Assembly (NCBI GenBank): GCA_965662895.1
Contig: CBFIJH010000004.1
Coordinates: 64,001 to 128,000 of the forward strand
DNA length: 64,000 nt
Direction: 5' to 3'
Source: Candidatus Poseidoniaceae archaeon
Lineage (GTDB): Archaea; Thermoplasmatota; Poseidoniia; Poseidoniales; Poseidoniaceae
Of the stretch, positions 1-64,000 are shown piece by piece. A program made the translations under genes and the position numbers. Below the pieces are notes generated by a model. That model was not told the DNA's origin. It made no database searches and worked only from the letters and a program-made list of their open reading frames with translations. Every line of letters starts with the position of its first letter. Within the stretch, counting starts at the first letter, position 1.

Positions 1-3000
1 CCAACGTCGGAGAATGTTACTTCTCCCGTACCCTGAAGCACACGAGATTCTTCTGAATCAAACGAACCGTTCGTCGTTGTGAGCGTGTAGTTTTGCGTCA
101 TTGACCAAATGTTTCGCAGAACGAAATCTGTCTCGATAAGTGGTTCCCCATCGAAATCTCCGTAACCTGACCACGTGACTGTACCGGAAACACCCGAACT
201 CTGTACTTCAATGTCCATCGATTCTAGCGCAGGTGCATTCACATCACGGTCAGCTTGCGCACCCGTTACATTCAGTGTTGTTTCGCCAAGCCATGTCATG
301 TTTGCAACTTGACCAAGCACTGCCGTGATGGCATAGACTTCTCGGTCATCGTTGACATCTGTTAGAACGTCGCCAAATCCTTGGGCAAATTCACCGCTCT
401 GGATCTCTTGAATCGCTAATGTGTCATCGAAGACTCCAGCGAATGCAGAGACTCGAATTCGGCCTGCTGGTGCAAGGAAACTCCAATCTCCATTTTCATC
501 TGCGTCGGTCATCCCGATAGGAATCCAATACGTATCTTCGTCCAAATCCTCGGAATCTTCGCCTGAGAATGCGTCACGTTCGATGAGGATGCGAGCATTT
601 GGCAACCCGAGTTTATCATCTTCGGTCATGACAGTTCCTGAGATTTCCGCCCCAGAGTAGTATTTCATGACCTTCACGTTCGCATTAGCTAGGATTGCAG
701 GCGTGTCCGGGTCGTACCAGTTGGCGATGACAAAGTGATTCATCATCGCACCAGGTAGTGGATATGCCTGCTGCAGGAACGAAGTCCCTCGTGCGCTTTC
801 ACCCAACTGTTGACGTGGTTGAGGATTCGTCGAACCTGAATCAGCACCAAGCGTAGAAGCTCCGTAACCGACATAGGAACGAGCCAACATTGTATCGAAG
901 AATTCAGGGAGATGATCAATTCGAATGTCCTGGACGGTGAGTGGTTCAATTTCAGCACCGGATTGTTGGTCGAGTACGTCCTTTAACATGGCCTCATCGA
1001 CGGCTTCTCGGTCCATCTCGCGGACAGGCTGGTCGCCGCGCTTGGTTTCGTAGACTTCGTTTGTGAAGGTATTGAAATCTTGACCAGAGAGAATGGTTGG
1101 AGCACCGAAGATACCAAGTGGCCTTCCTCCGTTGTATCCTGATTCTGCTGTGTAACGACCCGCACGTGGATACAGTTTGTCATCGATGGCAAAGTATCGA
1201 ATTTCGTGATCTCGCTCAAGAGTTTCACCTGGAGCACCGTTGTAATCTTGCACTTCGTAAATGTCCTCCAATTCAATGATTGCATGATAGAGATCAACAA
1301 TTTCATCGTCAGAGAGAGCGTTGCTAAGGAATTGGACAACGAGCGCGATGTTGGCATTTGAACGGTGGATGTTGGTCGATACGGAACTGTATTCTTCAAC
1401 CATGTCCGCCGTGTACCAGTATTCACCAAAGGTGTAATGCGTTATCTCGGAGATTTCGGATGAACTTACGTCCGCATTGTTGCGGAATGTGCTGTTCGCT
1501 GCTTGCTCTGAAACATAATCACCGTTTGAACAAATGTCCTCACTTGGATTGTCACAGGGTATCATTTCTCCATCCGCCCAAACTCGGTAATGGAGACCAA
1601 GCGATTCATCAGGTATACCATTCGAATCGAGAGGATATCCTCTGGACATGAATGTGTCACCTTTGTTCTTGAAAACTTCAAAGGAGTGGTCGACGACCAT
1701 ATCCCGCATATCATCCAAGGCCATACCCTCTCGGATAACGAGGCGTTCGAGTTCAGCGTATTGCTCAGGATTGTTCAAGCCATTCTTCATAGCAGTTTCA
1801 AATTGAGGTGTGAACGACAATTCACCGGTTTTTTCCACGTTGTACGTCAAGTCTCCGATGATAAGGAGTTGCGTAAACATGGCCACCAAATCGGTCTGAC
1901 TGCGCGCAAGCAGCATGTTTCCTGAGGCAGGAATTCCACTTTGGAAGTTGTCTGCTACGGACGGGTGCTCACCTGTGTTGAGTGCTTGGAATCCGTAATC
2001 CCACCAGGATACGAAGGCGGGTTTGTCACCAAATTTCATTTCACACAGACCTGAGCCGGATAACCAAATACCGTTTTCTTGATCGCAACCAGATTCATCG
2101 GTCACACCTTCGTGGTACCTGTCTTGTTCCGCTAACCATTGATGCGCATCGTTCCAATGTTGACCGTTAAATCCACTTCCGAACGAACCCATGTAAGCTC
2201 GGCCGCCAAAAGCCTCGTAATCTCGGCTGTCAAGAATAGACACGCCAAGTCCATCCCAACGCATAATGTCAGGGACAGTGTAGTAAAACGATTCGTCCAA
2301 GTCACTCTCGGCTGGTGAATTGCTTGGGATTGCTGAATCGAGACCGTAGGTGAGTTGTTGTCCCGAGAGCATGATCAGAACAAGAACAACTGCGGAAAAG
2401 GATGGTGTTCTCCAAACTGCACGACGTGCTCCTGCAATTCGCTCCGACGGCGTTCGAATTCCTGCACGACGCCAGGTTCGTACAAGATTGTTCCAATCAG
2501 CCCACTTCCAGAATCCAACAACACCTGCTGCACCCATCACGGCAACAACTGGTGTTGCGTTGAATAGGAATCGAGCAGCTGTCCACGACATGTAGGAAGC
2601 GGTAAAAATCCATACAGCAAAGACCAATGAGATTTGACTACGCTGGCTGAAAGCCCTCCACAGAGATGTCAAACCGACAACGAGCGCGAACACGAAGACG
2701 ATCGGTCCGAAACTTGCGAACATGTATCCACGGTCGGGAGCGTTCGCTTCCGCAACGGTTCCAAAAATCTTGGTCTTGGTGAAATAACCGCTACCTGTGA
2801 ACAAGACATCCCAAGCGTTGCTCAGATCCGTCAATTTCAGGACGTACAAGGTGGCCAAAAAGACCGTTGCACCTACGCCCAGTGTTCCTAGGACGAGCAA
2901 CCAAGGCTTGTCTCGGAATCCTGTGGTAATGTACATGATTACCACTGTAAACAGCAGAATGAACAAAAATGGTTGAAGACCAGTTCCATCGAGCACCAAA

Positions 3001-4949
3001 TTCATTTGTGGGTGAGCGTAGAATGGAAGTGCAATCAAAAGGTTCGTCAAAAGCATTGTCAGGAATAGTGTGCTGAGAATCGTTGAATCACGACGTCGGA
3101 ACATGTTCAGTGCAACTTGTGCTGCATAGGCCAAGAAGAGAATTGCCGGCCCAACAACGAACCCTTTCCAACCGAGGCTTGCAGTAGCGAATGCTACACC
3201 TGCCAAAACTGCGTTTGCCATGGCGTATTGTCGCTGCTGCGCTACAGCACCCATCGCTCGAAGCATATCGAGTGGACGAATCGATGTTGTGCGAACCAGT
3301 CGTTCCGAACCTGCGTATCGGACGGCACGAAGGTAAAACATGAAACCGAGCGAGATGAACAACATCACGAAGGAATCGTGGTCTGCGAGTCCCCACGTCG
3401 AGTGCGTGACGTGAGCTGGCATGAATGCGATTAACCACGCAGCGATGACACCAGCGGCCTTGCCAAAGTGGTCGCGTGCGATTGCAGCGACTGGCAAGAT
3501 TGTCAATGCCCCGAAGATTGCTGGAAGAGCAAGCATGCTCCACCACACTGCATCATCACCAAGGACGGGTTCCATAATCATCGCACCAATTGCGAGACAC
3601 CAGGTGAACAAAGGAGGACGTGGATTGATTCCGCCGAGCGGGTAGGCTCGATCGGCATCGAGAACCAAGTGCGCATTTTGAGCGAGGATGTAATCGACAA
3701 CGCGCTTCATGTACCATGGGTCAGAACCACCTGTGAGGTCAAAACCATCCGTCCCCAATGCGTGCATTGAAGGAACAGCATACCATTGAATTCGAATGAC
3801 GAAGCCGACAATAAACGCAACGGCTGTCAAGAGTCCTGCCCAATGGGCATTCCAAAATTGTCGAGCACCGCTTGGTCGATGTTCTTCGCGATTTGACCAA
3901 CCACCGTATTTTTCATGATTCCCGATGATCGAAATTGCTACACCGAGGAAGAACGTGATGGCGAGCCAAATCAGTGGAGCCCATGATTCTGCAAACGTTT
4001 CGTTGGTCCAGAATCCTTCTTCGTACCATGAGCCGATGAGATACAGACCCCAGAGTGATGAAAGCGTCATTGCACGTGTCAACCAGCGTTCAGCGACCAT
4101 ACCAGAAACGATGATGGCCACAATTCCTGTCAGAAGTGCGGAGTAATAGCCGACGAAGCCGTTTGCTTCAACGCCGCCGAGACCGCCCAAGCGTAGTCGA
4201 TCTGCAATCGTGCCTTGGTCGAAGTGCCAGATTGTGGCGAGATGGGCTGCTGCCCAAACAAAGAGTGCAATTTGCAGAGGAAGAGCTTGGCGATTCCAGC
4301 CTTCTTCGACTTTGTTGAATGAGAACCATCCCTTTTCTCCAGCAGGGTTCAGAAGACCACGGCCAGCGACACCGGCAAGCAGACCGAGAATGACGAAGAC
4401 TGTGAACCACGTAAAGAAGACAAACCCAATGGCTGTTTCTTGGAACGTCGAGACATCGAAGGATTGTCCTTCAGAAAACTCGTATACGGTTGGCAAATAT
4501 CCATCGACGGCAGCTGCGGCTGCAATATCAAACGCTGCATGAACGCCAACACCTGCAAACACAAGCATCGTCATCCATTCATATCGTTCCCGGGAATCAA
4601 GCAGATAGCCACCGAAAAGGATGATGAAGAATGTAAAGCCCACGAAACCATCGGTTTGGCCTTCAACCAATCCAGAACCTACGAGTGCGAGGACAAACAT
4701 TGCGAGGGAGATTTGTGTTTGTGATACGGACTCTGGAAGGCTACCGAGCTGGTCGAGAATGCGGGGAGTGACGGCCAAGAGACCGGCAATTCCTGTAACG
4801 ATGAATGGCGTCATCGTATCGCTGTTCAATTCGACATCGATCGACATCAGTCCATCGACGTAGTTTGCTAGTACTGCAATGAGAACCGCAAGTGGGGCGA
4901 TAAGCCAGCCAAAAACGGGTCGTTGCGAGGTCGTAGTTACCTTTTCCAT
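1..4949 (-). CDS. aglB: Giant STT3/AglB-family oligosaccharyltransferase with N-terminal membrane extension and C-terminal carboxypeptidase-regulatory-like beta domains (3'-truncated at window edge)
   Basis: ATG at 4949 (MEKVTTTSQRPVFGWL...). In-frame GSDPWYMKRVVDY (D codon 3722-3720), YPLGGINPRPP and AFVSWWDYGFQ (WWDYG at 2006-1992). The ORF track lists no stop-terminated ORF in this frame, and spot translations stay open to base 1. Confidence 0.9.
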   Translation of the reverse strand, partial: MEKVTTTSQRPVFGWLIAPLAVLIAVLANYVDGLMSIDVELNSDTMTPFIVTGIAGLLAVTPRILDQLGSLPESVSQTQISLAMFVLALVGSGLVEGQTDGFVGFTFFIILFGGYLLDSRERYEWMTMLVFAGVGVHAAFDIAAAAAVDGYLPTVYEFSEGQSFDVSTFQETAIGFVFFTWFTVFVILGLLAGVAGRGLLNPAGEKGWFSFNKVEEGWNRQALPLQIALFVWAAAHLATIWHFDQGTIADRLRLGGLGGVEANGFVGYYSALLTGIVAIIVSGMVAERWLTRAMTLSSLWGLYLIGSWYEEGFWTNETFAESWAPLIWLAITFFLGVAISIIGNHEKYGGWSNREEHRPSGARQFWNAHWAGLLTAVAFIVGFVIRIQWYAVPSMHALGTDGFDLTGGSDPWYMKRVVDYILAQNAHLVLDADRAYPLGGINPRPPLFTWCLAIGAMIMEPVLGDDAVWWSMLALPAIFGALTILPVAAIARDHFGKAAGVIAAWLIAFMPAHVTHSTWGLADHDSFVMLFISLGFMFYLRAVRYAGSERLVRTTSIRPLDMLRAMGAVAQQRQYAMANAVLAGVAFATASLGWKGFVVGPAILFLAYAAQVALNMFRRRDSTILSTLFLTMLLTNLLIALPFYAHPQMNLVLDGTGLQPFLFILLFTVVIMYITTGFRDKPWLLVLGTLGVGATVFLATLYVLKLTDLSNAWDVLFTGSGYFTKTKIFGTVAEANAPDRGYMFASFGPIVFVFALVVGLTSLWRAFSQRSQISLVFAVWIFTASYMSWTAARFLFNATPVVAVMGAAGVVGFWKWADWNNLVRTWRRAGIRTPSERIAGARRAVWRTPSFSAVVLVLIMLSGQQLTYGLDSAIPSNSPAESDLDESFYYTVPDIMRWDGLGVSILDSRDYEAFGGRAYMGSFGSGFNGQHWNDAHQWLAEQDRYHEGVTDESGCDQENGIWLSGSGLCEMKFGDKPAFVSWWDYGFQALNTGEHPSVADNFQSGIPASGNMLLARSQTDLVAMFTQLLIIGDLTYNVEKTGELSFTPQFETAMKNGLNNPEQYAELERLVIREGMALDDMRDMVVDHSFEVFKNKGDTFMSRGYPLDSNGIPDESLGLHYRVWADGEMIPCDNPSEDICSNGDYVSEQAANSTFRNNADVSSSEISEITHYTFGEYWYTADMVEEYSSVSTNIHRSNANIALVVQFLSNALSDDEIVDLYHAIIELEDIYEVQDYNGAPGETLERDHEIRYFAIDDKLYPRAGRYTAESGYNGGRPLGIFGAPTILSGQDFNTFTNEVYETKRGDQPVREMDREAVDEAMLKDVLDQQSGAEIEPLTVQDIRIDHLPEFFDTMLARSYVGYGASTLGADSGSTNPQPRQQLGESARGTSFLQQAYPLPGAMMNHFVIANWYDPDTPAILANANVKVMKYYSGAEISGTVMTEDDKLGLPNARILIERDAFSGEDSEDLDEDTYWIPIGMTDADENGDWSFLAPAGRIRVSAFAGVFDDTLAIQEIQSGEFAQGFGDVLTDVNDDREVYAITAVLGQVANMTWLGETTLNVTGAQADRDVNAPALESMDIEVQSSGVSGTVTWSGYGDFDGEPLIETDFVLRNIWSMTQNYTLTTTNGSFDSEESRVLQGTGEVTFSDV

Positions 4950-5046
4950 TTTGTTCCCTCAGAGGATTGCTCGACAGCAGCAGGGCTGGAGCGTTTTGCC
5001 CACTTTCGACCTTCTTTTAACAATGACGATGCGGGGGGAGAGTGAA

Positions 5047-5070
5047 TCGGTGTACGTCACCGAATTTTTT
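5047..5070. terminator. Hairpin (TCGGTG-tacgt-CACCGA) with adjacent T-run just downstream of the purD stop; possible terminator
   Basis: Perfect 6-bp inverted repeat 5047-5063 followed by ATTTTTT on the + strand. Orientation is ambiguous because both flanking genes are on the - strand. Confidence 0.35.
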
Positions 5071-5072
5071 GT

Positions 5073-6335
5073 TCACAAAGCTCGATGTCCGATGTCCGTC
5101 CGATGGTGGGAGCCTTCGAGCTCAATTTGATGCAATCTCTGATAGGATTGTTCTCGTGCTTCAAGAAGAGAATCGGCAACCGAGGTCACCGATAAGACAC
5201 GGCCTCCGGAAGAGAGCAATGTACCGTTTTCATCTTTGGTTGTACCAGCATGATTCACCCAGGTTTTCGTTGTGTCCAACGAACGGTCTATTCCATGAAT
5301 TGGGCGACCTTTGACTGCTGCTTGTGGATATCCTTCGGAAGCAAGAACGACAGTCAGCGCATGTTTCTGTTTTGATATAACATCCATGCTTTCCAAGCAA
5401 TCGGTCGCGGCATTGAACAAGAGGTCGCCGACATCCGCATCGATAAGGGGCAATGTTACTTGGCATTCAGGATCGCCGAATCGTACGTTAAATTCGACGA
5501 CAGATGGATCTCCATTTGCATCAATCATGAGGCCAACATAGAGAACACCACGGTATGGAATGTGCATCGATGAGAGATAGGAAAACATGGGTTCAACGAT
5601 GCGTTCAACGATTTTTCGATGAATTTCCTCGGTCACGACTGGGGCTGGGCAGTATGCGCCCATGCCGCCAGTGTTGGGCCCGTTGTCCCCATCGAAAGCA
5701 CGCTTGTGGTCTTGACTCGCCGGTAAGCAAACATAACCGGATTTATCCATAACGACCAGCATACTTGCCTCCTCACCAGGGAGAAATTTCTCAAGTAAAA
5801 CGTGTCCATCGGACTTGATGGATTGGTGGATGAACTCTTTCGCTTCACGAAGATCTGAGGTCACGACAACCCCTTTTCCTCCAGCTAGGACATCGCGTTT
5901 GATGACCCATGGTTCATCGGAGTACCGTTCCAGACAAGCATCAATGTCCGTTGTGTCGTCAAGAAGATCGTATTCAGCGGTCGGAACTCCTGCGGATTTC
6001 ATTGCTTGCTTGGCAAAGAGCTTCGAGCCTTCAAGCTCTGCGTGAATTTGTTGTGGCCCAAAGCACGGAATTCCGTTTTCTATGAGCATGTCTGCAAGTC
6101 CATCGCACAACGGCGCTTCAGGACCAACGACCACAAAATCAACGTTCAATCGGTTTGAGAGTTCGACCAAACCGTCAATGTTCGACGCACTGATGTCATG
6201 ATTTGAGCCAAAGGATTCTGTCCCAGCATTCCCTGGTGCCACATGTATCCCCTGAATCGATGGGGATTTTGACAAAGCGAGGCACAATGCATGTTCCCGG
6301 CCACCTCCACCCACGACAAGTACCGTCCGACCCAT
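5073..6335 (-). CDS. purD: Phosphoribosylamine--glycine ligase
   Basis: VLVVGGGGREHAL, APGNAG, VVVGPEAPL, LEGSKLFAK, QDHKRAFDGDNGPNTGGMGAY, EFNVRFGDPECQ, SGGRVL; start trimmed to ATG 6335. Confidence 0.97.
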   Translation of the reverse strand: MGRTVLVVGGGGREHALCLALSKSPSIQGIHVAPGNAGTESFGSNHDISASNIDGLVELSNRLNVDFVVVGPEAPLCDGLADMLIENGIPCFGPQQIHAELEGSKLFAKQAMKSAGVPTAEYDLLDDTTDIDACLERYSDEPWVIKRDVLAGGKGVVVTSDLREAKEFIHQSIKSDGHVLLEKFLPGEEASMLVVMDKSGYVCLPASQDHKRAFDGDNGPNTGGMGAYCPAPVVTEEIHRKIVERIVEPMFSYLSSMHIPYRGVLYVGLMIDANGDPSVVEFNVRFGDPECQVTLPLIDADVGDLLFNAATDCLESMDVISKQKHALTVVLASEGYPQAAVKGRPIHGIDRSLDTTKTWVNHAGTTKDENGTLLSSGGRVLSVTSVADSLLEAREQSYQRLHQIELEGSHHRTDIGHRAL

Positions 6336-6426
6336 ACACGTGGCTACAGCATTGGGCTGATAATTCAACCGCTTTGGTCTTCAGTGGACAACAGTCTTCA
6401 TGTGCTTCGTGTGCTTCGTGAGACGC

Positions 6427-7089
6427 ATGAGCAACGTTGCAGAAGCGACGGACATGGGCCTGTTTCTACTCGCATTGATGACATTGTGGCTCTATCTTCC
6501 TGGTTTCATCGCCAATACATTCGCAATGATGTGGGGCAAGTGGCTGCCAAAGACAGGATATGGCCCTTGGCCGATAGATGGAGGACGAGTTCTCAGTGAT
6601 GGCAATCGTATGCTTGGAGATGGGAAGACTTGGAATGGCTTGATTGGTGGGTCGCTTACGGCGGGATTCCTGTGCATGCTCCAGGTTGCAATTGTTGGAA
6701 CGGCGTTCGAAGAAGCATCGGTTTTCGTCACACCACTAACAGGTTCGGAAGGCGCGTGGTTCTCGGTTGGTGGACCCTGGCTTACGGCTTACATCCTTGG
6801 ATCGTTTCTTGGGTTTGCGTGCCTGATTGGTGACATGACGGGTTCCTTTTTCAAGCGACGACGTGGATTGAAGCGCGAAGGTGATGTTTCGTCAAAAGCC
6901 CCACTTCTCGATACGTTGCCTTTCGCCATCATGGTGTTTCTTTGGGGCCAGTTGTTCCTTGGCCCATCGCTGCTGTCTTCAACCGATTTGATGCTTCCTA
7001 TGGTCATCATCATCGCCATCACTCCAATCTTGCACCGTTCATTCAATCTGATTGGATATGCAATCGGTTGGAAGGATGTTCCGTACTAA
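6427..7089 (+). CDS. carS: CDP-archaeol synthase (DUF46)
   Basis: LPGFIAN, PIDGG...DGNRMLGDGKTWNG, GDMTGSFFKRRRG, APLLDTLPF and the C-terminal IGWKDVPY, all typical of CarS. Confidence 0.92.
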   Translation: MSNVAEATDMGLFLLALMTLWLYLPGFIANTFAMMWGKWLPKTGYGPWPIDGGRVLSDGNRMLGDGKTWNGLIGGSLTAGFLCMLQVAIVGTAFEEASVFVTPLTGSEGAWFSVGGPWLTAYILGSFLGFACLIGDMTGSFFKRRRGLKREGDVSSKAPLLDTLPFAIMVFLWGQLFLGPSLLSSTDLMLPMVIIIAITPILHRSFNLIGYAIGWKDVPY

Positions 7090-7129
7090 AGAGAGAAGGA
7101 TTGATTTTCTTTAGCGTACTGGAACGACC

Positions 7130-8878
7130 ATGCGAACCGCATCCTTCCTAGCCTTCATTCTGATTACATCGATTGCAGTAACGGTCCCAGTTACTGCATC
7201 GCCTCCCGCTCAAGGAGGTAGCGAAACCATTACCGACACTGTCTCATGGACCGAAGATGGAGATTTTGATGGAGAAGTCATTGTAAAAAGCGGGGGTGAA
7301 CTTCACTGGTCGGGGGACATCTCAGTCAAGCAAAATTCTCACGTTCGCATCGAGGAGGGTGGAACCTTGCACCTTGATTCGGCGATGCTTGTTGGTGAAA
7401 ATGCGGCATCAACGCTGCTCATCTATGATGGGAGTGAGATTGTAATCGACGAAAACATAGCAGACTCGTCAGCAACAATGACCTTGTTCTTCAACATTGA
7501 CGTCCCAGAAACGGCATTCCTTAATCTCACAATCGACGATGTTACAACTGGAGAGATTACTGGAGACAGTGCATCATTCACAGTCGATTTGTCACAAGCG
7601 GTCGATATTGTTGTCGAGCATTATTACCCACTGTATTTGGGGATTACACACGTCGAACTTTTCCATTCCAACGCTGAATTACGAACCATCAATGCGGATG
7701 AGCTTCAACAAACCGGAGGCAACCTCATTTGGAACCAAGCGTCGTTCAAAATCGAAAACCATGGCACGCTCATTATCGATGCCTCGACAATTCTTGGTGC
7801 GAACATCACGTGTGACGGTGCATGCTCAGTCCTCAACTCAGATCTGCACGGTAGTGGACCCATTCATGTCACCAATGGAAATCACATCGATGTCATTGAA
7901 TCAACAATGCTTGGTTCCCGCACCGATGAGGACATTATTTTGCATGATCAGGCAACCATTGAGTACACGAATTCATCGGGGACTGGTGGATACACGGATG
8001 CATGGATTCGACTTCTCTCAAAGCGAGAATTGTCCATCAATGCTCCAACTGCTACAGTTGTTGCTACCGGAATTGGTTACGGAGGAAACACGATTAACAC
8101 CATCATCAATGGTGACCCGAACGATTCCAGCACGTGGGTGGTTGACATCGGAACAAACGAACATAAGCGAATTGTTGAATGGCTCGATGGCAGTGGAGTC
8201 TACGGAGAGGAATCTGGCACCATCAAAGTCACCGTTGAAACCAACTGGGGGAATTTTGTTGCCGATACCACAGCACCACGCTTGTCAAGCGCAGCGATTG
8301 ATATTGAATATCCGACATTGAACATCGACAAAATCGAACCTGAAGCTGTTACTGCAGACACTGGACGGTCCCATGGAGTGATGGTTACCGTCTCCAATAC
8401 TGGAACGATTGCAGTTGATCCGAACGTTCGCTGCTATGTTGATGACGTGGAAGCAGATACCACGGCGAGTACTGCGAATTGGGCGGTCGAACCAGGTCAA
8501 ACAAAGGATGTTCCAATCACGTGGTATCATAATTCCGATGGAGCTGTTCAATTGACCTGCAAGTTCCTTTACCCGGATGTTCTTGAACCAGTTCAAAGCC
8601 TCATCGCAAACGAACAAGGAACAACATCAGGCGAGGTGTCATGGACGACGGCAGAAGAGGTTGAGGAATTACCAATCGTGCTTTATGGAGCCATCATCCT
8701 ATTGGTGGTCGTTCTTGCAGCAGCGATTGGTCTACGCGCAAGCAAGGAAATTTCGAAAGATTACATTGCTGAAGAGACGCATGTTGAACAAGAGGATCGC
8801 ATCGAAGAGGATGTCACCGACGAGCCTACAGAAGAATGGCTCGATGCTGAAGGCAACCCGATTATTTCAAACGAATAG
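7130..8878 (+). CDS. Secreted acidic surface protein with beta-rich N-region, CARDB-like domain and C-terminal TM anchor
   Basis: Signal peptide; VTVSNTG...V..YVD...VEPGQTKDVPITW resembles CARDB; TM LPIVLYGAIILLVVVLAAAIGL followed by an acidic tail. Confidence 0.7.
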   Translation: MRTASFLAFILITSIAVTVPVTASPPAQGGSETITDTVSWTEDGDFDGEVIVKSGGELHWSGDISVKQNSHVRIEEGGTLHLDSAMLVGENAASTLLIYDGSEIVIDENIADSSATMTLFFNIDVPETAFLNLTIDDVTTGEITGDSASFTVDLSQAVDIVVEHYYPLYLGITHVELFHSNAELRTINADELQQTGGNLIWNQASFKIENHGTLIIDASTILGANITCDGACSVLNSDLHGSGPIHVTNGNHIDVIESTMLGSRTDEDIILHDQATIEYTNSSGTGGYTDAWIRLLSKRELSINAPTATVVATGIGYGGNTINTIINGDPNDSSTWVVDIGTNEHKRIVEWLDGSGVYGEESGTIKVTVETNWGNFVADTTAPRLSSAAIDIEYPTLNIDKIEPEAVTADTGRSHGVMVTVSNTGTIAVDPNVRCYVDDVEADTTASTANWAVEPGQTKDVPITWYHNSDGAVQLTCKFLYPDVLEPVQSLIANEQGTTSGEVSWTTAEEVEELPIVLYGAIILLVVVLAAAIGLRASKEISKDYIAEETHVEQEDRIEEDVTDEPTEEWLDAEGNPIISNE

Positions 8879-8884
8879 TTGTGC

Positions 8885-10123
8885 CTAGCAGGTGTTCATA
8901 TCCCACGGGCCCTCTTTGTTTGCTTCAAAGTCAAGATCCCAGGAAACATCGTCTTGGATGAGAACCAAATCATCACCAGAACTCAATGAATTTGTGATGG
9001 TTACTTGGAAGGTATAACAATCATCTCCATCGTAGAATGTATCCAAGTCAAGGTACTCGGTTCCAACTTGATCCGTCGCAGGACCAGGCATCAAAAACCA
9101 GCCGTTCACGCTAACACTTGAATCGCCTCGACAGGATGTCGCAGTCGTTCCTGAAACTTCGATGTATGGGAATCCATTTTGGGCAGAGGGACAACCTTGT
9201 GAACTGGATTGCCCATAAACGACGGTGTTGCCTCGCTTGATGACCATCTCAAGCGTGTAATCACCTTCCACCCAAATCCCATTTGCGTCGGTGTGTCCTC
9301 CGCCATTTTCGTGCGTGTGTGAAGTTGGTAGCAAACCAGCCATCATTTCAACAACAATTCCATCGATTTCGGTAGAAGTATCACCGTTGCTGGTCTCTGT
9401 TTTTGTTTTGGGCGTAATCTTCACTCCTGAATCAAGAACTTCTCTTGTCATGAATTCAGGATTAATATCGATGGTCTGTGTGGTATCCCCACTGGTAACT
9501 GAAATCTGATACTCGATTGCAGGAGTGGTTGGGCAACTTCCCGAGTTGCATTGCCAAGCATTACCAACAAAAATTTCCGATATAGCAACCGTAAATCGAG
9601 CTGATTCAGCGTTGAGTTCTTTGCTCTGTGACCATTTCTCAACGCCATCAGCGGTGATGACTGCATCAACAGAACTGGCAGAACCGATAACACGGAAGGA
9701 AATCTCATCGGAGTCTTCTTTTAATTCGAGATCACGAATACCAAAGGATCCACTATCAGGCATAATCATTGAAACACCATATGGGCCTGCAGCAAGAAGG
9801 ACTGCAAGTACCGCTGCGCCACCCATCCGCACCGGATTAACGCCTTCTTCAGACATGTTTTGGCCGGCATAGAGTGCACCGATTCCGATTACCAGCACGC
9901 TTAGAACAACAATCAGGCCCCAAGAGCCTCCCTGTAGGGAGAGTAGACCGCCAACAACGATGATTGCCCAACCTATCGAAGTGAGGATTGTTGGGATGTC
10001 CGGTCCATCGTTTGGTTGAACGTTGGATAGTCCGCCGGCAGCTTCTGGCTTGACTTCATGTTCCACAGATTTGGATTGGGCTGTTTCTTCTGCTGCTGTA
10101 GCCTTGCTCAAGAGTCCACTCAT
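8885..10123 (-). CDS. Hypothetical membrane-anchored protein (3 N-terminal TMs, acidic extracellular domain with Cys pairs)
   Basis: 412-aa ORF with hydrophobic segments at about aa 45-120 and a beta-rich acidic remainder. Confidence 0.75.
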   Translation of the reverse strand: MSGLLSKATAAEETAQSKSVEHEVKPEAAGGLSNVQPNDGPDIPTILTSIGWAIIVVGGLLSLQGGSWGLIVVLSVLVIGIGALYAGQNMSEEGVNPVRMGGAAVLAVLLAAGPYGVSMIMPDSGSFGIRDLELKEDSDEISFRVIGSASSVDAVITADGVEKWSQSKELNAESARFTVAISEIFVGNAWQCNSGSCPTTPAIEYQISVTSGDTTQTIDINPEFMTREVLDSGVKITPKTKTETSNGDTSTEIDGIVVEMMAGLLPTSHTHENGGGHTDANGIWVEGDYTLEMVIKRGNTVVYGQSSSQGCPSAQNGFPYIEVSGTTATSCRGDSSVSVNGWFLMPGPATDQVGTEYLDLDTFYDGDDCYTFQVTITNSLSSGDDLVLIQDDVSWDLDFEANKEGPWDMNTC

Positions 10124-10205
10124 CTTCTCAACTCATAAGTATCCTCGCATGGATAGGTTATGAACCCAACCCCAACAAGAGCGAGCATTTGTGAGAATTC
10201 ACAGG

Positions 10206-11153
10206 TTACAGGCCAGGAGCGGCTTCACGCCATTCCTCTTCCTCGTCATCGGCATTGATGAAACGTCGACCGGCGACAGCAGCAGCCAAAGCCACCATGG
10301 AAAGTGCAGGAATGATTTCAAAGCCCGGAAGATAGACTCCACGAACATAGATTGTGATCATTTGTGATTCACGGTCACAGCCACCGTTCTTACAGGAGAA
10401 ATCCGACTCTGCGTAGAAGTCAAGCGTGTGGTACGCATCGCTCCAACCTTGTGTCTTTGGCGTGCGGACTTGAATTCGAACCTTCGCAGGAGCAACCATC
10501 GGCTCAACGTTGACCTTGCTGATTGGGATGTTGATGTTGAATCCTGCATCCTGAAGAGATTCACGGGAGTTTTCAGAGATTCCGACCTTCATGAAATCGA
10601 ATTGGTTTCCGAGGTTGTAAACTTTGAATTCAAAATCCTTGTCGGTCTTTGGCATCAGCTGAACGAACGGTTCGACCGCTTCGACTTGCAAAAGAGCGTA
10701 TTGTGTGATTGATACAATCATGTTTGCACCCGATGTTGCTTGGTTTGCAGGAGGAAGACCTTGTATTTCTTGGACACTGCCTTGGACGACAAGACTACGT
10801 GCTTGCATGGTCATGAATTGTTGTGCACGGACAACGACTTGGAAGTCTTCCTCACTGTTTGCCCCGACGTAAAGATCACCGGGCGCAGCGGCGGCAAGCC
10901 CGTCAGATGTAACAGAAAGGGCAACTTTTTCGATGTACGCCGTCGGGTTTGACGCCGTACAAGTCGTAAAGCCGACCAGTGTTGAACCAGGCTTAACATC
11001 GACCTTTATTTCTGCGGGCTGACACGTAATCGAAATCGCAGCAGTTGGTACTTGTGCCTGTGCAGGAACCGCAACGAGTAGCAAAGAAGCAAGGTAAATC
11101 ACAAGGACTGTAAAGGTACTCTTTCGTGTGGACATCGTGCTCACTAACTTCAT
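10206..11153 (-). CDS. Choice-of-anchor T-like surface protein with PGF-CTERM-type sorting signal
   Basis: Signal peptide ending AQA; C-terminal LPGFE + TM + GRR. Start may be the ATG near 11135 (MSTRK). Confidence 0.7.
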   Translation of the reverse strand: MKLVSTMSTRKSTFTVLVIYLASLLLVAVPAQAQVPTAAISITCQPAEIKVDVKPGSTLVGFTTCTASNPTAYIEKVALSVTSDGLAAAAPGDLYVGANSEEDFQVVVRAQQFMTMQARSLVVQGSVQEIQGLPPANQATSGANMIVSITQYALLQVEAVEPFVQLMPKTDKDFEFKVYNLGNQFDFMKVGISENSRESLQDAGFNINIPISKVNVEPMVAPAKVRIQVRTPKTQGWSDAYHTLDFYAESDFSCKNGGCDRESQMITIYVRGVYLPGFEIIPALSMVALAAAVAGRRFINADDEEEEWREAAPGL

Positions 11154-11213
11154 CCAGCCAATCGACCCTCATAACCATTGTGTCAGAAAGTGCCGTTACA
11201 CTTGGCGAAAGAA

Positions 11214-11287
11214 TGGGCCTGAAGGGATTTGAACCCTTGACCGCCCGGTTATGAGCCGGGTGCTCTAACCAACTAAGCTACAGGCCC
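11214..11287 (-). tRNA. tRNA with CAT anticodon, most likely tRNA-Ile2 (agmatidine-modified)
   Basis: Reverse complement GGGCCTGTAGCTTAGTTGGTTAGAGCACCCGGCTCATAACCGGGCGGTCAAGGGTTCAAATCCCTTCAGGCCCA folds as a cloverleaf; GGGCC acceptor stem and CGG-CTCATAA-CCG arm resemble archaeal Ile2. Confidence 0.9.
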
Positions 11288-11311
11288 TTGACCGTCCGGT
11301 GTAGAGGTCCT

Positions 11312-12619
11312 TCATGAGTTTGCCGAATCAAACATTGCCAGAGAGGATTGGGAAGGTTTGGTTTTGGAACGTACCAATGCTTCGCATGCATCGCGAATTT
11401 GTTCGGGGACGAAAACAAGAATGCGTTCATCCGTTTGTGTTAGTGATCGGATGAGTGGAGAATGCTCTGCAGCATCACGGCCATCTTCGAGAATGATGCC
11501 TTGTTCATAAGGCATGTATCCACGCTTACGTATCGATGCCGTGATGAGGTCATGTTCCGCATCGAAGCCTTCCTTGCGAAGAACTTCAGCAACTTCATAT
11601 TTCACGACTTGAAACATCTCAGAGGTCAAGGATGAAATGCGCAGAGATTTGTGATAATCTCTTCGGGCTAGTAAGCGGGAAGCAAAACCGGACAACACTT
11701 GATCTTCATGGTTAGCAAAGCGTCCGATTGCAACTTTGATGTGCGAATCATGCAACGAGGCGTATTGCTCTGGAGTCAGCGATTGATTAGTTAGCATGTG
11801 CTGTATTTCTTCCTCGACCTCAAGTTGCCCAAGGGACACGAGTTCTTTTGCCCGAGAAAGCATCCGAACAAGGTAGGATTGCGTCAGCATGTTGACTTTG
11901 TGAAAGTAGACTTGATTGTACATGTGGTATCGGGTAACCAGGTAGGCCTCAATGGCCGGTAAGCCCCATGATTTAACGTACAGTCGGCCATCGTCGTTGA
12001 CGCGCAATGCCCTGATGACTCGGGCACTGTCAAACCCACCTATTTGTGCACCGGTATTGGCTTGGTCACGAATCATGTAATCCATGCGATCCACATCGAG
12101 CTGACTGCTAATAATTTCTTTGAGAAATGGAGCGATGGGTTCACCGTTGCATTCCAGTTGACCATCGAGAAGAGCAAAAAGACGTTGTTTACGTTCGACG
12201 CCGAGGACATCCTTGAGAACTTTCCCGATTTCGGAATCCTCGCTTTCAAGAAGAATCCTACCCCAGTGTTCATGAGAATGAAACGTCGCAAAAACCTCTG
12301 GTGTTTCCAAGAGGTGAGAATAGGGAGGGTGACCAATGTCGTGGAGAAGAGCACCAAGTTGTACAAGTTCTGCATCTGCATTGGATAAAAGACCCGGTTG
12401 GACTTCTTGAATCGAGGAAGTTAACTCACATGCGAGATGATATGCACCCAATGAGTGTGCGAAACGGGTGTGCGTAGCTGACGGGAAGACGAATTCGCAG
12501 GTCGAAAGTTGTTGGATGTTTCTTAATCGTTGAAACTCTTGGGTGTCAATGATGCGTGCGTGATGGGCCGGGACCAAGATGTCCCGATGAATTTCATCGC
12601 GAATCACACGGTCTCGCAT
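11312..12619 (-). CDS. HD-domain phosphohydrolase, SAMHD1/dNTP triphosphohydrolase-like
   Basis: IRDEIH, IIDTQEFQRLRNIQQL, ATHTRFAHSLG, ALLHDIGHPPYSH, SQLDVDRMDY, RYHMYNQVYFHK; start trimmed to ATG 12619. Confidence 0.9.
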   Translation of the reverse strand: MRDRVIRDEIHRDILVPAHHARIIDTQEFQRLRNIQQLSTCEFVFPSATHTRFAHSLGAYHLACELTSSIQEVQPGLLSNADAELVQLGALLHDIGHPPYSHLLETPEVFATFHSHEHWGRILLESEDSEIGKVLKDVLGVERKQRLFALLDGQLECNGEPIAPFLKEIISSQLDVDRMDYMIRDQANTGAQIGGFDSARVIRALRVNDDGRLYVKSWGLPAIEAYLVTRYHMYNQVYFHKVNMLTQSYLVRMLSRAKELVSLGQLEVEEEIQHMLTNQSLTPEQYASLHDSHIKVAIGRFANHEDQVLSGFASRLLARRDYHKSLRISSLTSEMFQVVKYEVAEVLRKEGFDAEHDLITASIRKRGYMPYEQGIILEDGRDAAEHSPLIRSLTQTDERILVFVPEQIRDACEALVRSKTKPSQSSLAMFDSANS

Positions 12620-12710
12620 AGTAAATGCTGTCAATGCATCGCATTTCAAGGCATCTCCTACCAACGAGGCCGAGGAAAAGGATATTCTCTCTAGAGGTTT
12701 ACGACGAATC

Positions 12711-14453
12711 ATGGCAGAAGGTCTCAAAGGCTTCCTTGCTCGACTGTCGACCGATGATCCCGAAACCAACGGTCCAAGATTATGGGTCATGTTTGCAATT
12801 TCCTTGTTTCTTGTTGCGACGCTCAACTGGTACGCAATGGTCCGGGAACCTTCCGTTGTCGACGTTGATGAGCTAACGGATTACGTCAATGAGGTCGTCA
12901 AGGTCGAAGGACAGCTTATCTCTTGGGTAGAAGATCCATACAATTCGGGCGACGACCGTCTCGACGCAATCATTGACGATGGCACTGGTGTCGTCGAACT
13001 TCGATGGTACCGTCCAGCGGAGCTGCCACCCATCGGCACGAATGTTACCGTCATTGGTGATGTCATCGAGTACGAAGGAAGGATGTGGCTTCAAGCGCTC
13101 GGTGCAGGAGCGATGAATTGGGACCAAGATGACATCCCAGATGCACCATTACTTTCAATTTCGGATGTTGCTCTCGAACCTGAGGCATATGCAGGTGAAG
13201 TGATTCAACTCACTGGGTTCCTTTCTGAATCAATTGCACCGGATGTGTCGTTCAACAGCGCATACCTCGGCGACCATCCTACCTACGGAAATTCAGAACA
13301 CCAGATGCACATGATCATGCATTCATCGACAGGTGAATGGATTGAATCAGGGTCGAAAGTCACCGTACAAGGAATCCTGTCTTACCAACAACGCGACCTT
13401 CGGTGGAGCATACACGTTCAAGGTCCTGAAATTCTTCTGGATCGAAATCATCCGGTTGAAATCCCATTGTTGGACTGGGCCGGCCAATCCGCATGGATGT
13501 ACCAATCTGGAAGTACCGTCGATGTCGCTGGTGTTCTTTCCATCGACGAGGGCGATTGGTGGCTAACCGGTTCTGCAGGCTCTCCGCTTTGTGTCTTGCC
13601 AAGTGACGATGATCGAGACAACGCTGAGCAATGGAGTGGACTTGCCATACAAATGCGAGGACGTTTGGTCTGGAATACGGCGATTTCTTCCTGGTGTTTG
13701 GATAAAGGTGGTTCAATGAACGAGGCATTAACTGCGACATCGAGCATCGATGACTTGTTGTTGCTTCTGAGCGCAAACCCGAGTGAAGCCCTTCAAGACT
13801 CGAACAAGCGGTATGTCGTTTCGGCCTACATGAAATACGCTCTGGAACCCAGTGTCGAAGACGAGGGCGCATACTTCGTCGATTCACCAGGCTACACACC
13901 GGGTTGGACGAGCATCGCCGTAACAATCCCGGGGCCAAGGTCTTCTTGGCTCGAAGCTGGACAGGAAATTGTCGCCAATGTTTCCGTTGCGTGGGATGAC
14001 GAAAACATGCGGGTAGAATTGCTTGTTCACGAATATTCAGAGGGACAAAAGGCCAATCCGATGAATCTTCTTTGGTCCGATGGTGCAACGAACTGGGGGT
14101 ACGACAAAAACAAGATTGTGCGAATCAATGGACTCGCTACAGAGGATAACGGAACGTGGTACCTTTCCGAGCCTGGCAGCGACAAGCGCATCCTCTTGCA
14201 GGCCGTGAACAATTGCATCGGATTGGACGAATTGCACGTTGGCACGGCGATGACATGGGAAGGTCGTCTGCGACAAGCAGAGGATGCAAATTCGTTGACA
14301 ATGGTCTACACATTAAACGACGCAGATGTCGATGATAACGACAATGATGGATTAAGCGACGCACTTGAATCAGCATTTGGTACAAGTTCCAACACGGAAG
14401 ATACGGATGGCGATGGTACGAGCGATCGTCAAGAATACATCGAACAATCCTAG
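12711..14453 (+). CDS. Membrane-anchored multi-OB-fold protein with C-terminal thrombospondin type-3-like Ca-binding repeats
   Basis: N-terminal TM; VVKVEG...IIDDGTGVVELRWY...IGTNVTVIGDVIEYEG is a classic OB pattern, with further repeats (GEVIQLTG, GSTVDVAG, NKIVRING); ends DNDNDGLSD...DTDGDGTSD. Confidence 0.75.
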   Translation: MAEGLKGFLARLSTDDPETNGPRLWVMFAISLFLVATLNWYAMVREPSVVDVDELTDYVNEVVKVEGQLISWVEDPYNSGDDRLDAIIDDGTGVVELRWYRPAELPPIGTNVTVIGDVIEYEGRMWLQALGAGAMNWDQDDIPDAPLLSISDVALEPEAYAGEVIQLTGFLSESIAPDVSFNSAYLGDHPTYGNSEHQMHMIMHSSTGEWIESGSKVTVQGILSYQQRDLRWSIHVQGPEILLDRNHPVEIPLLDWAGQSAWMYQSGSTVDVAGVLSIDEGDWWLTGSAGSPLCVLPSDDDRDNAEQWSGLAIQMRGRLVWNTAISSWCLDKGGSMNEALTATSSIDDLLLLLSANPSEALQDSNKRYVVSAYMKYALEPSVEDEGAYFVDSPGYTPGWTSIAVTIPGPRSSWLEAGQEIVANVSVAWDDENMRVELLVHEYSEGQKANPMNLLWSDGATNWGYDKNKIVRINGLATEDNGTWYLSEPGSDKRILLQAVNNCIGLDELHVGTAMTWEGRLRQAEDANSLTMVYTLNDADVDDNDNDGLSDALESAFGTSSNTEDTDGDGTSDRQEYIEQS

Positions 14454-14458
14454 GTGAT

Positions 14459-15964
14459 TTGATGATCGAAGCCTACTTCCATGAACTCTGGTGGCTCTTG
14501 GGCGCCTTGTTCTTTGGAGTCATGCTTGGTTCGCTCACAGGACTCATTCCAGGTTTTCACGTCAACAATGTTGCATTGATTCTCCTTGCTGTTTCTCCAG
14601 GATTGCTGGAATTGGGCATACCCCTATCAGCCGTCGCAGCGATTATTGTATCAACGGGAACCGTTCACACATTTTTGAATTACATTCCCTCTGCGCTCAT
14701 CGGCGCACCTGATGGAGATACAGCGTTATCGTTACTTCCAGGGCATCGGATGTTGCTTGCTGGTAATGCTGCACGTGGTGTTGCATGGTCAGCTCGAGGA
14801 TCCCAACTTGGTCTGTTTCTATCTTTGCCCCTTATCGTTGTTGCTCGAATTGCCTTCGGCCCTGAGCTCAATTGGTACGACGGACTTCGAGACTGGTTGC
14901 CCGTTATTCTTCTCGTGATATCCCTTCTGCTTCTCGCAACCGAAACCACCCGTCTTGATTGGCCGAAATGGGTACAAAAGGTAACGGGAAAGCGTCTCGG
15001 AAAGGACAGTCGGCTTGCTGGTTTCTTTGCTGCAACCGTCTTCTTCTTGCTTGCTGGATTGTACGGATGGGCTGTGTTCGAACTCCCGGTCGATAGCCCA
15101 GTAGGTATGCCATCGCCTTCCTTGTTGCTTCCGAGTTTAGCGGGTTTGTTTGGTATCGCGAACCTTCTCGACATCTATGCGACCACCAGCCATCTCCCTC
15201 CACAAAAAGAGAACTGGGATTTGCCCCCGGTTAAACCGCTCATTGCGCCGTGTTTCTGGTCAGCCGTTGCCGGTGCAAGTATGGGTGTATTGCCCGGTAT
15301 GACCGCATCCCAAGCAACCGTTCTCGTCATGGGTGGCCGCAATGTTGCGGCAAAGGTGCAAGGAAAGGAAGGATACGGTATGGACTGGGAAACCCGACGC
15401 TTAACGGAACTCAGCGATGAGGAATTGTTGGAAATTGCCGTTGCAGAAGCAGAGGATGGATACGAAGGTCCGCAAACGAAGCAAGATTTGGAAGTCATTG
15501 CGATTCTTTCAGCCGTAAACACAGCTGTCACAGTCATGGTCCTTGGATTCTTGTACATCATTGGTCGATCTCGTTCTGGTGCAACACTTGCCTTGAAAAT
15601 GATGTACCCGATTGAAACGTGGAACTCAACGCAGCCCACTGCCGACTTTGTGCGACTTCTCGCTGTAACGCTTGCAGCCGGAATCATGGCGATGCCGATC
15701 ATGAAAATTGTTGGGAAAGGCATGCTCAGGCTCCATGCTGCTATTCCTTTGCAATCAATGGTCATGGGCGTCATCATTTTCGTCACAGCATTGGTATGGC
15801 TTTCGACAGGATTCGTCGGCATTGGCGTCCTCATTGTCGGAACCATTCTCGGACTTATGCCTCCACGTATCGGGATTCGACGAAGCCACGGAATGGGAAT
15901 TATCCTCGTTCCCATTATGATTTACACCTTCGCACAGATGGCAGACAGCTTCGGTTTCATCTGA
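14459..15964 (+). CDS. TctA/DUF112-family (tripartite tricarboxylate transporter permease-like) membrane protein
   Basis: GSLTGLIPGFHVNN, HTFLNYIPSALIGAPD..TALSLLPGHRMLLAG, LPSLAGLFGIANL, GVLPG, GRSRSG motifs of the archaeal DUF112 family. Confidence 0.88.
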   Translation: MMIEAYFHELWWLLGALFFGVMLGSLTGLIPGFHVNNVALILLAVSPGLLELGIPLSAVAAIIVSTGTVHTFLNYIPSALIGAPDGDTALSLLPGHRMLLAGNAARGVAWSARGSQLGLFLSLPLIVVARIAFGPELNWYDGLRDWLPVILLVISLLLLATETTRLDWPKWVQKVTGKRLGKDSRLAGFFAATVFFLLAGLYGWAVFELPVDSPVGMPSPSLLLPSLAGLFGIANLLDIYATTSHLPPQKENWDLPPVKPLIAPCFWSAVAGASMGVLPGMTASQATVLVMGGRNVAAKVQGKEGYGMDWETRRLTELSDEELLEIAVAEAEDGYEGPQTKQDLEVIAILSAVNTAVTVMVLGFLYIIGRSRSGATLALKMMYPIETWNSTQPTADFVRLLAVTLAAGIMAMPIMKIVGKGMLRLHAAIPLQSMVMGVIIFVTALVWLSTGFVGIGVLIVGTILGLMPPRIGIRRSHGMGIILVPIMIYTFAQMADSFGFI

Positions 15965-16031
15965 GAGAATGAGGATTCTCCGTACCAAAAGATATGAGGG
16001 GGAAGGCGCTGGATGGAATCAGTGATGCCTT

Positions 16032-19000
16032 ATGCGTTTTGAAACAATTTTTCTCATCAGCCTGATGTTGTTGGTACCACTTACCCCATTGGTGGAACCT
16101 GCAGAAGCAACCTCGGCTCGCGCTCAGCCTTGCGGTGGTTCAGTTTGCATCAACGAAGTCATGCCGAATCCGAACGGGTACGATGATGCAGCATGGCCAA
16201 ATGGTGAGTGGCTCGAATTGTACAACGGTGGAACATCGTCTGTCGATGTACGAAATTGGTATTTCTCAAACAAGGCTTCGAGAATACTGACGCTGAATTC
16301 GGCTTCCATCGTTGGTTACAATGCAAGCAATCCATCAACATACACAATCGCTCCAGGCGATTACATGATTGTAGCGCGAAACGCCTCAACCAATTTCTAT
16401 GTTGCGAACTCGAATGATTTCATGACGCTGTACGATTCATCAAACGGTTGGGTTGATGAAGCGACATGGAATTCAACTTCAAGTGGAGTAAGTTTGGAGG
16501 AAGATCCATCAAATGCCTACAACGATTGGATACCTACGTCCAATCCGACCCCCGGTTCTGTCAACACTGGAGGAGGCGGAGGTACCGGTGGACCAACGTA
16601 TGCACAAAGCGATGTCATCATCAACGAAGTCATGGCAGATCCATGGCCAAGTTATGACAATGCTACCTGGCCTAGTGGTGAATGGGTTGAATTGTACAAC
16701 AACGGAACCTCGGCCATCGACCTAGCCGGATACTGGTTGCAAGATGTTGCTGGAAATATGATCACGCTCAATGAAAATCACCTGATTGGCGCATCGACTG
16801 ATGCCTCTTCCTTCCTCATCCATCCTCAAGAGACACGAATCGTTGCGGTGAACTCCACCACGAACAGCGGCGTCTTGAACAACGGACAAGAAACGTTGCG
16901 GTTGTATTTGGCAAACGGAAGCATCGGCCATGAGGTTCTGTGGAGTTCGAATCAACCCGGATTTTCACTCGAAGCCTCATCGACTGGAACAATGTGGCAA
17001 TACTCGACCTACCCGACTCCAAACGCCACGAACGCACCGAAAATCGAACAAATCACCTCAGCAGGCGATGTCGTCTTGAACGAAATTTTTCCAGTCAGCA
17101 CAATGGATGGAACCGCTGCGCCTGATGGTGAATGGGTCGAATTCTACAATGGTGGTATTGTTGATGTTGATCTGTATGGATGGTCAATCATTGATGGTAT
17201 GGGGAACGTTACCTTCCTCGATCCCGGTTCAATCGTTGTCAACAGTTCTCAAGGGAGCACGATGATTCACGCCGATGAGCGACGACTCGTTGAATTCACA
17301 GGCGACACGCGTCTCTGGGACAATTACAACCATCTCGTGATTCGAGATTCAACTGGAGCGATTGTCGATATGGGACATTACACGACCAATTACGGACCAG
17401 ACATCTCGTTGTTGCGAGGACAAAATTACCATGACCCGTGGACGCCATCGATTACGCCTTCACCGGGACAACCTGAACCCACACCGACGCCGACCACTGG
17501 TGATGTCAAAATCACGGAAGTTCTACCTGACGCTGTGGGAAGTGATTCGGCGTCCTACCCGAACGGTGAGTGGATTGAAATTCGAAACATGGGCACTGAA
17601 GAAGTCGATGTTGCCGGTTGGAGGTTCTCAGCCGAAAATCGAAACCTGATTCTTCATCAATACAACATGCCATCAAAATCGGACACTGTCCTCCAACCCG
17701 GAGAAACCGCACTAATCGCTCTCAATGGCACCTCCCAATTCTATCTCAAACATACAACACCTGACCAAATTTTCCTTAACGATGGCAACGGAGTGGTCGT
17801 CCACAGCGCTCAGTGGACACACACGCTCGAAGGTGGCTCTCTCATCAACAACACTGAATCTCATGCGGGTGCAGGGCCCAATGGAGCCAATGCACCCTCT
17901 TCATCAACAACTTGGGGTGTAGACGATTGGATCAACAGCGCTTGGGCAACTCCGGGAGAAGAAAACCCGAAATGGCCTGAATACACTGAAAGCGAGAATG
18001 TTTTGGTAACCGAGATCGCCACATCCTGTGACCTTCCGACATTCCAGCCAGCAGCTGATTGGATTGAGGTATACAATGACGGAGAATCCGAAGTCAATCT
18101 CAGTCGCTGGATTCTCCAAACCGACTACAGTTCCAATCCTCTCATGGGGCGTCAATTCATTGATGCAAGCATGGTTTGGGATTCAACATCCACGGATGTC
18201 CTCTTGCAACCTATGGAACGAATGGTTGTCGAACTTGAACACGATATTTTCGGACCTGATTTGGACGATGTCAGCGCGATGAATCTCCTCAATCCTGACG
18301 GTGACCTCGTTCTCACGATAGCACCCCCTGTTTCGCATCTGAGTACAACTTGCGCGACGTATGGATACAACTCGACCAATGCTGAATGGCTGGAGTTCCT
18401 GTGGCCAACTCCGGGCTCGCCTGAGCCAGATGCGACAATGATGGCTTCGCTTGATGACATCAAATTTAGTTCCATTATGTGGGACGGTGTCTCCTCGATA
18501 TCAACCGAAATGGAATTTTTCGAATTAACGAACATCGGGACGGATACAGCCATTCTCAATGGTTGGTCAATACGTCGAATTGCTTCAGATGGCACATCGT
18601 TTGAATCGCAAATAACCAACCTCGAAATCGATGCTACCTCCTCTGTCAAGTTGTCAAATGACGTTACAGCCCTCGAGTTGTTTGAAGGCGGAGAGATTCT
18701 TGACATGAGTGCTGCCATGGAAAACCCAATCTATCTTCTCGACAGTGGAATGGCACTGCAACTGATTCATCCAACTGGAGTCGTTGCTGATACGATTGTC
18801 TACAAGAATGGGCCCGTCGAAAGTGAAGGTTGGAGTGGCGTGGCCCTCTCTGAACCTGTGAGTGGTATTGACAACCTCATCCTCTACCGAGGAGATGGTT
18901 GTGGGATCTTAACAGATACCAACCAATCCACCGATTGGCACCAACGGTGGGGACGGTTGGGTGCGAGCGATTTCTGTGCCGAAAGTGGATTCGATGATGC

Positions 19001-20921
19001 AACAACGGTGACGCCGCTAATCGCTCCCGAACACGGGCTGATGGACATTCTGAATTGGATTGATGGCGCACAATCCTCCCTTCACGTCCACCTTTACATC
19101 CTGCAATCGAGCGAAATCGCTCAAGCATTGGTCGATGCGAAGAATCGTGGAGTCGATGTCGTTGTTGTTCTCAATGAACCTGAGGATTGGTGGAATTCCA
19201 ACGATAAACAAGCACAGCAGGCGTATGCGCATTCGTTGAAACAATCGGGCATTGATGTTCATTGGTTTGGCGGCTCTGGTGACGACCCCTATCTCTACCT
19301 CCATTCAAAAGTCGCAGTGAGGGACGATTCTTCCGTGTGGATTGGTTCCGGGAACTGGAAACCATCCTCCTTGCCGTACGACGGAGATCGAGGCAATCGT
19401 GATTGGGGACTTCTGATTGAGAGCGTCCAACTTGCCAACATCGTTCGATCGAATATGGCGTACGACGAGACGTCCAATTACGTCCTCGATGTATCGTCCA
19501 CTGCCCCGACGAATTCCTATGTCATTCCCGAGGCACAAGAGATCAATCAAGCAACAGCGCAAGCCCTTACTGGGACGTTTAGCGGCCAGTTGCTGACGTG
19601 CCCGGATGACTGTGTTGAAGGTTTAACCGATCTGATTGTATCCGCTGATGACGAGATCTTGCTCTCATTGCAATACCTCGATTTGGATTGGAAATGGGGC
19701 TGGGGCGAGAATCCTTTGATTTCTGCCCTTGAACAAGCTGCAATCGATGGTGTTGCTATACGTCTCATCATCAACGGGGCTTATCTCGACGAGGACATTC
19801 AGGATGTTGTCGATCAAATCAACAACGATTGGAACATCACCAATGGTTGGGATGCATCAGCCGTCATCATGAGCGAAGATGACGATGTCATGAAGTTGCA
19901 CAACAAAGGAGCCATTGTTGATGGTGAGTCCGTTCTCATTTCAAGCATCAACTGGGGCGATTCAGCGATGGTTCGAAATCGTGAAATGGGCCTCATTGTT
20001 ACCTCATCCGAAGTCGCTGCTCCGTTCCTTGAATCGTGGTACGCTGATTGGAACCGTTTGGACAATGTCACGGATACGGACAACGATGGGATGCCAGACA
20101 TCTTTGAAGTGAACAATGGATTGAACCGGACTGTTTCGGTCCACAATGGTGTTTTGGAAGCGGACATGGACAACGATAACGATGGATTGTCCAATCTTGA
20201 TGAGTACATGCTCGGAGGTCATCCACTGAATCCTGATACGGACGGTGATTGTATTCCTGATGCTGTTGAAGTAAGTTGGGCACAAACAACCGCTCTTGAT
20301 CCAAGCGTTGAAGACGTTTCGCCAGAAGATGCAATCAATCGCGCAGATGCTGATGGTGACGGTACAAATGAGGCGGATGCATTGGGTTGTGATCTAGGTG
20401 GAATTGACCCTATTGATACAAACGACGACCAGACAAACGATACGAGCACAGATGATGACAACGATGGCGTGTTGGATGTGAATGATGAATGTCCAGATAC
20501 GCCTGCAAACACACCGACCGATGTGAGTGGTTGTTCTTCTGAACAACGCAATCAGAAAGCAGGTGATGCGGCTGGTGAGGCTGACGAAGGATTCGGAGAA
20601 AATTTCATGCTGATTCTAATGCTTGGAGGCCTACTCTTACTTATCGGGGCTGTGTACGGCATTGTTCAATCTCGCAAAGAAAATGAGGCAACTAAGGATT
20701 GGGTCACCGAACAACATATTGACGACGTTGTTGGTACGGAAGCTCAATGGGAGCAGCCTGTTCTTGATGGAAGAGGTGAAGAAACAGATTCAGGACTTGC
20801 GAAGGAACTTGATCGCTTCCCCGGTTGGACCGAGGAGATGCTGCAGCAATACTTGGACCATGGCTGGACGCTGGACCAGTTGGAGGAATACTACCAACAA
20901 CAGGTCGCAGAACAGGGATAA
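16032..20921 (+). CDS. Large surface enzyme: multiple lamin-tail domains + phospholipase D (2x HKD) + TSP3-like repeats + TM anchor
   Basis: Repeated (I/L)NEV(M/F)...GEW(L/V)ELYN.G...VD...W lamin-tail motifs; HSKVAVRD...GSGNW (19302-19325) and HNKGAIVD...SSINW (19899-19922); DTDNDGMPD-type repeats; C-terminal TM. Confidence 0.9.
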   Translation: MRFETIFLISLMLLVPLTPLVEPAEATSARAQPCGGSVCINEVMPNPNGYDDAAWPNGEWLELYNGGTSSVDVRNWYFSNKASRILTLNSASIVGYNASNPSTYTIAPGDYMIVARNASTNFYVANSNDFMTLYDSSNGWVDEATWNSTSSGVSLEEDPSNAYNDWIPTSNPTPGSVNTGGGGGTGGPTYAQSDVIINEVMADPWPSYDNATWPSGEWVELYNNGTSAIDLAGYWLQDVAGNMITLNENHLIGASTDASSFLIHPQETRIVAVNSTTNSGVLNNGQETLRLYLANGSIGHEVLWSSNQPGFSLEASSTGTMWQYSTYPTPNATNAPKIEQITSAGDVVLNEIFPVSTMDGTAAPDGEWVEFYNGGIVDVDLYGWSIIDGMGNVTFLDPGSIVVNSSQGSTMIHADERRLVEFTGDTRLWDNYNHLVIRDSTGAIVDMGHYTTNYGPDISLLRGQNYHDPWTPSITPSPGQPEPTPTPTTGDVKITEVLPDAVGSDSASYPNGEWIEIRNMGTEEVDVAGWRFSAENRNLILHQYNMPSKSDTVLQPGETALIALNGTSQFYLKHTTPDQIFLNDGNGVVVHSAQWTHTLEGGSLINNTESHAGAGPNGANAPSSSTTWGVDDWINSAWATPGEENPKWPEYTESENVLVTEIATSCDLPTFQPAADWIEVYNDGESEVNLSRWILQTDYSSNPLMGRQFIDASMVWDSTSTDVLLQPMERMVVELEHDIFGPDLDDVSAMNLLNPDGDLVLTIAPPVSHLSTTCATYGYNSTNAEWLEFLWPTPGSPEPDATMMASLDDIKFSSIMWDGVSSISTEMEFFELTNIGTDTAILNGWSIRRIASDGTSFESQITNLEIDATSSVKLSNDVTALELFEGGEILDMSAAMENPIYLLDSGMALQLIHPTGVVADTIVYKNGPVESEGWSGVALSEPVSGIDNLILYRGDGCGILTDTNQSTDWHQRWGRLGASDFCAESGFDDATTVTPLIAPEHGLMDILNWIDGAQSSLHVHLYILQSSEIAQALVDAKNRGVDVVVVLNEPEDWWNSNDKQAQQAYAHSLKQSGIDVHWFGGSGDDPYLYLHSKVAVRDDSSVWIGSGNWKPSSLPYDGDRGNRDWGLLIESVQLANIVRSNMAYDETSNYVLDVSSTAPTNSYVIPEAQEINQATAQALTGTFSGQLLTCPDDCVEGLTDLIVSADDEILLSLQYLDLDWKWGWGENPLISALEQAAIDGVAIRLIINGAYLDEDIQDVVDQINNDWNITNGWDASAVIMSEDDDVMKLHNKGAIVDGESVLISSINWGDSAMVRNREMGLIVTSSEVAAPFLESWYADWNRLDNVTDTDNDGMPDIFEVNNGLNRTVSVHNGVLEADMDNDNDGLSNLDEYMLGGHPLNPDTDGDCIPDAVEVSWAQTTALDPSVEDVSPEDAINRADADGDGTNEADALGCDLGGIDPIDTNDDQTNDTSTDDDNDGVLDVNDECPDTPANTPTDVSGCSSEQRNQKAGDAAGEADEGFGENFMLILMLGGLLLLIGAVYGIVQSRKENEATKDWVTEQHIDDVVGTEAQWEQPVLDGRGEETDSGLAKELDRFPGWTEEMLQQYLDHGWTLDQLEEYYQQQVAEQG

Positions 20922-20961
20922 GTCGCGTAACCTTGACAAAGGACCACACCCTAGGTATTCC

Positions 20962-21702
20962 ATGGCCTACAACTCGTCGAACCCTGTCTTCCAACCAGCC
21001 TTTTGGAATTCGATTCAAGGCAATGACCGAATGACCCTTGAAGGGACACTGCAAAAAACCGGCATTTTGTTTGGTATGGCAACAATCAGTGCTGTCGGAT
21101 CGATTGCACTCGGATTCATCATGCCGTCCCTCCTTTATCCACTAATGATCTTGGGTATGTTTGGCACGATTGGCATGGGGGTATTCTTGATGTTTGCTCG
21201 CCCGGCTGAACCAACAGGATTTGTGCTTGCTTACGCAACGCTCGAAGGTCTGTTTATCGGACCTCTTACGCTCGTGTTCGAGGTGTTCTATCCAGGTATA
21301 GCGATTCAGGCGGGGCTTGCAACCTTCGGGGTTGTTGCTTCTATGCTCACCATCTACTCTCTAGGTATTCTACGTCCAACACCTACATTCAACAAGATTG
21401 TCTTCACCCTAACCGGTTCAATCATGCTGATGTACATGATTAACATATTCCTCTACTTCCTGACTCCCTGGACGATACCCTTCCTTCACTCCTCGGGACC
21501 GATTGGAATTGGGATTAGTGTATTCATCATTATCGTTGCGTCAATGATGTTGATTTCCAACTTCGGCATGATTCATGCTGGCGTTCGAATGGGGGCACCG
21601 AAGAAGCAAGAATGGTGGGGCGCTTTCGGAATCATGGTGACGGTAATTTGGTTGTATTTCGAAATGCTTCGCTTGATTGCCAAACTCCGCGACTCAAGGT
21701 GA
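20962..21702 (+). CDS. Bax inhibitor-1/YccA family membrane protein
   Basis: SSNPVF, RMTLEGTLQKT, YATLEGLFIG, YPGIAIQA, GAPKKQEWWGAFGIMVTVIWLYFEMLRL; start trimmed to ATG 20962. Confidence 0.9.
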   Translation: MAYNSSNPVFQPAFWNSIQGNDRMTLEGTLQKTGILFGMATISAVGSIALGFIMPSLLYPLMILGMFGTIGMGVFLMFARPAEPTGFVLAYATLEGLFIGPLTLVFEVFYPGIAIQAGLATFGVVASMLTIYSLGILRPTPTFNKIVFTLTGSIMLMYMINIFLYFLTPWTIPFLHSSGPIGIGISVFIIIVASMMLISNFGMIHAGVRMGAPKKQEWWGAFGIMVTVIWLYFEMLRLIAKLRDSR

Positions 21703-21706
21703 TACG

Positions 21707-22669
21707 TTGGCACGTCCTCTGCCCATCGCTGATCTCAATGATTTTCTATCCGGTGATGAACAACGAATTCAAGCGTTCATCCAAACGGTCGGAGATTCGC
21801 TTGCAGACATTGGGTTCTTTGCCCTGACCAATCACGGTATTGATCTTGAATTAATCGAGGCCACCTACGATGTGGCTGAATCATTCTTTTTGCTTGAGGA
21901 ATCTGTGAAGCATCAATATGCGAAACCAGAAATTTCTCACCAACGTGGTTACACTGCTTTTGGTGTTGAACATGCAAAAGACAATCCTGCTCCAGACCTC
22001 AAAGAATTCTGGCAGACTGGAAGAGGTCAGCAAGGAAGTGAAACAGATACAAAATATCCGATGAATGTCTGGCCGAACCGGCACATCCCCGGTTTCGAGG
22101 AAAAAGTTGACAACTTGTACAACCGAATGGAGGAAATCTCCAATCAATTGCTTTCCGCTTGCAGCATCTACCTTGGCAAAGCGTCCACTTGGCTTCCTTC
22201 AATGGCTGAAAGAGGGAACACAATCATGCGAATAATCCACTATCCGCCTCTTGATTCGAACACGCCTGAAGGTGCGGTTCGCTCAGCGGCTCACGAGGAC
22301 ATCAATTTCATCACCTTATTGATGACTGCAACTGCTGCAGGCCTTCAGGTCATGGATCATGATGGGACATGGATTGATGTTGTAGGAAATCATGAACAAA
22401 TCATTGTTGATTCTGGAGATATGATTCAGAATTTGACCAACGGTTTGTTCAAGTCGACGACGCATCGGGTTGTTAACCCTGGCGACCCAACACAACGACG
22501 TTTCTCGATGCCCATGTTTGTTCACCCACGAAACGAGATTGATCTGACGCCACTACCCGAATTTATCGACCGAACCAGTGGTTCGGCAGATTTCCCATCA
22601 ATTACTGCTGGTGAGTATCTTCATCAACGACTTGCTGAAATTGGATTGGTATCAATTGACGAGGGTTGA
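21707..22669 (+). CDS. Isopenicillin N synthase-family 2OG-Fe(II) dioxygenase
   Basis: IGFFALTNHGI, HYPP, AAHEDINFITLL (HxD), STTHRVV, RFSMPMF (RxS); TTG start at 21707 preceded by AGGTGA. Confidence 0.9.
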   Translation: MARPLPIADLNDFLSGDEQRIQAFIQTVGDSLADIGFFALTNHGIDLELIEATYDVAESFFLLEESVKHQYAKPEISHQRGYTAFGVEHAKDNPAPDLKEFWQTGRGQQGSETDTKYPMNVWPNRHIPGFEEKVDNLYNRMEEISNQLLSACSIYLGKASTWLPSMAERGNTIMRIIHYPPLDSNTPEGAVRSAAHEDINFITLLMTATAAGLQVMDHDGTWIDVVGNHEQIIVDSGDMIQNLTNGLFKSTTHRVVNPGDPTQRRFSMPMFVHPRNEIDLTPLPEFIDRTSGSADFPSITAGEYLHQRLAEIGLVSIDEG

Positions 22670-22674
22670 AGTCA

Positions 22675-23946
22675 ATGCATATTCCAAATTTGCTTGCCAA
22701 AAAACGGGACGGGCATGGGCTCGAGCAACGAGAAATCGAGTGGTTTATCCAACATCTTCATGAGATTCCGAATGAACAAATTGGTGCATTTTTGATGGCC
22801 TGCCAAATCAATGGTTTGAATGCTGAGGAAACAACATACCTCACCAAGGCCATGCTCGACCAAGGAAAACGCCTTTCGAATCGAGACGGGGCTATCGACA
22901 AACACTCAACAGGTGGCGTTGGTGATAAAATGAGCCTCATCCTTGCTCCTGCATTGCGTGCCTGTGGAGCAATCGTGCCAATGTTGGCGGGAAGAGGATT
23001 GGCGCATACTGGAGGGACCATCGACAAACTGGAGGCGATTCCAGGCTTCAACACGGGACTAAGCATTGAACAAATGGAACACAATCCGTGTTTTATTTCG
23101 CGCCAAACCGATGAGATTGCTCCAACCGATTCCATCCTTTACGCAATTCGTGATGTTACAGCAACGGTTCCGTGTATTGGTTTGATCACTGCATCCATTC
23201 TTTCAAAGAAGGCTGCGGAAGGAATCCAAGCCCTCGTGCTCGATGTCAAATATGGCCGAGCTGCATTTATGCAACATTCAGATGATGCAAGAAAACTTGC
23301 AAAATCGATGATTCGTGTTGGCACTGAACTCGGAATTGAAGTTACGGCTCAACTTACAGAAATGGATCATCCAATCGGCAACATGCTTGGAAACAGTCAT
23401 GAAATTGTTGAATCGATTCAGTGTCTCAAAGGCCAAGGACCTGTTGATACCATGGAATTGGTGCATGCTCAAGCAAATGCATTGGGTTTTGAAGTTTCAG
23501 AAGTCATCGCAAACGGTTCAGCGCTTGAAGAATTCAGGCGAATGCTGGAACGTCAAGATGTTGACGCCCTTACCGCTCAGAAACTCATCGATGAGCCTTG
23601 GAGCGTGTTGGAGCGTGCACCCCAGCAATACGCAATACTCTCCGAAAAATCCGGATATGTAGCGGATATGGATGCCCTAGCAATCGGTCAAGTTCTTTGC
23701 GAAGCAGGCGCTGGTCGCTCGATGCAAGGTGATGACATCGACCATGGAGTAGGCATTGAAATTCATCATCGCATCGGTTCAAAGATCGAAGAAGATGATG
23801 TTATTCTAACGCTCGATGGCCCATTTGGCCTCGATGTTCACCTCCTTCAGCGATTGAAAGATTCGATTACAATCTCCGATTATCAAGTTGGTGTTGCTTC
23901 AAGGATTCTTGAAAGTCTAACAATTGACGATGGCTCAACGACTTGA
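22675..23946 (+). CDS. deoA: Thymidine / pyrimidine-nucleoside phosphorylase
   Basis: KKRDG, DKHSTGGVGDK, MLAGRGLAHTGGTIDKLEAIPGF, LYAIRDVTATV, ASILSKK, VLDVKYGRAAFM. Confidence 0.92.
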   Translation: MHIPNLLAKKRDGHGLEQREIEWFIQHLHEIPNEQIGAFLMACQINGLNAEETTYLTKAMLDQGKRLSNRDGAIDKHSTGGVGDKMSLILAPALRACGAIVPMLAGRGLAHTGGTIDKLEAIPGFNTGLSIEQMEHNPCFISRQTDEIAPTDSILYAIRDVTATVPCIGLITASILSKKAAEGIQALVLDVKYGRAAFMQHSDDARKLAKSMIRVGTELGIEVTAQLTEMDHPIGNMLGNSHEIVESIQCLKGQGPVDTMELVHAQANALGFEVSEVIANGSALEEFRRMLERQDVDALTAQKLIDEPWSVLERAPQQYAILSEKSGYVADMDALAIGQVLCEAGAGRSMQGDDIDHGVGIEIHHRIGSKIEEDDVILTLDGPFGLDVHLLQRLKDSITISDYQVGVASRILESLTIDDGSTT

Positions 23947-23989
23947 ACCGATGGAAGCCGTCATAAAGGAGATGTTGCTGGCCAAACTC

Positions 23990-24062
23990 GCCGATTTAGC
24001 TTAGTTGGTGGAGCGTGGGACTGTTAATCCCAAGGTCGTGGGTTCGAGCCCCACAATCGGCG
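23990..24062 (+). tRNA. tRNA-Asn(GTT)
   Basis: GCCGATTTAGCTTAGTTGGTGGAGCGTGGGACTGTTAATCCCAAGGTCGTGGGTTCGAGCCCCACAATCGGCG; cloverleaf with GTT anticodon and G discriminator. Confidence 0.95.
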
Positions 24063-24095
24063 TAAATTGAACTCCAACCATAACGAGGTGAAAAC

Positions 24096-24245
24096 TTGGT
24101 TTCCGAAACTGTTCTCGGCGTGTTGTTCTGTTTCTTGTTTCCACTTGCCTTTGCCGTTCGATTCTGGTCGTGGTATGCGATGTTCAAGAACAATGAGCAA
24201 TTGAAACTGGCAAGACAACAAGCAGAGTATGAGAATCAACCTTGA
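24096..24245 (+). CDS. Putative 49-aa single-TM small protein (below the ORF-track cutoff)
   Basis: GAGGTGA Shine-Dalgarno 4 nt before TTG; MVSETVLGVLFCFLFPLAFAVRFWSWYAMFKNNEQLKLARQQAEYENQP*. Confidence 0.55.
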   Translation: MVSETVLGVLFCFLFPLAFAVRFWSWYAMFKNNEQLKLARQQAEYENQP

Positions 24246-24367
24246 CCCCAGTTGATATCTCCACCCATTGTTGATGTGGGGGCTGCAGCGGGTTATGCAG
24301 GTTGAGGCATGACTGTAGATATCACCATGCATGTAAACACAGTTCAATGATTTTTAGGAGAGGAATA

Positions 24368-25315
24368 TTATTCCCACTCGATGGTTCCGGGTGGTTTGTG
24401 TGTAATATCGTACACGACTCGATTGACAGCACCCTTGACCGTGTTGGTAATACGCGTACTAATTTTCTGGAGAATATGATGTGGTATCTCTGAGTACCGT
24501 GCCGACATTCCATCCATACTTCGGACTGCTCGAACAACAATGGTTTCGCCATAGGCACGGACGTCACCATGAACACCAACGGATCGAACGGGTAACAGTG
24601 CAGCAAAATATTGCCATGGCAATTCCATTTCACCTGCTTCAGCTCCTGCTTCAAATTCTTCCTCAACAATGGCACATGCCTCTCGAACCACTTCAACACG
24701 TTCTGGCGTGAGATCACCCAATGTTCGGACAGCCAGACCTGGTCCAGGGAATGGTTGGCGCTCTGCTACGACAATATCGAGTTCTCGGGCAAGTTCTCGA
24801 ACTTCGTCTTTGTACAATTCACGAAGAGGTTCAACGACTTCAAGCGTCATATCTTCGGGCAATCCACCAACGTTGTGATGAGATTTTATCGTGTCGCGAA
24901 CACCACCCCCAGATTCAATCCAGTCAGGAGCAATTGTACCTTGAACGAGGTATTTTGCACCGCATTTTTTCTGTTCGTCTTCAAAGATACGAATGAACAA
25001 TTCACCAATGACTTTCCGCTTTTGCTCAGGTTCCGTAACGCCTTTCAATGCCTCAAAGTATCGATCTGCAGCCTTCACAGTGATCAGATTGATGCCCTGC
25101 TCGGAAAGCATCGCTTCAATTTCCTCAGTTTCATTTTTTCTCATGAAGCCAGTATCAACATACACACAGTGAAGGAGATCCCCGACTGCTTTACTGGCAA
25201 GAACTGCGGCAACTGTCGAGTCAACACCGCCTGAGCATGCAATGATTGCAACATCATCGATTGTTGCTTTCAATTGCTGAATCGATTCCTCGATAAATTC
25301 AGGCGCATCAAACAT
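24368..25315 (-). CDS. guaAB: GMP synthase subunit B (ATP pyrophosphatase)
   Basis: ACSGGVDSTVAA, VDTGFMRK, PEQKRKVIG, QGTIAPDWIES, IKSHHNVGGLP, RQPFPGPGLAVR, KPPGTIEWE; no GATase domain. Confidence 0.96.
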   Translation of the reverse strand: MFDAPEFIEESIQQLKATIDDVAIIACSGGVDSTVAAVLASKAVGDLLHCVYVDTGFMRKNETEEIEAMLSEQGINLITVKAADRYFEALKGVTEPEQKRKVIGELFIRIFEDEQKKCGAKYLVQGTIAPDWIESGGGVRDTIKSHHNVGGLPEDMTLEVVEPLRELYKDEVRELARELDIVVAERQPFPGPGLAVRTLGDLTPERVEVVREACAIVEEEFEAGAEAGEMELPWQYFAALLPVRSVGVHGDVRAYGETIVVRAVRSMDGMSARYSEIPHHILQKISTRITNTVKGAVNRVVYDITHKPPGTIEWE

Positions 25316-25316
25316 C

Positions 25317-25796
25317 TCAAGCCCTGCCGTTGACTTCTCGATCCATTTGCAGTACGCGCTCTACTTGATCGAGTTTGTCTTGAACGAGGCGTTGTGCCAT
25401 TTCGTCATCGACGAGTGCCAGCATTTGGACAGCAAGATGTCCTGCATTGTCACCACGGTCGACACCGACGGTTGCAGCCGGAACGCCAGGTGGTAGCTGG
25501 ACGATGGAAAGGAGCGAATCAAACGGTACACGGCCTCCACACGGAACACCGATAACGGGCTTGGTGGTTAAAGCAGCGACTGCTCCGGGAAGAGCGGCTG
25601 CGAGGCCTGCCATTGCGATGAAGACTTTGCATCCATCCCCCTCTGCTTTGTGGATGATTTCCTCAACGAATTTAGGAGAGCGGTGGGCAGATGCTACGCG
25701 CAGTTGGTAATTTACTCCGAATTTGTCAAGCACTTTTGTGCACTTTTCAGCAATCGGCATGTCAGACTTCGAACCCAGTAAGATAGATACATCCAT
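25317..25796 (-). CDS. purE: N5-CAIR mutase / AIR carboxylase
   Basis: ILLGSKSD, VASAHRSP, AGLAAALPG, PVIGVP, SLLSIVQLPPGVPAATV. Confidence 0.95.
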   Translation of the reverse strand: MDVSILLGSKSDMPIAEKCTKVLDKFGVNYQLRVASAHRSPKFVEEIIHKAEGDGCKVFIAMAGLAAALPGAVAALTTKPVIGVPCGGRVPFDSLLSIVQLPPGVPAATVGVDRGDNAGHLAVQMLALVDDEMAQRLVQDKLDQVERVLQMDREVNGRA

Positions 25797-25834
25797 GACC
25801 ATTTCCCATCGCGGGTAGTTCTTTTAGATGACCC

Positions 25835-26527
25835 TCACTCTTCTTCGAACAAAAATCTCTCAAGATCAAAGATTTTCTCGGAGAAAACATCGAGATGCAG
25901 CCAACAACCCTCTTCATCGAAAGCACAATACATGACCGCAAGTTGTTGTTTTGTTCGAGAAATCGCCATGAGGCCATTGTTTGGTTTCGCATTCAAAATG
26001 TTCCAATGGCCCAATCTTGAAGGGTTGAGTTTCAGATATCGGGAAGGATTCCACTCTCTGCGGAACTGAACGCCGCGCCCAGCCGAGGTTTGATTTGCGA
26101 CGCGATAGGTTGCAACAAAGAGACATGCGCACAAACCGAGTGGAATCCACAAAGAGACTTCAATCAGAAATGCTGAGCATAGCGACAGCAAGAGCAAGAG
26201 AACACTAAGGTGTACTCCTCGATGCAAAACAAGTACACGACGTTGGGAAAATGTTGAGAATAGTGCCAAACCGAGTAGAGCGTTGGTAACAAGAATAAAC
26301 CATTGAACGAGGAAAATGTACTTCCCAGAAACGAGCATGAGAATCGGAAAGGCCATGGTCAATAGAGATCCAGCCATGGTAAACAATGGAAGAATCATGA
26401 CGGCCCTCTCTTCAGAAGGATACCAACCGTCAACAAACAGTCCTACCATGACCTTTGGAAAACACTCGAGTTCTTGTTTCTGTTGGGTATCGGCGATGAA
26501 GTTAAATCGAAAAGACGATTTGTTCAC
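25835..26527 (-). CDS. Hypothetical membrane protein (start uncertain, possibly ATG 26449)
   Basis: About 4 TM segments followed by a soluble C-terminus; codirectional with purE. Confidence 0.65.
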   Translation of the reverse strand: MNKSSFRFNFIADTQQKQELECFPKVMVGLFVDGWYPSEERAVMILPLFTMAGSLLTMAFPILMLVSGKYIFLVQWFILVTNALLGLALFSTFSQRRVLVLHRGVHLSVLLLLLSLCSAFLIEVSLWIPLGLCACLFVATYRVANQTSAGRGVQFRREWNPSRYLKLNPSRLGHWNILNAKPNNGLMAISRTKQQLAVMYCAFDEEGCWLHLDVFSEKIFDLERFLFEEE

Positions 26528-26530
26528 ACA

Positions 26531-26905
26531 ATGGAACAGGTGTACAGGTGCGACTCAGATTCGTTCTTATCTCGATTGAACGAGCATCATAATTTGCAAC
26601 TTGTTCATCGTGGACAAGAGATTCAAGTCCACCGTGGCTTGTTTCAATATGTGATACTCACATACAACGAGATTGGTGATGAGTTGGTCGTGCGTTTTCG
26701 GCCAAGCATTCCAATACTCGGATTACTTGTGTTATCTTCGATTTTGGTTGCAACTTCCTTCGTCGTTTCGTGGTTGTGGCTATTCGTTGAGTTGATGTTT
26801 ATTGGAACGGCTTTCATCGTCTATTCATCCCAACTCACGTGGGAATTGTTGCAGTTTACACAAGAACCGATTACGCTTCGTTCTCATTCATCATCGAACG
26901 GATGA
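26531..26905 (+). CDS. Hypothetical membrane protein
   Basis: ORF fills the gap between a divergent gene and gcvPB; two hydrophobic segments; start chosen at ATG 26531. Confidence 0.5.
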   Translation: MEQVYRCDSDSFLSRLNEHHNLQLVHRGQEIQVHRGLFQYVILTYNEIGDELVVRFRPSIPILGLLVLSSILVATSFVVSWLWLFVELMFIGTAFIVYSSQLTWELLQFTQEPITLRSHSSSNG

Positions 26906-28383
26906 TGCAGACAGAGATTTCGAGCAGCATAGACCTCATCGACTCGGCGAACAGGCGTCGTCGTCGGTGCATTATGGAGCGTTTCGGCATCGAGTTGCAG
27001 CACCTTGCAGAAGTCCTTCGCAAACGTGTCGAGTGTTTCTTTGGATTCCGTTTCCGTTGGTTCAATCATCATACACTCAGGAACGACAAGCGGGAAATAA
27101 ACCGTCGGTGCCATGTAACCCATATCAAGAAGTCCTTTTGCGACATCCATTGCTGATATTCCTAACGCTTCTTTCGCTGGTCCAAGTGAGAGGGTGAATT
27201 CGTGTTTCGCGACGACTGTGTCTGCACCATCAACGAAGAGGTGATCAACGCCAGCGGCTTTGGCTTCACGATGAATTGCATGACGAAGGTAATTCGCATT
27301 GAGAACAGCGTGTTCGGACATTGTTCGAAGTTCCTTACCATAGCGTCGATAATATGCCCAGCATCGTAAGACAGCACCCGCATTTCCGTGCCACTGTTGG
27401 ACTTTTCCGATGGTATGTTCGGGTTCATGCCACGTGTACCAATGCGCATCAACAGCTTGGGCAGCCTCTTCTCCAGTTGGCTCTCGTCGTGTTACAATTG
27501 GAGATGGTAAGAAGGCTGCTAGATGCTCCTTTACGCCGATTGGTCCTGAACCTGGGCCTCCACCACCATGCGGTTGGCTGAAGGTCTTGTGCAAATTGTA
27601 GTGAACCGCATCAAAGCCCATCAATCCAGGACTTGTGCGACCGAGAATCGCATTGAAGTTTGCTCCATCATAATACATCAAACCTCCAACATTGTGAACA
27701 ATTTCAGAAGCTTCAGCGATATCTTGCTCAAAAAGACCGAGCGTGTTTGGGTTTGTAATCATCATAGCAGCAGTGTCATCGCCGACAACAGCGCGCAGGG
27801 CTGCAAGATCGATTCGGCCATCGTCCTGACTTGGAATTTCGATGATTTCAAAACCAGCCATTGCAGCACTGGCAGGATTGGTCCCATGTGCAGAATCGGG
27901 TACAATGACCTTGGTACGATGATGTTCACCACGATGGCGGAAGTATTCTTGGAAACAACGTATTGCAGTAAATTCTCCTTGCGCACCTGCGACAGGTTGC
28001 AAGGTAACTGCATCCATTCCAGCACAGATTGCGAGCATTTCTTGCATCTCGTAGTAAATCGAAAGCAAGCCTTGCAGTTGATGTTCGGGCTGATGCGGAT
28101 GAATATCAGCAATTCCAGGGAGTTGTGCAATAACTTCGTTGACGCGAGGGTTGTGTTTCATTGTGCACGAACCCAGCGGATAGAAGCCTGTATCAATTCC
28201 AAAATTCCTCTTTGATAGCCATGTGTAGTGGCGAACCATTTCGGGCTCCGAAAGGCGTGGCCAGCGTGGAAGTTTCTTTCGAACCATGTTCGAAGGGATG
28301 CTCAATTCAGAGGCTGGTCGAAGTGGAGGAGGTTGTGCGTAACCTTTCCCTTCAGCGCCATAATGGTCAAACAAGCGACTCAA
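26884..28383 (-). CDS. gcvPB: Glycine dehydrogenase (decarboxylating) subunit 2
   Basis: RHYTWLS..NFGIDTGFYPLGSCTMKHNP, QPVAGAQGE, PDSAHGTNPASA, HYNLHKTFSQPHGGGGPG, MIEPTETESKE; TTG start overlaps the gcvPA stop. Confidence 0.96.
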   Translation of the reverse strand: MSRLFDHYGAEGKGYAQPPPLRPASELSIPSNMVRKKLPRWPRLSEPEMVRHYTWLSKRNFGIDTGFYPLGSCTMKHNPRVNEVIAQLPGIADIHPHQPEHQLQGLLSIYYEMQEMLAICAGMDAVTLQPVAGAQGEFTAIRCFQEYFRHRGEHHRTKVIVPDSAHGTNPASAAMAGFEIIEIPSQDDGRIDLAALRAVVGDDTAAMMITNPNTLGLFEQDIAEASEIVHNVGGLMYYDGANFNAILGRTSPGLMGFDAVHYNLHKTFSQPHGGGGPGSGPIGVKEHLAAFLPSPIVTRREPTGEEAAQAVDAHWYTWHEPEHTIGKVQQWHGNAGAVLRCWAYYRRYGKELRTMSEHAVLNANYLRHAIHREAKAAGVDHLFVDGADTVVAKHEFTLSLGPAKEALGISAMDVAKGLLDMGYMAPTVYFPLVVPECMMIEPTETESKETLDTFAKDFCKVLQLDAETLHNAPTTTPVRRVDEVYAARNLCLHHPFDDE

Positions 28384-29750
28384 GCAACCACCTCCTGAAC
28401 CCAATGCTCAAGTGCATGAACCAAACGATCGATGTCACGCTGGCTTGTTTGGTCGGTAACGGTTACGAGGATTTGATTCTCTTTGTCCACGTACCAGTTG
28501 GAGAGGTCAAAGCCTCCGACAACGCCTCGTTGTTCAAGATGAGCAAGACATGCAGAACTTGTACTGGGCAATTCGACAACGAATTCATTGAAGTGCGATT
28601 GGTCGTTGTAGGGTAAATTAAGCGACGCAATTGCTCCAAGTTGCTGTTTGAGTTGTTTGCAAGCAGCCATGTTACGGACTGCGAGATGCTCAAGGCCTTC
28701 TGGCCCAAGTAAGGACATGTGCATGGCACCCATCAGTGCGATGAGCGTCTCATTGGTGCATATGTTGGATGTGGCACGATGACGTCGAATATGTTGTTCT
28801 CGAGTCGATAGCGTGAGACAATAGGCTTCCTTTCCGTCGACATCGATGCTTCTTCCAACAATTCGACCTGGCATCAATCGTAGATAGGGTTTGGTACAAC
28901 CAAAGATACCGTAGAGAGGTCCGCCTCCCGTGATTGGGCTTCCCAGAGGTTGTCCTTCGCCGACAACGATGTCTGCGCCATAGTGGCCCGGTGCTTCAAG
29001 CAATCCAAGCGAAACAGGTTGAACACCGACAATCAATGCGGTCTTTTCACCGATGATTTCCTTGAGTGCAGGGTAACCGCCGTCAATAATACCGAGCGGA
29101 TTTGGTTGCTCGACGTAAACTGCACAGGATCCGTGGGCGCGCTTGACGTCATCGAGATTAATGCACCCATTTTCATCATGACGCAATGTTTTGACTTCGA
29201 TGCCAGCACCTTGACAATAGTTGTGAATGACCGAAACGCGGTCTGGCGGTGTCAACTCGGAGATGTAGACCGTATCTTTTTGCTCAGCTTTTCGATTATG
29301 AACACGAACAGCACATGTCAATGCTTCTGCAGCAGCTGTTGAACCGTCGTACAACGAAAGATTGGTGATTGGCATAGCAATAAGCTCAGAGACCAGCGAT
29401 TGGAATTCCCACATTGCCTGAAGCATGCCTTGGGAAACTTCGGGCTGATAAGGCGTGTATGAAGTGAGAAATTCTCCCCGGGTGACAAGTTGAAAAACGC
29501 TTGATGGAACAAAATTACGGTACAGTCCTGCTCCGAGGAAGGATGGTTGATTTCCAAGAGCGAGATTTGCTCCCAGCAAACGTTTTGCATCAGCAAGTAA
29601 TTCTTCTTCACTTTGTGCTTCAGGCAACGGTAAATCGTCATTCATTCGCACGGATTCGGGTACATCAGCGAACAAGGCATCAATGGATTCAACACCCATT
29701 TCTTTGAGCATTTCTTCTTCTCTTCCAAGGTTTGGTAACTGGTCGACCAT
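28380..29750 (-). CDS. gcvPA: Glycine dehydrogenase (decarboxylating) subunit 1
   Basis: FLGAG, RGEFLTSYTPYQPEVSQGMLQ, SLYDG, GEGQPLG, MPGRIVG, TREQHIRRHRATSNICTN. Confidence 0.96.
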   Translation of the reverse strand: MVDQLPNLGREEEMLKEMGVESIDALFADVPESVRMNDDLPLPEAQSEEELLADAKRLLGANLALGNQPSFLGAGLYRNFVPSSVFQLVTRGEFLTSYTPYQPEVSQGMLQAMWEFQSLVSELIAMPITNLSLYDGSTAAAEALTCAVRVHNRKAEQKDTVYISELTPPDRVSVIHNYCQGAGIEVKTLRHDENGCINLDDVKRAHGSCAVYVEQPNPLGIIDGGYPALKEIIGEKTALIVGVQPVSLGLLEAPGHYGADIVVGEGQPLGSPITGGGPLYGIFGCTKPYLRLMPGRIVGRSIDVDGKEAYCLTLSTREQHIRRHRATSNICTNETLIALMGAMHMSLLGPEGLEHLAVRNMAACKQLKQQLGAIASLNLPYNDQSHFNEFVVELPSTSSACLAHLEQRGVVGGFDLSNWYVDKENQILVTVTDQTSQRDIDRLVHALEHWVQEVVA

Positions 29751-29833
29751 AGAGAACTCCCCCGCAGGCAAGTTCAACCAATCGCGTAGCGCTCATAATG
29801 TTCGTCATTGAACCGTCAAGAAACGGGTGCCGT

Positions 29834-30949
29834 CTATACAAAAGGAGGACGAATAATAACAGCACGGACCGATGAGCGAGGACTTGCCGCAATGAGAACT
29901 TCATCGCCTTCATTAACACCTGAGATGTATCCGATTCCAATTCCAGTGTTTCCGAGCGATGGCGAAGGAGCACCAGAGGTCAGTTGGCCAATTTTTTCTC
30001 CTTCGAGGGATAAGACAGCCTTTCCGGGTCGAGGAAGTGGGCCACGTTCAAGATATTTGATTCCCCACCAGCGCTCATCGGAGTCAGAATGCGACATCAC
30101 TCGGCTTCGTCCAATAAACGCATGATTCGTATCGAGGCCGAATGGAACGTTTGTTTCCCACGAATCACGAGCAAGGAATTTGTTCGAGCCATCATCGATC
30201 TCGGGCCATAAGAAATCAACACCTGAAAGTAGGTATCCCTTCTCGAGGCGCAGCGTGTCCCGAGCACCAAGCCCAACAGGCGTTGCGCCTGCATCAATCA
30301 GCGCACGCCACACGGATGCGACAGAATCGTTGGGCACGAAGATTTCGTAACCTGCCTCACCCGTGTACCCAGTTCCTTGTATCCATCCCGTCACATCGAG
30401 ATTGTTTTGTGTTAGCTGCGACCACCGGAAGCGCCCGACATGTTGACCCTCACCGAAAGCAGCGTCGAGATAGGTTTGGCTCTTCGGACCTTGAAGCGCA
30501 AGAATAGAGTATTCAGACGAAAGATTTTCGATGGATACCCCCGAATCGGAGGGGTTGCATCCTTGGAACCAATCCCACATCACGCCGATCATCGAAGCGT
30601 TTGGTACACCAAGTATTTCTGTATCCGATACAACTGCAAAAATCATGTCATCGATAATGTAACCATCGTGATCAAGAAAATGCGTATAGGCACATCTTCC
30701 GACTGGTATGTTTGTCACGTTCTGTGTTGCAACACTTTCCAACCACTGACGCACATTCGTTCCGCGAAATCGAAACGTCCCCATGTGCGAAACGTCGAAG
30801 AGACCGGCTGATTCTCGTGTTGCTATATGCTCTGCTTTGATGTTGGTGTACCAAATCGGCAGCTCGAAGCCGTGAAAGTCGACAAGGTTTCCATTCAAGG
30901 CAACATGCTCATCGTACAGCGCAGTTCTGACTATGTCTCCATCCGTCAT
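29834..30949 (-). CDS. gcvT: Glycine cleavage system aminomethyltransferase T
   Basis: RTALYDEH, FHGFELPIWY, AGLFDVSHMG, IIDD, LALQGP, TGYTGEAGYEI, GLGARDTLRLEKGY; start trimmed to ATG 30949. Confidence 0.95.
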   Translation of the reverse strand: MTDGDIVRTALYDEHVALNGNLVDFHGFELPIWYTNIKAEHIATRESAGLFDVSHMGTFRFRGTNVRQWLESVATQNVTNIPVGRCAYTHFLDHDGYIIDDMIFAVVSDTEILGVPNASMIGVMWDWFQGCNPSDSGVSIENLSSEYSILALQGPKSQTYLDAAFGEGQHVGRFRWSQLTQNNLDVTGWIQGTGYTGEAGYEIFVPNDSVASVWRALIDAGATPVGLGARDTLRLEKGYLLSGVDFLWPEIDDGSNKFLARDSWETNVPFGLDTNHAFIGRSRVMSHSDSDERWWGIKYLERGPLPRPGKAVLSLEGEKIGQLTSGAPSPSLGNTGIGIGYISGVNEGDEVLIAASPRSSVRAVIIRPPFV

Positions 30950-30965
30950 TGAATTCACATCCGTA

Positions 30966-32435
30966 TCATGATTGAGGCAAACCACGTTCAATATCCTTTC
31001 CGAGTGAAACGACGCAATCAAGGAAGGCATCGAGCGATTCCTCGCTGATGTTCCTGTTGGCAATAACGGAACGCAAGATGATTTTGTCCTCGATTGTACT
31101 GCGACTAACCATAAAACGTCCATCCTGAATCAAACGTTGTCGCAATTGTGCGTTGATTCGGTTGAGTTCACTGTCGTCAGAAGAACCGACGTAGCGGAAG
31201 CAGACATTGGTCCACATCCTGTCGCTCACCATTTCCAAGGAGGGGTGTTCCTGGATTCGACCCTCAAGATAATTCGCCAATTCCATGAATCGTTCAAGCA
31301 TAGAAGCCCAGCCAGCATCACCTATTTCGCGCCATGCTAACCAAAGTTTGAGGGCGTCGTTTCTTCGTCCGCATTGGAGTGAGTAGCGCCCCAAGTCGAC
31401 ATCTTCTCCAGTTTCGATGTAAAGGTAGTGCGCAGTGTTGCCGTTCGAACAAACCGTTCGTAGTATCTCTTCATCCTTCACAATGAACGCAGAACAAATC
31501 AGAGGAATACCCATCATCTTGTGCGCATCCCAGCAGAAACTGTCAGCAAGTTCGATACCATCCATCAGAGAGCGGTACTGGGAGGAAAACAAGCATGATC
31601 CACCCCATGCAGCATCAACATGCATCCAGAGTTTATGTTTGTGAGCGATTGCAGCAATTTCACGCAATGGATCGAAACTCCCTCGTACGGTTGTACCGCT
31701 TGTTGCAAGGACTGCGAAAGGAATCTGCCCATCTCGAAGGCTACGTTCAATTTCCTCTTCGAGAGCGTCTGGACGCATTTGACCGTGTTCATTGCACCGC
31801 ACTTTGATGAGATTTGACCGACCTATACCGATTACATTGGATGCTATGTTGAACGAATAATGCGACTCCTCCGACACAAAAGCAACCATCTTTGTCCCAT
31901 CAAAGCCGGATTGGCTCGAGAGTGGTAATTTGGCTTGACGGGCGCAAAGCATACCGAGCAAGTTCCCATTCGATCCGCCTGTCGTTAGCGTGCCCTGACT
32001 TGTTCCAAATCCTGCAAGTTCCGCCATGCGCTTGAGAATGGTTGATTCAATCAAGGTTGCAATGGGAGCGATTTCGTAGGTGTACATCGCGGTATTCGTA
32101 GCTGCAGTCACAAGTTCTCCTGCGATGGAGGCTGTGGATAGTCCACCCCACAACGGATTCATGAAACCTGGAGCAGTCGTCCGTACAGAGTTTCGAAGAA
32201 CGGATTCGATGTCATCGAGTGCTGCATTAAGCCCTCGCCCTTCGATGGGAAGTTTCAGATCGGATGTCTTCCGAAGGGATTGATACGAGACAGTCGGACG
32301 GATTTCGGATTCAACTTGGCTTGCTTCAAGAAAAGAAACAACCCGAGAAAGTACCTCATCGAGAAACTTCTCCGCTTCCATGATTTGATGGTGCATGATT
32401 CGGTCTTTGAACGTGGTCATTCCATTTGCTGACAT
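30966..32435 (-). CDS. Group II PLP-dependent decarboxylase (GAD/CSAD/aspartate decarboxylase-like)
   Basis: NTAMYTYEIAP, TTGGSNGN, SEESHYS, ATSGTTVRGSFDPL, WMHVDAAWGG, WDAHKMMG (PLP Lys), SLQCGRRNDALKLWLAW. Confidence 0.9.
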   Translation of the reverse strand: MSANGMTTFKDRIMHHQIMEAEKFLDEVLSRVVSFLEASQVESEIRPTVSYQSLRKTSDLKLPIEGRGLNAALDDIESVLRNSVRTTAPGFMNPLWGGLSTASIAGELVTAATNTAMYTYEIAPIATLIESTILKRMAELAGFGTSQGTLTTGGSNGNLLGMLCARQAKLPLSSQSGFDGTKMVAFVSEESHYSFNIASNVIGIGRSNLIKVRCNEHGQMRPDALEEEIERSLRDGQIPFAVLATSGTTVRGSFDPLREIAAIAHKHKLWMHVDAAWGGSCLFSSQYRSLMDGIELADSFCWDAHKMMGIPLICSAFIVKDEEILRTVCSNGNTAHYLYIETGEDVDLGRYSLQCGRRNDALKLWLAWREIGDAGWASMLERFMELANYLEGRIQEHPSLEMVSDRMWTNVCFRYVGSSDDSELNRINAQLRQRLIQDGRFMVSRSTIEDKIILRSVIANRNISEESLDAFLDCVVSLGKDIERGLPQS

Positions 32436-32498
32436 TATACTATGCGTTTTGCATTTTTCTTTACATACATTGAATAACTCTGTTGTTCTGGCGAGATC

Positions 32499-33362
32499 AT
32501 GCTAGGAGAAACAGGTGATGCATGGCTGACACGTTTGCACATGCAACTCGCACGAGAACTACGAGGCCACGGTTGGTCTCAAATGAACATTGCATCGATG
32601 TTGGGTACCACCCAAAGCACGATATCGAGGCAGTATCAAAAGCCAATCATCGAATTGCCGGGTTCAGCCGATGAACTGACAATCGATGGTTGGGCCAAGG
32701 AAGTCGCAGGCGGCTTGCTCTCGGTGGGTCAAAATGAAGAATTGCTCCGTCAGCGTTTTATTATTGAATTTCAGTTCACGGGAAATCAAGTGTTACGTTT
32801 TGACAAAACCCTAACTGGATTGGATTTGGAAGTTGATCAAAATGAACACGCACTCATTCGAAGACTCGAGTGGGCAATTGGACGTCTGGATTCTCGAATC
32901 GTTTTGCCTGTGATTCCAAAAGTTGGAATGAATATTGCTGCATGCTTGCAATCAGCAAGTTCACCGGAGGAGGTTGCGGCTATTCCGGGTAAAATTACGG
33001 ATGTTGGTGGCGAATTGCGAACGCACAGCAAACCTCAGTTTGGTTCATCAAAACACCTTGCTGAAATGCTTCTCAAAACAAGAAAACATGATGCAGCCAA
33101 ATGCGCCATCATCAACATTCGTCCTCCCGGCGACTTTGAAGGCACCGACATCGATGCTGTGCAAGAGGCTTGCAACAAACTCAATTGGGAATTGGCCGAT
33201 GCTGACCGAAGTGGTTTGGAAGATTCCAATTCAAAGATTGATGTGATCCTTGACGTCGGTGATTTTGGCTGGGAACCTTCGCTTTATGTTGTCGGTACAA
33301 GCCCACTGGATGTTGTCGATCGATGTCACACACTCATCAATACACTCGAGGGATCCGAATGA
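32499..33362 (+). CDS. thiR: ThiR-type regulator (N-terminal HTH + ThiN thiamine-phosphate synthase-like domain)
   Basis: LARELRGHGWSQMNIASMLGTTQSTISRQ HTH; IPKVGMNIA, VAAIPGKI, PQFGSSKHLA, AIINIR, DVGDFGWEP; directly upstream of the thiamine ABC genes. Confidence 0.8.
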   Translation: MLGETGDAWLTRLHMQLARELRGHGWSQMNIASMLGTTQSTISRQYQKPIIELPGSADELTIDGWAKEVAGGLLSVGQNEELLRQRFIIEFQFTGNQVLRFDKTLTGLDLEVDQNEHALIRRLEWAIGRLDSRIVLPVIPKVGMNIAACLQSASSPEEVAAIPGKITDVGGELRTHSKPQFGSSKHLAEMLLKTRKHDAAKCAIINIRPPGDFEGTDIDAVQEACNKLNWELADADRSGLEDSNSKIDVILDVGDFGWEPSLYVVGTSPLDVVDRCHTLINTLEGSE

Positions 33363-34465
33363 TTCGTGCAGGTTTGATTCTAACGATTCTCACGCTTGCC
33401 CCACTATCAGGATGTTTGGGAGATTATTCCATCGATGATGAATGTGTTATTGCAGAAGGTCCGAATGATAATACCTTGACGATTCTGTCTTACGACATCA
33501 TCGCTTTAACGAGTGAAGTTCTTGAGGAATTCACCAATCAAACAGGATATGAAGTTGAGATGAAACTGGTGAATGATGCGGGTGGAATCCTTGAATCCTT
33601 ACTTCTTACCAAGGATGTTCCGCAAGCCGATCTCGCTCTCGGTCTTGACAACACCTATCTCCAAACCGCACTCGACCGTTGCTTGATTGCTCCGCATTCT
33701 GCTGAAATTCCTGAACTCGACTCCAAAGCGTGGGTGGCATATCAGGGAGAACTTGCTGTTCCTTTCGATCACGGCTATGTTTGTCTCAATGTGGATGTCG
33801 AGGCTCTGGACGAAAACAACGTATCGCTCCCAACCACGCTTGAGGAACTTACCGGTGAAGAATGGAGAGGAAAAACGGCCTTTCCAAGCCCAACGACATC
33901 CTCGCCAGGCCGTGCATTCATGACTGCAACAATCGATTATTTCGAACGACAATCGACGATGGACGCTATGGATTGGTGGAAAGCCATGGCCGAAAACGAT
34001 GCTATCTTTACCTCAGGCTGGACTGAAGCCTATGAAGTTCATTACAGCGGAGGTTATGGCGTTTGGGAAGATGGCTTCATTGGTGATGCTTGGTTAACTG
34101 TCTCATATTGTCACTCTCCTGGCGTCGAAGCGCACTTCGGTGGAAATTACACGATTTCAAAAGCCGTTGAAATCGACTATGCTTCCTTCCATCAAATCGA
34201 ATACGCAGCGAAAATTAACGGTGGGGGATCAAGCCCAGCCGTTGATGCCTTCATCGAGTATCTTCTAAGCGAAGAAGTCAACAAAAATATGCCGTTGAAC
34301 AATTACATGTATTCGGTTCTTGATGGCGAGGACATGCCTCTAGCAAATGGTTTCCGTCACCACAGCCCAATACCGTCCTCTCCCGCAGAGATTACCTCTG
34401 AACGCATTGATGCAGAAATGGAAACGTGGTTGAAGGATTGGCGCGAAGCGACACAAGCTCTCTGA
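33359..34465 (+). CDS. thiB: Thiamine ABC transporter substrate-binding lipoprotein
   Basis: Lipobox LSGCLG; DAGG, ADLALGLDN, VPFDHGYVCLN, PTTSSPGRAF, GWTEAY, VSYCHSP, QIEYA. Confidence 0.88.
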   Translation: MIRAGLILTILTLAPLSGCLGDYSIDDECVIAEGPNDNTLTILSYDIIALTSEVLEEFTNQTGYEVEMKLVNDAGGILESLLLTKDVPQADLALGLDNTYLQTALDRCLIAPHSAEIPELDSKAWVAYQGELAVPFDHGYVCLNVDVEALDENNVSLPTTLEELTGEEWRGKTAFPSPTTSSPGRAFMTATIDYFERQSTMDAMDWWKAMAENDAIFTSGWTEAYEVHYSGGYGVWEDGFIGDAWLTVSYCHSPGVEAHFGGNYTISKAVEIDYASFHQIEYAAKINGGGSSPAVDAFIEYLLSEEVNKNMPLNNYMYSVLDGEDMPLANGFRHHSPIPSSPAEITSERIDAEMETWLKDWREATQAL

Positions 34466-34466
34466 G

Positions 34467-36203
34467 TTGTCTGGCATGACCAAGAGCATAGGGAAGTATC
34501 TCCCTGTTTTCATCTATCTTGCGATGATACTCGTACCACTGTTGTTCGCAGTCGATCGACTAATCTACGTCACTGGAACCAATCCCTTCGAAGCGATGTT
34601 TCTCATTGGCAAGCACCCATTCGGTTCGCAGGCCATACAATTCACAATTTTACAAGCAACATTCTCTGCCATCCTCACCTTGACAATTGGTCTTCCAATT
34701 GCATGGTGCCTTGGACGGTACAATTGGAAGCGTATTGGGTTGATTCGCGCAGCGTTGACACTACCCTTCGTCACACCAACAATTGTTGCAGCGATGGGCT
34801 TTCTTGCGCTCATCAAACAGGGAGGCCTTCTCGACTCGATTGGGATTGACCTTCGAAATGAAACAGGAATAATTGGTGCGTTTTCAACGATTACAGGAAT
34901 CGAAAACTCAGGCCACATTCTTGCTCTCCTGCTTGCACATGCGTGGTTTAATCTTGCACTTGTCATCCGCTTTGTGGAACCAAAGATTTCGACATTACCG
35001 CCACGATATGAGGATGCTTTTCGGATGCTACCAATTGGAACGAATCCCCTTCAACGTTTGACCAAGTTTTGGTGGCCGATGCTCAAAACGTCCATTCTCT
35101 CCGCATTTGTGTTTGCATTCATCTTTTCTTTCACATCGTTCGCTTTGGTTCGATGGCTGGCGCCGGACATGTGGACATTGGAAGCATTGATGGCAACAGA
35201 AGGAGGTGCAGCAGGGATACCTGGTTATCGGGTCGATGTGAGTCGGCTTGTTCTCGGTGGTGCAACCCTTCAAGGGATTGTTTTACTCACTGCGCTTGGC
35301 TTGGCTGGAAAGTGGCAACAACAACAAACGTCGGAAATCGATCTTGTATCCGAGAACTATTCACGGAAATACATCGGTAATCCTGGGCTCCTTGCTCGCA
35401 TCGGCGTTCTCTGTGCAACCGTTTTTGCTCTTACACCTCTCGTCATTATGGTGTTCTCTTCATTCCGGATTCGTAATCGAACGACAGATTCCTATCGTTG
35501 GAGTCTTGAAGCATGGGAACGCGCATTTCGTGGAGATTTCTCCTACACATCCGTACCCGAGGCCCTCTCAAATTCACTCGTTTATGCAATCGGGTGTCTT
35601 CTCGTATCCTGTTGCATCGGGTTCTTTGTCGCACAAACAATTCATTCCCTTGAACAACAAAAGAAACCAAAATTGGCTCAAGTCATCGATGTTCTATCCA
35701 TGCTTCCTTTGGCACTCTCTGGAGTCATGGTCGGTTTGGGAGTTTTGCTTGGAATCCTCAAGGTTTGGCCTGCTTTGTTTTCATGGTACGCCCTTCCAAT
35801 ATTGCCCCATGCGATGCTTACAACACCCTTCGTCGTGAGAATTATGCTACCTGCGATGAGAGAAATTGATGCAAGTTATGAAGAGGTCGGAATGATTTAC
35901 GGTTATGGCCCTGTTGAGCGTTTTTTCCGAATCAAGATACCTCTGCTCAAACCGCAAATCGTTGTGGCTGCAGCACTTTCGATGGCATTTTCTTTAGGAG
36001 AATTCGGTGCATCTTGGATTCTACTGCGATCGGGCTCATGGGACACATTACCCGTCTTGGTCGACCAACTGATGTCAAGACCGAAATATTTCGAGCTCGT
36101 TGAGCCAGTTGCGATGGCAACTGCGAGTGTCCTTATGTGCGTCACGTTTCTTCTCTTCGCCATTGCTGAACGGTTCCGCACCAATCAAGGAGGGGGCTTT
36201 TGA
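34467..36203 (+). CDS. thiP: Thiamine ABC transporter permease (duplicated TMD)
   Basis: FTILQATFSA, LPFVTPTIV, LAHAWFN, FIFSFTSF, AFSLGEFGA. Confidence 0.85.
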   Translation: MSGMTKSIGKYLPVFIYLAMILVPLLFAVDRLIYVTGTNPFEAMFLIGKHPFGSQAIQFTILQATFSAILTLTIGLPIAWCLGRYNWKRIGLIRAALTLPFVTPTIVAAMGFLALIKQGGLLDSIGIDLRNETGIIGAFSTITGIENSGHILALLLAHAWFNLALVIRFVEPKISTLPPRYEDAFRMLPIGTNPLQRLTKFWWPMLKTSILSAFVFAFIFSFTSFALVRWLAPDMWTLEALMATEGGAAGIPGYRVDVSRLVLGGATLQGIVLLTALGLAGKWQQQQTSEIDLVSENYSRKYIGNPGLLARIGVLCATVFALTPLVIMVFSSFRIRNRTTDSYRWSLEAWERAFRGDFSYTSVPEALSNSLVYAIGCLLVSCCIGFFVAQTIHSLEQQKKPKLAQVIDVLSMLPLALSGVMVGLGVLLGILKVWPALFSWYALPILPHAMLTTPFVVRIMLPAMREIDASYEEVGMIYGYGPVERFFRIKIPLLKPQIVVAAALSMAFSLGEFGASWILLRSGSWDTLPVLVDQLMSRPKYFELVEPVAMATASVLMCVTFLLFAIAERFRTNQGGGF

Positions 36204-36847
36204 TGAGTCTTACCATCCGTGATCTGAGTGTATCGTTTGGTTCACATCAAATTCTGTCCCATGTCAATTTAGAAATCGAAAGGGATGAAATTGTTGCAAT
36301 ACTTGGACCCAGTGGTTGCGGAAAAACAACCTTGTTGCGAGCAATTGCAGGCTTGCAAGAATTCGAGACAGGAACAATTCATTTTGATGGGAATCGAATT
36401 GATACGATTCCATGTGAAACCCGTGGCGTAGGTATGCTGTTCCAACGACCAGTCCTGTTCCCGTTCAAGGATGTCATCGGAAACATTCTCTTTGCATACA
36501 AACGGAGGAGCGAATGGAACATGACCGCAGTGCATTCCATCATGGAGGAGTTGGGAATCAAACGTCTCCAGCATCAATCAATCGAGACTCTATCCGGTGG
36601 AGAAGCTCAACGCGTTGTCTTGGCTCGGGCACTGCTCACAAATCCGAAACTCATGTTGCTGGACGAACCTCTGTCTGCCCTCGATGTTGAATTGCGTCGT
36701 AAGATTGCCCACGAGATACGTTCCATACTCAAATCGAGAGCCATTCCTGCGATACATGTCACGCACGACCCTGCTGAAGCAGAAATTATTGGGGACAGAG
36801 TTCTTCACTGGAAGGACCTACAACCGGGTGGGGACGATGAAGATTAG
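36200..36847 (+). CDS. thiQ: Thiamine ABC transporter ATP-binding protein
   Basis: GPSGCGKT, LSGGEAQRV, LLDEP, HVTHD; last core gene of the operon. Confidence 0.82.
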   Translation: MMSLTIRDLSVSFGSHQILSHVNLEIERDEIVAILGPSGCGKTTLLRAIAGLQEFETGTIHFDGNRIDTIPCETRGVGMLFQRPVLFPFKDVIGNILFAYKRRSEWNMTAVHSIMEELGIKRLQHQSIETLSGGEAQRVVLARALLTNPKLMLLDEPLSALDVELRRKIAHEIRSILKSRAIPAIHVTHDPAEAEIIGDRVLHWKDLQPGGDDED

Positions 36848-37589
36848 ACTGTTTGGTGAGCGCCCCTGGAAGTTGTGGAAACTCGCCTGGGAAAAAAGAC
36901 ACAACAAAGTGGCCTTCACCTCATCCATTGGTGGCTTTCTGTTGGTGCTCATTGGACTTCCATACATTGCAATCAACCATGTTTCAGGTACACTGGCTCG
37001 GTCGGCTTTCAACCCAGAGATTCCTCTTGATCAATCGATTCCATACGTCCCTGTTCTAAATTTAGCATATGTTTCGTTCTATGTTTACTATGTCGTAATC
37101 CCATTAATGGCTCAAACTGAGATGGAACGCAAATGTGCGATTGTCTTTTCACAGCGACTTTTCATCATAACGCTCCCGGTTTTCCTCATGTTCCTTTTGT
37201 TGCCTGTCGAAGTTGATCTTCGAAGTCAGGTGGAAGGTGACGATGTCTTTACTTCAATACTGTTGATTTTGCATGGCGTTGACCAACCCTACAATGCTTG
37301 GCCCAGTCTTCATATTGCACACAGTTTGTGTGTCGTTTTAGCAACACCTCTTGTGTTCAAACTACGGCGAACTCCTGTCATTTGTCTTTGGATTGCATGG
37401 CTATTGCTCACAATATCAACGATGACATCGCAACAACACTACATCTTTGATGTTGGAACGGGCGCAATTTACGGCCTAATTGCACATTTTGGTTTCATTA
37501 AACCAACCATCATGCGCTGCAAATCCAAGGAACTGGATGATGCCTTTGAGCAATTTCAGGCAAACAGTGTTGAGACAACCTCAGGTTGA
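36837..37589 (+). CDS. PAP2-superfamily membrane phosphatase/phosphotransferase
   Basis: DQPYNAWPSLH and QQHYIFDV motifs, about 6 TMs; ATG overlaps the end of thiQ. Confidence 0.8.
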   Translation: MKIRLFGERPWKLWKLAWEKRHNKVAFTSSIGGFLLVLIGLPYIAINHVSGTLARSAFNPEIPLDQSIPYVPVLNLAYVSFYVYYVVIPLMAQTEMERKCAIVFSQRLFIITLPVFLMFLLLPVEVDLRSQVEGDDVFTSILLILHGVDQPYNAWPSLHIAHSLCVVLATPLVFKLRRTPVICLWIAWLLLTISTMTSQQHYIFDVGTGAIYGLIAHFGFIKPTIMRCKSKELDDAFEQFQANSVETTSG

Positions 37590-39043
37590 GTCAGGTAGAT
37601 AGTCAAACCCACACCAGCCATAATCATCATCCACGAACCAACCATCTTGATCATTCCAGTCATTCGTCGCAGGAAATTGATCATCACCTGACGACCAAGG
37701 CCAACAAGAACGGTTACCAGAATCATGAGAATGAGCAAACCAAGCATCAAACCTGACAAACCGGAGAGCGTGGCGCTTGTACCGAGTGTACCGAGGAAGA
37801 TGACGAAGGGCAACACAGCAGCTGCAGTGCAATCAATTGATGCGGCAGCATACCCAATACCGTAGAGATACATGTTTCGTCGTGGCGTGAAGGTTTCGTC
37901 CATTTCCGTTGTCGACCAACGATCGACCAGTTTTTGGACGAAGCCAAGGACGTGAGAGGTAATCCCGAGAAGCATAATCGAACCGAGTATAATCAAAAGG
38001 ACTGCAATCCCAATCGCGATGTAATGAATCATACCGGATTGAGCAAAGGCCTCACCCATGGCGAAGGCGATAATTCCGATGACGATGAAGAACGTCCACA
38101 TTCCCAACCCTGCAAGCGTTCCAATCACCCAAGAAGAAGGCATGGGCGTCTTTAATTTCCCTTCCTCGATCAAATCGTCCTCTCGTGCTCCTAGGCTGAG
38201 ATAGTACGAGATGAAACCTGGCAAAACAGGGAAGGCACAAGGAGAAAAGTACACCAGAATAGAGAGAATCATTCCAAGAACAAAAACTGCAACGAACGAT
38301 GTTGACGGTTCTTCCCATGCAATCCGATCATCCATAGTTAGGGAGACATTCCCCGAGAGGGCCTTCTCAACCGAGGAATCGAACTCATCCCAACCGCCGA
38401 TTGGCGTCCCAGTTGCTTGACGTTCAATGATGTAACCTTCAACATCAATGACCATGACAACGGGTATTTGGCCAGTTCCAGCAGTTGTGAACAGTTTCAC
38501 AGGATCGGTCGTCGAACCATCTTCAAGTACCGCAGACTCTGTTGAGCCAAGCCCAGTTGGATAGAGTGGAACCGTGTATTCACCGCCAGACTCGTTGAGA
38601 TATTCCAATGACTCCTGATACCAGGCACCATAACCAACAATATGGAAACCGACGCCGTTTTCATCAGCCGTTTGTTTCCATTCATCCATGTATTCCTCAA
38701 GATGAGCTTGAACAGCATGACAGTTTGAACAATCGTGTGCTAACAAATCGAGGATAATGACATCGCCACGTAGTTCTGATAAGCGAATCTCACCCTCCGC
38801 CGTATAGTTCTCTTCGATTCCAGTTCGGTTCAAACTCTGAACAATGATCTCAGGAATCGGAGCAGGTTCAGCATCCGACTCAAATATCTCATCCATGCTG
38901 TCAAACAAGGACAAGCCAGCAAAAGCAATCACACCGAAGAGAACGACTGCAATACCGAACGCTTTCCACGTTTCAGAACGCTTGAATACACCCCAGTCGG
39001 CCTGATCAAGCATCCCCATAACTTCTCCATTCACTGGTTGCAA
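37556..39043 (-). CDS. Thioredoxin-like (TlpA-type) domain fused to CcdA/DsbD-beta membrane domain
   Basis: RLSELRGDVIILDLLAHDCSNC (CxxC), IPVVMVIDVEG; C-terminal FSPCAFPVLPGFISYY and ASIDCT with 6 TMs. Confidence 0.85.
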   Translation of the reverse strand: MQPVNGEVMGMLDQADWGVFKRSETWKAFGIAVVLFGVIAFAGLSLFDSMDEIFESDAEPAPIPEIIVQSLNRTGIEENYTAEGEIRLSELRGDVIILDLLAHDCSNCHAVQAHLEEYMDEWKQTADENGVGFHIVGYGAWYQESLEYLNESGGEYTVPLYPTGLGSTESAVLEDGSTTDPVKLFTTAGTGQIPVVMVIDVEGYIIERQATGTPIGGWDEFDSSVEKALSGNVSLTMDDRIAWEEPSTSFVAVFVLGMILSILVYFSPCAFPVLPGFISYYLSLGAREDDLIEEGKLKTPMPSSWVIGTLAGLGMWTFFIVIGIIAFAMGEAFAQSGMIHYIAIGIAVLLIILGSIMLLGITSHVLGFVQKLVDRWSTTEMDETFTPRRNMYLYGIGYAAASIDCTAAAVLPFVIFLGTLGTSATLSGLSGLMLGLLILMILVTVLVGLGRQVMINFLRRMTGMIKMVGSWMMIMAGVGLTIYLTQPEVVSTLFA

Positions 39044-39049
39044 ATGAAA

Positions 39050-40147
39050 CTAATGCTGCTCCATCGATGTTGCATTGAGATGAACCACAGATACTTCCAA
39101 GCGCTCATGCGTTGGATGGACTTCAACCATTTGAACAGGGACTGAAATGACTTCTGCAAGTTCCTCAGCAACACTCAGAGGCATTTCGATTCGGCGAGCA
39201 GTTGCATCGTACCGTAGCCAAGAGGAACTGATGTGCAAGGTTTCTTGCAATTCCATCATATCATCGCGAGCATCTTCAGGCTCTGTTGGAATCGCACCGA
39301 AAAGAATGGTATCGTCTTCTGAAAGCGTTTCATAGGGTCGAAGTGTCGCTTCTGCTCGACGTCGAAATCGAGCCCTGAGTTGACCAGCATCCTTGTAGGA
39401 AGCCGTACAGAATTTGAGATGGAAGGACTTGTCTTTTGCCGCTTCCTTCAGTCGAACACCGAGTTCAAACGATCCTTCTGCTGCTGCAGAAAGACCACTC
39501 GAGAGATTGAAGCCTCGAACATCCATGTTCTCTTGGTTGCCTGTTGTAATTTCCAATTCGTTCAAATTCAGAAATTGGACAGGTAGTTGTTCCAATTGTT
39601 CGAGCAGTTCGAAGAGCGAATTTTCCTTGTCTGGTTCACATGGGAGTTCGATTCCGACATTGATTCCAGCGTCACTGGATGCTTTGATGACCTCTTCATA
39701 CTGCTTTGTAGTTCCATCGAGAAGATGGAAGCGAAGCTCATCCAGACCTGCAGATGCAAGTTTCTCGACCCATTCGAGTTTGAATGGAATCGATGTGTAG
39801 AGGTGAATGTGGTGTTCTTGTCCGAAGGCTTGCTTTAGTTGCTTAATGGCTTCGACCGATCGTTCTGGATCAAGCATCGGGTCTCCTCCAGTGATACCTG
39901 TTCCCGTAGCCTTCATGGCATGGCCTTCTTCGATGACTTCGTCCCACGTGCTGCACCTTCGCTCGTTGGCGAACATATCGGGAGATTCACGTCGGTTCTC
40001 AGAAAGTGGACAGTAGTCGCATCCCCAGTGACACTTGCCAGTCACGAAGAGAACGAGTTTGCGTCCTTCTTGGCATTGAACGCAACCTTCTGCTTCACCT
40101 GCCTCAGGTGGCAGAATTTCCGTATGCATCGGAAGATGGACGACCAT
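39050..40147 (-). CDS. Uncharacterised archaeal radical SAM protein (COG2108-like)
   Basis: GCVQCQEGRKLVLFVTGKCHWGCDYCPLS (CxxxCxxC), GITGGDP, HIHLYT, AGLDELRFH, FLNLNELE. Confidence 0.88.
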   Translation of the reverse strand: MVVHLPMHTEILPPEAGEAEGCVQCQEGRKLVLFVTGKCHWGCDYCPLSENRRESPDMFANERRCSTWDEVIEEGHAMKATGTGITGGDPMLDPERSVEAIKQLKQAFGQEHHIHLYTSIPFKLEWVEKLASAGLDELRFHLLDGTTKQYEEVIKASSDAGINVGIELPCEPDKENSLFELLEQLEQLPVQFLNLNELEITTGNQENMDVRGFNLSSGLSAAAEGSFELGVRLKEAAKDKSFHLKFCTASYKDAGQLRARFRRRAEATLRPYETLSEDDTILFGAIPTEPEDARDDMMELQETLHISSSWLRYDATARRIEMPLSVAEELAEVISVPVQMVEVHPTHERLEVSVVHLNATSMEQH

Positions 40148-40173
40148 GGAAAGAACCCCAGTGTACTCCTTGT

Positions 40174-40866
40174 TCAATCCGTCGGTGAAAGCACAGCGAT
40201 TTCGTTCAATAACCATGCGTGGAATCGACGGTCGTTGGTCAGTTCTGGATGAAAGGTGACTGCACACTTTGATCCATCACGGACACCCACTACTTCCTCG
40301 CCGAGCCGTGCAATAATCTTACAATTGAGACCTTCGGAATCGAAACGTGGTGCACGAATGAAAACGCCCGGGAATGCGTCGGTTTCATGCGCGTTTTGAA
40401 CATCACCAACGACCAAAGGAGTGTGTCCAAAGACATCAGGAGTACGCTGGACAGAGACACCGCTCGTTTCCAAACGTTCCATTTCGACCTCTATGTCTGC
40501 CTCGAAGGATTGGCGTTGTCGACCCCATGCATTTCGTGAGATGTTGACGCTGATGTAGGGTTTCCGATTATGACTGGGGGAGGCAAGTAGAATGGCTCCT
40601 GCACAAGTTCCGAGAACTGGGCGATTTGGATATTGATTCATCCAATTGTAAATGGAGTCAAGAAGACCTTCGAAACGAGAAGCAATCCGCATTGTTGTCG
40701 ATTCACCCCCAGGTAGAATCAGACCGTGAATCGAAGCATTGAGATCTTCACCTTTGCGCAATTGGACGACCTCGACGTCATGTTGCAGTTCATTTGCGAT
40801 GGAGAGTATGGCCTCTTCATGCTCATATCGAGCACCTTGCAACATCGCAAGACCCACTCGCATCAT
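40174..40866 (-). CDS. pdxT: PLP synthase glutaminase subunit
   Basis: LQGA..EH, LILPGGESTT, GTCAGAILL, RNAWGRQRQSFE, VFIRAP, FHPEL. Confidence 0.92.
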   Translation of the reverse strand: MMRVGLAMLQGARYEHEEAILSIANELQHDVEVVQLRKGEDLNASIHGLILPGGESTTMRIASRFEGLLDSIYNWMNQYPNRPVLGTCAGAILLASPSHNRKPYISVNISRNAWGRQRQSFEADIEVEMERLETSGVSVQRTPDVFGHTPLVVGDVQNAHETDAFPGVFIRAPRFDSEGLNCKIIARLGEEVVGVRDGSKCAVTFHPELTNDRRFHAWLLNEIAVLSPTD

Positions 40867-40974
40867 GACTGCTCCTAAACCTCCATGTCTTTAGCACATA
40901 GCATCCATGCAAACGCTCGAATCATGGGAAATCCAGTGTTCGTATTGAAAAACCGTGCGCGTTACCCTTCACAC

Positions 40975-42159
40975 ATGGCACACGATGGTGACTGTTTTCT
41001 TGTCCCCGGGCCCGTACGAATGAGTCATGCTTGCTTACAGGCCATGGCGACACCTGTCATGACTGCACGGGGTACAGAATTTCGCGATGTGATGGCAGAC
41101 CTCAATGCTGGTTTGCGGTCGGCCTTCAATCTCTCTCCTTCATCGCGACAACGGGGAACTGAATCGTGGTCTGGGGATGATGGCTACAAGGTCATCGCCG
41201 TTTCAGGGAGTGGAACAGCGGCAATGGAGATGGTAATCGCAAACAGATTCAGACCGAACGACCGGGTTCTTGTTCCAACGAACGGAAAATTTGGTGAGCG
41301 TGTCGCCCACATTTGCAAACAGTATTGTCAAGTCAAACACATCCAGTACGATTGGGGACGCAGTTTTGACGTCATGGAACTTGAGGAACAACTTGGTCGT
41401 GGTACCTTCGAAGCCCTCCTTATTTGCCACAATGAAACAAGTTCAGGAATTACCCAGGATGCTGAAGCACTCGCACAACTTTGCGATGAGCATGGTGTTG
41501 CGTTTATTCTCGATGGAATTACATCAGTCGGAGGCATGCCGGTACACCCTGAACAATGGGGTGCTGAAGCCGTTGTTATGGGAGCACAGAAGTGCACATC
41601 TGGACCGAGTGGAATCGCTGCAATCGCAATCAATGAGCATTTTATTGAACGCGTTCACACCATTCGACAACAAGGTGATTCAAACCCTGTGTACTATCTC
41701 GATTTGATACCAGCCCTCAAGAAAGGAAGCGACGATCAAACACCTTGGACGCCCGCCATCAACTTAGCCATGGGATGGGCTGCAGCACTTCGTGAACTCG
41801 AAGATGAAGGACTTGAGAATCGATGGGAGCGATGCAAAACGCTTGCAAGTGGCGTTCGTCGTTTGTTCGCCGATCTTGGATTCATGCTGCTCGCTGATGC
41901 GGGTCAACAAAGCGATACAGTGACTGCCATCATGTATCCTGAAGGTATCGACGATTCATGGCGAAGAAAACTCAAAGACGATTATCACACGCAAGTTATC
42001 GGTGCCCAAGACCATCTCAAGGGCAAGATGTTTCGGGTAGGTAGTATGGGTATGACGAGCATCGATGAGATGATTGAGGGTTGCAATCGGATGATTGCGT
42101 GCTTCAACAAAATGGGACATACACTTCCAAACGTTGATGTTGCATCCTACTTTGCATGA
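40975..42159 (+). CDS. Class V aminotransferase (alanine-glyoxylate/serine-pyruvate family)
   Basis: LVPGPV, GSGTAAME, NGKFGER, HNETSSG, DGITSVGG, GAQKC, QTPWTP, FRVGSMG. Confidence 0.9.
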   Translation: MAHDGDCFLVPGPVRMSHACLQAMATPVMTARGTEFRDVMADLNAGLRSAFNLSPSSRQRGTESWSGDDGYKVIAVSGSGTAAMEMVIANRFRPNDRVLVPTNGKFGERVAHICKQYCQVKHIQYDWGRSFDVMELEEQLGRGTFEALLICHNETSSGITQDAEALAQLCDEHGVAFILDGITSVGGMPVHPEQWGAEAVVMGAQKCTSGPSGIAAIAINEHFIERVHTIRQQGDSNPVYYLDLIPALKKGSDDQTPWTPAINLAMGWAAALRELEDEGLENRWERCKTLASGVRRLFADLGFMLLADAGQQSDTVTAIMYPEGIDDSWRRKLKDDYHTQVIGAQDHLKGKMFRVGSMGMTSIDEMIEGCNRMIACFNKMGHTLPNVDVASYFA

Positions 42160-42162
42160 TAC

Positions 42163-42711
42163 ATGGGCAAAGGAATCGTATTGGGGCGGTTCCAGCCTTT
42201 CCACAACGGTCATGCATTTTTGGTTGAACAAGCCCTTGCACGATTCGAACTCGTTACGATCGCCATTGGCTCTGCTCAAGAAGAATGGACGGTGGATAAC
42301 CCATTTTCGTTTGAAGAACGAAGAGACATGATTCAAAAATGGGCTGACGGAAATGGGCACAAGGAGAAACTCGATATCGTTGGAATTGAAGATATCAATG
42401 ACCCACCAAACTGGGTTCAGCATGCATCGAACCATCACGGTGAGGGAACACTCGTAACGTCCGATGAAAGAACCAAGACACTCTATGAGGAGGCGAATTT
42501 TGAAGTCAGTTGGGTTGATCTTCATGAGCGTCAGCAGTTCGAAGGTTGGCGTATTCGCCAGACCTGCATGATGCTTTCAACAGTCTACGATGACGAGGCT
42601 ACGAGGATGGTTTTGGCTCCGAGTGTTCCTGTACCTGTCATCGAGTGGCTCATTGAACACGATGCTCTGTACCGATTTTCGCAAATCAACACAAGCCCGC
42701 ATGCCGGCTAA
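42163..42711 (+). CDS. nadM: Nicotinamide-nucleotide adenylyltransferase
   Basis: GRFQPFHNGH, IGSAQ, NPFSFEERRDMI. Confidence 0.88.
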   Translation: MGKGIVLGRFQPFHNGHAFLVEQALARFELVTIAIGSAQEEWTVDNPFSFEERRDMIQKWADGNGHKEKLDIVGIEDINDPPNWVQHASNHHGEGTLVTSDERTKTLYEEANFEVSWVDLHERQQFEGWRIRQTCMMLSTVYDDEATRMVLAPSVPVPVIEWLIEHDALYRFSQINTSPHAG

Positions 42712-43281
42712 TCACTCGGTTGCAACGACAACACGAGCGGCTCGAAGGAGCCGTTCTTTGTACATGTAGCCAGGTTCGAGAACATCGATGACTTGACCTG
42801 CAGGAAATTGTTCTGAAGCAGGTAATGTGGTAATCGCTTCCATGGTCGCTGGATTGAATTCATGGCCTTTCGCTTCGATGAGTTTTATTCCATCAGCTTC
42901 GAGTTCTCGCCACAATTTGTTTCGCAACAATCGAAGGCCCTGAGCAACTGGTGATTCATCATCATCTTCGACTTGAGCCAAAGCACGGTCAACGTCGTTC
43001 AGAATTGGAATCATGCGACGAGCAAGACCCATTCCGCCGTATTGAATGAGCGTTGATTTTTCCGCCATCAGTCGCTTTCGAACATTTTGAATCTCTGCGT
43101 CTTTGTATGCGATTTCTTTCTCAGCCTTTTCTGCCCGCTGAATCGCTTCTTCGAGAGGATCAACAGGTTCGACGTGTTCTGACAAATCCATTTGCTCATC
43201 GACCTCTTCGAAAGCAGGTGTCTCATCATCGTGGGATTCGGGGACATCATCCAAAGGAACGTCTTCGTTCTCTTCCGACAT
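42712..43281 (-). CDS. grpE: Nucleotide exchange factor GrpE
   Basis: AEIQNVRKR, IPILNDVDRAL, GHEFNPATMEA, GYMYKERLLRAARVVV. Confidence 0.93.
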   Translation of the reverse strand: MSEENEDVPLDDVPESHDDETPAFEEVDEQMDLSEHVEPVDPLEEAIQRAEKAEKEIAYKDAEIQNVRKRLMAEKSTLIQYGGMGLARRMIPILNDVDRALAQVEDDDESPVAQGLRLLRNKLWRELEADGIKLIEAKGHEFNPATMEAITTLPASEQFPAGQVIDVLEPGYMYKERLLRAARVVVATE

Positions 43282-43307
43282 GTTTCCACCGAAACGGATG
43301 TGGTCTT

Positions 43308-44024
43308 TCAACCCGACGCTGTTGTTTCATCAGGAAGTTCGTTCGCAAGAACAGTTGAGAGATTCCATGAGAACGTGCCCCATTTTCTCGCTTCGAGATG
43401 ATCTCGACCAATGATAGCTACGAGACTATCCTCGCTGTTCCAACGCTTCATGGTGTGAACAAGGGCCTTTGCTGCTCTGTCGTGAGCTTCGAAGGTTGGA
43501 ACGATTCTTGGATCTTCTTTCTCATCCATCGTCTCACCCAACTCTTTACGGCGCTCCATCCAATCCAAACAAACGCGTTCTGCGTATTCTTGCTCTGGAA
43601 TGTTCCAAAGTGCTCGGCAGACTCCATCCCACGTTTCACCGCCGTAGAGTTCGTCTTCACCTTCAATCGTTTTTGAAAGCGCTACGTCGAGGTACATGTA
43701 AGCTCGTCCTTCCCATGCTTCCCAAGCGCCAGGACTCGCCCATTTCATGGCGAGAAGAAGACCCTTTTCACCATCTCCTGAATCACGTAAGCACGCCCAA
43801 AAGGCCGTAGTGTCAGATGAATTGCGTTGTTGTGTATCCATCCAATCGAGCAATTCTGCCTCAGCATCAATGTCAAAATTGACCTTCAGCCGTGAATCCT
43901 GTTCCGGCCGAATCGATCGCATGGTGCGCTTATCAAGACCAGAGTAAACATCACACCACGGTGTCGAGACAAGTTTGTGCAAGCTTGGGACATCAACGAG
44001 AAGAACAACGATTTCCAGTCCCAT
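43308..44024 (-). CDS. Hypothetical Trp-rich soluble protein
   Basis: 238-aa acidic ORF codirectional with grpE; no family recognised. Confidence 0.7.
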   Translation of the reverse strand: MGLEIVVLLVDVPSLHKLVSTPWCDVYSGLDKRTMRSIRPEQDSRLKVNFDIDAEAELLDWMDTQQRNSSDTTAFWACLRDSGDGEKGLLLAMKWASPGAWEAWEGRAYMYLDVALSKTIEGEDELYGGETWDGVCRALWNIPEQEYAERVCLDWMERRKELGETMDEKEDPRIVPTFEAHDRAAKALVHTMKRWNSEDSLVAIIGRDHLEARKWGTFSWNLSTVLANELPDETTASG

Positions 44025-44155
44025 ATGAGAACCGAAGACCGGCTCTTCTTTGAGGCATTCGGCAGCATCAAAAAACAAAAGAATAGAAAATTTCTGTTTG
44101 AACAGGCAACAGGATTGAAGAACAGGGCCTGTTCCAAAAGGACAGGGGGGTTCGT

Positions 44156-45271
44156 ATGGCGACGATTAAAGAGCAAATCGAAATGATTCGCGCTGAGATC
44201 GATAAGACGCAAAAGAACAAGGCTACAAACGCCCACATTGGGAAGTTGAAGGCTAAGATTGCTCAACTGAAGATCAAGGAAGAGAGAGCCGCTGCCCACT
44301 CGAAAGCGAGTGGTGGTGGCAAAGGCTTCGAAGTCAAGAAGTCTGGTGATGCGACCGTCTCACTGGTCGGTTTTCCTTCTGTCGGTAAATCAACACTTAT
44401 CTCCAAAGTAACCGATGCTCATTCTGAAGCAGGTGGATATGCGTTCACAACCTTGACCTGCATCCCCGGTGTGATGGAGCATCGCGGTGCAAAAATTCAG
44501 ATTCTTGACTTGCCGGGATTGATTAAAGGTGCTGCAGAAGGAAAGGGTCGTGGAAAAGAGATTCTCAATGTTATTCGCTCCTCGGACATGGTCTTGTACA
44601 TCGTCGATCCGTTCCAAGATGGGCACTTCACTGTCCTGCATCGAGAACTGCACAATTCTGGCCTTCGATTAAATCAACAAAAGCCCCCTGTCTTCATCAA
44701 ACGTGTCGATAAAGGTGGAATCGATGTACGAACGACAGTCGAACAAACACACCTTACGCCTGAAGAGATGGGTGAAATTATTCGATCGTTTGGATATACA
44801 TCCGCGATTGTCACGCTTCGACAGGACACAACTGCAGAGCAGATTGTTGATTGTCTTGCAGGAAATATTGTGTACGAAAAGGCAGTCATTGCCATCAACA
44901 AAATTGACATTGCAACACCAGAAGACATTGAACGAGCAAAATCGGGACTGCCAAGTGATTGGCCAATCATGGAAATTTCAGCGTTCAAGGACATTGGACT
45001 CACGGAATTAAAGGATTTCATTTACGACAATCTTGGATTCATGCGTATCTTCCTCAAACCACAAGGCCAAGAGGCGGACCTCGAGGAGCCGCTCATTGTC
45101 AAAGACGATTCAACCGTGGAAACAATCTGCAACAAATTGCATCGTGATTTTGTTCGAAAATTCAGATTTGCTCGAATTAAGGGTCCTTCTGCAAAATTTG
45201 ATTGGCAGCGTGTTGGGCTTGATCATCAACTCAAGGATGGGGATTTGCTAACCATCGTGGTGAAACGATGA
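44156..45271 (+). CDS. DRG-family (Obg-like) GTPase with TGS domain
   Basis: TQKNKATNAHIGKLKAK, GFPSVGKST, YAFTT, DLPGLIKGA, NKID, C-terminal TGS (VGLDHQLKDGD). Confidence 0.95.
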   Translation: MATIKEQIEMIRAEIDKTQKNKATNAHIGKLKAKIAQLKIKEERAAAHSKASGGGKGFEVKKSGDATVSLVGFPSVGKSTLISKVTDAHSEAGGYAFTTLTCIPGVMEHRGAKIQILDLPGLIKGAAEGKGRGKEILNVIRSSDMVLYIVDPFQDGHFTVLHRELHNSGLRLNQQKPPVFIKRVDKGGIDVRTTVEQTHLTPEEMGEIIRSFGYTSAIVTLRQDTTAEQIVDCLAGNIVYEKAVIAINKIDIATPEDIERAKSGLPSDWPIMEISAFKDIGLTELKDFIYDNLGFMRIFLKPQGQEADLEEPLIVKDDSTVETICNKLHRDFVRKFRFARIKGPSAKFDWQRVGLDHQLKDGDLLTIVVKR

Positions 45272-45681
45272 AACACTTGCGGCGGTATCACAAAGACGTG
45301 TTAGCCATTGGCTTAGGATTGTTTTTCATTAATGTTGGAATCATGCACTTTACTGACGTTGAATGGTTCACGCCAATCGTACCGGAGATTCTTCCTTTTC
45401 GTGCAGAATTTTGGGTCATAGTCAGCGGCATTCCTGAAATCGCATGCGGGATTGGACTGATTCTTCCTCGAACACGAGTCCTTGCAGGAAAAGCAACTGT
45501 GGCCTTACTGATTGTCTTGTATTGGGCAAATCTCAACATGTGGATCAATGACATCCCTTTGGATGGGAATACATTCCCACTGTGGGCGCACGTCTTACGA
45601 GGACTTGCCCAACTTGGAATGATCGCAATCGCTGCTTACTTGGGCGAATGGATTCCAGAATTTTCAAAATCAAAGGATTAG
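45268..45681 (+). CDS. DoxX-like membrane protein
   Basis: FFINVGIMHF...IVP...VSGIPEIACGIGL...ANLNM...LRGLAQ pattern. Confidence 0.75.
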   Translation: MKHLRRYHKDVLAIGLGLFFINVGIMHFTDVEWFTPIVPEILPFRAEFWVIVSGIPEIACGIGLILPRTRVLAGKATVALLIVLYWANLNMWINDIPLDGNTFPLWAHVLRGLAQLGMIAIAAYLGEWIPEFSKSKD

Positions 45682-48600
45682 ACCCATTTGTCATCGTCGT
45701 CTTGACTGTTACGAACACGAACAAAGGCGATGAGTAGAACCAGTACGGTAACGAGGATACCAACTTGAACGATACCGCTTGAGACAGGTGATGCTTTGTC
45801 GTCCACGTCTGTTTCGTTGGATGAATCGTTCGGGTTCGTTGGACTTGGATTTGTATTTTCACCCTCGAGATTAATCCGCACAGAAACGCTGCTTTCATTG
45901 GAATTTCCTGAAGCATCAGCACTCTTGACAATGAAAACATAATCGCCATTCGCATAGCCTTCTGTCACATATTCGTGGTTCTTTTTGACTGCGAATGGGT
46001 CACTATGAATCGATGTCGAACCAATAAGAATCTCCTCGGTTGAACTTTCGGAGGTGTACCACGTAATCTTCACACGGCCATCCTCAAGAACTTCAGCATC
46101 CAAATTCAGGAGTTCAGGAGGCGTATCGTCGACAACCGTACTCGTATTGAAGTAAAGAATGACATCATCAGTACCTTCTGCACGAATGAAAACCCAGTAC
46201 GCTGTACCAACATCGAGGTCTGTTAGGGTGACCGCATGGTCTGTACCACTTGCCGTTTCAAGAAGGTTCGTGCTTGCATCGATAGGCTGTTGACCAGCAA
46301 GAGCAAATTGAATCGAAGTCGCATCTGAAACGGTTGTCGACCAAGTAATCACCGCCGTTGAAGCAGTAACAGCCTCAATGGATGCTCCGAAAATCTGCTG
46401 TGGAACTTCAGGCATCTCAAAGCCTGTAAGTTTCGCATAGACGTGATTCTCAACGTCGTACGAAGAAAGCATTTGTTCTTGCCCAGAACCATTGAGAATC
46501 ATATCGATGATGTTTGGATCGTAGTCAATACCATCATCTGCAGCAGGGTTTGAACCACCTCCTAGCGTCCATGTTGATGGTGTCTCATCCACATCTCGCC
46601 ATTTACCAGTTCCAAAACCGTCTTGACTTCCGATGACGACGATGTATCGATAATTCGGAATATCATCACCGATAACGTCCTTACTGACAGTAAAGGTGAT
46701 GGTTTTTGCATCGACATCGCCAGAGACATCGATGCCTCGTGAAGAGGTGCTACCGGTTTCAGACTGAACTGCGAGGACCGCACCTGGTTCACCCGTTCCA
46801 CTGATGGCAACTTCCCAAGCCCAATCCTCATCGATTTCTGCATTTGCACCATCGAGCATCTCTGTTGATCCATACGATGTTTGACCATGATCAACATAAA
46901 TCTGAACAATTTGATGACTAAATCCATTGCTCAATCCCCAAATATCGGTCATTTCACCCATCTCTAAGATGAATTGGGCATTCCAAGCACTTTGCCGAAT
47001 GGTGAGTTTCTTGGCATCCCAAAGGCCACCATTGTTTGGTGTAGCAAAATCGCTTGCAAGTGGGTACGAGTAGTCACCATCACCTGTTTCATCACCAGCA
47101 GCATCTTCAAGTTCGAGCAGTGTCACCCATTCTTCCAGATCAGGAAGGACAACTTCAGCAGGAGCAGGTGGTGCCATTTCCTTATCCTCTCCATCACCAT
47201 AAGAAAGTGATTCTGCCAGTGCTGCGACCACCTTTATTCGAGTGGAGTATCGAGGTGCAAGTCCAATCTCTGACCATGGAATTGCAAATTCATAAACATC
47301 CTGAACTGCACAACTTCCAAGCGAGGAACTTCCGCTTAGAACCCATTGCTCTTGATCTCCACTCTTCCCTTTCGCCGTGAAGAGATTCCATTTTGCTCGA
47401 CCATCGTCTCGTAGCGTATCAAAGTCAAAGGCAATCATGTATTTTGCAGGGAAACCAAGAATTTGATTTCCGTAATACGTTCGGAAATTGGTTTCAGCTT
47501 CGTTGAAATTGACTGCGTTGGCCTGCATGAAGTAGAGAGCCAAATCGGGTGACTTTTCATCGAGCGACGCATCCTGAAGTTCAGCAACGGTTGTCGCATC
47601 CACACGAATGAACACATTGGATGCATCATAGCCAACATAGAACTCATCAATGTTGAACGGTGAGCCGTCAACCGGGGCATCGTACCGTGCAGCACCATCC
47701 CATTCACCTGGCAATGCAACACCGTCAATCATCGGCTCGATGATTGATGAGGACGCGGGCGAGGGAACTGCTGGATTGGTCCACAGGTCTTGCAAGTAGG
47801 GAGGGAGGTCCAGATTGACCGCACGATAGATGTTTGACAGGTGAACCTTAAACAACACATCCCAATTCTCATCGTAACCGCTGTCTTGGTCAAGGCCATA
47901 CCACCAGAACCAATCGCTTCCTTCTGCGATGTAGAGCGATTCCCATGCGGCCTCAAGACCACTGTGGTTTGGATTCTCTTCTTCGAAGGCCACGAGTTCT
48001 TGCCGTGCTTCAACGAGACGTTGCCAGGCAAGCGATTCCTCTTCCTCACCAGCCCACGTGCGTAGTGTTCCATCAATCCAAGAGCCCGTTCCTATGGTTT
48101 GGATTTCTGGTAGCGTTGGATCGGATTCAAGGAACTCTGATGGCGTTGTCGTGACAACGGTCGGATGAGTTGCAAGTCGACTGTACCACTCTGCCATGAA
48201 TGGTCGAGCATTGTCCTGATGTTGGAATTCGGACATGAACATCCAGTTTTCACCGTCCAATGCAACGGTAAGGAGGTGTTCTGAAGGGTCCTCGCCTGCA
48301 TCGAGAAGTTGCTGACGGATGTTATCGAGGTATGCAATGAAATCGGAAACGGCTGCTTCTGGCGTCATTGTTCCATATTGGAATGCAATACGGTCAGAAA
48401 TCACTCGATCACGGAAAATGACAGCAACCTCACCACCATCTGCACCGGTCACTGTCCAAGGTGTGGCAAGATTGGTCACGTCCTCAACATCGATGTAATC
48501 ACCGTTTTGGTTGGTTGATTGCTTGAGGATTTCCTCATCCGTCACCATCCACTCGATTCCGACATCTGTGACGGGTTGAACCATCGCTGGAGAAACGGCT

Positions 48601-50147
48601 TCTTCGCTGGGCCACATACCGGTTGGACGGAATCCAAGTTCATCCTCAAAGAGATTCATTCCTGTGATGAGATGATTCTGCACATCTTCAGGCCATGCTT
48701 CTTTGTTGACTCGAATGCCATCTTCCATCGTCCAACCATCCATCATCAGCAGCGGCATGATTGGATGGTAGTACGGTGTTGTTGTCAACTCAATTTGACC
48801 CTTTGCAGCAAGTTCGCTGTACATCGGCAAAACATTGCCCATGTGTTCATGTTGAGCGTCGAGAACATAATTCAAATCATCCAAATCGTAATTCCCATTT
48901 TGCATAAACAAGTCGATCAAACCCTGATCTCGATGGCTGGCATTGTAGGCTCCTAGGACGTAATCAGGTGAGAATTGATAGAGATACCACAGGACCTGAA
49001 GATCGAGGAAATCTTGAGGAGCAAGCAAATCGTCATCCATAATGGTTGCAGGCTTGAGGTTGTGCAGGGTTTCATCATAGAGTTCTTTGTACCGCTCACT
49101 CGAAGGATGAAGCCATCCTAACTTGGCATCATCTTCGGATACGTTGTATATCCAACCGCTGTTCCAAAATGACTGAAACTGCATGGTATGCAATTCCAGA
49201 TCTGTTGCATTGGGATAGCCGCCCTCTGTCCACGAACGTTTCGCAATGTCTGTGTGAACGTCGAGCGTTTCCTGCTCATGGTAATCGACCAATTGCTCAA
49301 TGAACGATGGTACGAGGTTGTAGGTCACTTTGGTGTCGGAATCGGCAAGTATGCCTGGTGAGTCAACATACTCAGTCATGGCATGGACCCGAACCCATGG
49401 CATCTCGTACATGCCAGTTAGTTTGTTTTTGTAATAGGGCTGGTGTTGATGGAAGACGATAGCGAGGTTGAGTGCATCGTCGACCTTTCCGGAAGCTGCA
49501 GGTTGAATCACAGGAAGTTGACTTGGATTCGTAACATTGTTCACGTTTTCAATGTGCCAAGCATGCGTAAACGTTTCAGCACCATTATTGCTTGCAGGAT
49601 TTTGTTGAGGGAAGGATACCCAGACATTCCCTTCATCTTGCCATTGTGCGTAAACGATGACATCGAGGGTTGAAGGCGTTCCAATCTCAGTCCATGGAAT
49701 TGCAAGTTCAGTCACCTTGTTGTCGCTCCATCCGCTGTAGATTTCAACGACGTGTGAAGAATCAATCCAAGCACTTCCATCAAAAGATATGAGGCGAAAA
49801 TATGAATCATCTTCAAGAACGAATCCGTAGTTTGCCGCAAAGGGCAAGGTGTGGGCAAAGCCCCAATCTTTGCTCAGTACAGAGCCTGTCGAAGAGGTGT
49901 TGAAGTAAACGAACAAATCTGCTCCTTCAAAGGTATCTTTCCAGTCTGTTCCTTCCCAACCGAAATAGAGACTGTTTTCGTCCCACGTTAGGTGAAGGTC
50001 AACATTTCCAGAAGCCATTTGGCTGTCTGAACTCCAATCGGAAAGGTCGCCATCAACACTTATTGTTGAAGGGGTAACTCCGGCAGCAAATCCGCCCATG
50101 GTCGAGGTTATGAAAAGCAGCGACAAAATCACAGCACTTCTCCGCAT
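45678..50147 (-). CDS. Membrane-anchored GH57 amylopullulanase with glucodextranase DOMON-like and FN3-like domains
   Basis: HQHQP, WVRVH, TPYYHPIMPL, GMWPSEEAVS, ALDGENW, AEGSDWFWW; DETGDGDYSYP and GFSHQIVQIYVD (DOMON-like); signal peptide and C-terminal TM. Confidence 0.93.
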   Translation of the reverse strand: MRRSAVILSLLFITSTMGGFAAGVTPSTISVDGDLSDWSSDSQMASGNVDLHLTWDENSLYFGWEGTDWKDTFEGADLFVYFNTSSTGSVLSKDWGFAHTLPFAANYGFVLEDDSYFRLISFDGSAWIDSSHVVEIYSGWSDNKVTELAIPWTEIGTPSTLDVIVYAQWQDEGNVWVSFPQQNPASNNGAETFTHAWHIENVNNVTNPSQLPVIQPAASGKVDDALNLAIVFHQHQPYYKNKLTGMYEMPWVRVHAMTEYVDSPGILADSDTKVTYNLVPSFIEQLVDYHEQETLDVHTDIAKRSWTEGGYPNATDLELHTMQFQSFWNSGWIYNVSEDDAKLGWLHPSSERYKELYDETLHNLKPATIMDDDLLAPQDFLDLQVLWYLYQFSPDYVLGAYNASHRDQGLIDLFMQNGNYDLDDLNYVLDAQHEHMGNVLPMYSELAAKGQIELTTTPYYHPIMPLLMMDGWTMEDGIRVNKEAWPEDVQNHLITGMNLFEDELGFRPTGMWPSEEAVSPAMVQPVTDVGIEWMVTDEEILKQSTNQNGDYIDVEDVTNLATPWTVTGADGGEVAVIFRDRVISDRIAFQYGTMTPEAAVSDFIAYLDNIRQQLLDAGEDPSEHLLTVALDGENWMFMSEFQHQDNARPFMAEWYSRLATHPTVVTTTPSEFLESDPTLPEIQTIGTGSWIDGTLRTWAGEEEESLAWQRLVEARQELVAFEEENPNHSGLEAAWESLYIAEGSDWFWWYGLDQDSGYDENWDVLFKVHLSNIYRAVNLDLPPYLQDLWTNPAVPSPASSSIIEPMIDGVALPGEWDGAARYDAPVDGSPFNIDEFYVGYDASNVFIRVDATTVAELQDASLDEKSPDLALYFMQANAVNFNEAETNFRTYYGNQILGFPAKYMIAFDFDTLRDDGRAKWNLFTAKGKSGDQEQWVLSGSSSLGSCAVQDVYEFAIPWSEIGLAPRYSTRIKVVAALAESLSYGDGEDKEMAPPAPAEVVLPDLEEWVTLLELEDAAGDETGDGDYSYPLASDFATPNNGGLWDAKKLTIRQSAWNAQFILEMGEMTDIWGLSNGFSHQIVQIYVDHGQTSYGSTEMLDGANAEIDEDWAWEVAISGTGEPGAVLAVQSETGSTSSRGIDVSGDVDAKTITFTVSKDVIGDDIPNYRYIVVIGSQDGFGTGKWRDVDETPSTWTLGGGSNPAADDGIDYDPNIIDMILNGSGQEQMLSSYDVENHVYAKLTGFEMPEVPQQIFGASIEAVTASTAVITWSTTVSDATSIQFALAGQQPIDASTNLLETASGTDHAVTLTDLDVGTAYWVFIRAEGTDDVILYFNTSTVVDDTPPELLNLDAEVLEDGRVKITWYTSESSTEEILIGSTSIHSDPFAVKKNHEYVTEGYANGDYVFIVKSADASGNSNESSVSVRINLEGENTNPSPTNPNDSSNETDVDDKASPVSSGIVQVGILVTVLVLLIAFVRVRNSQDDDDKWV

Positions 50148-50192
50148 GGCTGTACCGTAGAAATGATAACTTGAAAGACTTTGCAAAATTTG

Positions 50193-51446
50193 ATGGAGTC
50201 CGAAAAAGCGATCGGGATTCTCTGTCACATCACTTCATTGCCCAACCAAAGTTTGGCAGAGGGCCACATATTTGTTGACTGGTTGAGCAAAAATGGATTC
50301 GATTATTGGCAATTGCTTCCACTTACACCTCCAGACAAATACGCCTCACCGTACGCGTCGCCATCAGCCTTTGCTGGTTGGAGTGCATTGTGCGATTCGG
50401 ATGCAACGTCATCGATGGAGAAGGATGAATATTGGTTGAACGATTGGGCATTGTATTGTGCAATCAAAGCCGACCAGGGTGGCAAGCCATGGTACGAATG
50501 GCCCGAACCACTCAAGAACCGAGACAGTGATGCATTAAGCAAATTCAACAGTCAACGCCAACCTTTCATCGAGCAACAAGCAAATTTTATGGCGGAATGG
50601 AACAATTTACGACAATATGCTGCTCATCATGGTGTGAAAATCATTGGCGACGTCCCTATTTTCATCGCCCACGATTCTGCAGACGTTTGGGCGCATCAAG
50701 AGTTGTTTCAATTGGACGACAATGGCTATCCAACCTTCATCGCTGGCGTCCCTCCGGACTATTTTAGTGAAACGGGCCAAGTCTGGGAAACAGTCCTCTA
50801 CGATTGGGAAGCACACGAAAAACAGCAGTGGAAATGGTGGGAGGAACGCATGAAACGCATGTTTCGAATGTACGATGTTGTCCGAATCGATCACTTTCGA
50901 GGCTTCCATTCCAATTGGGCCGTACCTTATCCAGAAGAGAACGCGATGAATGGGCACTGGCAATCTGGACCTGAGCACAAACTCTTCGATCATCTGATGG
51001 CATTGGTAACCTCTCCAGACCAAATCATAGCAGAAGATTTGGGCATCATTCCGGAAGCTGTTATCGACTTTCGTAATCGACATAACCTTCGCGGAATGAG
51101 TGTCTTGCAATTTGGGTTTGCGGGAGATTTGGCAACAAACCCACATCATCCAAACAACATAACAGAGCAGCAAATTGCATACAGTGGAACACATGACAAC
51201 AATACTGCAGTCGGTTGGTTTGAAGAGATAACAGAGGAAGAGCAGGCCAACGTTCAATCCCTTGCGTTACCGGGTGAAGCCATACAAGACACATTGATGC
51301 GGTTAGCAATGGATTCTGATGCAAGAATATCCATCTTCCCGTTGCAGGACTTTTTGGGATTAGGTTCCGAGGCTCGGATGAACGTGCCTGGTCAGAAAGG
51401 GGAAAACTGGAATTGGAAATTTACATGGCAGCAACTCGTTAGGTGA
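50193..51446 (+). CDS. malQ: 4-alpha-glucanotransferase (GH77)
   Basis: GILCHITSLP, WQLLPL, SPYASPSAFAG, IGDVPIF, AGVPPDYFSETGQ, RIDHFRG, IAEDLG, YSGTHDNNT, RMNVPG. Confidence 0.95.
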   Translation: MESEKAIGILCHITSLPNQSLAEGHIFVDWLSKNGFDYWQLLPLTPPDKYASPYASPSAFAGWSALCDSDATSSMEKDEYWLNDWALYCAIKADQGGKPWYEWPEPLKNRDSDALSKFNSQRQPFIEQQANFMAEWNNLRQYAAHHGVKIIGDVPIFIAHDSADVWAHQELFQLDDNGYPTFIAGVPPDYFSETGQVWETVLYDWEAHEKQQWKWWEERMKRMFRMYDVVRIDHFRGFHSNWAVPYPEENAMNGHWQSGPEHKLFDHLMALVTSPDQIIAEDLGIIPEAVIDFRNRHNLRGMSVLQFGFAGDLATNPHHPNNITEQQIAYSGTHDNNTAVGWFEEITEEEQANVQSLALPGEAIQDTLMRLAMDSDARISIFPLQDFLGLGSEARMNVPGQKGENWNWKFTWQQLVR

Positions 51447-51491
51447 GGCGACCGACAAAGAACTCATAACCTGACAAGAATAGCATAATCC

Positions 51492-53138
51492 ATGCCTGTA
51501 GTGGGGTATTTTACAGCAGAGATTGGCCTCTGGTCAGAGTTGCATACCTACTCAGGGGGGCTCGGAGTTCTTGCCGGAGACCATGTCAAATCAGCGGCTG
51601 ATGCAGGTATACCTCTGGTCGGCGTAACACTCCTTTACCATCAAGGATATGCACGACAACACATTGACAATGCTGGAATTCAAACCGAAACTTTTCCCGA
51701 AATTGACATGAACAATCTTCTCACAAAAACAAACACCATTCTTGAACTTGAACTTGATGGAACACCATTGTTTGCATATGTTTGGATGGCTGAAATTGTT
51801 GGGCAATCTGGTCACAAGGTTCCCGTCTACTTCATCGACACCAGACACCCTGAAAACACAACTGAACATCAGGAACTCTCCTCGAGATTGTATGGTGGTG
51901 ATGATCGTATGCGAATTCGACAAGAGTACGTTCTCGGTGTAGGGGGCATCCATTTGTTTGACCATTTGGAAATCAAAATGGATGGTCTTCATTTGAATGA
52001 AGGCCATTGTACATTCGCGATGCTTGAACTCTTGAAGCGTGGCTGGAGTCGTGAACAATTAGCTCAGCGGAGTCTGTTCACAACCCACACTCCTGTACCT
52101 GCAGGACATGATCGATTCGATTGGTCGTTGGTCGAGGAGGTCATTGGAGACTTGTTGCCGCCAGATGCGAAGGAATTGGTGAGAAGTGCAGGTGACCCCG
52201 AGGATGCTGCTCGCTGTTCGATGTCGCATCTCGCCGTTTCACTTTCAACCAGTGTGAACGCTGTTTCCAAACTCAACGCGGACGTCGCAATGACAATGTT
52301 CGAACAAAACATCCAACCAATCACCAATGGGGTCCATCATATCACGTGGACATCCCCGGTTATGTCATCCCTCTTCGACAAGCATCTGACTGGTTGGAGA
52401 ACTCATCCGGAGTCAATTTCCAACGCCGAAACGTTGCCAACGGAAGATCTCAAAGAAGCACGCTCAAAGGCTCGAAGCCAGCTTCGTGACTACGTTCGAT
52501 CAACAACAGGTGTCGAATTGTCTCCCGATCGATTAACGATTGGGTTTGCACGTCGATTTGCAACTTATAAGCGAGCGAACCTAGTGTTCAAAGATTTGCA
52601 GCGACTGCGAGCACTTGGTGCAGGAAAAATACAATTTGTGTTTTCTGGAAAAGCACATCCAAAAGACCAGGGTGGTAAGCAATTGATTCGTGATATCTTT
52701 GAATCTGCACACCAAATCGAAGACGAAATTCCAGTTGCTTTCATCGAGAATTACGACATGCATACCGGATTGATGATGACCAGTGGCGTTGACATCTGGC
52801 TGAACAATCCAATTCGTCCAATGGAAGCATCAGGCACATCTGGCATGAAGGCTGCAATGAACGGTGTCCCGAACTGTTCGATTCTCGACGGATGGTGGCC
52901 AGAAGCCTGTCTTCATGGTGTGAATGGGTGGGCAATTGGAAACGCAGAAGATAATCGAAACGATGACAGAGATGCTGAAAACATCTACAAGGTGCTTGAA
53001 GATGAAGTCATCCCGCTCTGGGAACAGGCAGGTGATGGTTGGGCTGAGATGATGAAAGCAAGCATCGCAGTATCAGCAGGCTTTACTGGACAGCGTATGG
53101 TTCAAGACTACCTTGAATTTTACAATCAATTCTCTTGA
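51492..53138 (+). CDS. glgP: Alpha-glucan phosphorylase (GT35)
   Basis: YSGGLGVLAGDH, HLNEGH, FTTHTPVPAGHDRF, ITNGVH, FARRFATYKRA, GKAHPKD, EASGTSGMKA. Confidence 0.95.
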   Translation: MPVVGYFTAEIGLWSELHTYSGGLGVLAGDHVKSAADAGIPLVGVTLLYHQGYARQHIDNAGIQTETFPEIDMNNLLTKTNTILELELDGTPLFAYVWMAEIVGQSGHKVPVYFIDTRHPENTTEHQELSSRLYGGDDRMRIRQEYVLGVGGIHLFDHLEIKMDGLHLNEGHCTFAMLELLKRGWSREQLAQRSLFTTHTPVPAGHDRFDWSLVEEVIGDLLPPDAKELVRSAGDPEDAARCSMSHLAVSLSTSVNAVSKLNADVAMTMFEQNIQPITNGVHHITWTSPVMSSLFDKHLTGWRTHPESISNAETLPTEDLKEARSKARSQLRDYVRSTTGVELSPDRLTIGFARRFATYKRANLVFKDLQRLRALGAGKIQFVFSGKAHPKDQGGKQLIRDIFESAHQIEDEIPVAFIENYDMHTGLMMTSGVDIWLNNPIRPMEASGTSGMKAAMNGVPNCSILDGWWPEACLHGVNGWAIGNAEDNRNDDRDAENIYKVLEDEVIPLWEQAGDGWAEMMKASIAVSAGFTGQRMVQDYLEFYNQFS

Positions 53139-55879
53139 TTTTCCAAATCGATTTCAAACGATTCATCCTCTTGCCATCCCTTCTTTCTTGCAGATAGACC
53201 GAGGACGAGAGCTGCGATGATGACCCCTCCAATCAACAATGTTCGTGTGAGTGTTATTGCAGACGATTTGGAATCCGATGGTTCCGCATTTTCACATGGA
53301 AGGCAGGCTGCAACCGGACACGGTTGATCGACGGGGTGTTCGTAGGTTTCACCACAGCAAAGGTCACAAATTTGTACGCCAGATTCATTTCCAACCGTCT
53401 CATTGTTCGAGTCGGGTAATTGTGTTTCATTGGTTGAGCCCGTTTGGTTTGTCGTATCACTTGTTTGATTTGTGGTATCATCCGTTTGATTTGTCGTATT
53501 TGTTTGATTGTTGTCGCTTGGCCCTTGACAACTTGGACAACACTCCCCCTCGGCAGCTGGTATCGTTGTCCATCCATCAGGGCATGCATCACAGAACGCA
53601 TCAGCACACGGGTCGGTTTGATACTGGCAACTTCCATCATCTTGGGTTGCTTCAGCATCAAAATTTGTTGCTGTGCTGTCCGTACAGCCTAGAATTGGTT
53701 CGGGTGGATATTCACAGGATCCATCGTCTACCGTAGCAGATGCGTCAAAATTGGTTGCTGTTGAATCTGTACAACCGTACACAGGATTCACCTCAATATC
53801 AACATCGAGTTCGATAACAGTAACAGAATGGGCATCCACAGAAAGTGTACCATCGAGCATTGAGGATTCACCAAAACGGACAATGTCGTTGCTCTCAAAG
53901 CCCCCAACAGTCGTTGGAGCACCTCGATTAAGTACGACGGACATCGTTTGATTCTCATGCGTCATGTTGTAAACCAAGAGATTCGCCATTGCGAGACGTG
54001 TACTGTACTCGCCACGTTGCAATGCAATCGATTCTGACCGTACCTTACCAAGTTCTGAGATGTTCTCAAACAATTGCGATTCCATAGCACTCCACAAACT
54101 TTCATTTCGATACATGTGACGATTGTCAGGATCTGCACCACCGTATTCACCGTATTCATCACCATAATAGAGAAGTGGAGCACCAGGGGTTGTCAACAAC
54201 CAGCCATACGCTTGCATAGCAGCGTTGTAGGCAGAGACATCACCTGGTTGACCAGGAAGTCCATCTTCAGCCCATTGATTGAACGCGTCATTGGTTCCAG
54301 TATCTGCACGACTCGTCAATCGAGGCACATCGTGACTGCCAACATATGGCACCATAATCGAACCATTGAGATACTGGTCCTGACTTCGGTTTGTCCAGTA
54401 ATCAAGGTGCATGTAATTCTCATTGCCAGAAACGAAAACATTGTCGACAACTGCATGATAAAGCACGAAATCGGCTTGACCATCCAATCCATCCTCACCC
54501 ATGTATCCATTAATCGTCCCGTATTGATCTTGATTATCTTCAAGCGAGTGTCCTTCCCAACCCATAGCAGTTTCGCCCTTGAGATAGTAATCCGTTCCAA
54601 CCGTCTCGAACCGTTCATTGACTTGAGCGACTAAATTTCTTGTCGCTAAATCTTCGACGTGTTTCACGGCATCGATTCGTAATCCATCTAAATCATAAGT
54701 TTCGAGCCACCAAAGCGCATCATCGATGAATTGTTCAGAAGCATTCCGAATCTTCCAGTTGACATCGGGCATGTACGACGTAAATTGACAATCCAAGCGA
54801 TGCTCGGTCCAATCACAGCCTGGAGAACCACAGATACAACCTGCATTGAACCACTCTGGATGTTCTTCGTAGTAGGTATGTTGCTCGTGAACATGGTTGA
54901 CAACAAAATCCATCATGACCCGAATGTCACGGTCGTGGGCAGCTTGAATCAATGCATGAAGTTCTTCTTCAGTTCCCAGTTTGGGTTCGATGCCTCGTGG
55001 CTCGGTTGGCCAATATCCATGAAAGGCGGAGACATCATGTATTCCATCAGCAGCCTTCCCGGTTCCATTCGCTGCCGTATTGAAAGGGGTAAGCCAAAGT
55101 GCCCCTACACCCAATTCATCGAAATAACCCGATTCGATCATTTGGGTGACTCCAGCAAAGTCGCCCCCTTGCCAATCAGCACCTTGAGCAGCACCGACCA
55201 TGGGCTCATCGTTCGATGTATTTCCATTGACGAATCGGTCGGTCATGACCATGTAGATGAGTGCGTCTTGCCATTCAAAATCAGCACTTGGGCCTGTCCA
55301 AAAGGGTATCAACAGGTCGTATGCAGGGTTCCCGTTTACATCGAATCCATCGATTTTCAAGGTGTGCTTACCATCAGTGAATCCACTTACATCATACGTC
55401 CAAGTGTGTTGTTGTGAATCCCAGACAGCACCTGAAATGGCGGATGGCGTTCCACTAAAAGCGGCTCCAGAAGAACCGGGATGATAGGTTACAACAAGCG
55501 ATTCATCCGTCAATTCAGCACTGAATTGTGGCCGAACATGGTCGCGAACACGAACAAGGGAGTTTTCGAAATCTCCACAATACGATCGTTCCGAATTCAT
55601 TGGATCGAAAATGAATTCCTCATCGACAATGAATTTGTAACAATACAAGCCTTCCTGAAGTTCAACTTCGGCCGTCCAAATACCATCCTGTTCAGTCATT
55701 GGAATATGGTCGCTCCAGTTCCATTCTCCAACAACAAAGACCTCGTTGGCAACACCTTCGTACGAGAACAACGTCGTTGATGATAACGAATGTTCCGTCG
55801 CACGCACCTCGTTTGATGAAAGGGGTGAAAAGACAACAAGGAGCATCATCAAAATCAAGAAACGCGGTGCGAATTTCAT
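53126..55879 (-). CDS. Secreted, membrane-anchored GH13 alpha-amylase-family enzyme with N-terminal CBM48-like domain and Cys-rich C-terminal repeats
   Basis: VFVVGEWN...YCYKFIVD; IYMVMTDRF, GGDFAG, FHGYW, MMDFVVNH, GLRIDAVKH, KGE, GSHD, LYYGDEYG, DPDNR. Confidence 0.93.
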   Translation of the reverse strand: MKFAPRFLILMMLLVVFSPLSSNEVRATEHSLSSTTLFSYEGVANEVFVVGEWNWSDHIPMTEQDGIWTAEVELQEGLYCYKFIVDEEFIFDPMNSERSYCGDFENSLVRVRDHVRPQFSAELTDESLVVTYHPGSSGAAFSGTPSAISGAVWDSQQHTWTYDVSGFTDGKHTLKIDGFDVNGNPAYDLLIPFWTGPSADFEWQDALIYMVMTDRFVNGNTSNDEPMVGAAQGADWQGGDFAGVTQMIESGYFDELGVGALWLTPFNTAANGTGKAADGIHDVSAFHGYWPTEPRGIEPKLGTEEELHALIQAAHDRDIRVMMDFVVNHVHEQHTYYEEHPEWFNAGCICGSPGCDWTEHRLDCQFTSYMPDVNWKIRNASEQFIDDALWWLETYDLDGLRIDAVKHVEDLATRNLVAQVNERFETVGTDYYLKGETAMGWEGHSLEDNQDQYGTINGYMGEDGLDGQADFVLYHAVVDNVFVSGNENYMHLDYWTNRSQDQYLNGSIMVPYVGSHDVPRLTSRADTGTNDAFNQWAEDGLPGQPGDVSAYNAAMQAYGWLLTTPGAPLLYYGDEYGEYGGADPDNRHMYRNESLWSAMESQLFENISELGKVRSESIALQRGEYSTRLAMANLLVYNMTHENQTMSVVLNRGAPTTVGGFESNDIVRFGESSMLDGTLSVDAHSVTVIELDVDIEVNPVYGCTDSTATNFDASATVDDGSCEYPPEPILGCTDSTATNFDAEATQDDGSCQYQTDPCADAFCDACPDGWTTIPAAEGECCPSCQGPSDNNQTNTTNQTDDTTNQTSDTTNQTGSTNETQLPDSNNETVGNESGVQICDLCCGETYEHPVDQPCPVAACLPCENAEPSDSKSSAITLTRTLLIGGVIIAALVLGLSARKKGWQEDESFEIDLENQEN
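53420..53512 (-). repeat. Degenerate tandem repeat (about 18-21 nt units) encoding an N-Q-T-rich linker
   Basis: Encodes NNQTNTTNQTDDTTNQTSDTTNQTGSTNETQ. Confidence 0.8.
53621..53776 (-). repeat. Two 69-nt repeats encoding GCTDSTATNFDA(S/E)AT(V/Q)DDGSC(E/Q)Y
   Basis: Units at 53776-53708 and 53689-53621 within the GH13 gene. Confidence 0.9.
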
Positions 55880-56664
55880 TCGTTAACCTCCTGTGGTTTT
55901 TTGAACAATGCGTTGGCTGTATCGACCAAATCGTCAATGTGCTTGCAAAGGAAAGAACGAACAAATTCGTTTGCAGGGTTATGATAAGCCTCCATTGGTT
56001 CACAATGCTGTTGCAATACACCCTTGTCGAGAATAGCAATGCGATCGGCTAATGTCATGGCCTCGATTTGATCGTGTGTCACATAGATAGTGGTCGTTCC
56101 CAATTCATTGTGCAGGCGTCGTATTTCATTCCGCATTTGATGACGAAGTTCTGCATCAAGGTTGGAAAGTGGCTCATCCATGAGAAGAACCTTCGGTCTT
56201 CGAATCAGAGCACGACCGAGTGCAACGCGCTGACGTTGACCACCACTCAACTCCTTTGGTTTCTTGTCGAGATGATCCTTCAATTCCAACAATTGAGCTA
56301 CATCGATGACTCGCTTTGAAATCTCATCACCATTTAATTTCTCATCGCCTTTCATCATTCGCAATCCGAACGACAAATTGTCACGAATGGTCATGTGAGG
56401 ATAGAGAGCATAAGATTGGAACACCATACCAAGTCCTCGCGCACCTGCGGGCAGATGGTTCACTTTCATGCCGTCAATTCGTATGTCACCCGCCGTGACT
56501 TCCTCAAGTCCAGCAAGCATTCGAAGCGTGGTTGACTTTCCACAACCTGATGGACCGAGGAGTACCAAGAATTCCTTATCTTTGATGTCCAAGGTCAAGT
56601 CCTGGACAGCTTGGAACCCATCTTCGTACAGTTTGTTCACGTTTTCAAATTCTACACTTACCAT
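55876..56664 (-). CDS. Sugar ABC transporter ATP-binding protein (MalK-like, short)
   Basis: GPSGCGKST, MVFQSYALYPHMT, LSGGQRQRVALGRA, MDEPLSNLDA, YVTHDQ. Confidence 0.92.
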   Translation of the reverse strand: MVSVEFENVNKLYEDGFQAVQDLTLDIKDKEFLVLLGPSGCGKSTTLRMLAGLEEVTAGDIRIDGMKVNHLPAGARGLGMVFQSYALYPHMTIRDNLSFGLRMMKGDEKLNGDEISKRVIDVAQLLELKDHLDKKPKELSGGQRQRVALGRALIRRPKVLLMDEPLSNLDAELRHQMRNEIRRLHNELGTTTIYVTHDQIEAMTLADRIAILDKGVLQQHCEPMEAYHNPANEFVRSFLCKHIDDLVDTANALFKKPQEVNE

Positions 56665-56668
56665 AATC

Positions 56669-57916
56669 TCACCCTTTGACGCCACCTGCGGATAAACCAT
56701 CGATCAAAAATTTCTGGAAAAAGAGGAATAAGAGGGCCACAGGTAAACTTACCAACAAACTGGCAGCAGCAAAGTCACCCCATGCTTGACCCGTGGATGA
56801 AATAAGGGAGGCCAACCCGACCGGAAGTGTGTACATGTCATTTGAGGTGTTGAACGTTAATGCCAACAAGAATTCGTTCCAAGCAGCGAGGAAACTAAAC
56901 AATGCTGTGACGGCGATGGCGGGGGTTGAGAGAGGCAACACAACCTTCGTAAAAACCTGGAATTGGTTGCAACCATCAAGGGCAGCAGCTTCCTCAAGTT
57001 CGCGAGGAATTGTATCAAAAAACCCCTTCAACATCCAAACACAAAGTGGTAACGCTGTAACACAGTAAGCAAGGATAAGTCCCAAATGTGAATTCAAAAG
57101 ACCAAGCGTCTTCATAACCAAGAAGTATGGAACAAGAATAATGATTCCTGGGAACATTTGCACCAAAAGGAAGGAAAACATGGAAGCGTCACGTCCAGTA
57201 AATTTGTATCGACTAAACGCATAACCTGCAGGTATGGCGATGAAGAGTCCGAGAAGAGCAGTTCCAACACTCACAATAAGCGAATTTGTTAACCACGTCC
57301 AAAACGAATCCCCATTGAGTATCTTCGAGAAATGATCCGTTGTGAAGGAATCACCGATTTGTCCCCCAAGAGCATTCCCTTCTGAGAACGCAATGTCAAT
57401 AATCCAAACCAATGGAATGACCGTAATGGCGACAAAGTGAAGAAGCGTGATATGTGTCGATGTTGCATGGTAAAATTTGCTTAGATTCGCATTCCTCATC
57501 AACCCGTACTCAATTGCTGAATCGGAGAGTTTCCTCGAGGTCCAAACTGTAACAGGTCGTCCCGACAGCCAGAAGAGTGTCAAACCGGATGGAAGAAGGC
57601 TCCAGCAATGAAACCAGATGTTAAAGATGGTTGGGTCGGTTCGTAGAATCCGGTACACAGCGATACCGAAAAGTGACGCACTTAAGACCAAAGAGATGTT
57701 CCTGCGTACATGGTCGTTAACGTTCGGAAGCGATGCACGAAGAGCCGCAAAGAGAAGGCAAGTAATTACCCCAAGAAGGAGTAAGTCCGATTCAGCACGG
57801 AGATAATCCACTGTAAGAAGAAGGATATTCATGAGAAATGCAGCAACAAGCCATCGTCGCAACATGACAATTTCCAATGGCACATACCACCAGCGCATGT
57901 CATTGGAATCGGTCAT
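56669..57916 (-). CDS. Sugar ABC transporter permease (MalG-like) with N-terminal extension
   Basis: AGYAFSRYKF, VQMFP, LKGFFDTIPRELEEAAALDG, AWNEF, TLPVGL, GLSAGGVKG. Confidence 0.9.
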   Translation of the reverse strand: MTDSNDMRWWYVPLEIVMLRRWLVAAFLMNILLLTVDYLRAESDLLLLGVITCLLFAALRASLPNVNDHVRRNISLVLSASLFGIAVYRILRTDPTIFNIWFHCWSLLPSGLTLFWLSGRPVTVWTSRKLSDSAIEYGLMRNANLSKFYHATSTHITLLHFVAITVIPLVWIIDIAFSEGNALGGQIGDSFTTDHFSKILNGDSFWTWLTNSLIVSVGTALLGLFIAIPAGYAFSRYKFTGRDASMFSFLLVQMFPGIIILVPYFLVMKTLGLLNSHLGLILAYCVTALPLCVWMLKGFFDTIPRELEEAAALDGCNQFQVFTKVVLPLSTPAIAVTALFSFLAAWNEFLLALTFNTSNDMYTLPVGLASLISSTGQAWGDFAAASLLVSLPVALLFLFFQKFLIDGLSAGGVKG

Positions 57917-60534
57917 CCTACCGCCTCCGTGGCATTGGTTTGCTTCATGTATCGCCAAGAGAATGCAAACAACATCAGGAAGATGATGACCGACCACGCC
58001 GCTGCAACGCCATAGGCACCTTCACGGAAGGCCACATCGTAGACGTAAGTGATCAAAATATCTGTTTGACCTGGTTCGCCAAAGTAGAGATTCGGACCAC
58101 CATCCGTCATCAAATAAATGACGTTGAACATGTTGAATGTCCAGATAAATCCAAGAAGCGTGAGCGGAATTAAGGCACTTCGCAAGTTTGGTAACGTCAG
58201 ATGTCGGAACGCTTGCCACCCCATTACACCGTCGATTTCAGCGGCCTCGTACATGTTCTTGGGTAACGATTGCAATGCACCACTTATGGACATCATCATG
58301 AACGGAACACCCAACCAAATGTTCACAAGAATAACAATAATTTGTGCCCCAGTTGGATCTGAAAGGAAATCGATGTTGGTTCCGAGTAGGTCGTTGATAA
58401 AACCATCCGGTTGGAACATACCCCTCCAGACGAGTACAGAAATGTAAGATGGAACAGCCCAAGGAAGCAACAAAACCGTGCGGTAGGCAACCTTACCTCG
58501 AATACGACTACGATGCAACATGATAGCGAGGAACAACCCAATTCCGATGTGTGCTGAAACATTGACAACGGTCCAAACAAGGGTGAACAAGGTCACACGG
58601 AGGAAGCCATCCGAAGCAAAAACCTCCCAGAAGTTCTCGAGTCCAATGAAGGATTGATCGCCAAGTTGCGTTTGATTTGCATCGGTAAATGCAAGCCAAA
58701 ACCCGTACAAAACAGGATAGAAAGTCAGGATTGCCAACGAGAGTAAGGCAGGTGCAACATAGAAGTGCGCAAGTTTTGATTTCGTCCGACCAAGTTTTGT
58801 GTCGTTCCACTTTGCAAAACTGAGCAATGCAATGAGCGAAAGAACAATTGCTCCTAAGGCGAACATGACTGGTGATGTATCACCTGCTTCAGGTCGTTCA
58901 TCGGCAACACTGGTACGCGCATTGATGGAAGAAATCAAAACACCATCTCCGTACACTTCAATTCGATGTTCTTGACCAGGAACCATACCTGTAAGGTCGC
59001 ATTCTATTGCATCCATAGTTTCCAAGGCGACCCGTTGTTGGCCGACTTGGAACAGCTCATTGGCTCCAGCAGTACACGAATCATAACCGAGAAGTGAACC
59101 GTTGTTTGATGCTTCGATACGAATCTCTGTGTGCAATTGATCATCAACAAAAACGTCGTACGCTGTCGCATTGGTTGTCTCAAACTCGATGGTAATCGTA
59201 CGGTAACCCTCTGCAAGCGGGTAAGGCTCTGCACGAGAGATTGAATCCATTTGCTCTTGGAGTTGTTGATTGGCCCCTGACAAGGCATCCACTGTTGAGG
59301 CAATGCCTGAATACGCCTGCTCAAAAGCGGTTGACAACGGATCGTAAACAAGGGACATGGCTCTTGTGGTCGGAGCGGGCGTTCCTTCCTTGGTTTGCTG
59401 AAGGAAACCAGCGAGCACTTCATCTTCGTTGATTTCTGAATCTGATTCAAGTGCAACATGTGTGGGCATCGTGTACGTCTCAACTGCAAATTCCTTCTGG
59501 ACATCTTCCGATGAGAGCCAAAGTGCAAGTTCTGTTGCTGCAATTTTATTGGCGCTTTGTTTGCTCACAGTCCACCCTTTGTAGGTAACAAGTGGCGACA
59601 TTCGCTGCTCAGTACTTTCGACAGTTGGCAACAACGTTTGACCAATGTTTAGCCGACTGGCTTCATAGGTCGCCCAATTCCATGGACCATCGAAAATCAT
59701 GGCTGCTTTTGAGGAAATAAACTGATTCTTCATACCCTCAATCTGTGTACCCGTTGCGACCACACCGTGTTCCAATTCCAAATCAAGCATCCATTGCATC
59801 GCTTCACTCGAACCATTCGAATTGAGCGTAGGCTCACCGTTCTCATCAAAGAGCGAACCTCCAAATCCTTCCTGAATTGGGAACCACCAATATGCGGTCT
59901 TGACTGGAATTGCCAGTCCTTGCACATCATCATAGGTCAGGGATTTCGCTGCCTGCAACAAGTCTTCTTCCGTCCAACTCTCATCCGGATATTCAAGACC
60001 GCGGGAGTCAAACAACGCTTTGTTGTAAATCAAAGAAAGACAGTCCTGACTTGCTGGAACCCCGTACAGTGCGTCACCGTAACGCATCGCTTGAAGAGCA
60101 CGCTCCTCGAATTGGGCTCGGTCTTGTGGCGTGAGGTGAGGTCGTAAATCTTCCAACAGCGGGTATCCATCGACACGTACCTCTCCAATAGCGCCGAGTT
60201 GGTCACTCGATAATCGCATCAAATCAGGAGCTTGTCCACCCTGAGCAGCAGTCATGAACAACTGATCAGCGTTACCAAACGGAACCATCGTCACGTCAAC
60301 CGTAACATTCGGATTCACAGTCTCGAAGGTCGAAATAGAATTCATGAAGACTTGTTCTTCCTTGCTTTCAGCAGCGAACGTATGCCAAACTTCGAGAACG
60401 ACTTGACCGTCTACGGATGTTGCTTCACCAGATTGTTGATCAGTTCCGAGGCAGCCCGATAAGAAAAGCAACATGAACAAGGCGAAGGCAAGGAGTCGTT
60501 TCCGAAAGGAAGGACCATGCTCCACCCCCAGCAT
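57913..60534 (-). CDS. Fused maltodextrin-binding lipoprotein (MalE-like) and MalF-like permease
   Basis: Lipobox LSGCLG; LEVWH, APDL, LYGVP, LIYNK, AMIFDGPW; C-terminal FIGLENF, LLPWAVPS, VNIWLGVPF, YEAAEIDG, FNMFNVIYL, TDILIT. Confidence 0.9.
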   Translation of the reverse strand: MLGVEHGPSFRKRLLAFALFMLLFLSGCLGTDQQSGEATSVDGQVVLEVWHTFAAESKEEQVFMNSISTFETVNPNVTVDVTMVPFGNADQLFMTAAQGGQAPDLMRLSSDQLGAIGEVRVDGYPLLEDLRPHLTPQDRAQFEERALQAMRYGDALYGVPASQDCLSLIYNKALFDSRGLEYPDESWTEEDLLQAAKSLTYDDVQGLAIPVKTAYWWFPIQEGFGGSLFDENGEPTLNSNGSSEAMQWMLDLELEHGVVATGTQIEGMKNQFISSKAAMIFDGPWNWATYEASRLNIGQTLLPTVESTEQRMSPLVTYKGWTVSKQSANKIAATELALWLSSEDVQKEFAVETYTMPTHVALESDSEINEDEVLAGFLQQTKEGTPAPTTRAMSLVYDPLSTAFEQAYSGIASTVDALSGANQQLQEQMDSISRAEPYPLAEGYRTITIEFETTNATAYDVFVDDQLHTEIRIEASNNGSLLGYDSCTAGANELFQVGQQRVALETMDAIECDLTGMVPGQEHRIEVYGDGVLISSINARTSVADERPEAGDTSPVMFALGAIVLSLIALLSFAKWNDTKLGRTKSKLAHFYVAPALLSLAILTFYPVLYGFWLAFTDANQTQLGDQSFIGLENFWEVFASDGFLRVTLFTLVWTVVNVSAHIGIGLFLAIMLHRSRIRGKVAYRTVLLLPWAVPSYISVLVWRGMFQPDGFINDLLGTNIDFLSDPTGAQIIVILVNIWLGVPFMMMSISGALQSLPKNMYEAAEIDGVMGWQAFRHLTLPNLRSALIPLTLLGFIWTFNMFNVIYLMTDGGPNLYFGEPGQTDILITYVYDVAFREGAYGVAAAWSVIIFLMLFAFSWRYMKQTNATEAVG

Positions 60535-60587
60535 GCACCGCCCTTGAATTATGCCGACTTAAACACCACGGAAAGCCGTTGAAAACA

Positions 60588-61508
60588 TTAGTTTGAATTG
60601 TGGTAGGCAACTGGCAATTGACCAAGTTGCATCCATTCGAAATGCAAGAGGGTCTTCATTTCCATTCGAGCACCTTGTCTCCATCGTTTCCTCATGGTCC
60701 GTTCAACCTCTCGGCTTGGAAGAGGTGGAGCAGAAAACCTGCAGTTCGATTCATCAGCCTTCGGAATGGGTGCATCGTTCCACTCAACACCCCATAGAAT
60801 CAACCATTCCGGAGGAGCGACACCAAAGTCCACCTCAATTTCTGGATGTTCAATCGCCTTTTGGACATCACTTGGTGTAATCTCTCCAAGCGCAAGAAGA
60901 TGGATTGCCATTGCAGTACGTCGAACTTGATTCCAGAGAAATGCTTCACCAACGATTTCGAATCCAACAGTTCGACCATCGACAATCCATGGAGTGCACG
61001 AACGAACGGTTCGAATTGGGTTTTTTCCGGGTTCAAGTCGGGCAAAGTTTCGAGCATCGTACGTCCCTTCGAACAACTTCAACCAATCCACGATTGCTTC
61101 ACCAGGATCTTTCCAAAACTCGATCCCTTCCAACCTGTATCGATACGTACGGTAGAGCGCCATCCGCGGATTCCAATCACCATCAACCTCTCGAACATCC
61201 AAAAAAGCAATTTCATCAGGAAGAAGGTCATCAACTGCACGAACGAATTTACGAGGCGTGATGCTCTCCCAGAGCGAGGTAGCGATTCGAACGGTTCCGC
61301 CATTCAAACGAACGTGGACACCAGCATCCGTCCGACTTGAAAGAACCAAATTGTGTCCTTCTTGGTTTGCCGAAATCCATCCCAGCTTCTGAAATGCGTG
61401 AATCAGTTCTCCTTGGACGGTACGAACATCGGGTTGAATCTGGCTGCCATGAAAAGCGTCGCCAAGATAGCCAATTCGAAAATGCAGACGAGTTTCTGCA
61501 TCGGACAT
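60588..61508 (-). CDS. truA: tRNA pseudouridine(38-40) synthase
   Basis: IGYLGDAFHGSQIQPDVRTVQGEL, SSRTDAGVH, RTYRY, AFLWNQVRR. Confidence 0.92.
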   Translation of the reverse strand: MSDAETRLHFRIGYLGDAFHGSQIQPDVRTVQGELIHAFQKLGWISANQEGHNLVLSSRTDAGVHVRLNGGTVRIATSLWESITPRKFVRAVDDLLPDEIAFLDVREVDGDWNPRMALYRTYRYRLEGIEFWKDPGEAIVDWLKLFEGTYDARNFARLEPGKNPIRTVRSCTPWIVDGRTVGFEIVGEAFLWNQVRRTAMAIHLLALGEITPSDVQKAIEHPEIEVDFGVAPPEWLILWGVEWNDAPIPKADESNCRFSAPPLPSREVERTMRKRWRQGARMEMKTLLHFEWMQLGQLPVAYHNSN

Positions 61509-61517
61509 AACCGAGCC

Positions 61518-62036
61518 TCAATCTTCGGAGGTTAGGATTTTTGCTGCTTCCTCTGGAGTGTAGCCAAGTCCACCAACTGCCCAAATCAAAGCTTGCTTAA
61601 CCCATGGTTGAACCATCGGGTTGCCTTTTTCTGGGTCGATGACTTCAATGGTGTCAACTATGTTTCTTGCAGCCATGTAAAGAACGTCATCGGTTGGGAT
61701 GTCTGCCATCTCGAGACGGCGGCTGTACCGTTGGAACTCTTTGACCGCTTGAGGTACTCGACGACATTCAAGGGCAAACGAGGCAAAATCAGCGATGTAC
61801 TCATCGTTTTCTTCATCAAGTTCCATTGCCTTTTTGTACGACATCATGATTTTTGTACCGGGGACAACATCGTCCTGTTCTTCCATGTTGAGCATGTTTG
61901 CAAATTCTGCATAGGTGTGCTGAAGTATTGCGTTGTCTCGGTTGGAACGTAGTTTGCCATCCAAATTTTCAACAGCACCTTTCAAGTCACCAGAGCGAAA
62001 TAATTCCATCGCTTCTGCCATCACATCATCACTCAT
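61518..62036 (-). CDS. Hypothetical helical (TPR-like) protein
   Basis: AMELFRSGDLKGAVE and YKKAMELDEENDEYIADFA are TPR-like patterns. Confidence 0.65.
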   Translation of the reverse strand: MSDDVMAEAMELFRSGDLKGAVENLDGKLRSNRDNAILQHTYAEFANMLNMEEQDDVVPGTKIMMSYKKAMELDEENDEYIADFASFALECRRVPQAVKEFQRYSRRLEMADIPTDDVLYMAARNIVDTIEVIDPEKGNPMVQPWVKQALIWAVGGLGYTPEEAAKILTSED

Positions 62037-62086
62037 GCTTCTCTCTCCGATTTGACCAAAAATTGGGGGTTCTTGAAGACAGCGGT

Positions 62087-63127
62087 TCATTCTTGTCCTT
62101 GGTTTTGTTCGGTTAGGATTTCAGCGAGGTTGTCCAACTTTGTAGACTGACTGTGCTTTTTGTGCATCTCATTCAGGAGAGTCTTGGTATCCTCCCAACC
62201 ACGGATTTTGTAAAAGCAGTGTTTCGGATCGGGCCGAACGGTGCGGATTGTGCGTTGGTAGAACAACAACGCAAAGAAGGATTTGAGAAGACTCTTTCCT
62301 GCTTTTTCGGCAGTGGTGTCGCCCTCATTTTCAGGCAGGTTCGGAGAGACTCCAACACTACCACCAACAGATTCTTCGACGATTCCGACACCGGAATCGG
62401 TCAGAATCGAAAGCGTAGCAAATCCCGTCATGGTTCCAAATGGCGTGCGTTCCACCTGCACTTCTGAAATACGATCGAAAAGAATTCTTCGATGAGCACG
62501 ACTGAGGAGGAATGCATGCTTGAAGATGACAGCATTGCTTGTAATGGCATAATCAAAACTTCGCTGATAGTAGAACACCAGCGCCCAATATGTCAGCGTA
62601 AGGACAAGCCCTGCAATAAGGAAATTGTAGGTAAGGCCGAGGAATGGTTCAACATCTGCATCAGAGAATAGGTCTCGAATCAGTGCGATGAAACCATCTA
62701 TCTGAATAAATACGGGCAAGAAGGTCGCTAGGAGCAACCAAACCGTTACCCACTTTCCGGACGTCGATGTGTTCATCATTCTGTTAAACCATGTGATGAT
62801 GGCCATGACCAAAACAAACCCAAACGGGAACGTAGAACCTCCCAATCCCATGACCCAAACGATAAATTTCGCAAACCCTCCGGAATTTTCGTTCAAGAGA
62901 GCGTCCGGTTTCCAAAAGAGCAAATGGATTCCAAAGACGATTAATCCAAGGACGTACATACCCATGAATCCAACGGGACTCGGAGATTTCGTGAGAAGGA
63001 CTTCCTCTCCTTCGATGAGCTTAAACCGGTGCTTCAACGCATCTTCGTTGGACATTTTTTTCGAAGAATCATCGACTTCAGTGCTTGTGTTTTCAGTTTC
63101 TCGAGACTGGACCTCTTCATCGCTCAT
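62087..63127 (-). CDS. Membrane protein with bacterial PH (bPH_2)-like domain
   Basis: GEEVLL, 4 TMs, YAITSNAVIFKHAFL...ILFDRISEVQVERTPFG...GFATLSI. Confidence 0.75.
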   Translation of the reverse strand: MSDEEVQSRETENTSTEVDDSSKKMSNEDALKHRFKLIEGEEVLLTKSPSPVGFMGMYVLGLIVFGIHLLFWKPDALLNENSGGFAKFIVWVMGLGGSTFPFGFVLVMAIITWFNRMMNTSTSGKWVTVWLLLATFLPVFIQIDGFIALIRDLFSDADVEPFLGLTYNFLIAGLVLTLTYWALVFYYQRSFDYAITSNAVIFKHAFLLSRAHRRILFDRISEVQVERTPFGTMTGFATLSILTDSGVGIVEESVGGSVGVSPNLPENEGDTTAEKAGKSLLKSFFALLFYQRTIRTVRPDPKHCFYKIRGWEDTKTLLNEMHKKHSQSTKLDNLAEILTEQNQGQE

Positions 63128-63205
63128 CGTGTTGACCCATTATGGTGTTGTCACACAAGCACATAAGCCCTTTGCCGGATTTAAATCCAAACAAGTCGCA
63201 TTTGG

Positions 63206-64000
63206 TTAGTGCAAAAGCCCCCAACTGTGCTCTGCATTTCCTCGAATCCATTCGTACATCGACGCTTGACGAAGTCCATGCTCATCTTCGATGGTGAGCG
63301 ATTCAACTTCGAGAGGGTATTCGTTGTAGGTAAGGTGCGACCAAATTCCACCCCGAGTTGGTTGATGGAAATCCCAATATGCACGCGCAACGGCGCGGAC
63401 CTTCACACGGATTGAGGTTCGACCGTTCTTGAGGTGAATGTCGAAAAGCGGCAACTCATTGTCTTGCTTTTGCTTGTCAACGGTTACGATTCGAAAACGC
63501 TCGCTTCGACCGTGTTTCGCGTCGTGGAATAAGCCACCTTGACTCACAGCGATGTGCGATACATCACGACGTTTCCATGCACGAGGATCACGGCTGAGAA
63601 TCGTCGTTGAAACGTGTGGTAAGAACCAATCCAAATAGGACCCATCGGAAAAGTGAAGAACGCCCCAGTACCATGGAACGCTCGGTGCTTGAACACAGAC
63701 TTTTTGGAAATAAGCTGTTCCGGTAACATCAATATGATCGATGGTTCCAGTGACCTTGGTTCCATGAAGACGAAGGATATCATATCCCAAGGAGCCGAGG
63801 TATGTTGCTGTCGCTTCGCGAGTGGTTGACATCGCTGGATTCCACGGCGTCATGTTCAATCGTATGGATTGCACAGCATCATGGTCCAAATCGAGGTTGA
63901 GCCAGAATTGTGAGCGATCGGAATGCATGCCCATTGAACAATCACCATCGAGCAATGGAACCACAGCTCCACCACCCTGACCTTTCGTACCTGGCCATGA
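63206..64000 (-). CDS. Hypothetical beta-rich protein, possibly AttH/tocopherol-cyclase-like fold (5'-truncated at window edge)
   Basis: Frame stays open to base 64000 (SWPGTKGQGGGAVVPLL...); VTGTI...GTAYFQK, PWYWG and GNAEHSWG. Confidence 0.65.
   Translation of the reverse strand, partial: SWPGTKGQGGGAVVPLLDGDCSMGMHSDRSQFWLNLDLDHDAVQSIRLNMTPWNPAMSTTREATATYLGSLGYDILRLHGTKVTGTIDHIDVTGTAYFQKVCVQAPSVPWYWGVLHFSDGSYLDWFLPHVSTTILSRDPRAWKRRDVSHIAVSQGGLFHDAKHGRSERFRIVTVDKQKQDNELPLFDIHLKNGRTSIRVKVRAVARAYWDFHQPTRGGIWSHLTYNEYPLEVESLTIEDEHGLRQASMYEWIRGNAEHSWGLLH

Follow-up and report, generated by a model that had tools for sequence, protein, structure and literature searches.

What is accomplished by a compact run of genes for an OB-fold protein, a TctA-family permease, a lamin-tail surface enzyme and a thymidine phosphorylase, set between two tRNA genes of an archaeon from the ocean-abundant Marine Group II? 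The locus lies within a 64,000-nucleotide stretch of Candidatus Poseidoniaceae DNA (the window), where six co-directional open reading frames and one divergent frame are found between tRNA-Met and tRNA-Asn. Open reading frame and ARAGORN data, together with Pfam and NCBIfam searches that identified the genes of the block, recovered the layout that a first-pass annotation had described (Table 1). The OB-fold gene (p580) and the TctA gene are separated by 5 bp, TctA and the lamin-tail enzyme (LTD-PLD) by 67 bp, LTD-PLD and BaxI by 40 bp and BaxI and the 2OG oxygenase (DIOX) by 4 bp, while the reading frames of DIOX and the thymidine phosphorylase (TP) share a 4 bp overlap. p580 and the divergent HD frame overlap only with the first TTG taken as the HD start; the internal methionine is the likely start, because relatives align from about residue 60-72.

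Table 1. Features of the block and its boundaries, in window coordinates.
Feature	Position	Strand	Evidence or remark
tRNA-Met (CAT)	11214..11287	-	ARAGORN; left boundary of block
HD-domain dNTP triphosphohydrolase-like gene, divergent from p580	11312..12826; likely start M70 at 12619	-	Pfam HD + HD_assoc_2
p580, 580 aa: N-terminal TM helix (aa 26-44), five predicted OB-fold barrels, acidic Ca-binding-type TSP3 tail	12711..14453	+	AF2 model, hydropathy
TctA-family permease, proposed import component	14459..15964	+	PF01970, 154.9 bits
LTD-PLD, 1629 aa surface enzyme	16032..20921	+	Pfam LTD x6 (238.7 bits), PLDc_2 x2 (125.4 bits)
PLD catalytic module	18900..20099	+	aa 957-1356, double HKD
PLD HxK(x)4D motif 1	19302-19325		aa 1091-1098
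PLD HxK(x)4D motif 2	19899-19922		aa 1290-1297
BaxI_1 / YccA-like membrane protein	ORF 20623-21702; likely true start ATG 20962, giving 20962..21702	+	PF12811, 207 bits
2OG/Fe(II) oxygenase (DIOX)	ORF 21677-22669; likely start 21707, giving 21707..22669	+	DIOX_N + 2OG-FeII_Oxy
Thymidine / pyrimidine-nucleoside phosphorylase (TP), last gene of unit	22666..23946	+	NF004490, 405 bits vs cut-off 269; three Pfam domains
tRNA-Asn (GTT)	23989..24063	+	ARAGORN; right boundary of block

Four of these genes (p580, TctA, LTD-PLD and TP) form the core of the locus, and the HD dNTPase and BaxI are neighbours outside the module. On balance we favour, by a modest lean, the reading that the core is a Poseidoniales cell-surface module that captures, cuts and imports extracellular DNA and is joined to cytoplasmic pyrimidine-deoxynucleoside processing. 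The basis computed here consists of domain content, predicted folds, gene order, joint absence and the homology of p580 to partners of TctA in other archaea, from which we infer that DNA is the substrate, that TctA transports it directly and what becomes of the products. In the proposed mechanism, the LTD-PLD enzyme would be exported and stay attached to the cell through its C-terminal transmembrane helix, with the lamin-tail array presenting a Nuc/PLD3-like double-HKD phosphodiesterase that would cut DNA. The five OB folds of p580, tethered by a single N-terminal anchor helix, would hold ssDNA or DNA ends near the membrane, and the TctA-like permease, putatively coupled to p580 in translation, would move DNA or its fragments across, as the available text of PMC10133366 proposes for the homologous Methanococcus TM-OB/TctA-like pair. 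Inside the cell, TP would split deoxynucleosides released from the imported DNA, and the 2OG oxygenase encoded next to it in the window's family may oxidise the thymine.

The p580 protein was without a Pfam match beyond a sub-threshold C-terminal TSP3 repeat, yet structure prediction bore out its earlier description as a multi-OB-fold protein: the AF2 model (pLDDT 78.7) contains five five-stranded barrels behind the N-terminal transmembrane helix, and the helix is also backed by hydropathy. Among known structures it most resembles DNA binders with several OB folds, along with OB domains of the anticodon-binding or RPA type. Foldseek matched the model to p204 HIN, RADX, CST, RPA and POT1 at E 1e-11 to 1e-6, and for residues 46-145 VIA scored the AspRS anticodon OB domain at Z 14.5 and an RPA domain at Z 13.1. 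We propose that p580 may be a surface DNA-binding partner of the permease. Counting against DNA uptake, its ectodomain is strongly acidic (pI 4.05; 4-7 K+R versus 12-23 D+E per OB domain), which is unusual for a DNA binder, although open reading frames of the window are acidic as a whole (median pI 4.98), as are the short TM-OB homologs (pI 4.5-5.7).

The single PF01970 locus of the genome is the one in this block, and the TctA gene adjoined p580 in every locus examined. When complex prediction was run on TctA with p580 residues 1-250, the score was 0.46 against 0.00 for the best of three controls, in a range (0.60 or lower while passing) occupied by only 7 of 80 solved complexes and by both of the mismatched pairs that passed; overall, 58 of the 80 solved complexes passed the mark, as did 2 of 110 mismatched pairs. 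Contact agreement between runs was at least 83% and partner pLDDT at least 72, and the prediction weakly supports a pairing of the two proteins. A p580 profile built from Poseidoniales only matched five other Thermoplasmatota genomes, each with a TM+OB frame of 212-467 aa directly upstream of its TctA gene. Public genomes supplied 80 TctA loci, 74 of them with upstream DNA, and in 49 of these 74 a co-directional match to the TM-OB HMM abutted the TctA gene; loci with this arrangement include Methanosarcinales, Hadarchaeota and Hydrothermarchaeales. Alignment of p580 with the out-of-phylum TM-OB partners of TctA by hhalign (96.6%, E 6.7e-10, 169 columns) indicates, at the level of sequence profiles, that p580 is homologous to short TM+OB proteins abutting TctA-like genes across archaea.

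TP, together with DIOX where that gene is present, is coupled to the 3′ end of the unit. Thymine dioxygenase 5c3p is the nearest characterised PDB relative of DIOX (1.5e-31), behind two uncharacterised proteins, and DIOX, whose frame is translationally coupled to that of TP, is a candidate thymine-dioxygenase-like enzyme. It directly adjoins TP in all 34 genomes that have it, consistent with its earlier assignment to the block. The complete route of DNA catabolism that had been suggested was not borne out, because thymidine kinase was found in none of the 61 sampled genomes of the order and DeoC in none of the 30 genomes of the window's family; both negatives also count against the favoured reading.

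A different account, to which we assign a minor but real probability, is that the locus scavenges phosphorus and nucleosides by extracellular digestion and uptake of small products, with no DNA import. Here the tethered PLD enzyme, with PhoX where present, would degrade dissolved DNA, RNA and other phosphodiesters to phosphate and nucleosides or nucleotides; p580 would be a tethered substrate-binding protein, TctA would import a small anionic product, as it does carboxylates in bacteria, and TP would handle the nucleosides that are its substrates. The PF01970 family consists of secondary transporters of small anions, which suits this account, and in three genera (g5, g7 and g8) the LTD-PLD protein incorporates a fused PhoX phosphomonoesterase domain, a fusion that fits stepwise phosphodiester breakdown and is also counted in favour of DNA uptake; a standalone PhoX is encoded elsewhere in this genome. 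Bacterial 'DNA-degradation loci' of like logic, including a protein combining LTD, OB and nuclease domains, are also described in the available text of PMC8289736. However, TctC was not found in the genome, nor was a credible TctB (the best was a sub-cut-off match at 20.2 bits), a five-OB array would be an odd binder of mononucleotides, and the TM-OB/TctA pair is widespread without a nuclease or PhoX adjoining. Moreover, where archaeal TM-OB/TctA-like pairs have been studied genetically, only in PMC10133366, its available text ties them to the uptake of whole transforming DNA.

It is rather unlikely, though less so than the two explanations considered below, that there is no single system at all, and that an inherited gene order holds together genes that work independently: a pair for DNA uptake or of unknown function, a surface hydrolase unrelated to it and routine pyrimidine salvage. 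In one genome (G328) the four core genes are dispersed over three contigs, with p580-TctA alone staying together, and the cluster tolerates lineage-specific genes (BaxI, a thiolase and a CD36-like gene). Against this, the order p580 - TctA - LTD-PLD - TP is kept in all three families (f1, f2 and f3) at 30-57% identity, whereas conservation of the flanking genes (24368-28404) stops at the genus or family, and they were not found at distant loci, indicating that the arrangement exceeds chance. The PLD module and TP are both present in 56 of 61 sampled genomes of the order, and in 53 of these 56 they lie on one contig and strand within about 4 kb, their frames overlapping or near-abutting. All four core genes were not found in four genomes of two genera (G030, G035, G264 and G309; 89-94% complete), a joint absence that is weaker than it appears because one deletion can remove adjacent genes and related genomes are non-independent samples. 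The synteny comparison proposed in the first-pass annotation thus returned an order-wide unit of OB protein, TctA, LTD-PLD and TP, present or missing together.

Comparison across genomes removed two genes that had been counted as members of the system. BaxI/YccA is a housekeeping gene, and only in the window's family (f1) does it sit inside the cluster: it is present in 59 of 61 genomes of the order, including those where the cluster is missing, and lies outside the cluster in two families. The HD protein, whose PDB relatives are EF1143-type 2o6i (3e-45) and SAMHD1 (1e-25), is a neighbour at family level only; its gene adjoins p580 only in f1 and f2, was found in 9 of 29 f3 genomes and was not found in genera g5, g7 and g8, which retain the cluster.

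The LTD-PLD protein comprises, by hydropathy, a signal peptide (aa 3-21 hydrophobic) and a C-terminal transmembrane anchor (aa 1527-1545) followed by ~84 aa of cytoplasmic tail, and it carries six lamin-tail domains, the double-HKD module and TSP3-type acidic repeats. At E<=0.001 every one of 41 relatives had an ortholog, though G030 and G035 gave only weak matches, to the C-terminal repeat region. All 14 orthologs compared carry H135/K137/D142 and H334/K336/D341 unchanged in the PLD module. Its description as nuclease-like holds by narrow margins: a profile search of the PDB gave Nuc (2.9e-15), Zucchini (2.3e-14), phospholipase 7e0m (6e-12) and NucT (1.4e-11), and with the AF2 model (pLDDT 87.1) Foldseek placed the PLD3/PLD4 ssDNA exonucleases on top (8e-21), followed by PLD 7e0m (9e-20) and PLD1/2 (~1e-18). 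The nearest relatives thus appear to be nucleases, namely Nuc, Zucchini and NucT by sequence and PLD3/4 by predicted fold.

These matches, with nucleases the nearest relatives, count against the idea, to which we give roughly one chance in ten, that LTD-PLD works as a genuine phospholipase D on plankton membrane debris, with lipid-linked neighbour genes handling the lipid products and the OB protein binding glycans or another ligand. The fold and profile also match 7e0m, PLD1/2 and Streptomyces PLD, and oligosaccharides can be OB-fold ligands. In addition, a CD36-family protein (PF01130, E ~1e-9, partial match) lies between TctA and LTD-PLD in six small f3 genomes, as does a thiolase in f2, and we count these lipid-linked insertions against DNA uptake. 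However, the CD36-like gene of this genome is on a different contig, the thiolase occurs in one locus only, and throughout the order the partner kept on the 3′ side is thymidine phosphorylase, not a lipid enzyme. Bacterial LTDs, according to the available text of PMC6085458, accompany cell-envelope nucleases. Finally, an anti-phage defence island pairing a DISARM-like DrmC nuclease with a dNTP-depleting dGTPase, raised by PADLOC and NCBIfam matches (DrmC-like at 75-79 bits for the PLD halves, partial dGTPase for the HD protein), is disfavoured as very improbable: the DrmC match is under the NCBIfam cut-off (79 versus 133 bits), other DISARM components had no match among the seven proteins of the block, many lineages with the cluster lack the HD gene, and the signal peptide, extracellular array and anchor place the PLD enzyme outside the cell.

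Returning to the capture and import of DNA, because the core genes are kept together Marine Group II archaea probably capture and use dissolved DNA, through a permease of the kind that methanogens need for DNA uptake (PMC10133366). According to the available text of that report, in-frame deletion in Methanococcus maripaludis of either MMJJ_13020 (an OB fold with one transmembrane helix) or MMJJ_13030 (TctA-like) abolishes natural transformation and complementation restores it, the TctA homolog is required in M. thermophilus too, and direct DNA transport by the TctA-like protein is put forward as a hypothesis. A membrane-anchored nuclease, MMJJ_16440, is likewise required in M. maripaludis (PMC10133366). 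Because a SNase-family nuclease was not found in the Poseidoniales genome, the anchored-nuclease role is otherwise vacant there. The likeness of p580/TctA to MMJJ_13020/13030 is one of shared architecture, Pfam family and the text of that paper (PMC10133366), as distinct from an alignment. By this analogy, the strongest support for reading the locus as a DNA-uptake module is that the architecture of its OB-fold/TctA pair matches that of the methanogen uptake pair (PMC10133366).

Gene calling and tRNA prediction (ARAGORN) recovered the arrangement that the first-pass annotation had described, seven open reading frames between two tRNA genes, and the domains it had assigned to them were upheld by Pfam and NCBIfam. 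The block was tightly packed. The 580-aa OB protein (p580) was encoded directly upstream of TctA in the same direction with a gap of 5 bp, the following intergenic gaps were 67, 40 and 4 bp, and the last two genes, for a 2OG/Fe(II) oxygenase (DIOX) and a thymidine phosphorylase (TP), overlapped by 4 bp. The best-supported reading of the locus, and on balance a probable one, is a surface module for capturing, cutting and taking up DNA, coupled to pyrimidine-deoxynucleoside processing.

Two further features of the window were recorded. The 315-aa 'choice-of-anchor T' surface protein (NF041740, 294 bits) ends in a weak Heimdall-CTERM-like sorting tail, and its gene adjoins the cluster in the window's family (f1), in f2 and in several f3 genomes. 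The alpha-glucan locus mentioned in the first reading was also seen; it encodes a GH57 protein of 1516 aa whose C-terminal module is of the glucodextranase type, a GH77 4-alpha-glucanotransferase, a glycogen phosphorylase-like protein, a CBM-bearing GH13 amylase, and an ABC transporter, one component of which is a binding-protein/permease fusion of 873 aa.

Coordinates of the block, its neighbours and related features (bare numbers are window positions, the window being G000:C4:64001-128000; G000 is the window's own genome, C its contigs and L the loci in other genomes)
Feature	Position	Strand	Evidence or remark
'choice-of-anchor T' protein	10206-11153	-	
tRNA-Met	11214-11287	-	ARAGORN
HD + HD_assoc_2	11312-12826	-	Pfam
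p580, 580 aa, without family match	12711-14453	+	
TctA	14459-15964	+	PF01970, 154.9 bits, cut-off 28.9
LTD-PLD, six LTDs + two PLDc_2	16032-20921	+	
LTD-PLD cytoplasmic tail	20667-20918		
BaxI_1	20962-21702	+	open frame from 20623
DIOX_N + 2OG-FeII_Oxy	21707-22669	+	open frame from 21677
Thymidine phosphorylase	22666-23946	+	NF004490, 405 bits, cut-off 269
tRNA-Asn	23989-24063	+	ARAGORN
GMP synthase (GuaA) ATP-pyrophosphatase subunit	24368-25315	-	
Alpha-glucan locus	45678-60534		
CD36-like insert	L011:13364-16213	-	
CD36-like insert	L012:5921-8674	+	
CD36-like homologue, own genome, other contig	G000:C21:1574-4225	-	
PhoX-fused LTD-PLD	L011:8661-13256	-	
PhoX-fused LTD-PLD	L019:6637-11196	-	
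PhoX-fused LTD-PLD	L021:8805-13409	-	
PhoX-fused LTD-PLD	L022:7727-12307	+	
Separate PhoX-like ORF, 821 aa	G000:C1:195360-196385		
LTD-PLD-type tail on another giant ORF	G000:C3:28719-29033		
Short TM-OB/TctA pair with neighbouring ORFs	L030:708-4825		
Short TM-OB/TctA pair with neighbouring ORFs	L031:7824-12320		

Sequence comparison of p580 with the PDB gave no meaningful match, and its relatives in a collection of 5.8 billion proteins were all unnamed or 'hypothetical' Poseidoniales proteins. An AlphaFold2 model built from an alignment of 23 orthologues (pLDDT 78.7) comprised one N-terminal helix and five five-stranded barrels, and its top Foldseek matches were the multi-OB DNA binders p204 HIN, RADX, CST, RPA and POT1 (E 1e-11 to 1e-6). 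Using VIA-align, residues 46-145 superposed on the anticodon-binding OB domain of AspRS (Z 14.5, rmsd 1.8, 87 residues) and on an archaeal RPA domain (Z 13.1, rmsd 2.1, 88 residues). Hydropathy analysis located a single hydrophobic helix at aa 26-44. The model and its OB-type fold matches therefore bear out the initial description of p580 as a multi-OB anchored protein. A counter-point is that the ectodomain is strongly acidic (pI 4.05). The p580 profile had matches in 40 of the 41 f1 genomes and in 18 of the 22 f3 genomes, and in none of the eight genomes of the sister family f4.

TctA (PF01970, a model that was positive in the Methanocaldococcus jannaschii control) was present at a single locus in the window's genome (1.86 Mb, 92% complete). 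A classic bacterial TctABC transporter was rejected, as TctC (PF03401) had no match in this 92%-complete genome and TctB (PF07331) reached at best 20.2 bits, under its cut-off of 29.1 and on a different contig. Complex prediction for TctA and p580 residues 1-250 returned a score of 0.46, compared with 0.00 for the best of three controls, with at least 83% contact agreement between runs and a partner pLDDT of at least 72. This supports an interaction weakly: in the benchmark 58 of 80 solved complexes passed the mark, as did 2 of 110 mismatched pairs, and those that passed with a score of 0.60 or below were only seven of the solved complexes, plus both of the mismatches.

The pairing of TctA with an OB protein extended beyond the order. 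A profile built from Poseidoniales p580 sequences only gave weak matches in five other Thermoplasmatota genomes, and all five were 212-467-aa TM+OB open reading frames immediately upstream of a TctA gene. When species-representative genomes were searched with a TctA alignment, 74 of the best 80 loci had upstream DNA, and at 49 of these an abutting co-directional reading frame matched a TM-OB HMM (E<1e-3). Methanosarcinales, Hadarchaeota and Hydrothermarchaeales were included among the paired loci; no Methanococcales were among the best 80. Because the HMM had itself been built including three of the short proteins, hhalign was used as an independent check, and the Poseidoniales alignment matched eight out-of-phylum TM-OB partners with 96.6% probability (E 6.7e-10) over OB1 and OB2. 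By these comparisons p580 is homologous to the TM-OB proteins that accompany TctA-like genes in other archaeal phyla.

At the other 25 of the 74 loci no TM-OB reading frame lay upstream of TctA, and in 11 of them (L081-L095, from other Thermoplasmata) the gene directly upstream was guaA-like (GMP synthase). A GuaA gene also flanks the window cluster, and the two observations may reflect an old neighbourhood of TctA-like and nucleotide-metabolism genes. Additionally, in one other Thermoplasmatota family (L030, L031) the short TM-OB/TctA pair sits beside reading frames that, judged by eye from their N-termini, resemble Cdc48-type ATPases and Orc1/Cdc6. A system that digests its substrate outside the cell and imports the small products is a rather unlikely alternative. 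It too would employ a surface enzyme and a permease.

Synteny across Poseidoniales relatives, proposed at the outset as a check on the block, spoke for it. Each of the order's three families showed the gene order p580, TctA, LTD-PLD (the 1629-aa lamin-tail surface protein) and TP, with identities of 30-57% (tblastn, 24 relative loci). Genes flanking the block (24368-28404) recurred only at the same-genus loci L015-L017, the sole same-genus loci reaching that far. In a sample of 61 genomes of the order the PLD module was present in 57, TP in 56 and both in 56; in 53 of the latter the two shared a contig and a strand and lay within ~4 kb. Of the remaining three, genomes G105 and G032 are contig-edge cases, and in genome G328 p580-TctA, PLD and TP were located on contigs C1, C17 and C11, respectively; there the cluster seems to have genuinely come apart. 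None of p580, TctA, PLD and TP was found in G030 (genus g6) or in three genomes of genus g10 (G035, G264 and G309), all four being 89-94% complete. This joint absence was counted as at most two events, because a single deletion can remove adjacent genes and related genomes are not independent. We judge it improbable that the gene order is inherited without joint function.

Other neighbours were more variable. The HD protein was related in the PDB to 2o6i (EF1143-type, 3.2e-45) and SAMHD1 (~1e-25), and every NCBIfam dGTPase model scored under its cut-off; it was therefore left without a subfamily assignment. From its domains and PDB similarity it is a SAMHD1/EF1143-type dNTP triphosphohydrolase-like protein. 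The gene divergently adjoins p580 in f1 (28 of 29 sampled genomes and the window's) and in f2, occurs in 9 of 29 f3 genomes either 5-6 kb off or on another contig, and was not found in genera g5, g7 and g8, all cluster-bearing. BaxI was present in 59 of 61 genomes, within the cluster in f1 only, and was kept in genomes without the cluster. Between TctA and LTD-PLD, small f3 genomes carry an inserted gene for a 900-950-aa protein with a partial CD36-family match (PF01130, E ~1e-9), which had no match in the PDB by sequence; several archaeal 'CD36 family' clusters exist in the protein atlas. In one f2 genome a thiolase gene occupies this position.

The catalytic module of LTD-PLD is PLDc_2, present twice, and an EEP-superfamily nuclease domain was absent by Pfam. 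The H, K, D and N of HxK(x)4D + GSxN/SxN were invariant in both halves in 14 of 14 orthologues, and a 'TCPDDC' motif between the halves was invariant in 13 of 14. By hydropathy the protein starts with a signal-type N-terminus and has one TM helix, at aa 1527-1545, with a tail of ~84 aa behind it. This cytoplasmic tail (PGWTEEMLQQYLDHGWTLDQLEEYYQQ, aa ~1546-1629) recurs at the C-terminus of other giant open reading frames (~1975 aa) in many of the order's genomes, the window's among them, and looks like a tail module common to surface proteins. Both f2 genomes have two LTD-PLD paralogues (locus L023, on G027:C13; G025:C31/C58), only one each in the p580-TctA-TP context. In the orthologues of genera g5, g7 and g8 a PhoX alkaline-phosphatase domain is fused in, with the LTDs on one side and the PLD module on the other; in the window's genome a PhoX-like reading frame stands on its own. 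That genome also has four T2SSE-type ATPase loci, and no SNase-family nuclease was found in it.

To place the PLD module, single-sequence and profile comparisons with the PDB were made. Using the single sequence, Nuc, Zucchini/MitoPLD and NucT were the best matches; a profile of 14 orthologues retrieved Nuc (2.9e-15), Zucchini (2.3e-14), the 'phospholipase' 7e0m (6e-12) and NucT (1.4e-11). A model of the module (pLDDT 87.1) matched the PLD3/PLD4 ssDNA exonucleases (8e-21), 7e0m (9e-20) and PLD1/2 (~1e-18) in Foldseek. Nucleases are thus ahead by both sequence and fold, narrowly, with phospholipases within one to two orders of magnitude in E-value; that the locus scavenges phospholipids is a reading to which we give little credence. 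Anti-phage defence is very improbable and a defence island was rejected, since the only DISARM parts among the seven block proteins were DrmC-like matches of the PLD halves, with NCBIfam DrmC below its cut-off.

The metabolic end of the cluster consists of TP and, in some genomes, DIOX. TP has all of Glycos_trans_3N, Glycos_transf_3 and PYNP_C (Pfam), and scored 399.1 with TIGR02644, just below the cut-off of 409.05, and 178 against a cut-off of 535 for AMP phosphorylase. DIOX was present in 34 of 61 genomes (f1, and genera g3 and g11 of f3), directly adjoining TP in all 34, and in the window's protein the HxD...H and RxS motifs were readable as HED, THR and RRFS. Its nearest characterised PDB relative was the fungal thymine dioxygenase 5c3p (113 bits, 1.5e-31), which ranked third behind two uncharacterised bacterial proteins (187 and 143 bits); the next families scored ~98 bits, so the separation of thymine-7-hydroxylase is modest. 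Salvage of thymidine through thymidine kinase was rejected as an outlet for TP, with PF00265 in 0 of 61 genomes and in 7 of 14 controls. Deoxyribose catabolism through DeoC was likewise rejected for the window's family (0 of 30 f1 genomes); DeoC did occur in f2 and in 26 of 29 f3 genomes, among them some that lack the cluster. The sole hint on the fate of the TP products, thymine and deoxyribose-1-phosphate, is the thymine-dioxygenase-like neighbour DIOX.

Beyond the preferred reading of a surface module for DNA capture and uptake, we tentatively consider, as possible but doubtful, that DNA is imported by an archaeal counterpart of ComEA/ComEC/EndA made of unrelated parts, comprising an OB rail, a TctA-like channel, an HKD nuclease and thymine-reusing end genes. 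Here, the five OB folds of p580 would form a 'rail' anchored beside the TctA-like channel, the tethered HKD nuclease would degrade or trim DNA at the surface, and TP together with the thymine-dioxygenase-like enzyme would turn imported thymidine into reusable pyrimidine. If true, this would be the first such thymidine-to-pyrimidine pathway outside fungi, and a highly abundant ocean archaeon would be a direct consumer, and possible recombiner, of dissolved DNA.

Marine Group II archaea (Poseidoniales) are abundant and uncultured, and dissolved DNA is a large marine reservoir of phosphorus and nitrogen in organic form. With a conserved surface module for DNA capture and import, this group would have a defined role in dissolved-DNA turnover and a path for gene transfer, and biochemists would have definite proteins to study. 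The TM-OB/TctA-like DNA-uptake pair, to date a genetic finding confined to methanogens, would also reach a further phylum, and would there be physically linked to its nuclease and to nucleoside metabolism downstream; such a linkage argues that the TctA-like protein really handles nucleic acid. In the literature searched, no report was found of the pair joined to an LTD-HKD enzyme, TP and an oxygenase in Poseidoniales, no paper combined Poseidoniales with 'lamin tail' or with TctA, and, judged from the listing, none on Marine Group II, extracellular DNA and nuclease concerned the cluster genes. The separate elements are already known: the TM-OB/TctA-like pair (PMC10133366), 'DNA-degradation loci' (PMC8289736) and LTD nucleases (PMC6085458).

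The 'DNA-degradation loci' of Ca. Izemoplasmatales (Wasmund et al. 2021, PMC8289736) likewise co-locate extracellular nuclease(s), phosphohydrolases and transporters, and are read as nutritional DNA foraging. They are bacterial, and have ABC and phosphate transporters instead of TctA and other nuclease families, whereas in Poseidoniales the OB, LTD and nuclease functions are spread over two proteins. ExeM/Xds of Shewanella and Vibrio (PMC6085458) resemble the Poseidoniales proteins in having an N-terminal signal peptide and in that LTD and OB-type nucleic-acid-binding regions accompany a cell-envelope-associated nuclease. Their catalytic domain is EEP rather than HKD/PLD, and ExeM is a single 871-aa protein with one LTD, compared with six in LTD-PLD.

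The PLD module shares its HxK(x)4D motifs with the HKD nucleases Nuc (1byr), NucT (6ehi), Zucchini/MitoPLD (4ggj) and PLD3/PLD4 (8v06, 8v08), and its two-HKD single-chain layout resembles PLD3/4; unlike these solved nucleases, to which it has ~14-18% identity over the fold, it is embedded in a 1629-aa six-LTD surface protein. DIOX, a candidate thymine-dioxygenase-like enzyme, has the DIOX_N + 2OG-FeII_Oxy architecture of fungal thymine-7-hydroxylase (5c3p, thymidine salvage), and its gene lies next to that of a thymine-releasing enzyme.

In Methanococcus maripaludis, the operon of MMJJ_13020 (OB fold, one TM helix) and MMJJ_13030 (TctA-like, 11 TM helices) is essential for natural transformation, as complemented in-frame deletions established (Fonseca et al. 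2023, PMC10133366). According to that paper, a TctA homologue is essential in M. thermophilus too, a lipid-anchored secreted thermonuclease, MMJJ_16440, is also essential in M. maripaludis, and it is the TctA-like protein that the authors put forward as transporter of the DNA. Relative to that account, the Poseidoniales cluster adds TP and sometimes a 2OG oxygenase, and its nuclease candidate is an in-cluster LTD + double-HKD PLD protein where the methanogen enzyme is a thermonuclease. Additionally, p580 has five OB folds, compared with one or two in the TctA partners seen in other archaea. Both systems are without TctB/TctC partners and have a membrane-tethered extracellular nuclease-type enzyme among their parts. 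In both, a co-directional OB protein with a single N-terminal TM helix precedes a PF01970 TctA-like permease, and this likeness, one of architecture and not of alignment, suggests that the Poseidoniales pair may correspond to the methanogen TM-OB/TctA-like pair.

Follow-up and report, generated by a model that had tools for sequence, protein, structure and literature searches.

Three consecutive genes of a Candidatus Poseidoniaceae archaeon (Marine Group IIa; assembly GCA_965662895.1, contig CBFIJH010000004.1) on balance appear to encode a surface module for the capture, cutting and import of nucleic acid, built around an archaeal OB-fold/TctA-like pair. They lie in a window of 64,000 nt (positions 64,001-128,000 of the contig), the whole stretch of DNA that was analysed, in a genome of 92.18% completeness (Table 1).

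Table 1. Features of the OB-fold/TctA-like locus, in coordinates of the window
Feature	Position	Strand	Description
Divergent HD-domain, dGTPase-like gene	11312..12619	-	PF01966 and PF19276
Multi-OB protein gene	12711..14453	+	ORF of 580 aa; one TM after a short cytoplasmic N-terminus, then five OB units and two TSP3 repeats
N-terminal transmembrane anchor of OB protein	12780..12842	+	Residues 24-44, hydrophobic in sequence; AF2 helix 20-44
Five tandem OB-fold units	12849..14333	+	OB1 12849-13115, OB2 13143-13430, OB3 13458-13709, OB4 13746-14048, OB5 14061-14333
Two TSP3-type Ca-binding repeats, distal C-terminus	14334..14450	+	DNDNDGLSDALE, DTDGDGTSDRQE
Coupling junction	14451..14464	+	TAG stop codon, ribosome-binding-like GGTGAT and the TTG/ATG start of the TctA-like gene; direct sequence reading
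Orphan TctA-like permease gene	14459..15964	+	ORF, 501 aa; PF01970
Giant surface LTD-PLD enzyme gene	16032..20921	+	1629 aa; PF00932 and PF13091
Two PLD-type catalytic halves	19041..20030	+	PLD1 19041-19457, PLD2 19623-20030; intact HxK(x)4D at residues 1091 and 1290 (motif scan)
C-terminal TM anchor of LTD-PLD protein	20604..20669	+	Sequence; four D-x-D-x-D-G repeats before TM, residues 1348-1485

The OB and TctA-like reading frames are found exactly where the original prediction had placed them. The junction between them reads TAG (14451-14453)-GTGAT-TTG (14459)-ATG (14462), so that the predicted spacing of 5 nt holds if the TctA-like gene starts at TTG and becomes 8 nt if it starts at ATG. 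A Shine-Dalgarno-like word, GGTGAT, spans the stop codon of the OB gene and, as judged from the DNA, translation of the TctA-like gene is coupled to that of the OB gene. The LTD-PLD gene begins after a gap of 67 nt, which leaves room for a separate promoter; it falls outside the region covered by the original prediction (12711..15964). The HD-domain gene on the opposite strand is present in 76 of 80 Poseidoniaceae loci. Its product, which probably starts at Met70 of the long ORF (distant homologues align from about residue 61-71), matches dGTP triphosphohydrolase models under cut-off, and its membership of the module is uncertain. The window around the pair carries many surface proteins, as well as a giant AglB/STT3 glycosyltransferase.

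The association of the two genes is kept far beyond this genome. An OB gene lies directly upstream of the TctA-like gene in 79 of 80 Poseidoniaceae loci (the single miss has no upstream DNA), in 10/10 MGIIb loci and in 41 of 60 loci from other Thermoplasmatota (39 detected by HMM and 2 by eye), two further loci stopping at a contig edge. Because it is kept in these three sets, the adjacency exceeds chance, and the neighbourhood search proposed at the outset thus finds the DUF112-OB linkage widely conserved within the Thermoplasmatota. Seventeen of the 71 TctA rows have no linked OB gene, and PF01970 itself is present in 174 of 201 Thermoplasmatota genomes. The partner genes are also related: with hhalign, the Poseidoniales OB profile (A1) aligns with the 4-OB type of other Thermoplasmatota at 97.4% probability (E 1.1e-11) and with the 2-OB type at 97.0% (E 9.8e-11), both alignments starting at the N-terminal TM helix. 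On this profile comparison (97% probability), the OB proteins of Poseidoniales and of other Thermoplasmatota are homologous. Among the 2-OB neighbours, one scores above the PF01336 threshold (32.9 bits, cut-off 27), and the same protein, at 27 bits, comes near the cut-off of 31.6 for DUF4131, the N-terminal domain of ComEC. The TctA-like protein is 82-99% identical over 79 full- or near-full-length Poseidoniaceae loci (one more, L061, is a fragment); its gene is the most conserved part of the module.

Co-folding of the TctA-like protein with residues 1-245 of the OB protein gave a score of 0.48 (runs of 0.48, 0.45 and 0.52), the best of three controls reaching 0.00; the runs share at least 83% of their contacts, with a partner pLDDT of at least 72. 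Of the solved complexes, 116 of 157 attain the mark used, as do 2 of 215 mismatched pairs, and at scores of 0.60 or below only 18 of the 157 solved complexes passed, together with both passing mismatches. This lends the pairing weak support.

The 580-aa protein is modelled (AF2, mean pLDDT 79.1) with one N-terminal helix as its anchor and with five OB folds and Ca-binding repeats extending outward, which narrows the one TM, four to five OB-like units and Ca-binding repeats foreseen originally to one TM, five OB units and two TSP3 repeats. The OB units occupy residues 47-135, 145-240, 250-333, 346-446 and 451-541, with five strands each (DSSP of the AF2 model), and the D-x-D-x-D-G repeats lie at residues 542 and 564. 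PF18884 scores 21.6 bits here, under its cut-off of 25; across the family, 23 of 30 members are matched, at best with E 6.4e-11. There are at least 472 homologues, and all source names among the 120 listed are Poseidoniales or Euryarchaeota; in an alignment of 30, Met1 is almost invariant and 12 Trp are invariant. Foldseek returned 176 matches to the model at E<=0.001, the best 46 of which are all nucleic-acid-binding OB proteins: HIN-dsDNA comes first (E 4.6e-11), followed by CST/POT1, RADX, TEBP, RPA, LEF-3 and bS1. The possibility raised beforehand that the OB units might be of the BOF or CcmE kind is thus not borne out by the modelled fold. Against the nucleic-acid reading, the Poseidoniales proteins match the Pfam models of the OB family only under cut-off: at OB1, 14 of 30 family members match PF01336 weakly, and the region of the TM and OB1 matches DUF4131 weakly in 9 of 30 (at most 20.7 bits among the 16 scanned singly, cut-off 31.6).

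The third protein has a signal-like N-terminus followed by lamin-tail domains (PF00932, 238.7 bits in 6 stretches), two HKD/PLD domains (PF13091 PLDc_2, 125.4 bits in 2 stretches), TSP3-like repeats, a C-terminal TM and some 80 aa of cytoplasmic tail. As its sequence and model show, a C-terminal helix tethers it in the membrane, with two intact nuclease-type HKD halves facing outward. The nearest NCBIfam models to the PLD domains are DrmC (79.2 bits, cut-off 133) and NucT (53.7 bits, cut-off 297), PADLOC also reports DrmC, at 75 bits, and cardiolipin-synthase models match weakly. An assignment to NucT or DrmC was rejected, the scores being far under the equivalog cut-offs, and the protein is therefore classed as PLD-type and nuclease-like. 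For PLD enzymes, lipids are also possible substrates. The third protein shares the PLDc_2 fold and the HxK(x)4D motifs with the PLD nucleases Nuc, H. pylori NucT and DISARM DrmC, and differs from them in carrying two halves in one chain of a 1629-aa surface protein. Two extracellular nucleases, Shewanella ExeM (PMC6085458) and Haloferax volcanii Hvo_1477 (cited in PMC5118699), likewise bear a lamin-tail domain and are secreted or attached to the membrane; in them the domain is joined to a nuclease domain, and the proteins are connected with extracellular DNA. Those proteins have one LTD and an EEP or thermonuclease domain, whereas the present one has six LTDs, PLD/HKD domains and a gene linked to the OB/TctA-like pair. 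That linkage persists throughout the Poseidoniales: a homologue lies downstream of TctA in 76 of 80 Poseidoniaceae loci and in 10/10 MGIIb loci, adjoining TctA in four and one gene off in six. In addition, a distant OB-OB-TctA-YdjM operon (L152) ends with a PLDc_2 gene (48.5 bits). The nuclease-type neighbour strengthens the reading of the OB-TctA pair in terms of DNA.

The genetic data on such a pair concern DNA uptake in methanogens. The original prediction had connected a TctA-like and a neighbouring OB-fold gene with natural transformation in Methanococcus, and this is correct: according to the available part of Fonseca et al. (2023, PMC10133366), MMJJ_13020 (OB-fold, one TM) adjoins MMJJ_13030 (TctA-like, 11 TM) in M. 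maripaludis JJ, in-frame deletion of either abolishes natural transformation, and complementation restores it. The same text reports that the TctA-like homologue of Methanoculleus thermophilus is essential for transformation too, that a secreted nuclease, MMJJ_16440, is also needed in M. maripaludis, and that archaea are without clear TctB and TctC homologues; there the authors leave the exact role of the two proteins open, the phenotype being loss of transformation and not a demonstrated transport. Homologue searches gave 58 matches in one case, the source names shown being all Thermoplasmatota or Thermoplasmata, and 2023 unnamed representatives in another; of 20 representatives looked up, the names returned are Thermoplasmata or Thermoplasmatota alone. 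By description, the two systems share the order of the genes, a single-TM OB protein, a TctA-family permease without TctB or TctC and, in the methanogen, a surface nuclease in the process. The Poseidoniaceae OB protein, with five OB units and TSP3 repeats within 580 aa, may differ in these from its methanogen counterpart. The Poseidoniaceae version further has an insert in the TctA-like protein, and its nuclease-like component is a tethered LTD-PLD giant encoded next door where the Methanococcus enzyme is described as an unlinked lipoprotein thermonuclease.

Only by analogy, the module resembles a disassembled ComEC, in which an OB fold is held outside the cell by a membrane anchor next to a polytopic membrane protein and a nuclease-type enzyme. 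Unlike ComEC, it has no PF03772, its DUF4131 matches stay under 31.6 bits, and its nuclease-like part is of the PLD type where that of ComEC is a metallo-beta-lactamase. The Competence domain PF03772 had no match in the 92.18%-complete host genome (controls matched in 10 of 14 genomes), nor had SNase or DprA. The genome does encode four T2SSE-type ATPases of type-IV-filament systems.

The TctA-like protein itself belongs to PF01970 (154.9 bits, cut-off 28.9, in two pieces; 121.6 and 39.6 bits for the pieces in the genome search), and its alignment (A4) displays invariant motifs and a Poseidoniales-specific insert at about residues 300-337. The AF2 model is all-helical (pLDDT 79.7, pTM 0.81). 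Foldseek found no significant match for it, and VIA matches it best to barley YS1, a secondary transporter (Z 12.1, rmsd 4.7 over 275 aligned residues), with weaker matches (Z 5-6.3) to INDY, TRAP, AbgT and ArsB-type carriers. These matches to secondary carriers point to a transporter of small solutes more than to a pore for DNA.

This opens the way to another account, which we regard as unlikely though worth weighing: the OB array would be a receptor for an oligosaccharide or other ligand that replaces TctC, the TctA-like protein would import an acidic small molecule (a sugar acid, carboxylate or phospho-compound), and the PLD enzyme would free this compound from a surface polymer or lipid. 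PF01970 is a family of carboxylate carriers, the model looks like secondary carriers and not channels, and the PLD family includes lipid phosphodiesterases, cardiolipin-synthase models also matching weakly; nevertheless, DrmC and NucT, both nuclease-type models, give the PLD domains their highest scores. The OB ectodomain is Trp-rich and highly acidic, with a net charge of -64 over 536 residues and of -7 to -13 for each OB unit (pI 4.05-4.7); four cytoplasmic proteins encoded in the window are less acidic (pI 4.9-5.8). Such acidity is unusual in a DNA binder, and the invariant Trp could bind glycans just as well as stack on bases. Carbohydrate-binding modules match family members weakly (CBM_5_12 in 11 of 30, best E 2.2e-4; CBM_4_9 and CBM9 in 2 of 30 each), but every match is under cut-off, those of CBM_5_12 are confined to some 30 residues closing OB1, and no carbohydrate-binding module is found among the 46 Foldseek matches listed. 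Moreover, the genetic data for such a pair concern only DNA uptake in the available text of PMC10133366, and LTD domains go with known extracellular nucleases in those of PMC6085458 and PMC5118699.

Since the Methanococcus phenotype, as described in the accessible part of PMC10133366, is a loss of transformation and not a demonstrated transport, the pair could instead serve the biogenesis or maintenance of the envelope or of surface filaments, the methanogen losing DNA uptake as a consequence and MGII having no DNA cargo at all. The near-universal presence of the pair in Thermoplasmatota (PF01970 in 174/201 genomes), broader than known competence, and the wealth of surface proteins nearby, with the giant AglB/STT3 enzyme, would fit such an indirect role. 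We consider it quite improbable, however: nuclease-type PLD genes have joined the pair repeatedly and independently, in two distant arrangements, the OB folds are of the nucleic-acid class, and domain-model scans of the three proteins detected no domain for envelope biogenesis.

The bacterial tripartite tricarboxylate transporter TctABC (TTT family) has the same large membrane subunit, PF01970; here, by contrast, there is no TctC and no credible TctB, and the partner is a membrane-anchored OB array. The absence of both from the window, asserted originally, agrees with a Pfam scan of the larger ORFs between 3 and 31123. A TctC encoded elsewhere had also been envisaged, and PF03401 had no match in the 92.18%-complete genome (positive controls matched in 4 of 14 genomes). 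TctB (PF07331) gave a single match of 20.2 bits, on contig 9, unlinked to the pair. The genome being incomplete, the absence of TctB and TctC is not proven, and both might lie in the unassembled 8%, with the OB gene an unrelated neighbour; yet an ordinary TctABC is highly improbable, given that OB-TctA adjacency and translational coupling are conserved over an entire phylum, that archaea are described as without clear TctB/TctC homologues in the available part of PMC10133366, and that the TctB-like match is under its 29.1-bit cut-off and in a 457-aa frame.

The evidence leans towards the import of nucleic acid in some form. In the module as we picture it, the LTD-PLD enzyme would nick or cut extracellular DNA; the OB protein would hold the nucleic acid, with divalent cations as the probable bridge between them, and pass it to the membrane component; and the TctA-like protein would provide the translocation step, carrying either a strand of DNA or nothing longer than short products or mononucleotides. 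The outcome would be either genetic transformation or the use of DNA as a source of P, N or C. A bolder version, which we put forward tentatively, is that MGII runs a self-contained, ComEC-independent machine for extracellular DNA, in which the LTD-PLD protein cuts, a Ca-dependent arm of five OB folds captures and the TctA-like protein moves the DNA, and that MGII are unrecognised consumers and recipients of ocean eDNA. With the same core at work across the Thermoplasmatota, this would be the general archaeal route of DNA import.

For the import of DNA by archaea, the OB/TctA-like pair of M. maripaludis is the sole genetic handle. The same kind of pair is conserved over a whole phylum that includes uncultured ocean plankton, and the Poseidoniales locus adds a physically linked surface enzyme of nuclease type, giving a compact list of three parts for biochemistry. 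The acidic OB ectodomain and the carrier-like fold of the TctA-like protein are puzzles that could separate the import of DNA strands from nucleotide scavenging. A literature search found no paper tying MGII or Poseidoniales to TctA or DNA uptake, and a look for expression data on this uncultured organism yielded no RNA run. Marine Group II are among the most abundant planktonic archaea. The module predicts that they take up extracellular DNA, which would bear on the cycling of P and N in the sea and on the flow of genes through surface waters.

The original prediction singled out two co-oriented genes, one for an OB-fold protein and one for a TctA-like permease, as a possible archaeal DNA-import module. 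Both open reading frames are indeed present, in a genome of 1.86 Mb (26 contigs, 92.18% complete), and the observation is extended here. Their junction reads TAG-GTGAT-TTG-ATG, so that the announced gap of 5 nt is found when the permease starts at TTG, and becomes 8 nt when it starts at ATG. A ribosome-binding-like word, GGTGAT, overlaps the OB stop codon, which would fit translational coupling of the pair. The OB start at 12711 stands, since the homologue alignment shows almost no variation at Met1 and over much of the N-terminus. As for the divergent, dGTPase-like HD gene, a start at Met39 of its long ORF would overlap the OB ATG in a CATG palindrome (12710-12713). Met70 (12619) is more likely because the alignments of distant homologues do not reach further back than residue about 61-71, and this choice leaves a divergent promoter region of 91 nt before the OB gene. 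Scans of the window for sigma-70 promoters (6 vs 9.6 in shuffles) and intrinsic terminators (7 vs 7.9), with models ill-suited to archaea, did not rise above the shuffles.

Genes of the OB/TctA-like region and its surroundings (positions in the window)
Feature	Position	Strand	Remarks
AglB/STT3-type oligosaccharyltransferase	3-4949	-	at least 1649 aa; continues beyond the window
purD	5073-6368		
Predicted surface protein	7130-8878	+	
Predicted surface protein	8885-10123	-	
Predicted surface protein	10206-11153	-	
HD gene	11312-12619	-	divergent
OB gene	12711-14453	+	ORF, 580 aa
TctA-like gene	14459-15964	+	ORF, 501 aa; PF01970
LTD-PLD gene	16032-20921	+	1629 aa; starts 67 nt past TctA
Bax-inhibitor-1-like gene	20623-21702	+	longest ORF
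Thymidine phosphorylase	22666-23946	+	NF004490, 405 bits vs 269; two genes past the PLD gene
guaA-C	24368-25315		

The arrangement was followed by tblastn in 80 Poseidoniaceae loci from a genome collection. The OB gene lies directly upstream of TctA in 79 of them, the sole miss (L061) being a sequence that begins inside TctA. The giant downstream gene is found in 76/80, with less than about 85 nt past TctA in the four misses, and the divergent HD gene also in 76/80. Since these genomes are close kin, sampling was widened to the whole phylum, where PF01970 is carried by 174 of 201 Thermoplasmatota genomes. Within the class, the domain was seen in 0/3 genomes of the sister family f3 (G028, G185 and G200; 90-97% complete) versus 34/37 Poseidoniales. 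Among 70 loci (30 + 40), HMMs made from three OB-protein alignments detected an OB gene immediately next to TctA and in the same orientation in 49, and two further linked loci, L144 and L147, were recognized by eye. The DUF112/TctA-OB linkage expected by the original prediction is conserved in 10/10 loci of MGIIb (MGII, Marine Group II) and in 41 of the 60 other Thermoplasmatota loci, the remainder being unlinked (17) or cut by a contig end (2). The proportion of 21/30 in the first 30 loci is circular, because 19 of them served to build two of the HMMs; in the independent loci (L113-L152) the HMMs detected 28/40, to which the 2 recognized by eye are added. In a quick maximum-likelihood tree (IQ-TREE) of 71 TctA proteins, that of the window falls in a Poseidoniales clade whose members are all linked (11/11, SH-aLRT 100). 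The unlinked state is restricted to a few clades, with 6 changes against a mean of 15.3 in shuffles (0/500 as low); because kin share labels, this test shows clustering only.

The OB protein had been described as having one N-terminal TM helix, four to five OB-like units and calcium-binding repeats. An AF2 model from 30 sequences (mean pLDDT 79.1, pTM 0.42) agrees, predicting a helix at residues 20-44 followed by five five-stranded beta units, with a low-confidence linker at 334-345, and two D-x-D-x-D-G repeats stand at the C-terminal end. In the protein itself Pfam recognizes a sub-threshold TSP3 repeat and nothing else; TSP3_bac matches occur in 23/30 family members. Compared to the PDB by Foldseek, the model gave 176 matches at E<=0.001, and the 46 rows shown consist entirely of OB proteins that bind nucleic acids. 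The first named is p204 HIN with dsDNA (E 4.6e-11), and others are CST/POT1, bS1, RADX, Oxytricha TEBP, RPA, LEF-3, Cdc13, AspRS and Teb1. TM-scores are low (0.10-0.20), in line with what a loose chain of domains would be expected to give, and the result speaks to fold class, not to function. A BOF- or CcmE-like nature of the units, which would argue against nucleic-acid binding, is not what was found: BOF is matched in 1/30 members, at E 0.045. Sub-cut-off matches to PF01336 (14/30) and DUF4131 (9/30) in the Poseidoniales proteins all lie on the TM helix and OB1. DUF4131 is the N-terminal TM+OB module of ComEC.

Two properties of the OB protein count against DNA. Its ectodomain carries 28 K+R vs 92 D+E (net -64), each unit being net -7 to -13 with a pI of 4.05-4.7, whereas four cytoplasmic proteins from the window are less acidic; in addition, 12 Trp residues are invariant. 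To bind DNA, the protein would have to rely on bridging by divalent cations or on local patches of basic residues. An array that binds carbohydrate could be imagined from weak CBM_5_12 matches in 11/30 members, but these span only ~30 residues where OB1 ends, and this reading is kept as a rival without being adopted.

At least 472 homologues of the OB protein exist, and among the 120 listed every source name shown is Poseidoniales or Euryarchaeota. By hhalign, the Poseidoniales alignment matches both the four-OB type (97.4%, E 1.1e-11, 366 columns) and the two-OB type (97.0%, E 9.8e-11, 185 columns) found beside TctA in other Thermoplasmatota, and both alignments begin at the TM helix. On this profile evidence, the proteins encoded upstream of TctA are homologous though their lengths differ (2, 3, 4 or 5 OB units). 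One two-OB neighbour passes PF01336 (32.9 bits vs a cut-off of 27) and also nears the DUF4131 cut-off (27 bits vs 31.6). A word-indexed search with the two-OB profile gave 58 matches, the source names shown being all Thermoplasmatota or Thermoplasmata. The OB family is large, with 2023 cluster representatives matched at E<=0.001 in an exhaustive search with the two-OB profile; the names returned for 20 chosen representatives were all Thermoplasmata/Thermoplasmatota. Three distant matches of the two-OB profile (P0308, P0312, P0266) hint at fused OB-nuclease forms elsewhere: two open with a lamin-tail-like word ahead of the OB units, and the third has an N-terminal region judged by eye to be exonuclease-like. 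As leads only, an Atlas look-up pointed to archaeal OB clusters and to a single Chloroflexota cluster that carries both PF01336 and DUF4131.

Among the three proteins the TctA-like one (PF01970, 154.9 bits, cut-off 28.9) varies least, with 82-99% identity across Poseidoniaceae; the OB protein ranges over 48-96% and the PLD protein over 38-86%. The TctA alignment (A4) displays polar motifs that are invariant, together with an insert in the Poseidoniales proteins. In one MGIIb locus (L117:3462-5630) the protein reaches 722 aa, owing to a ~200-residue insert in the loop that holds the shorter insert of the window's protein. The AF2 model is all-helical (pLDDT 79.7, pTM 0.81). Neither Foldseek against the PDB (E<=0.001) nor a profile search of PDB sequences (E<=1) returned anything for it. 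A wide VIA search gave barley YS1 (Z 12.1, 275 aligned residues, rmsd 4.7) and, at Z 5-6.3, INDY, TRAP-M, AbgT/YdaH and ArsB-type carriers, values which for a helical protein may reflect only a common arrangement. As the PDB searches were empty and the VIA matches middling, the fold class is taken no further than "carrier-like". The modelled protein looks like a secondary carrier, unlike known DNA channels, and such a fold would suit small anionic products (nucleotides, short oligonucleotides) no less well than it would a DNA strand. That the pair is a transporter and receptor for some other cargo is judged unlikely.

Co-folding of TctA with OB residues 1-245 scored 0.48 (runs 0.48, 0.45, 0.52), and the best of 3 controls 0.00; the runs share >=83% of contacts, with a partner pLDDT >=72. 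The mark used is reached by 116/157 solved complexes and 2/215 mismatched pairs; at scores <=0.60, 18/157 solved complexes passed, as did both passing mismatches. The co-fold thus nudges the odds of a TctA-OB contact and does not establish it.

The LTD-PLD gene lies beyond the two genes of the original prediction. Its product combines six lamin-tail-domain stretches (238.7 bits) with two PLDc_2 stretches (125.4 bits), whose HxK(x)4D motifs (residues 1091 and 1290) are both intact, and ends with four TSP3-like repeats, a TM helix (1525-1546) and a short cytoplasmic tail. Of the named models, those of the PLD nucleases DrmC and NucT score highest, at values far under their equivalog cut-offs; cardiolipin-synthase models score below both. 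The available text of two reports describes lamin-tail domains in the extracellular nuclease ExeM (PMC6085458) and in Hvo_1477, a protein of extracellular-DNA metabolism in Haloferax volcanii (PMC5118699). A DrmC role in DISARM defence was rejected, as PADLOC matches neither the OB nor the TctA protein and as the PLD protein, with its LTDs and membrane anchors, belongs to the surface. The sole other PADLOC match among the proteins scanned is a weak one to dGTPase, on the divergent HD gene. A near-identical TSP3 repeat word occurs in the OB protein (DNDNDGLSDALE, window 14334-14369) and the LTD-PLD protein (DNDNDGLSNLDE, 20169-20204), at the membrane-distal tip of the former and in the membrane-proximal stalk of the latter; a calcium-dependent contact through this word is conceivable. 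The longest Bax-inhibitor-1-like ORF shares ~300 nt with the 3' end of the PLD gene, and its true start is probably past 20921, because the Pfam match begins at residue 120.

An LTD-PLD homologue follows TctA in 10/10 MGIIb loci, adjacent in 4 and with one gene between in 6. The intervening gene (L116:5095-7950, L119:3487-6336 and four others) encodes a membrane-anchored protein of ~950 aa with only a weak CD36-family match (30 bits). The order OB, OB, TctA, YdjM-like hydrolase, PLDc_2 protein in a distant family (L152) means that the OB-TctA-PLD association recurs in a different arrangement. In this second type of operon (L127, L129, L151, L152), a divergent TctA and a YdjM-like membrane hydrolase of 377-389 aa are accompanied by one, two or three OB genes, N-terminal zinc ribbons being present in some of these; the genomes concerned may hold an additional, unlinked TctA copy.

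The genome of the window (92% complete) has no match to TctC, the ComEC Competence domain, SNase or DprA; TctB scores 20.2 bits only, below cut-off. YdjM has one match, on a different contig, and T2SSE-type ATPases have four. A plain TTT transporter is highly improbable. The DNA occurs in four sequencing runs of a single study, and no RNA run containing it was found. Upstream, one protein of the surface run belongs to the choice-of-anchor T family (294 bits) and ends with a PGF-like motif and a TM helix; the other two have no family and carry C-terminal or N-terminal anchors.

As the original prediction stated, a TctA-like gene and an adjacent OB-fold gene are implicated in natural transformation in Methanococcus. 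According to the available text of the study (PMC10133366), transposon insertions fell in both MMJJ_13020 (OB-fold) and MMJJ_13030 (TctA-like) of M. maripaludis, in-frame deletion of either abolishes transformation and complementation restores it, the TctA-like homologue of Methanoculleus thermophilus is likewise essential, and a secreted thermonuclease is needed; the same text states that clear TctB, TctC and ComEC homologues are absent from archaea. The DNA-import reading is partly supported. The window's pair would be the MGII version of this archaeal pair; the acidic ectodomain and the carrier-like TctA speak against DNA as cargo. An indirect role in the envelope is somewhat less probable than transport of another cargo. 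A search that left most subscription journals outside found no literature linking MGII/Poseidoniales to TctA or DNA uptake.

The MGII form is enlarged, with five OB units, and is linked to a tethered LTD-PLD enzyme of nuclease type. We lean, by a little, towards reading the three genes as a module for the capture, cutting and import of nucleic acid. The neighbourhood is rich in nucleotide metabolism (HD dGTPase-like, thymidine phosphorylase, purD and guaA-C genes), which may be coincidence and would be compatible with DNA feeding.
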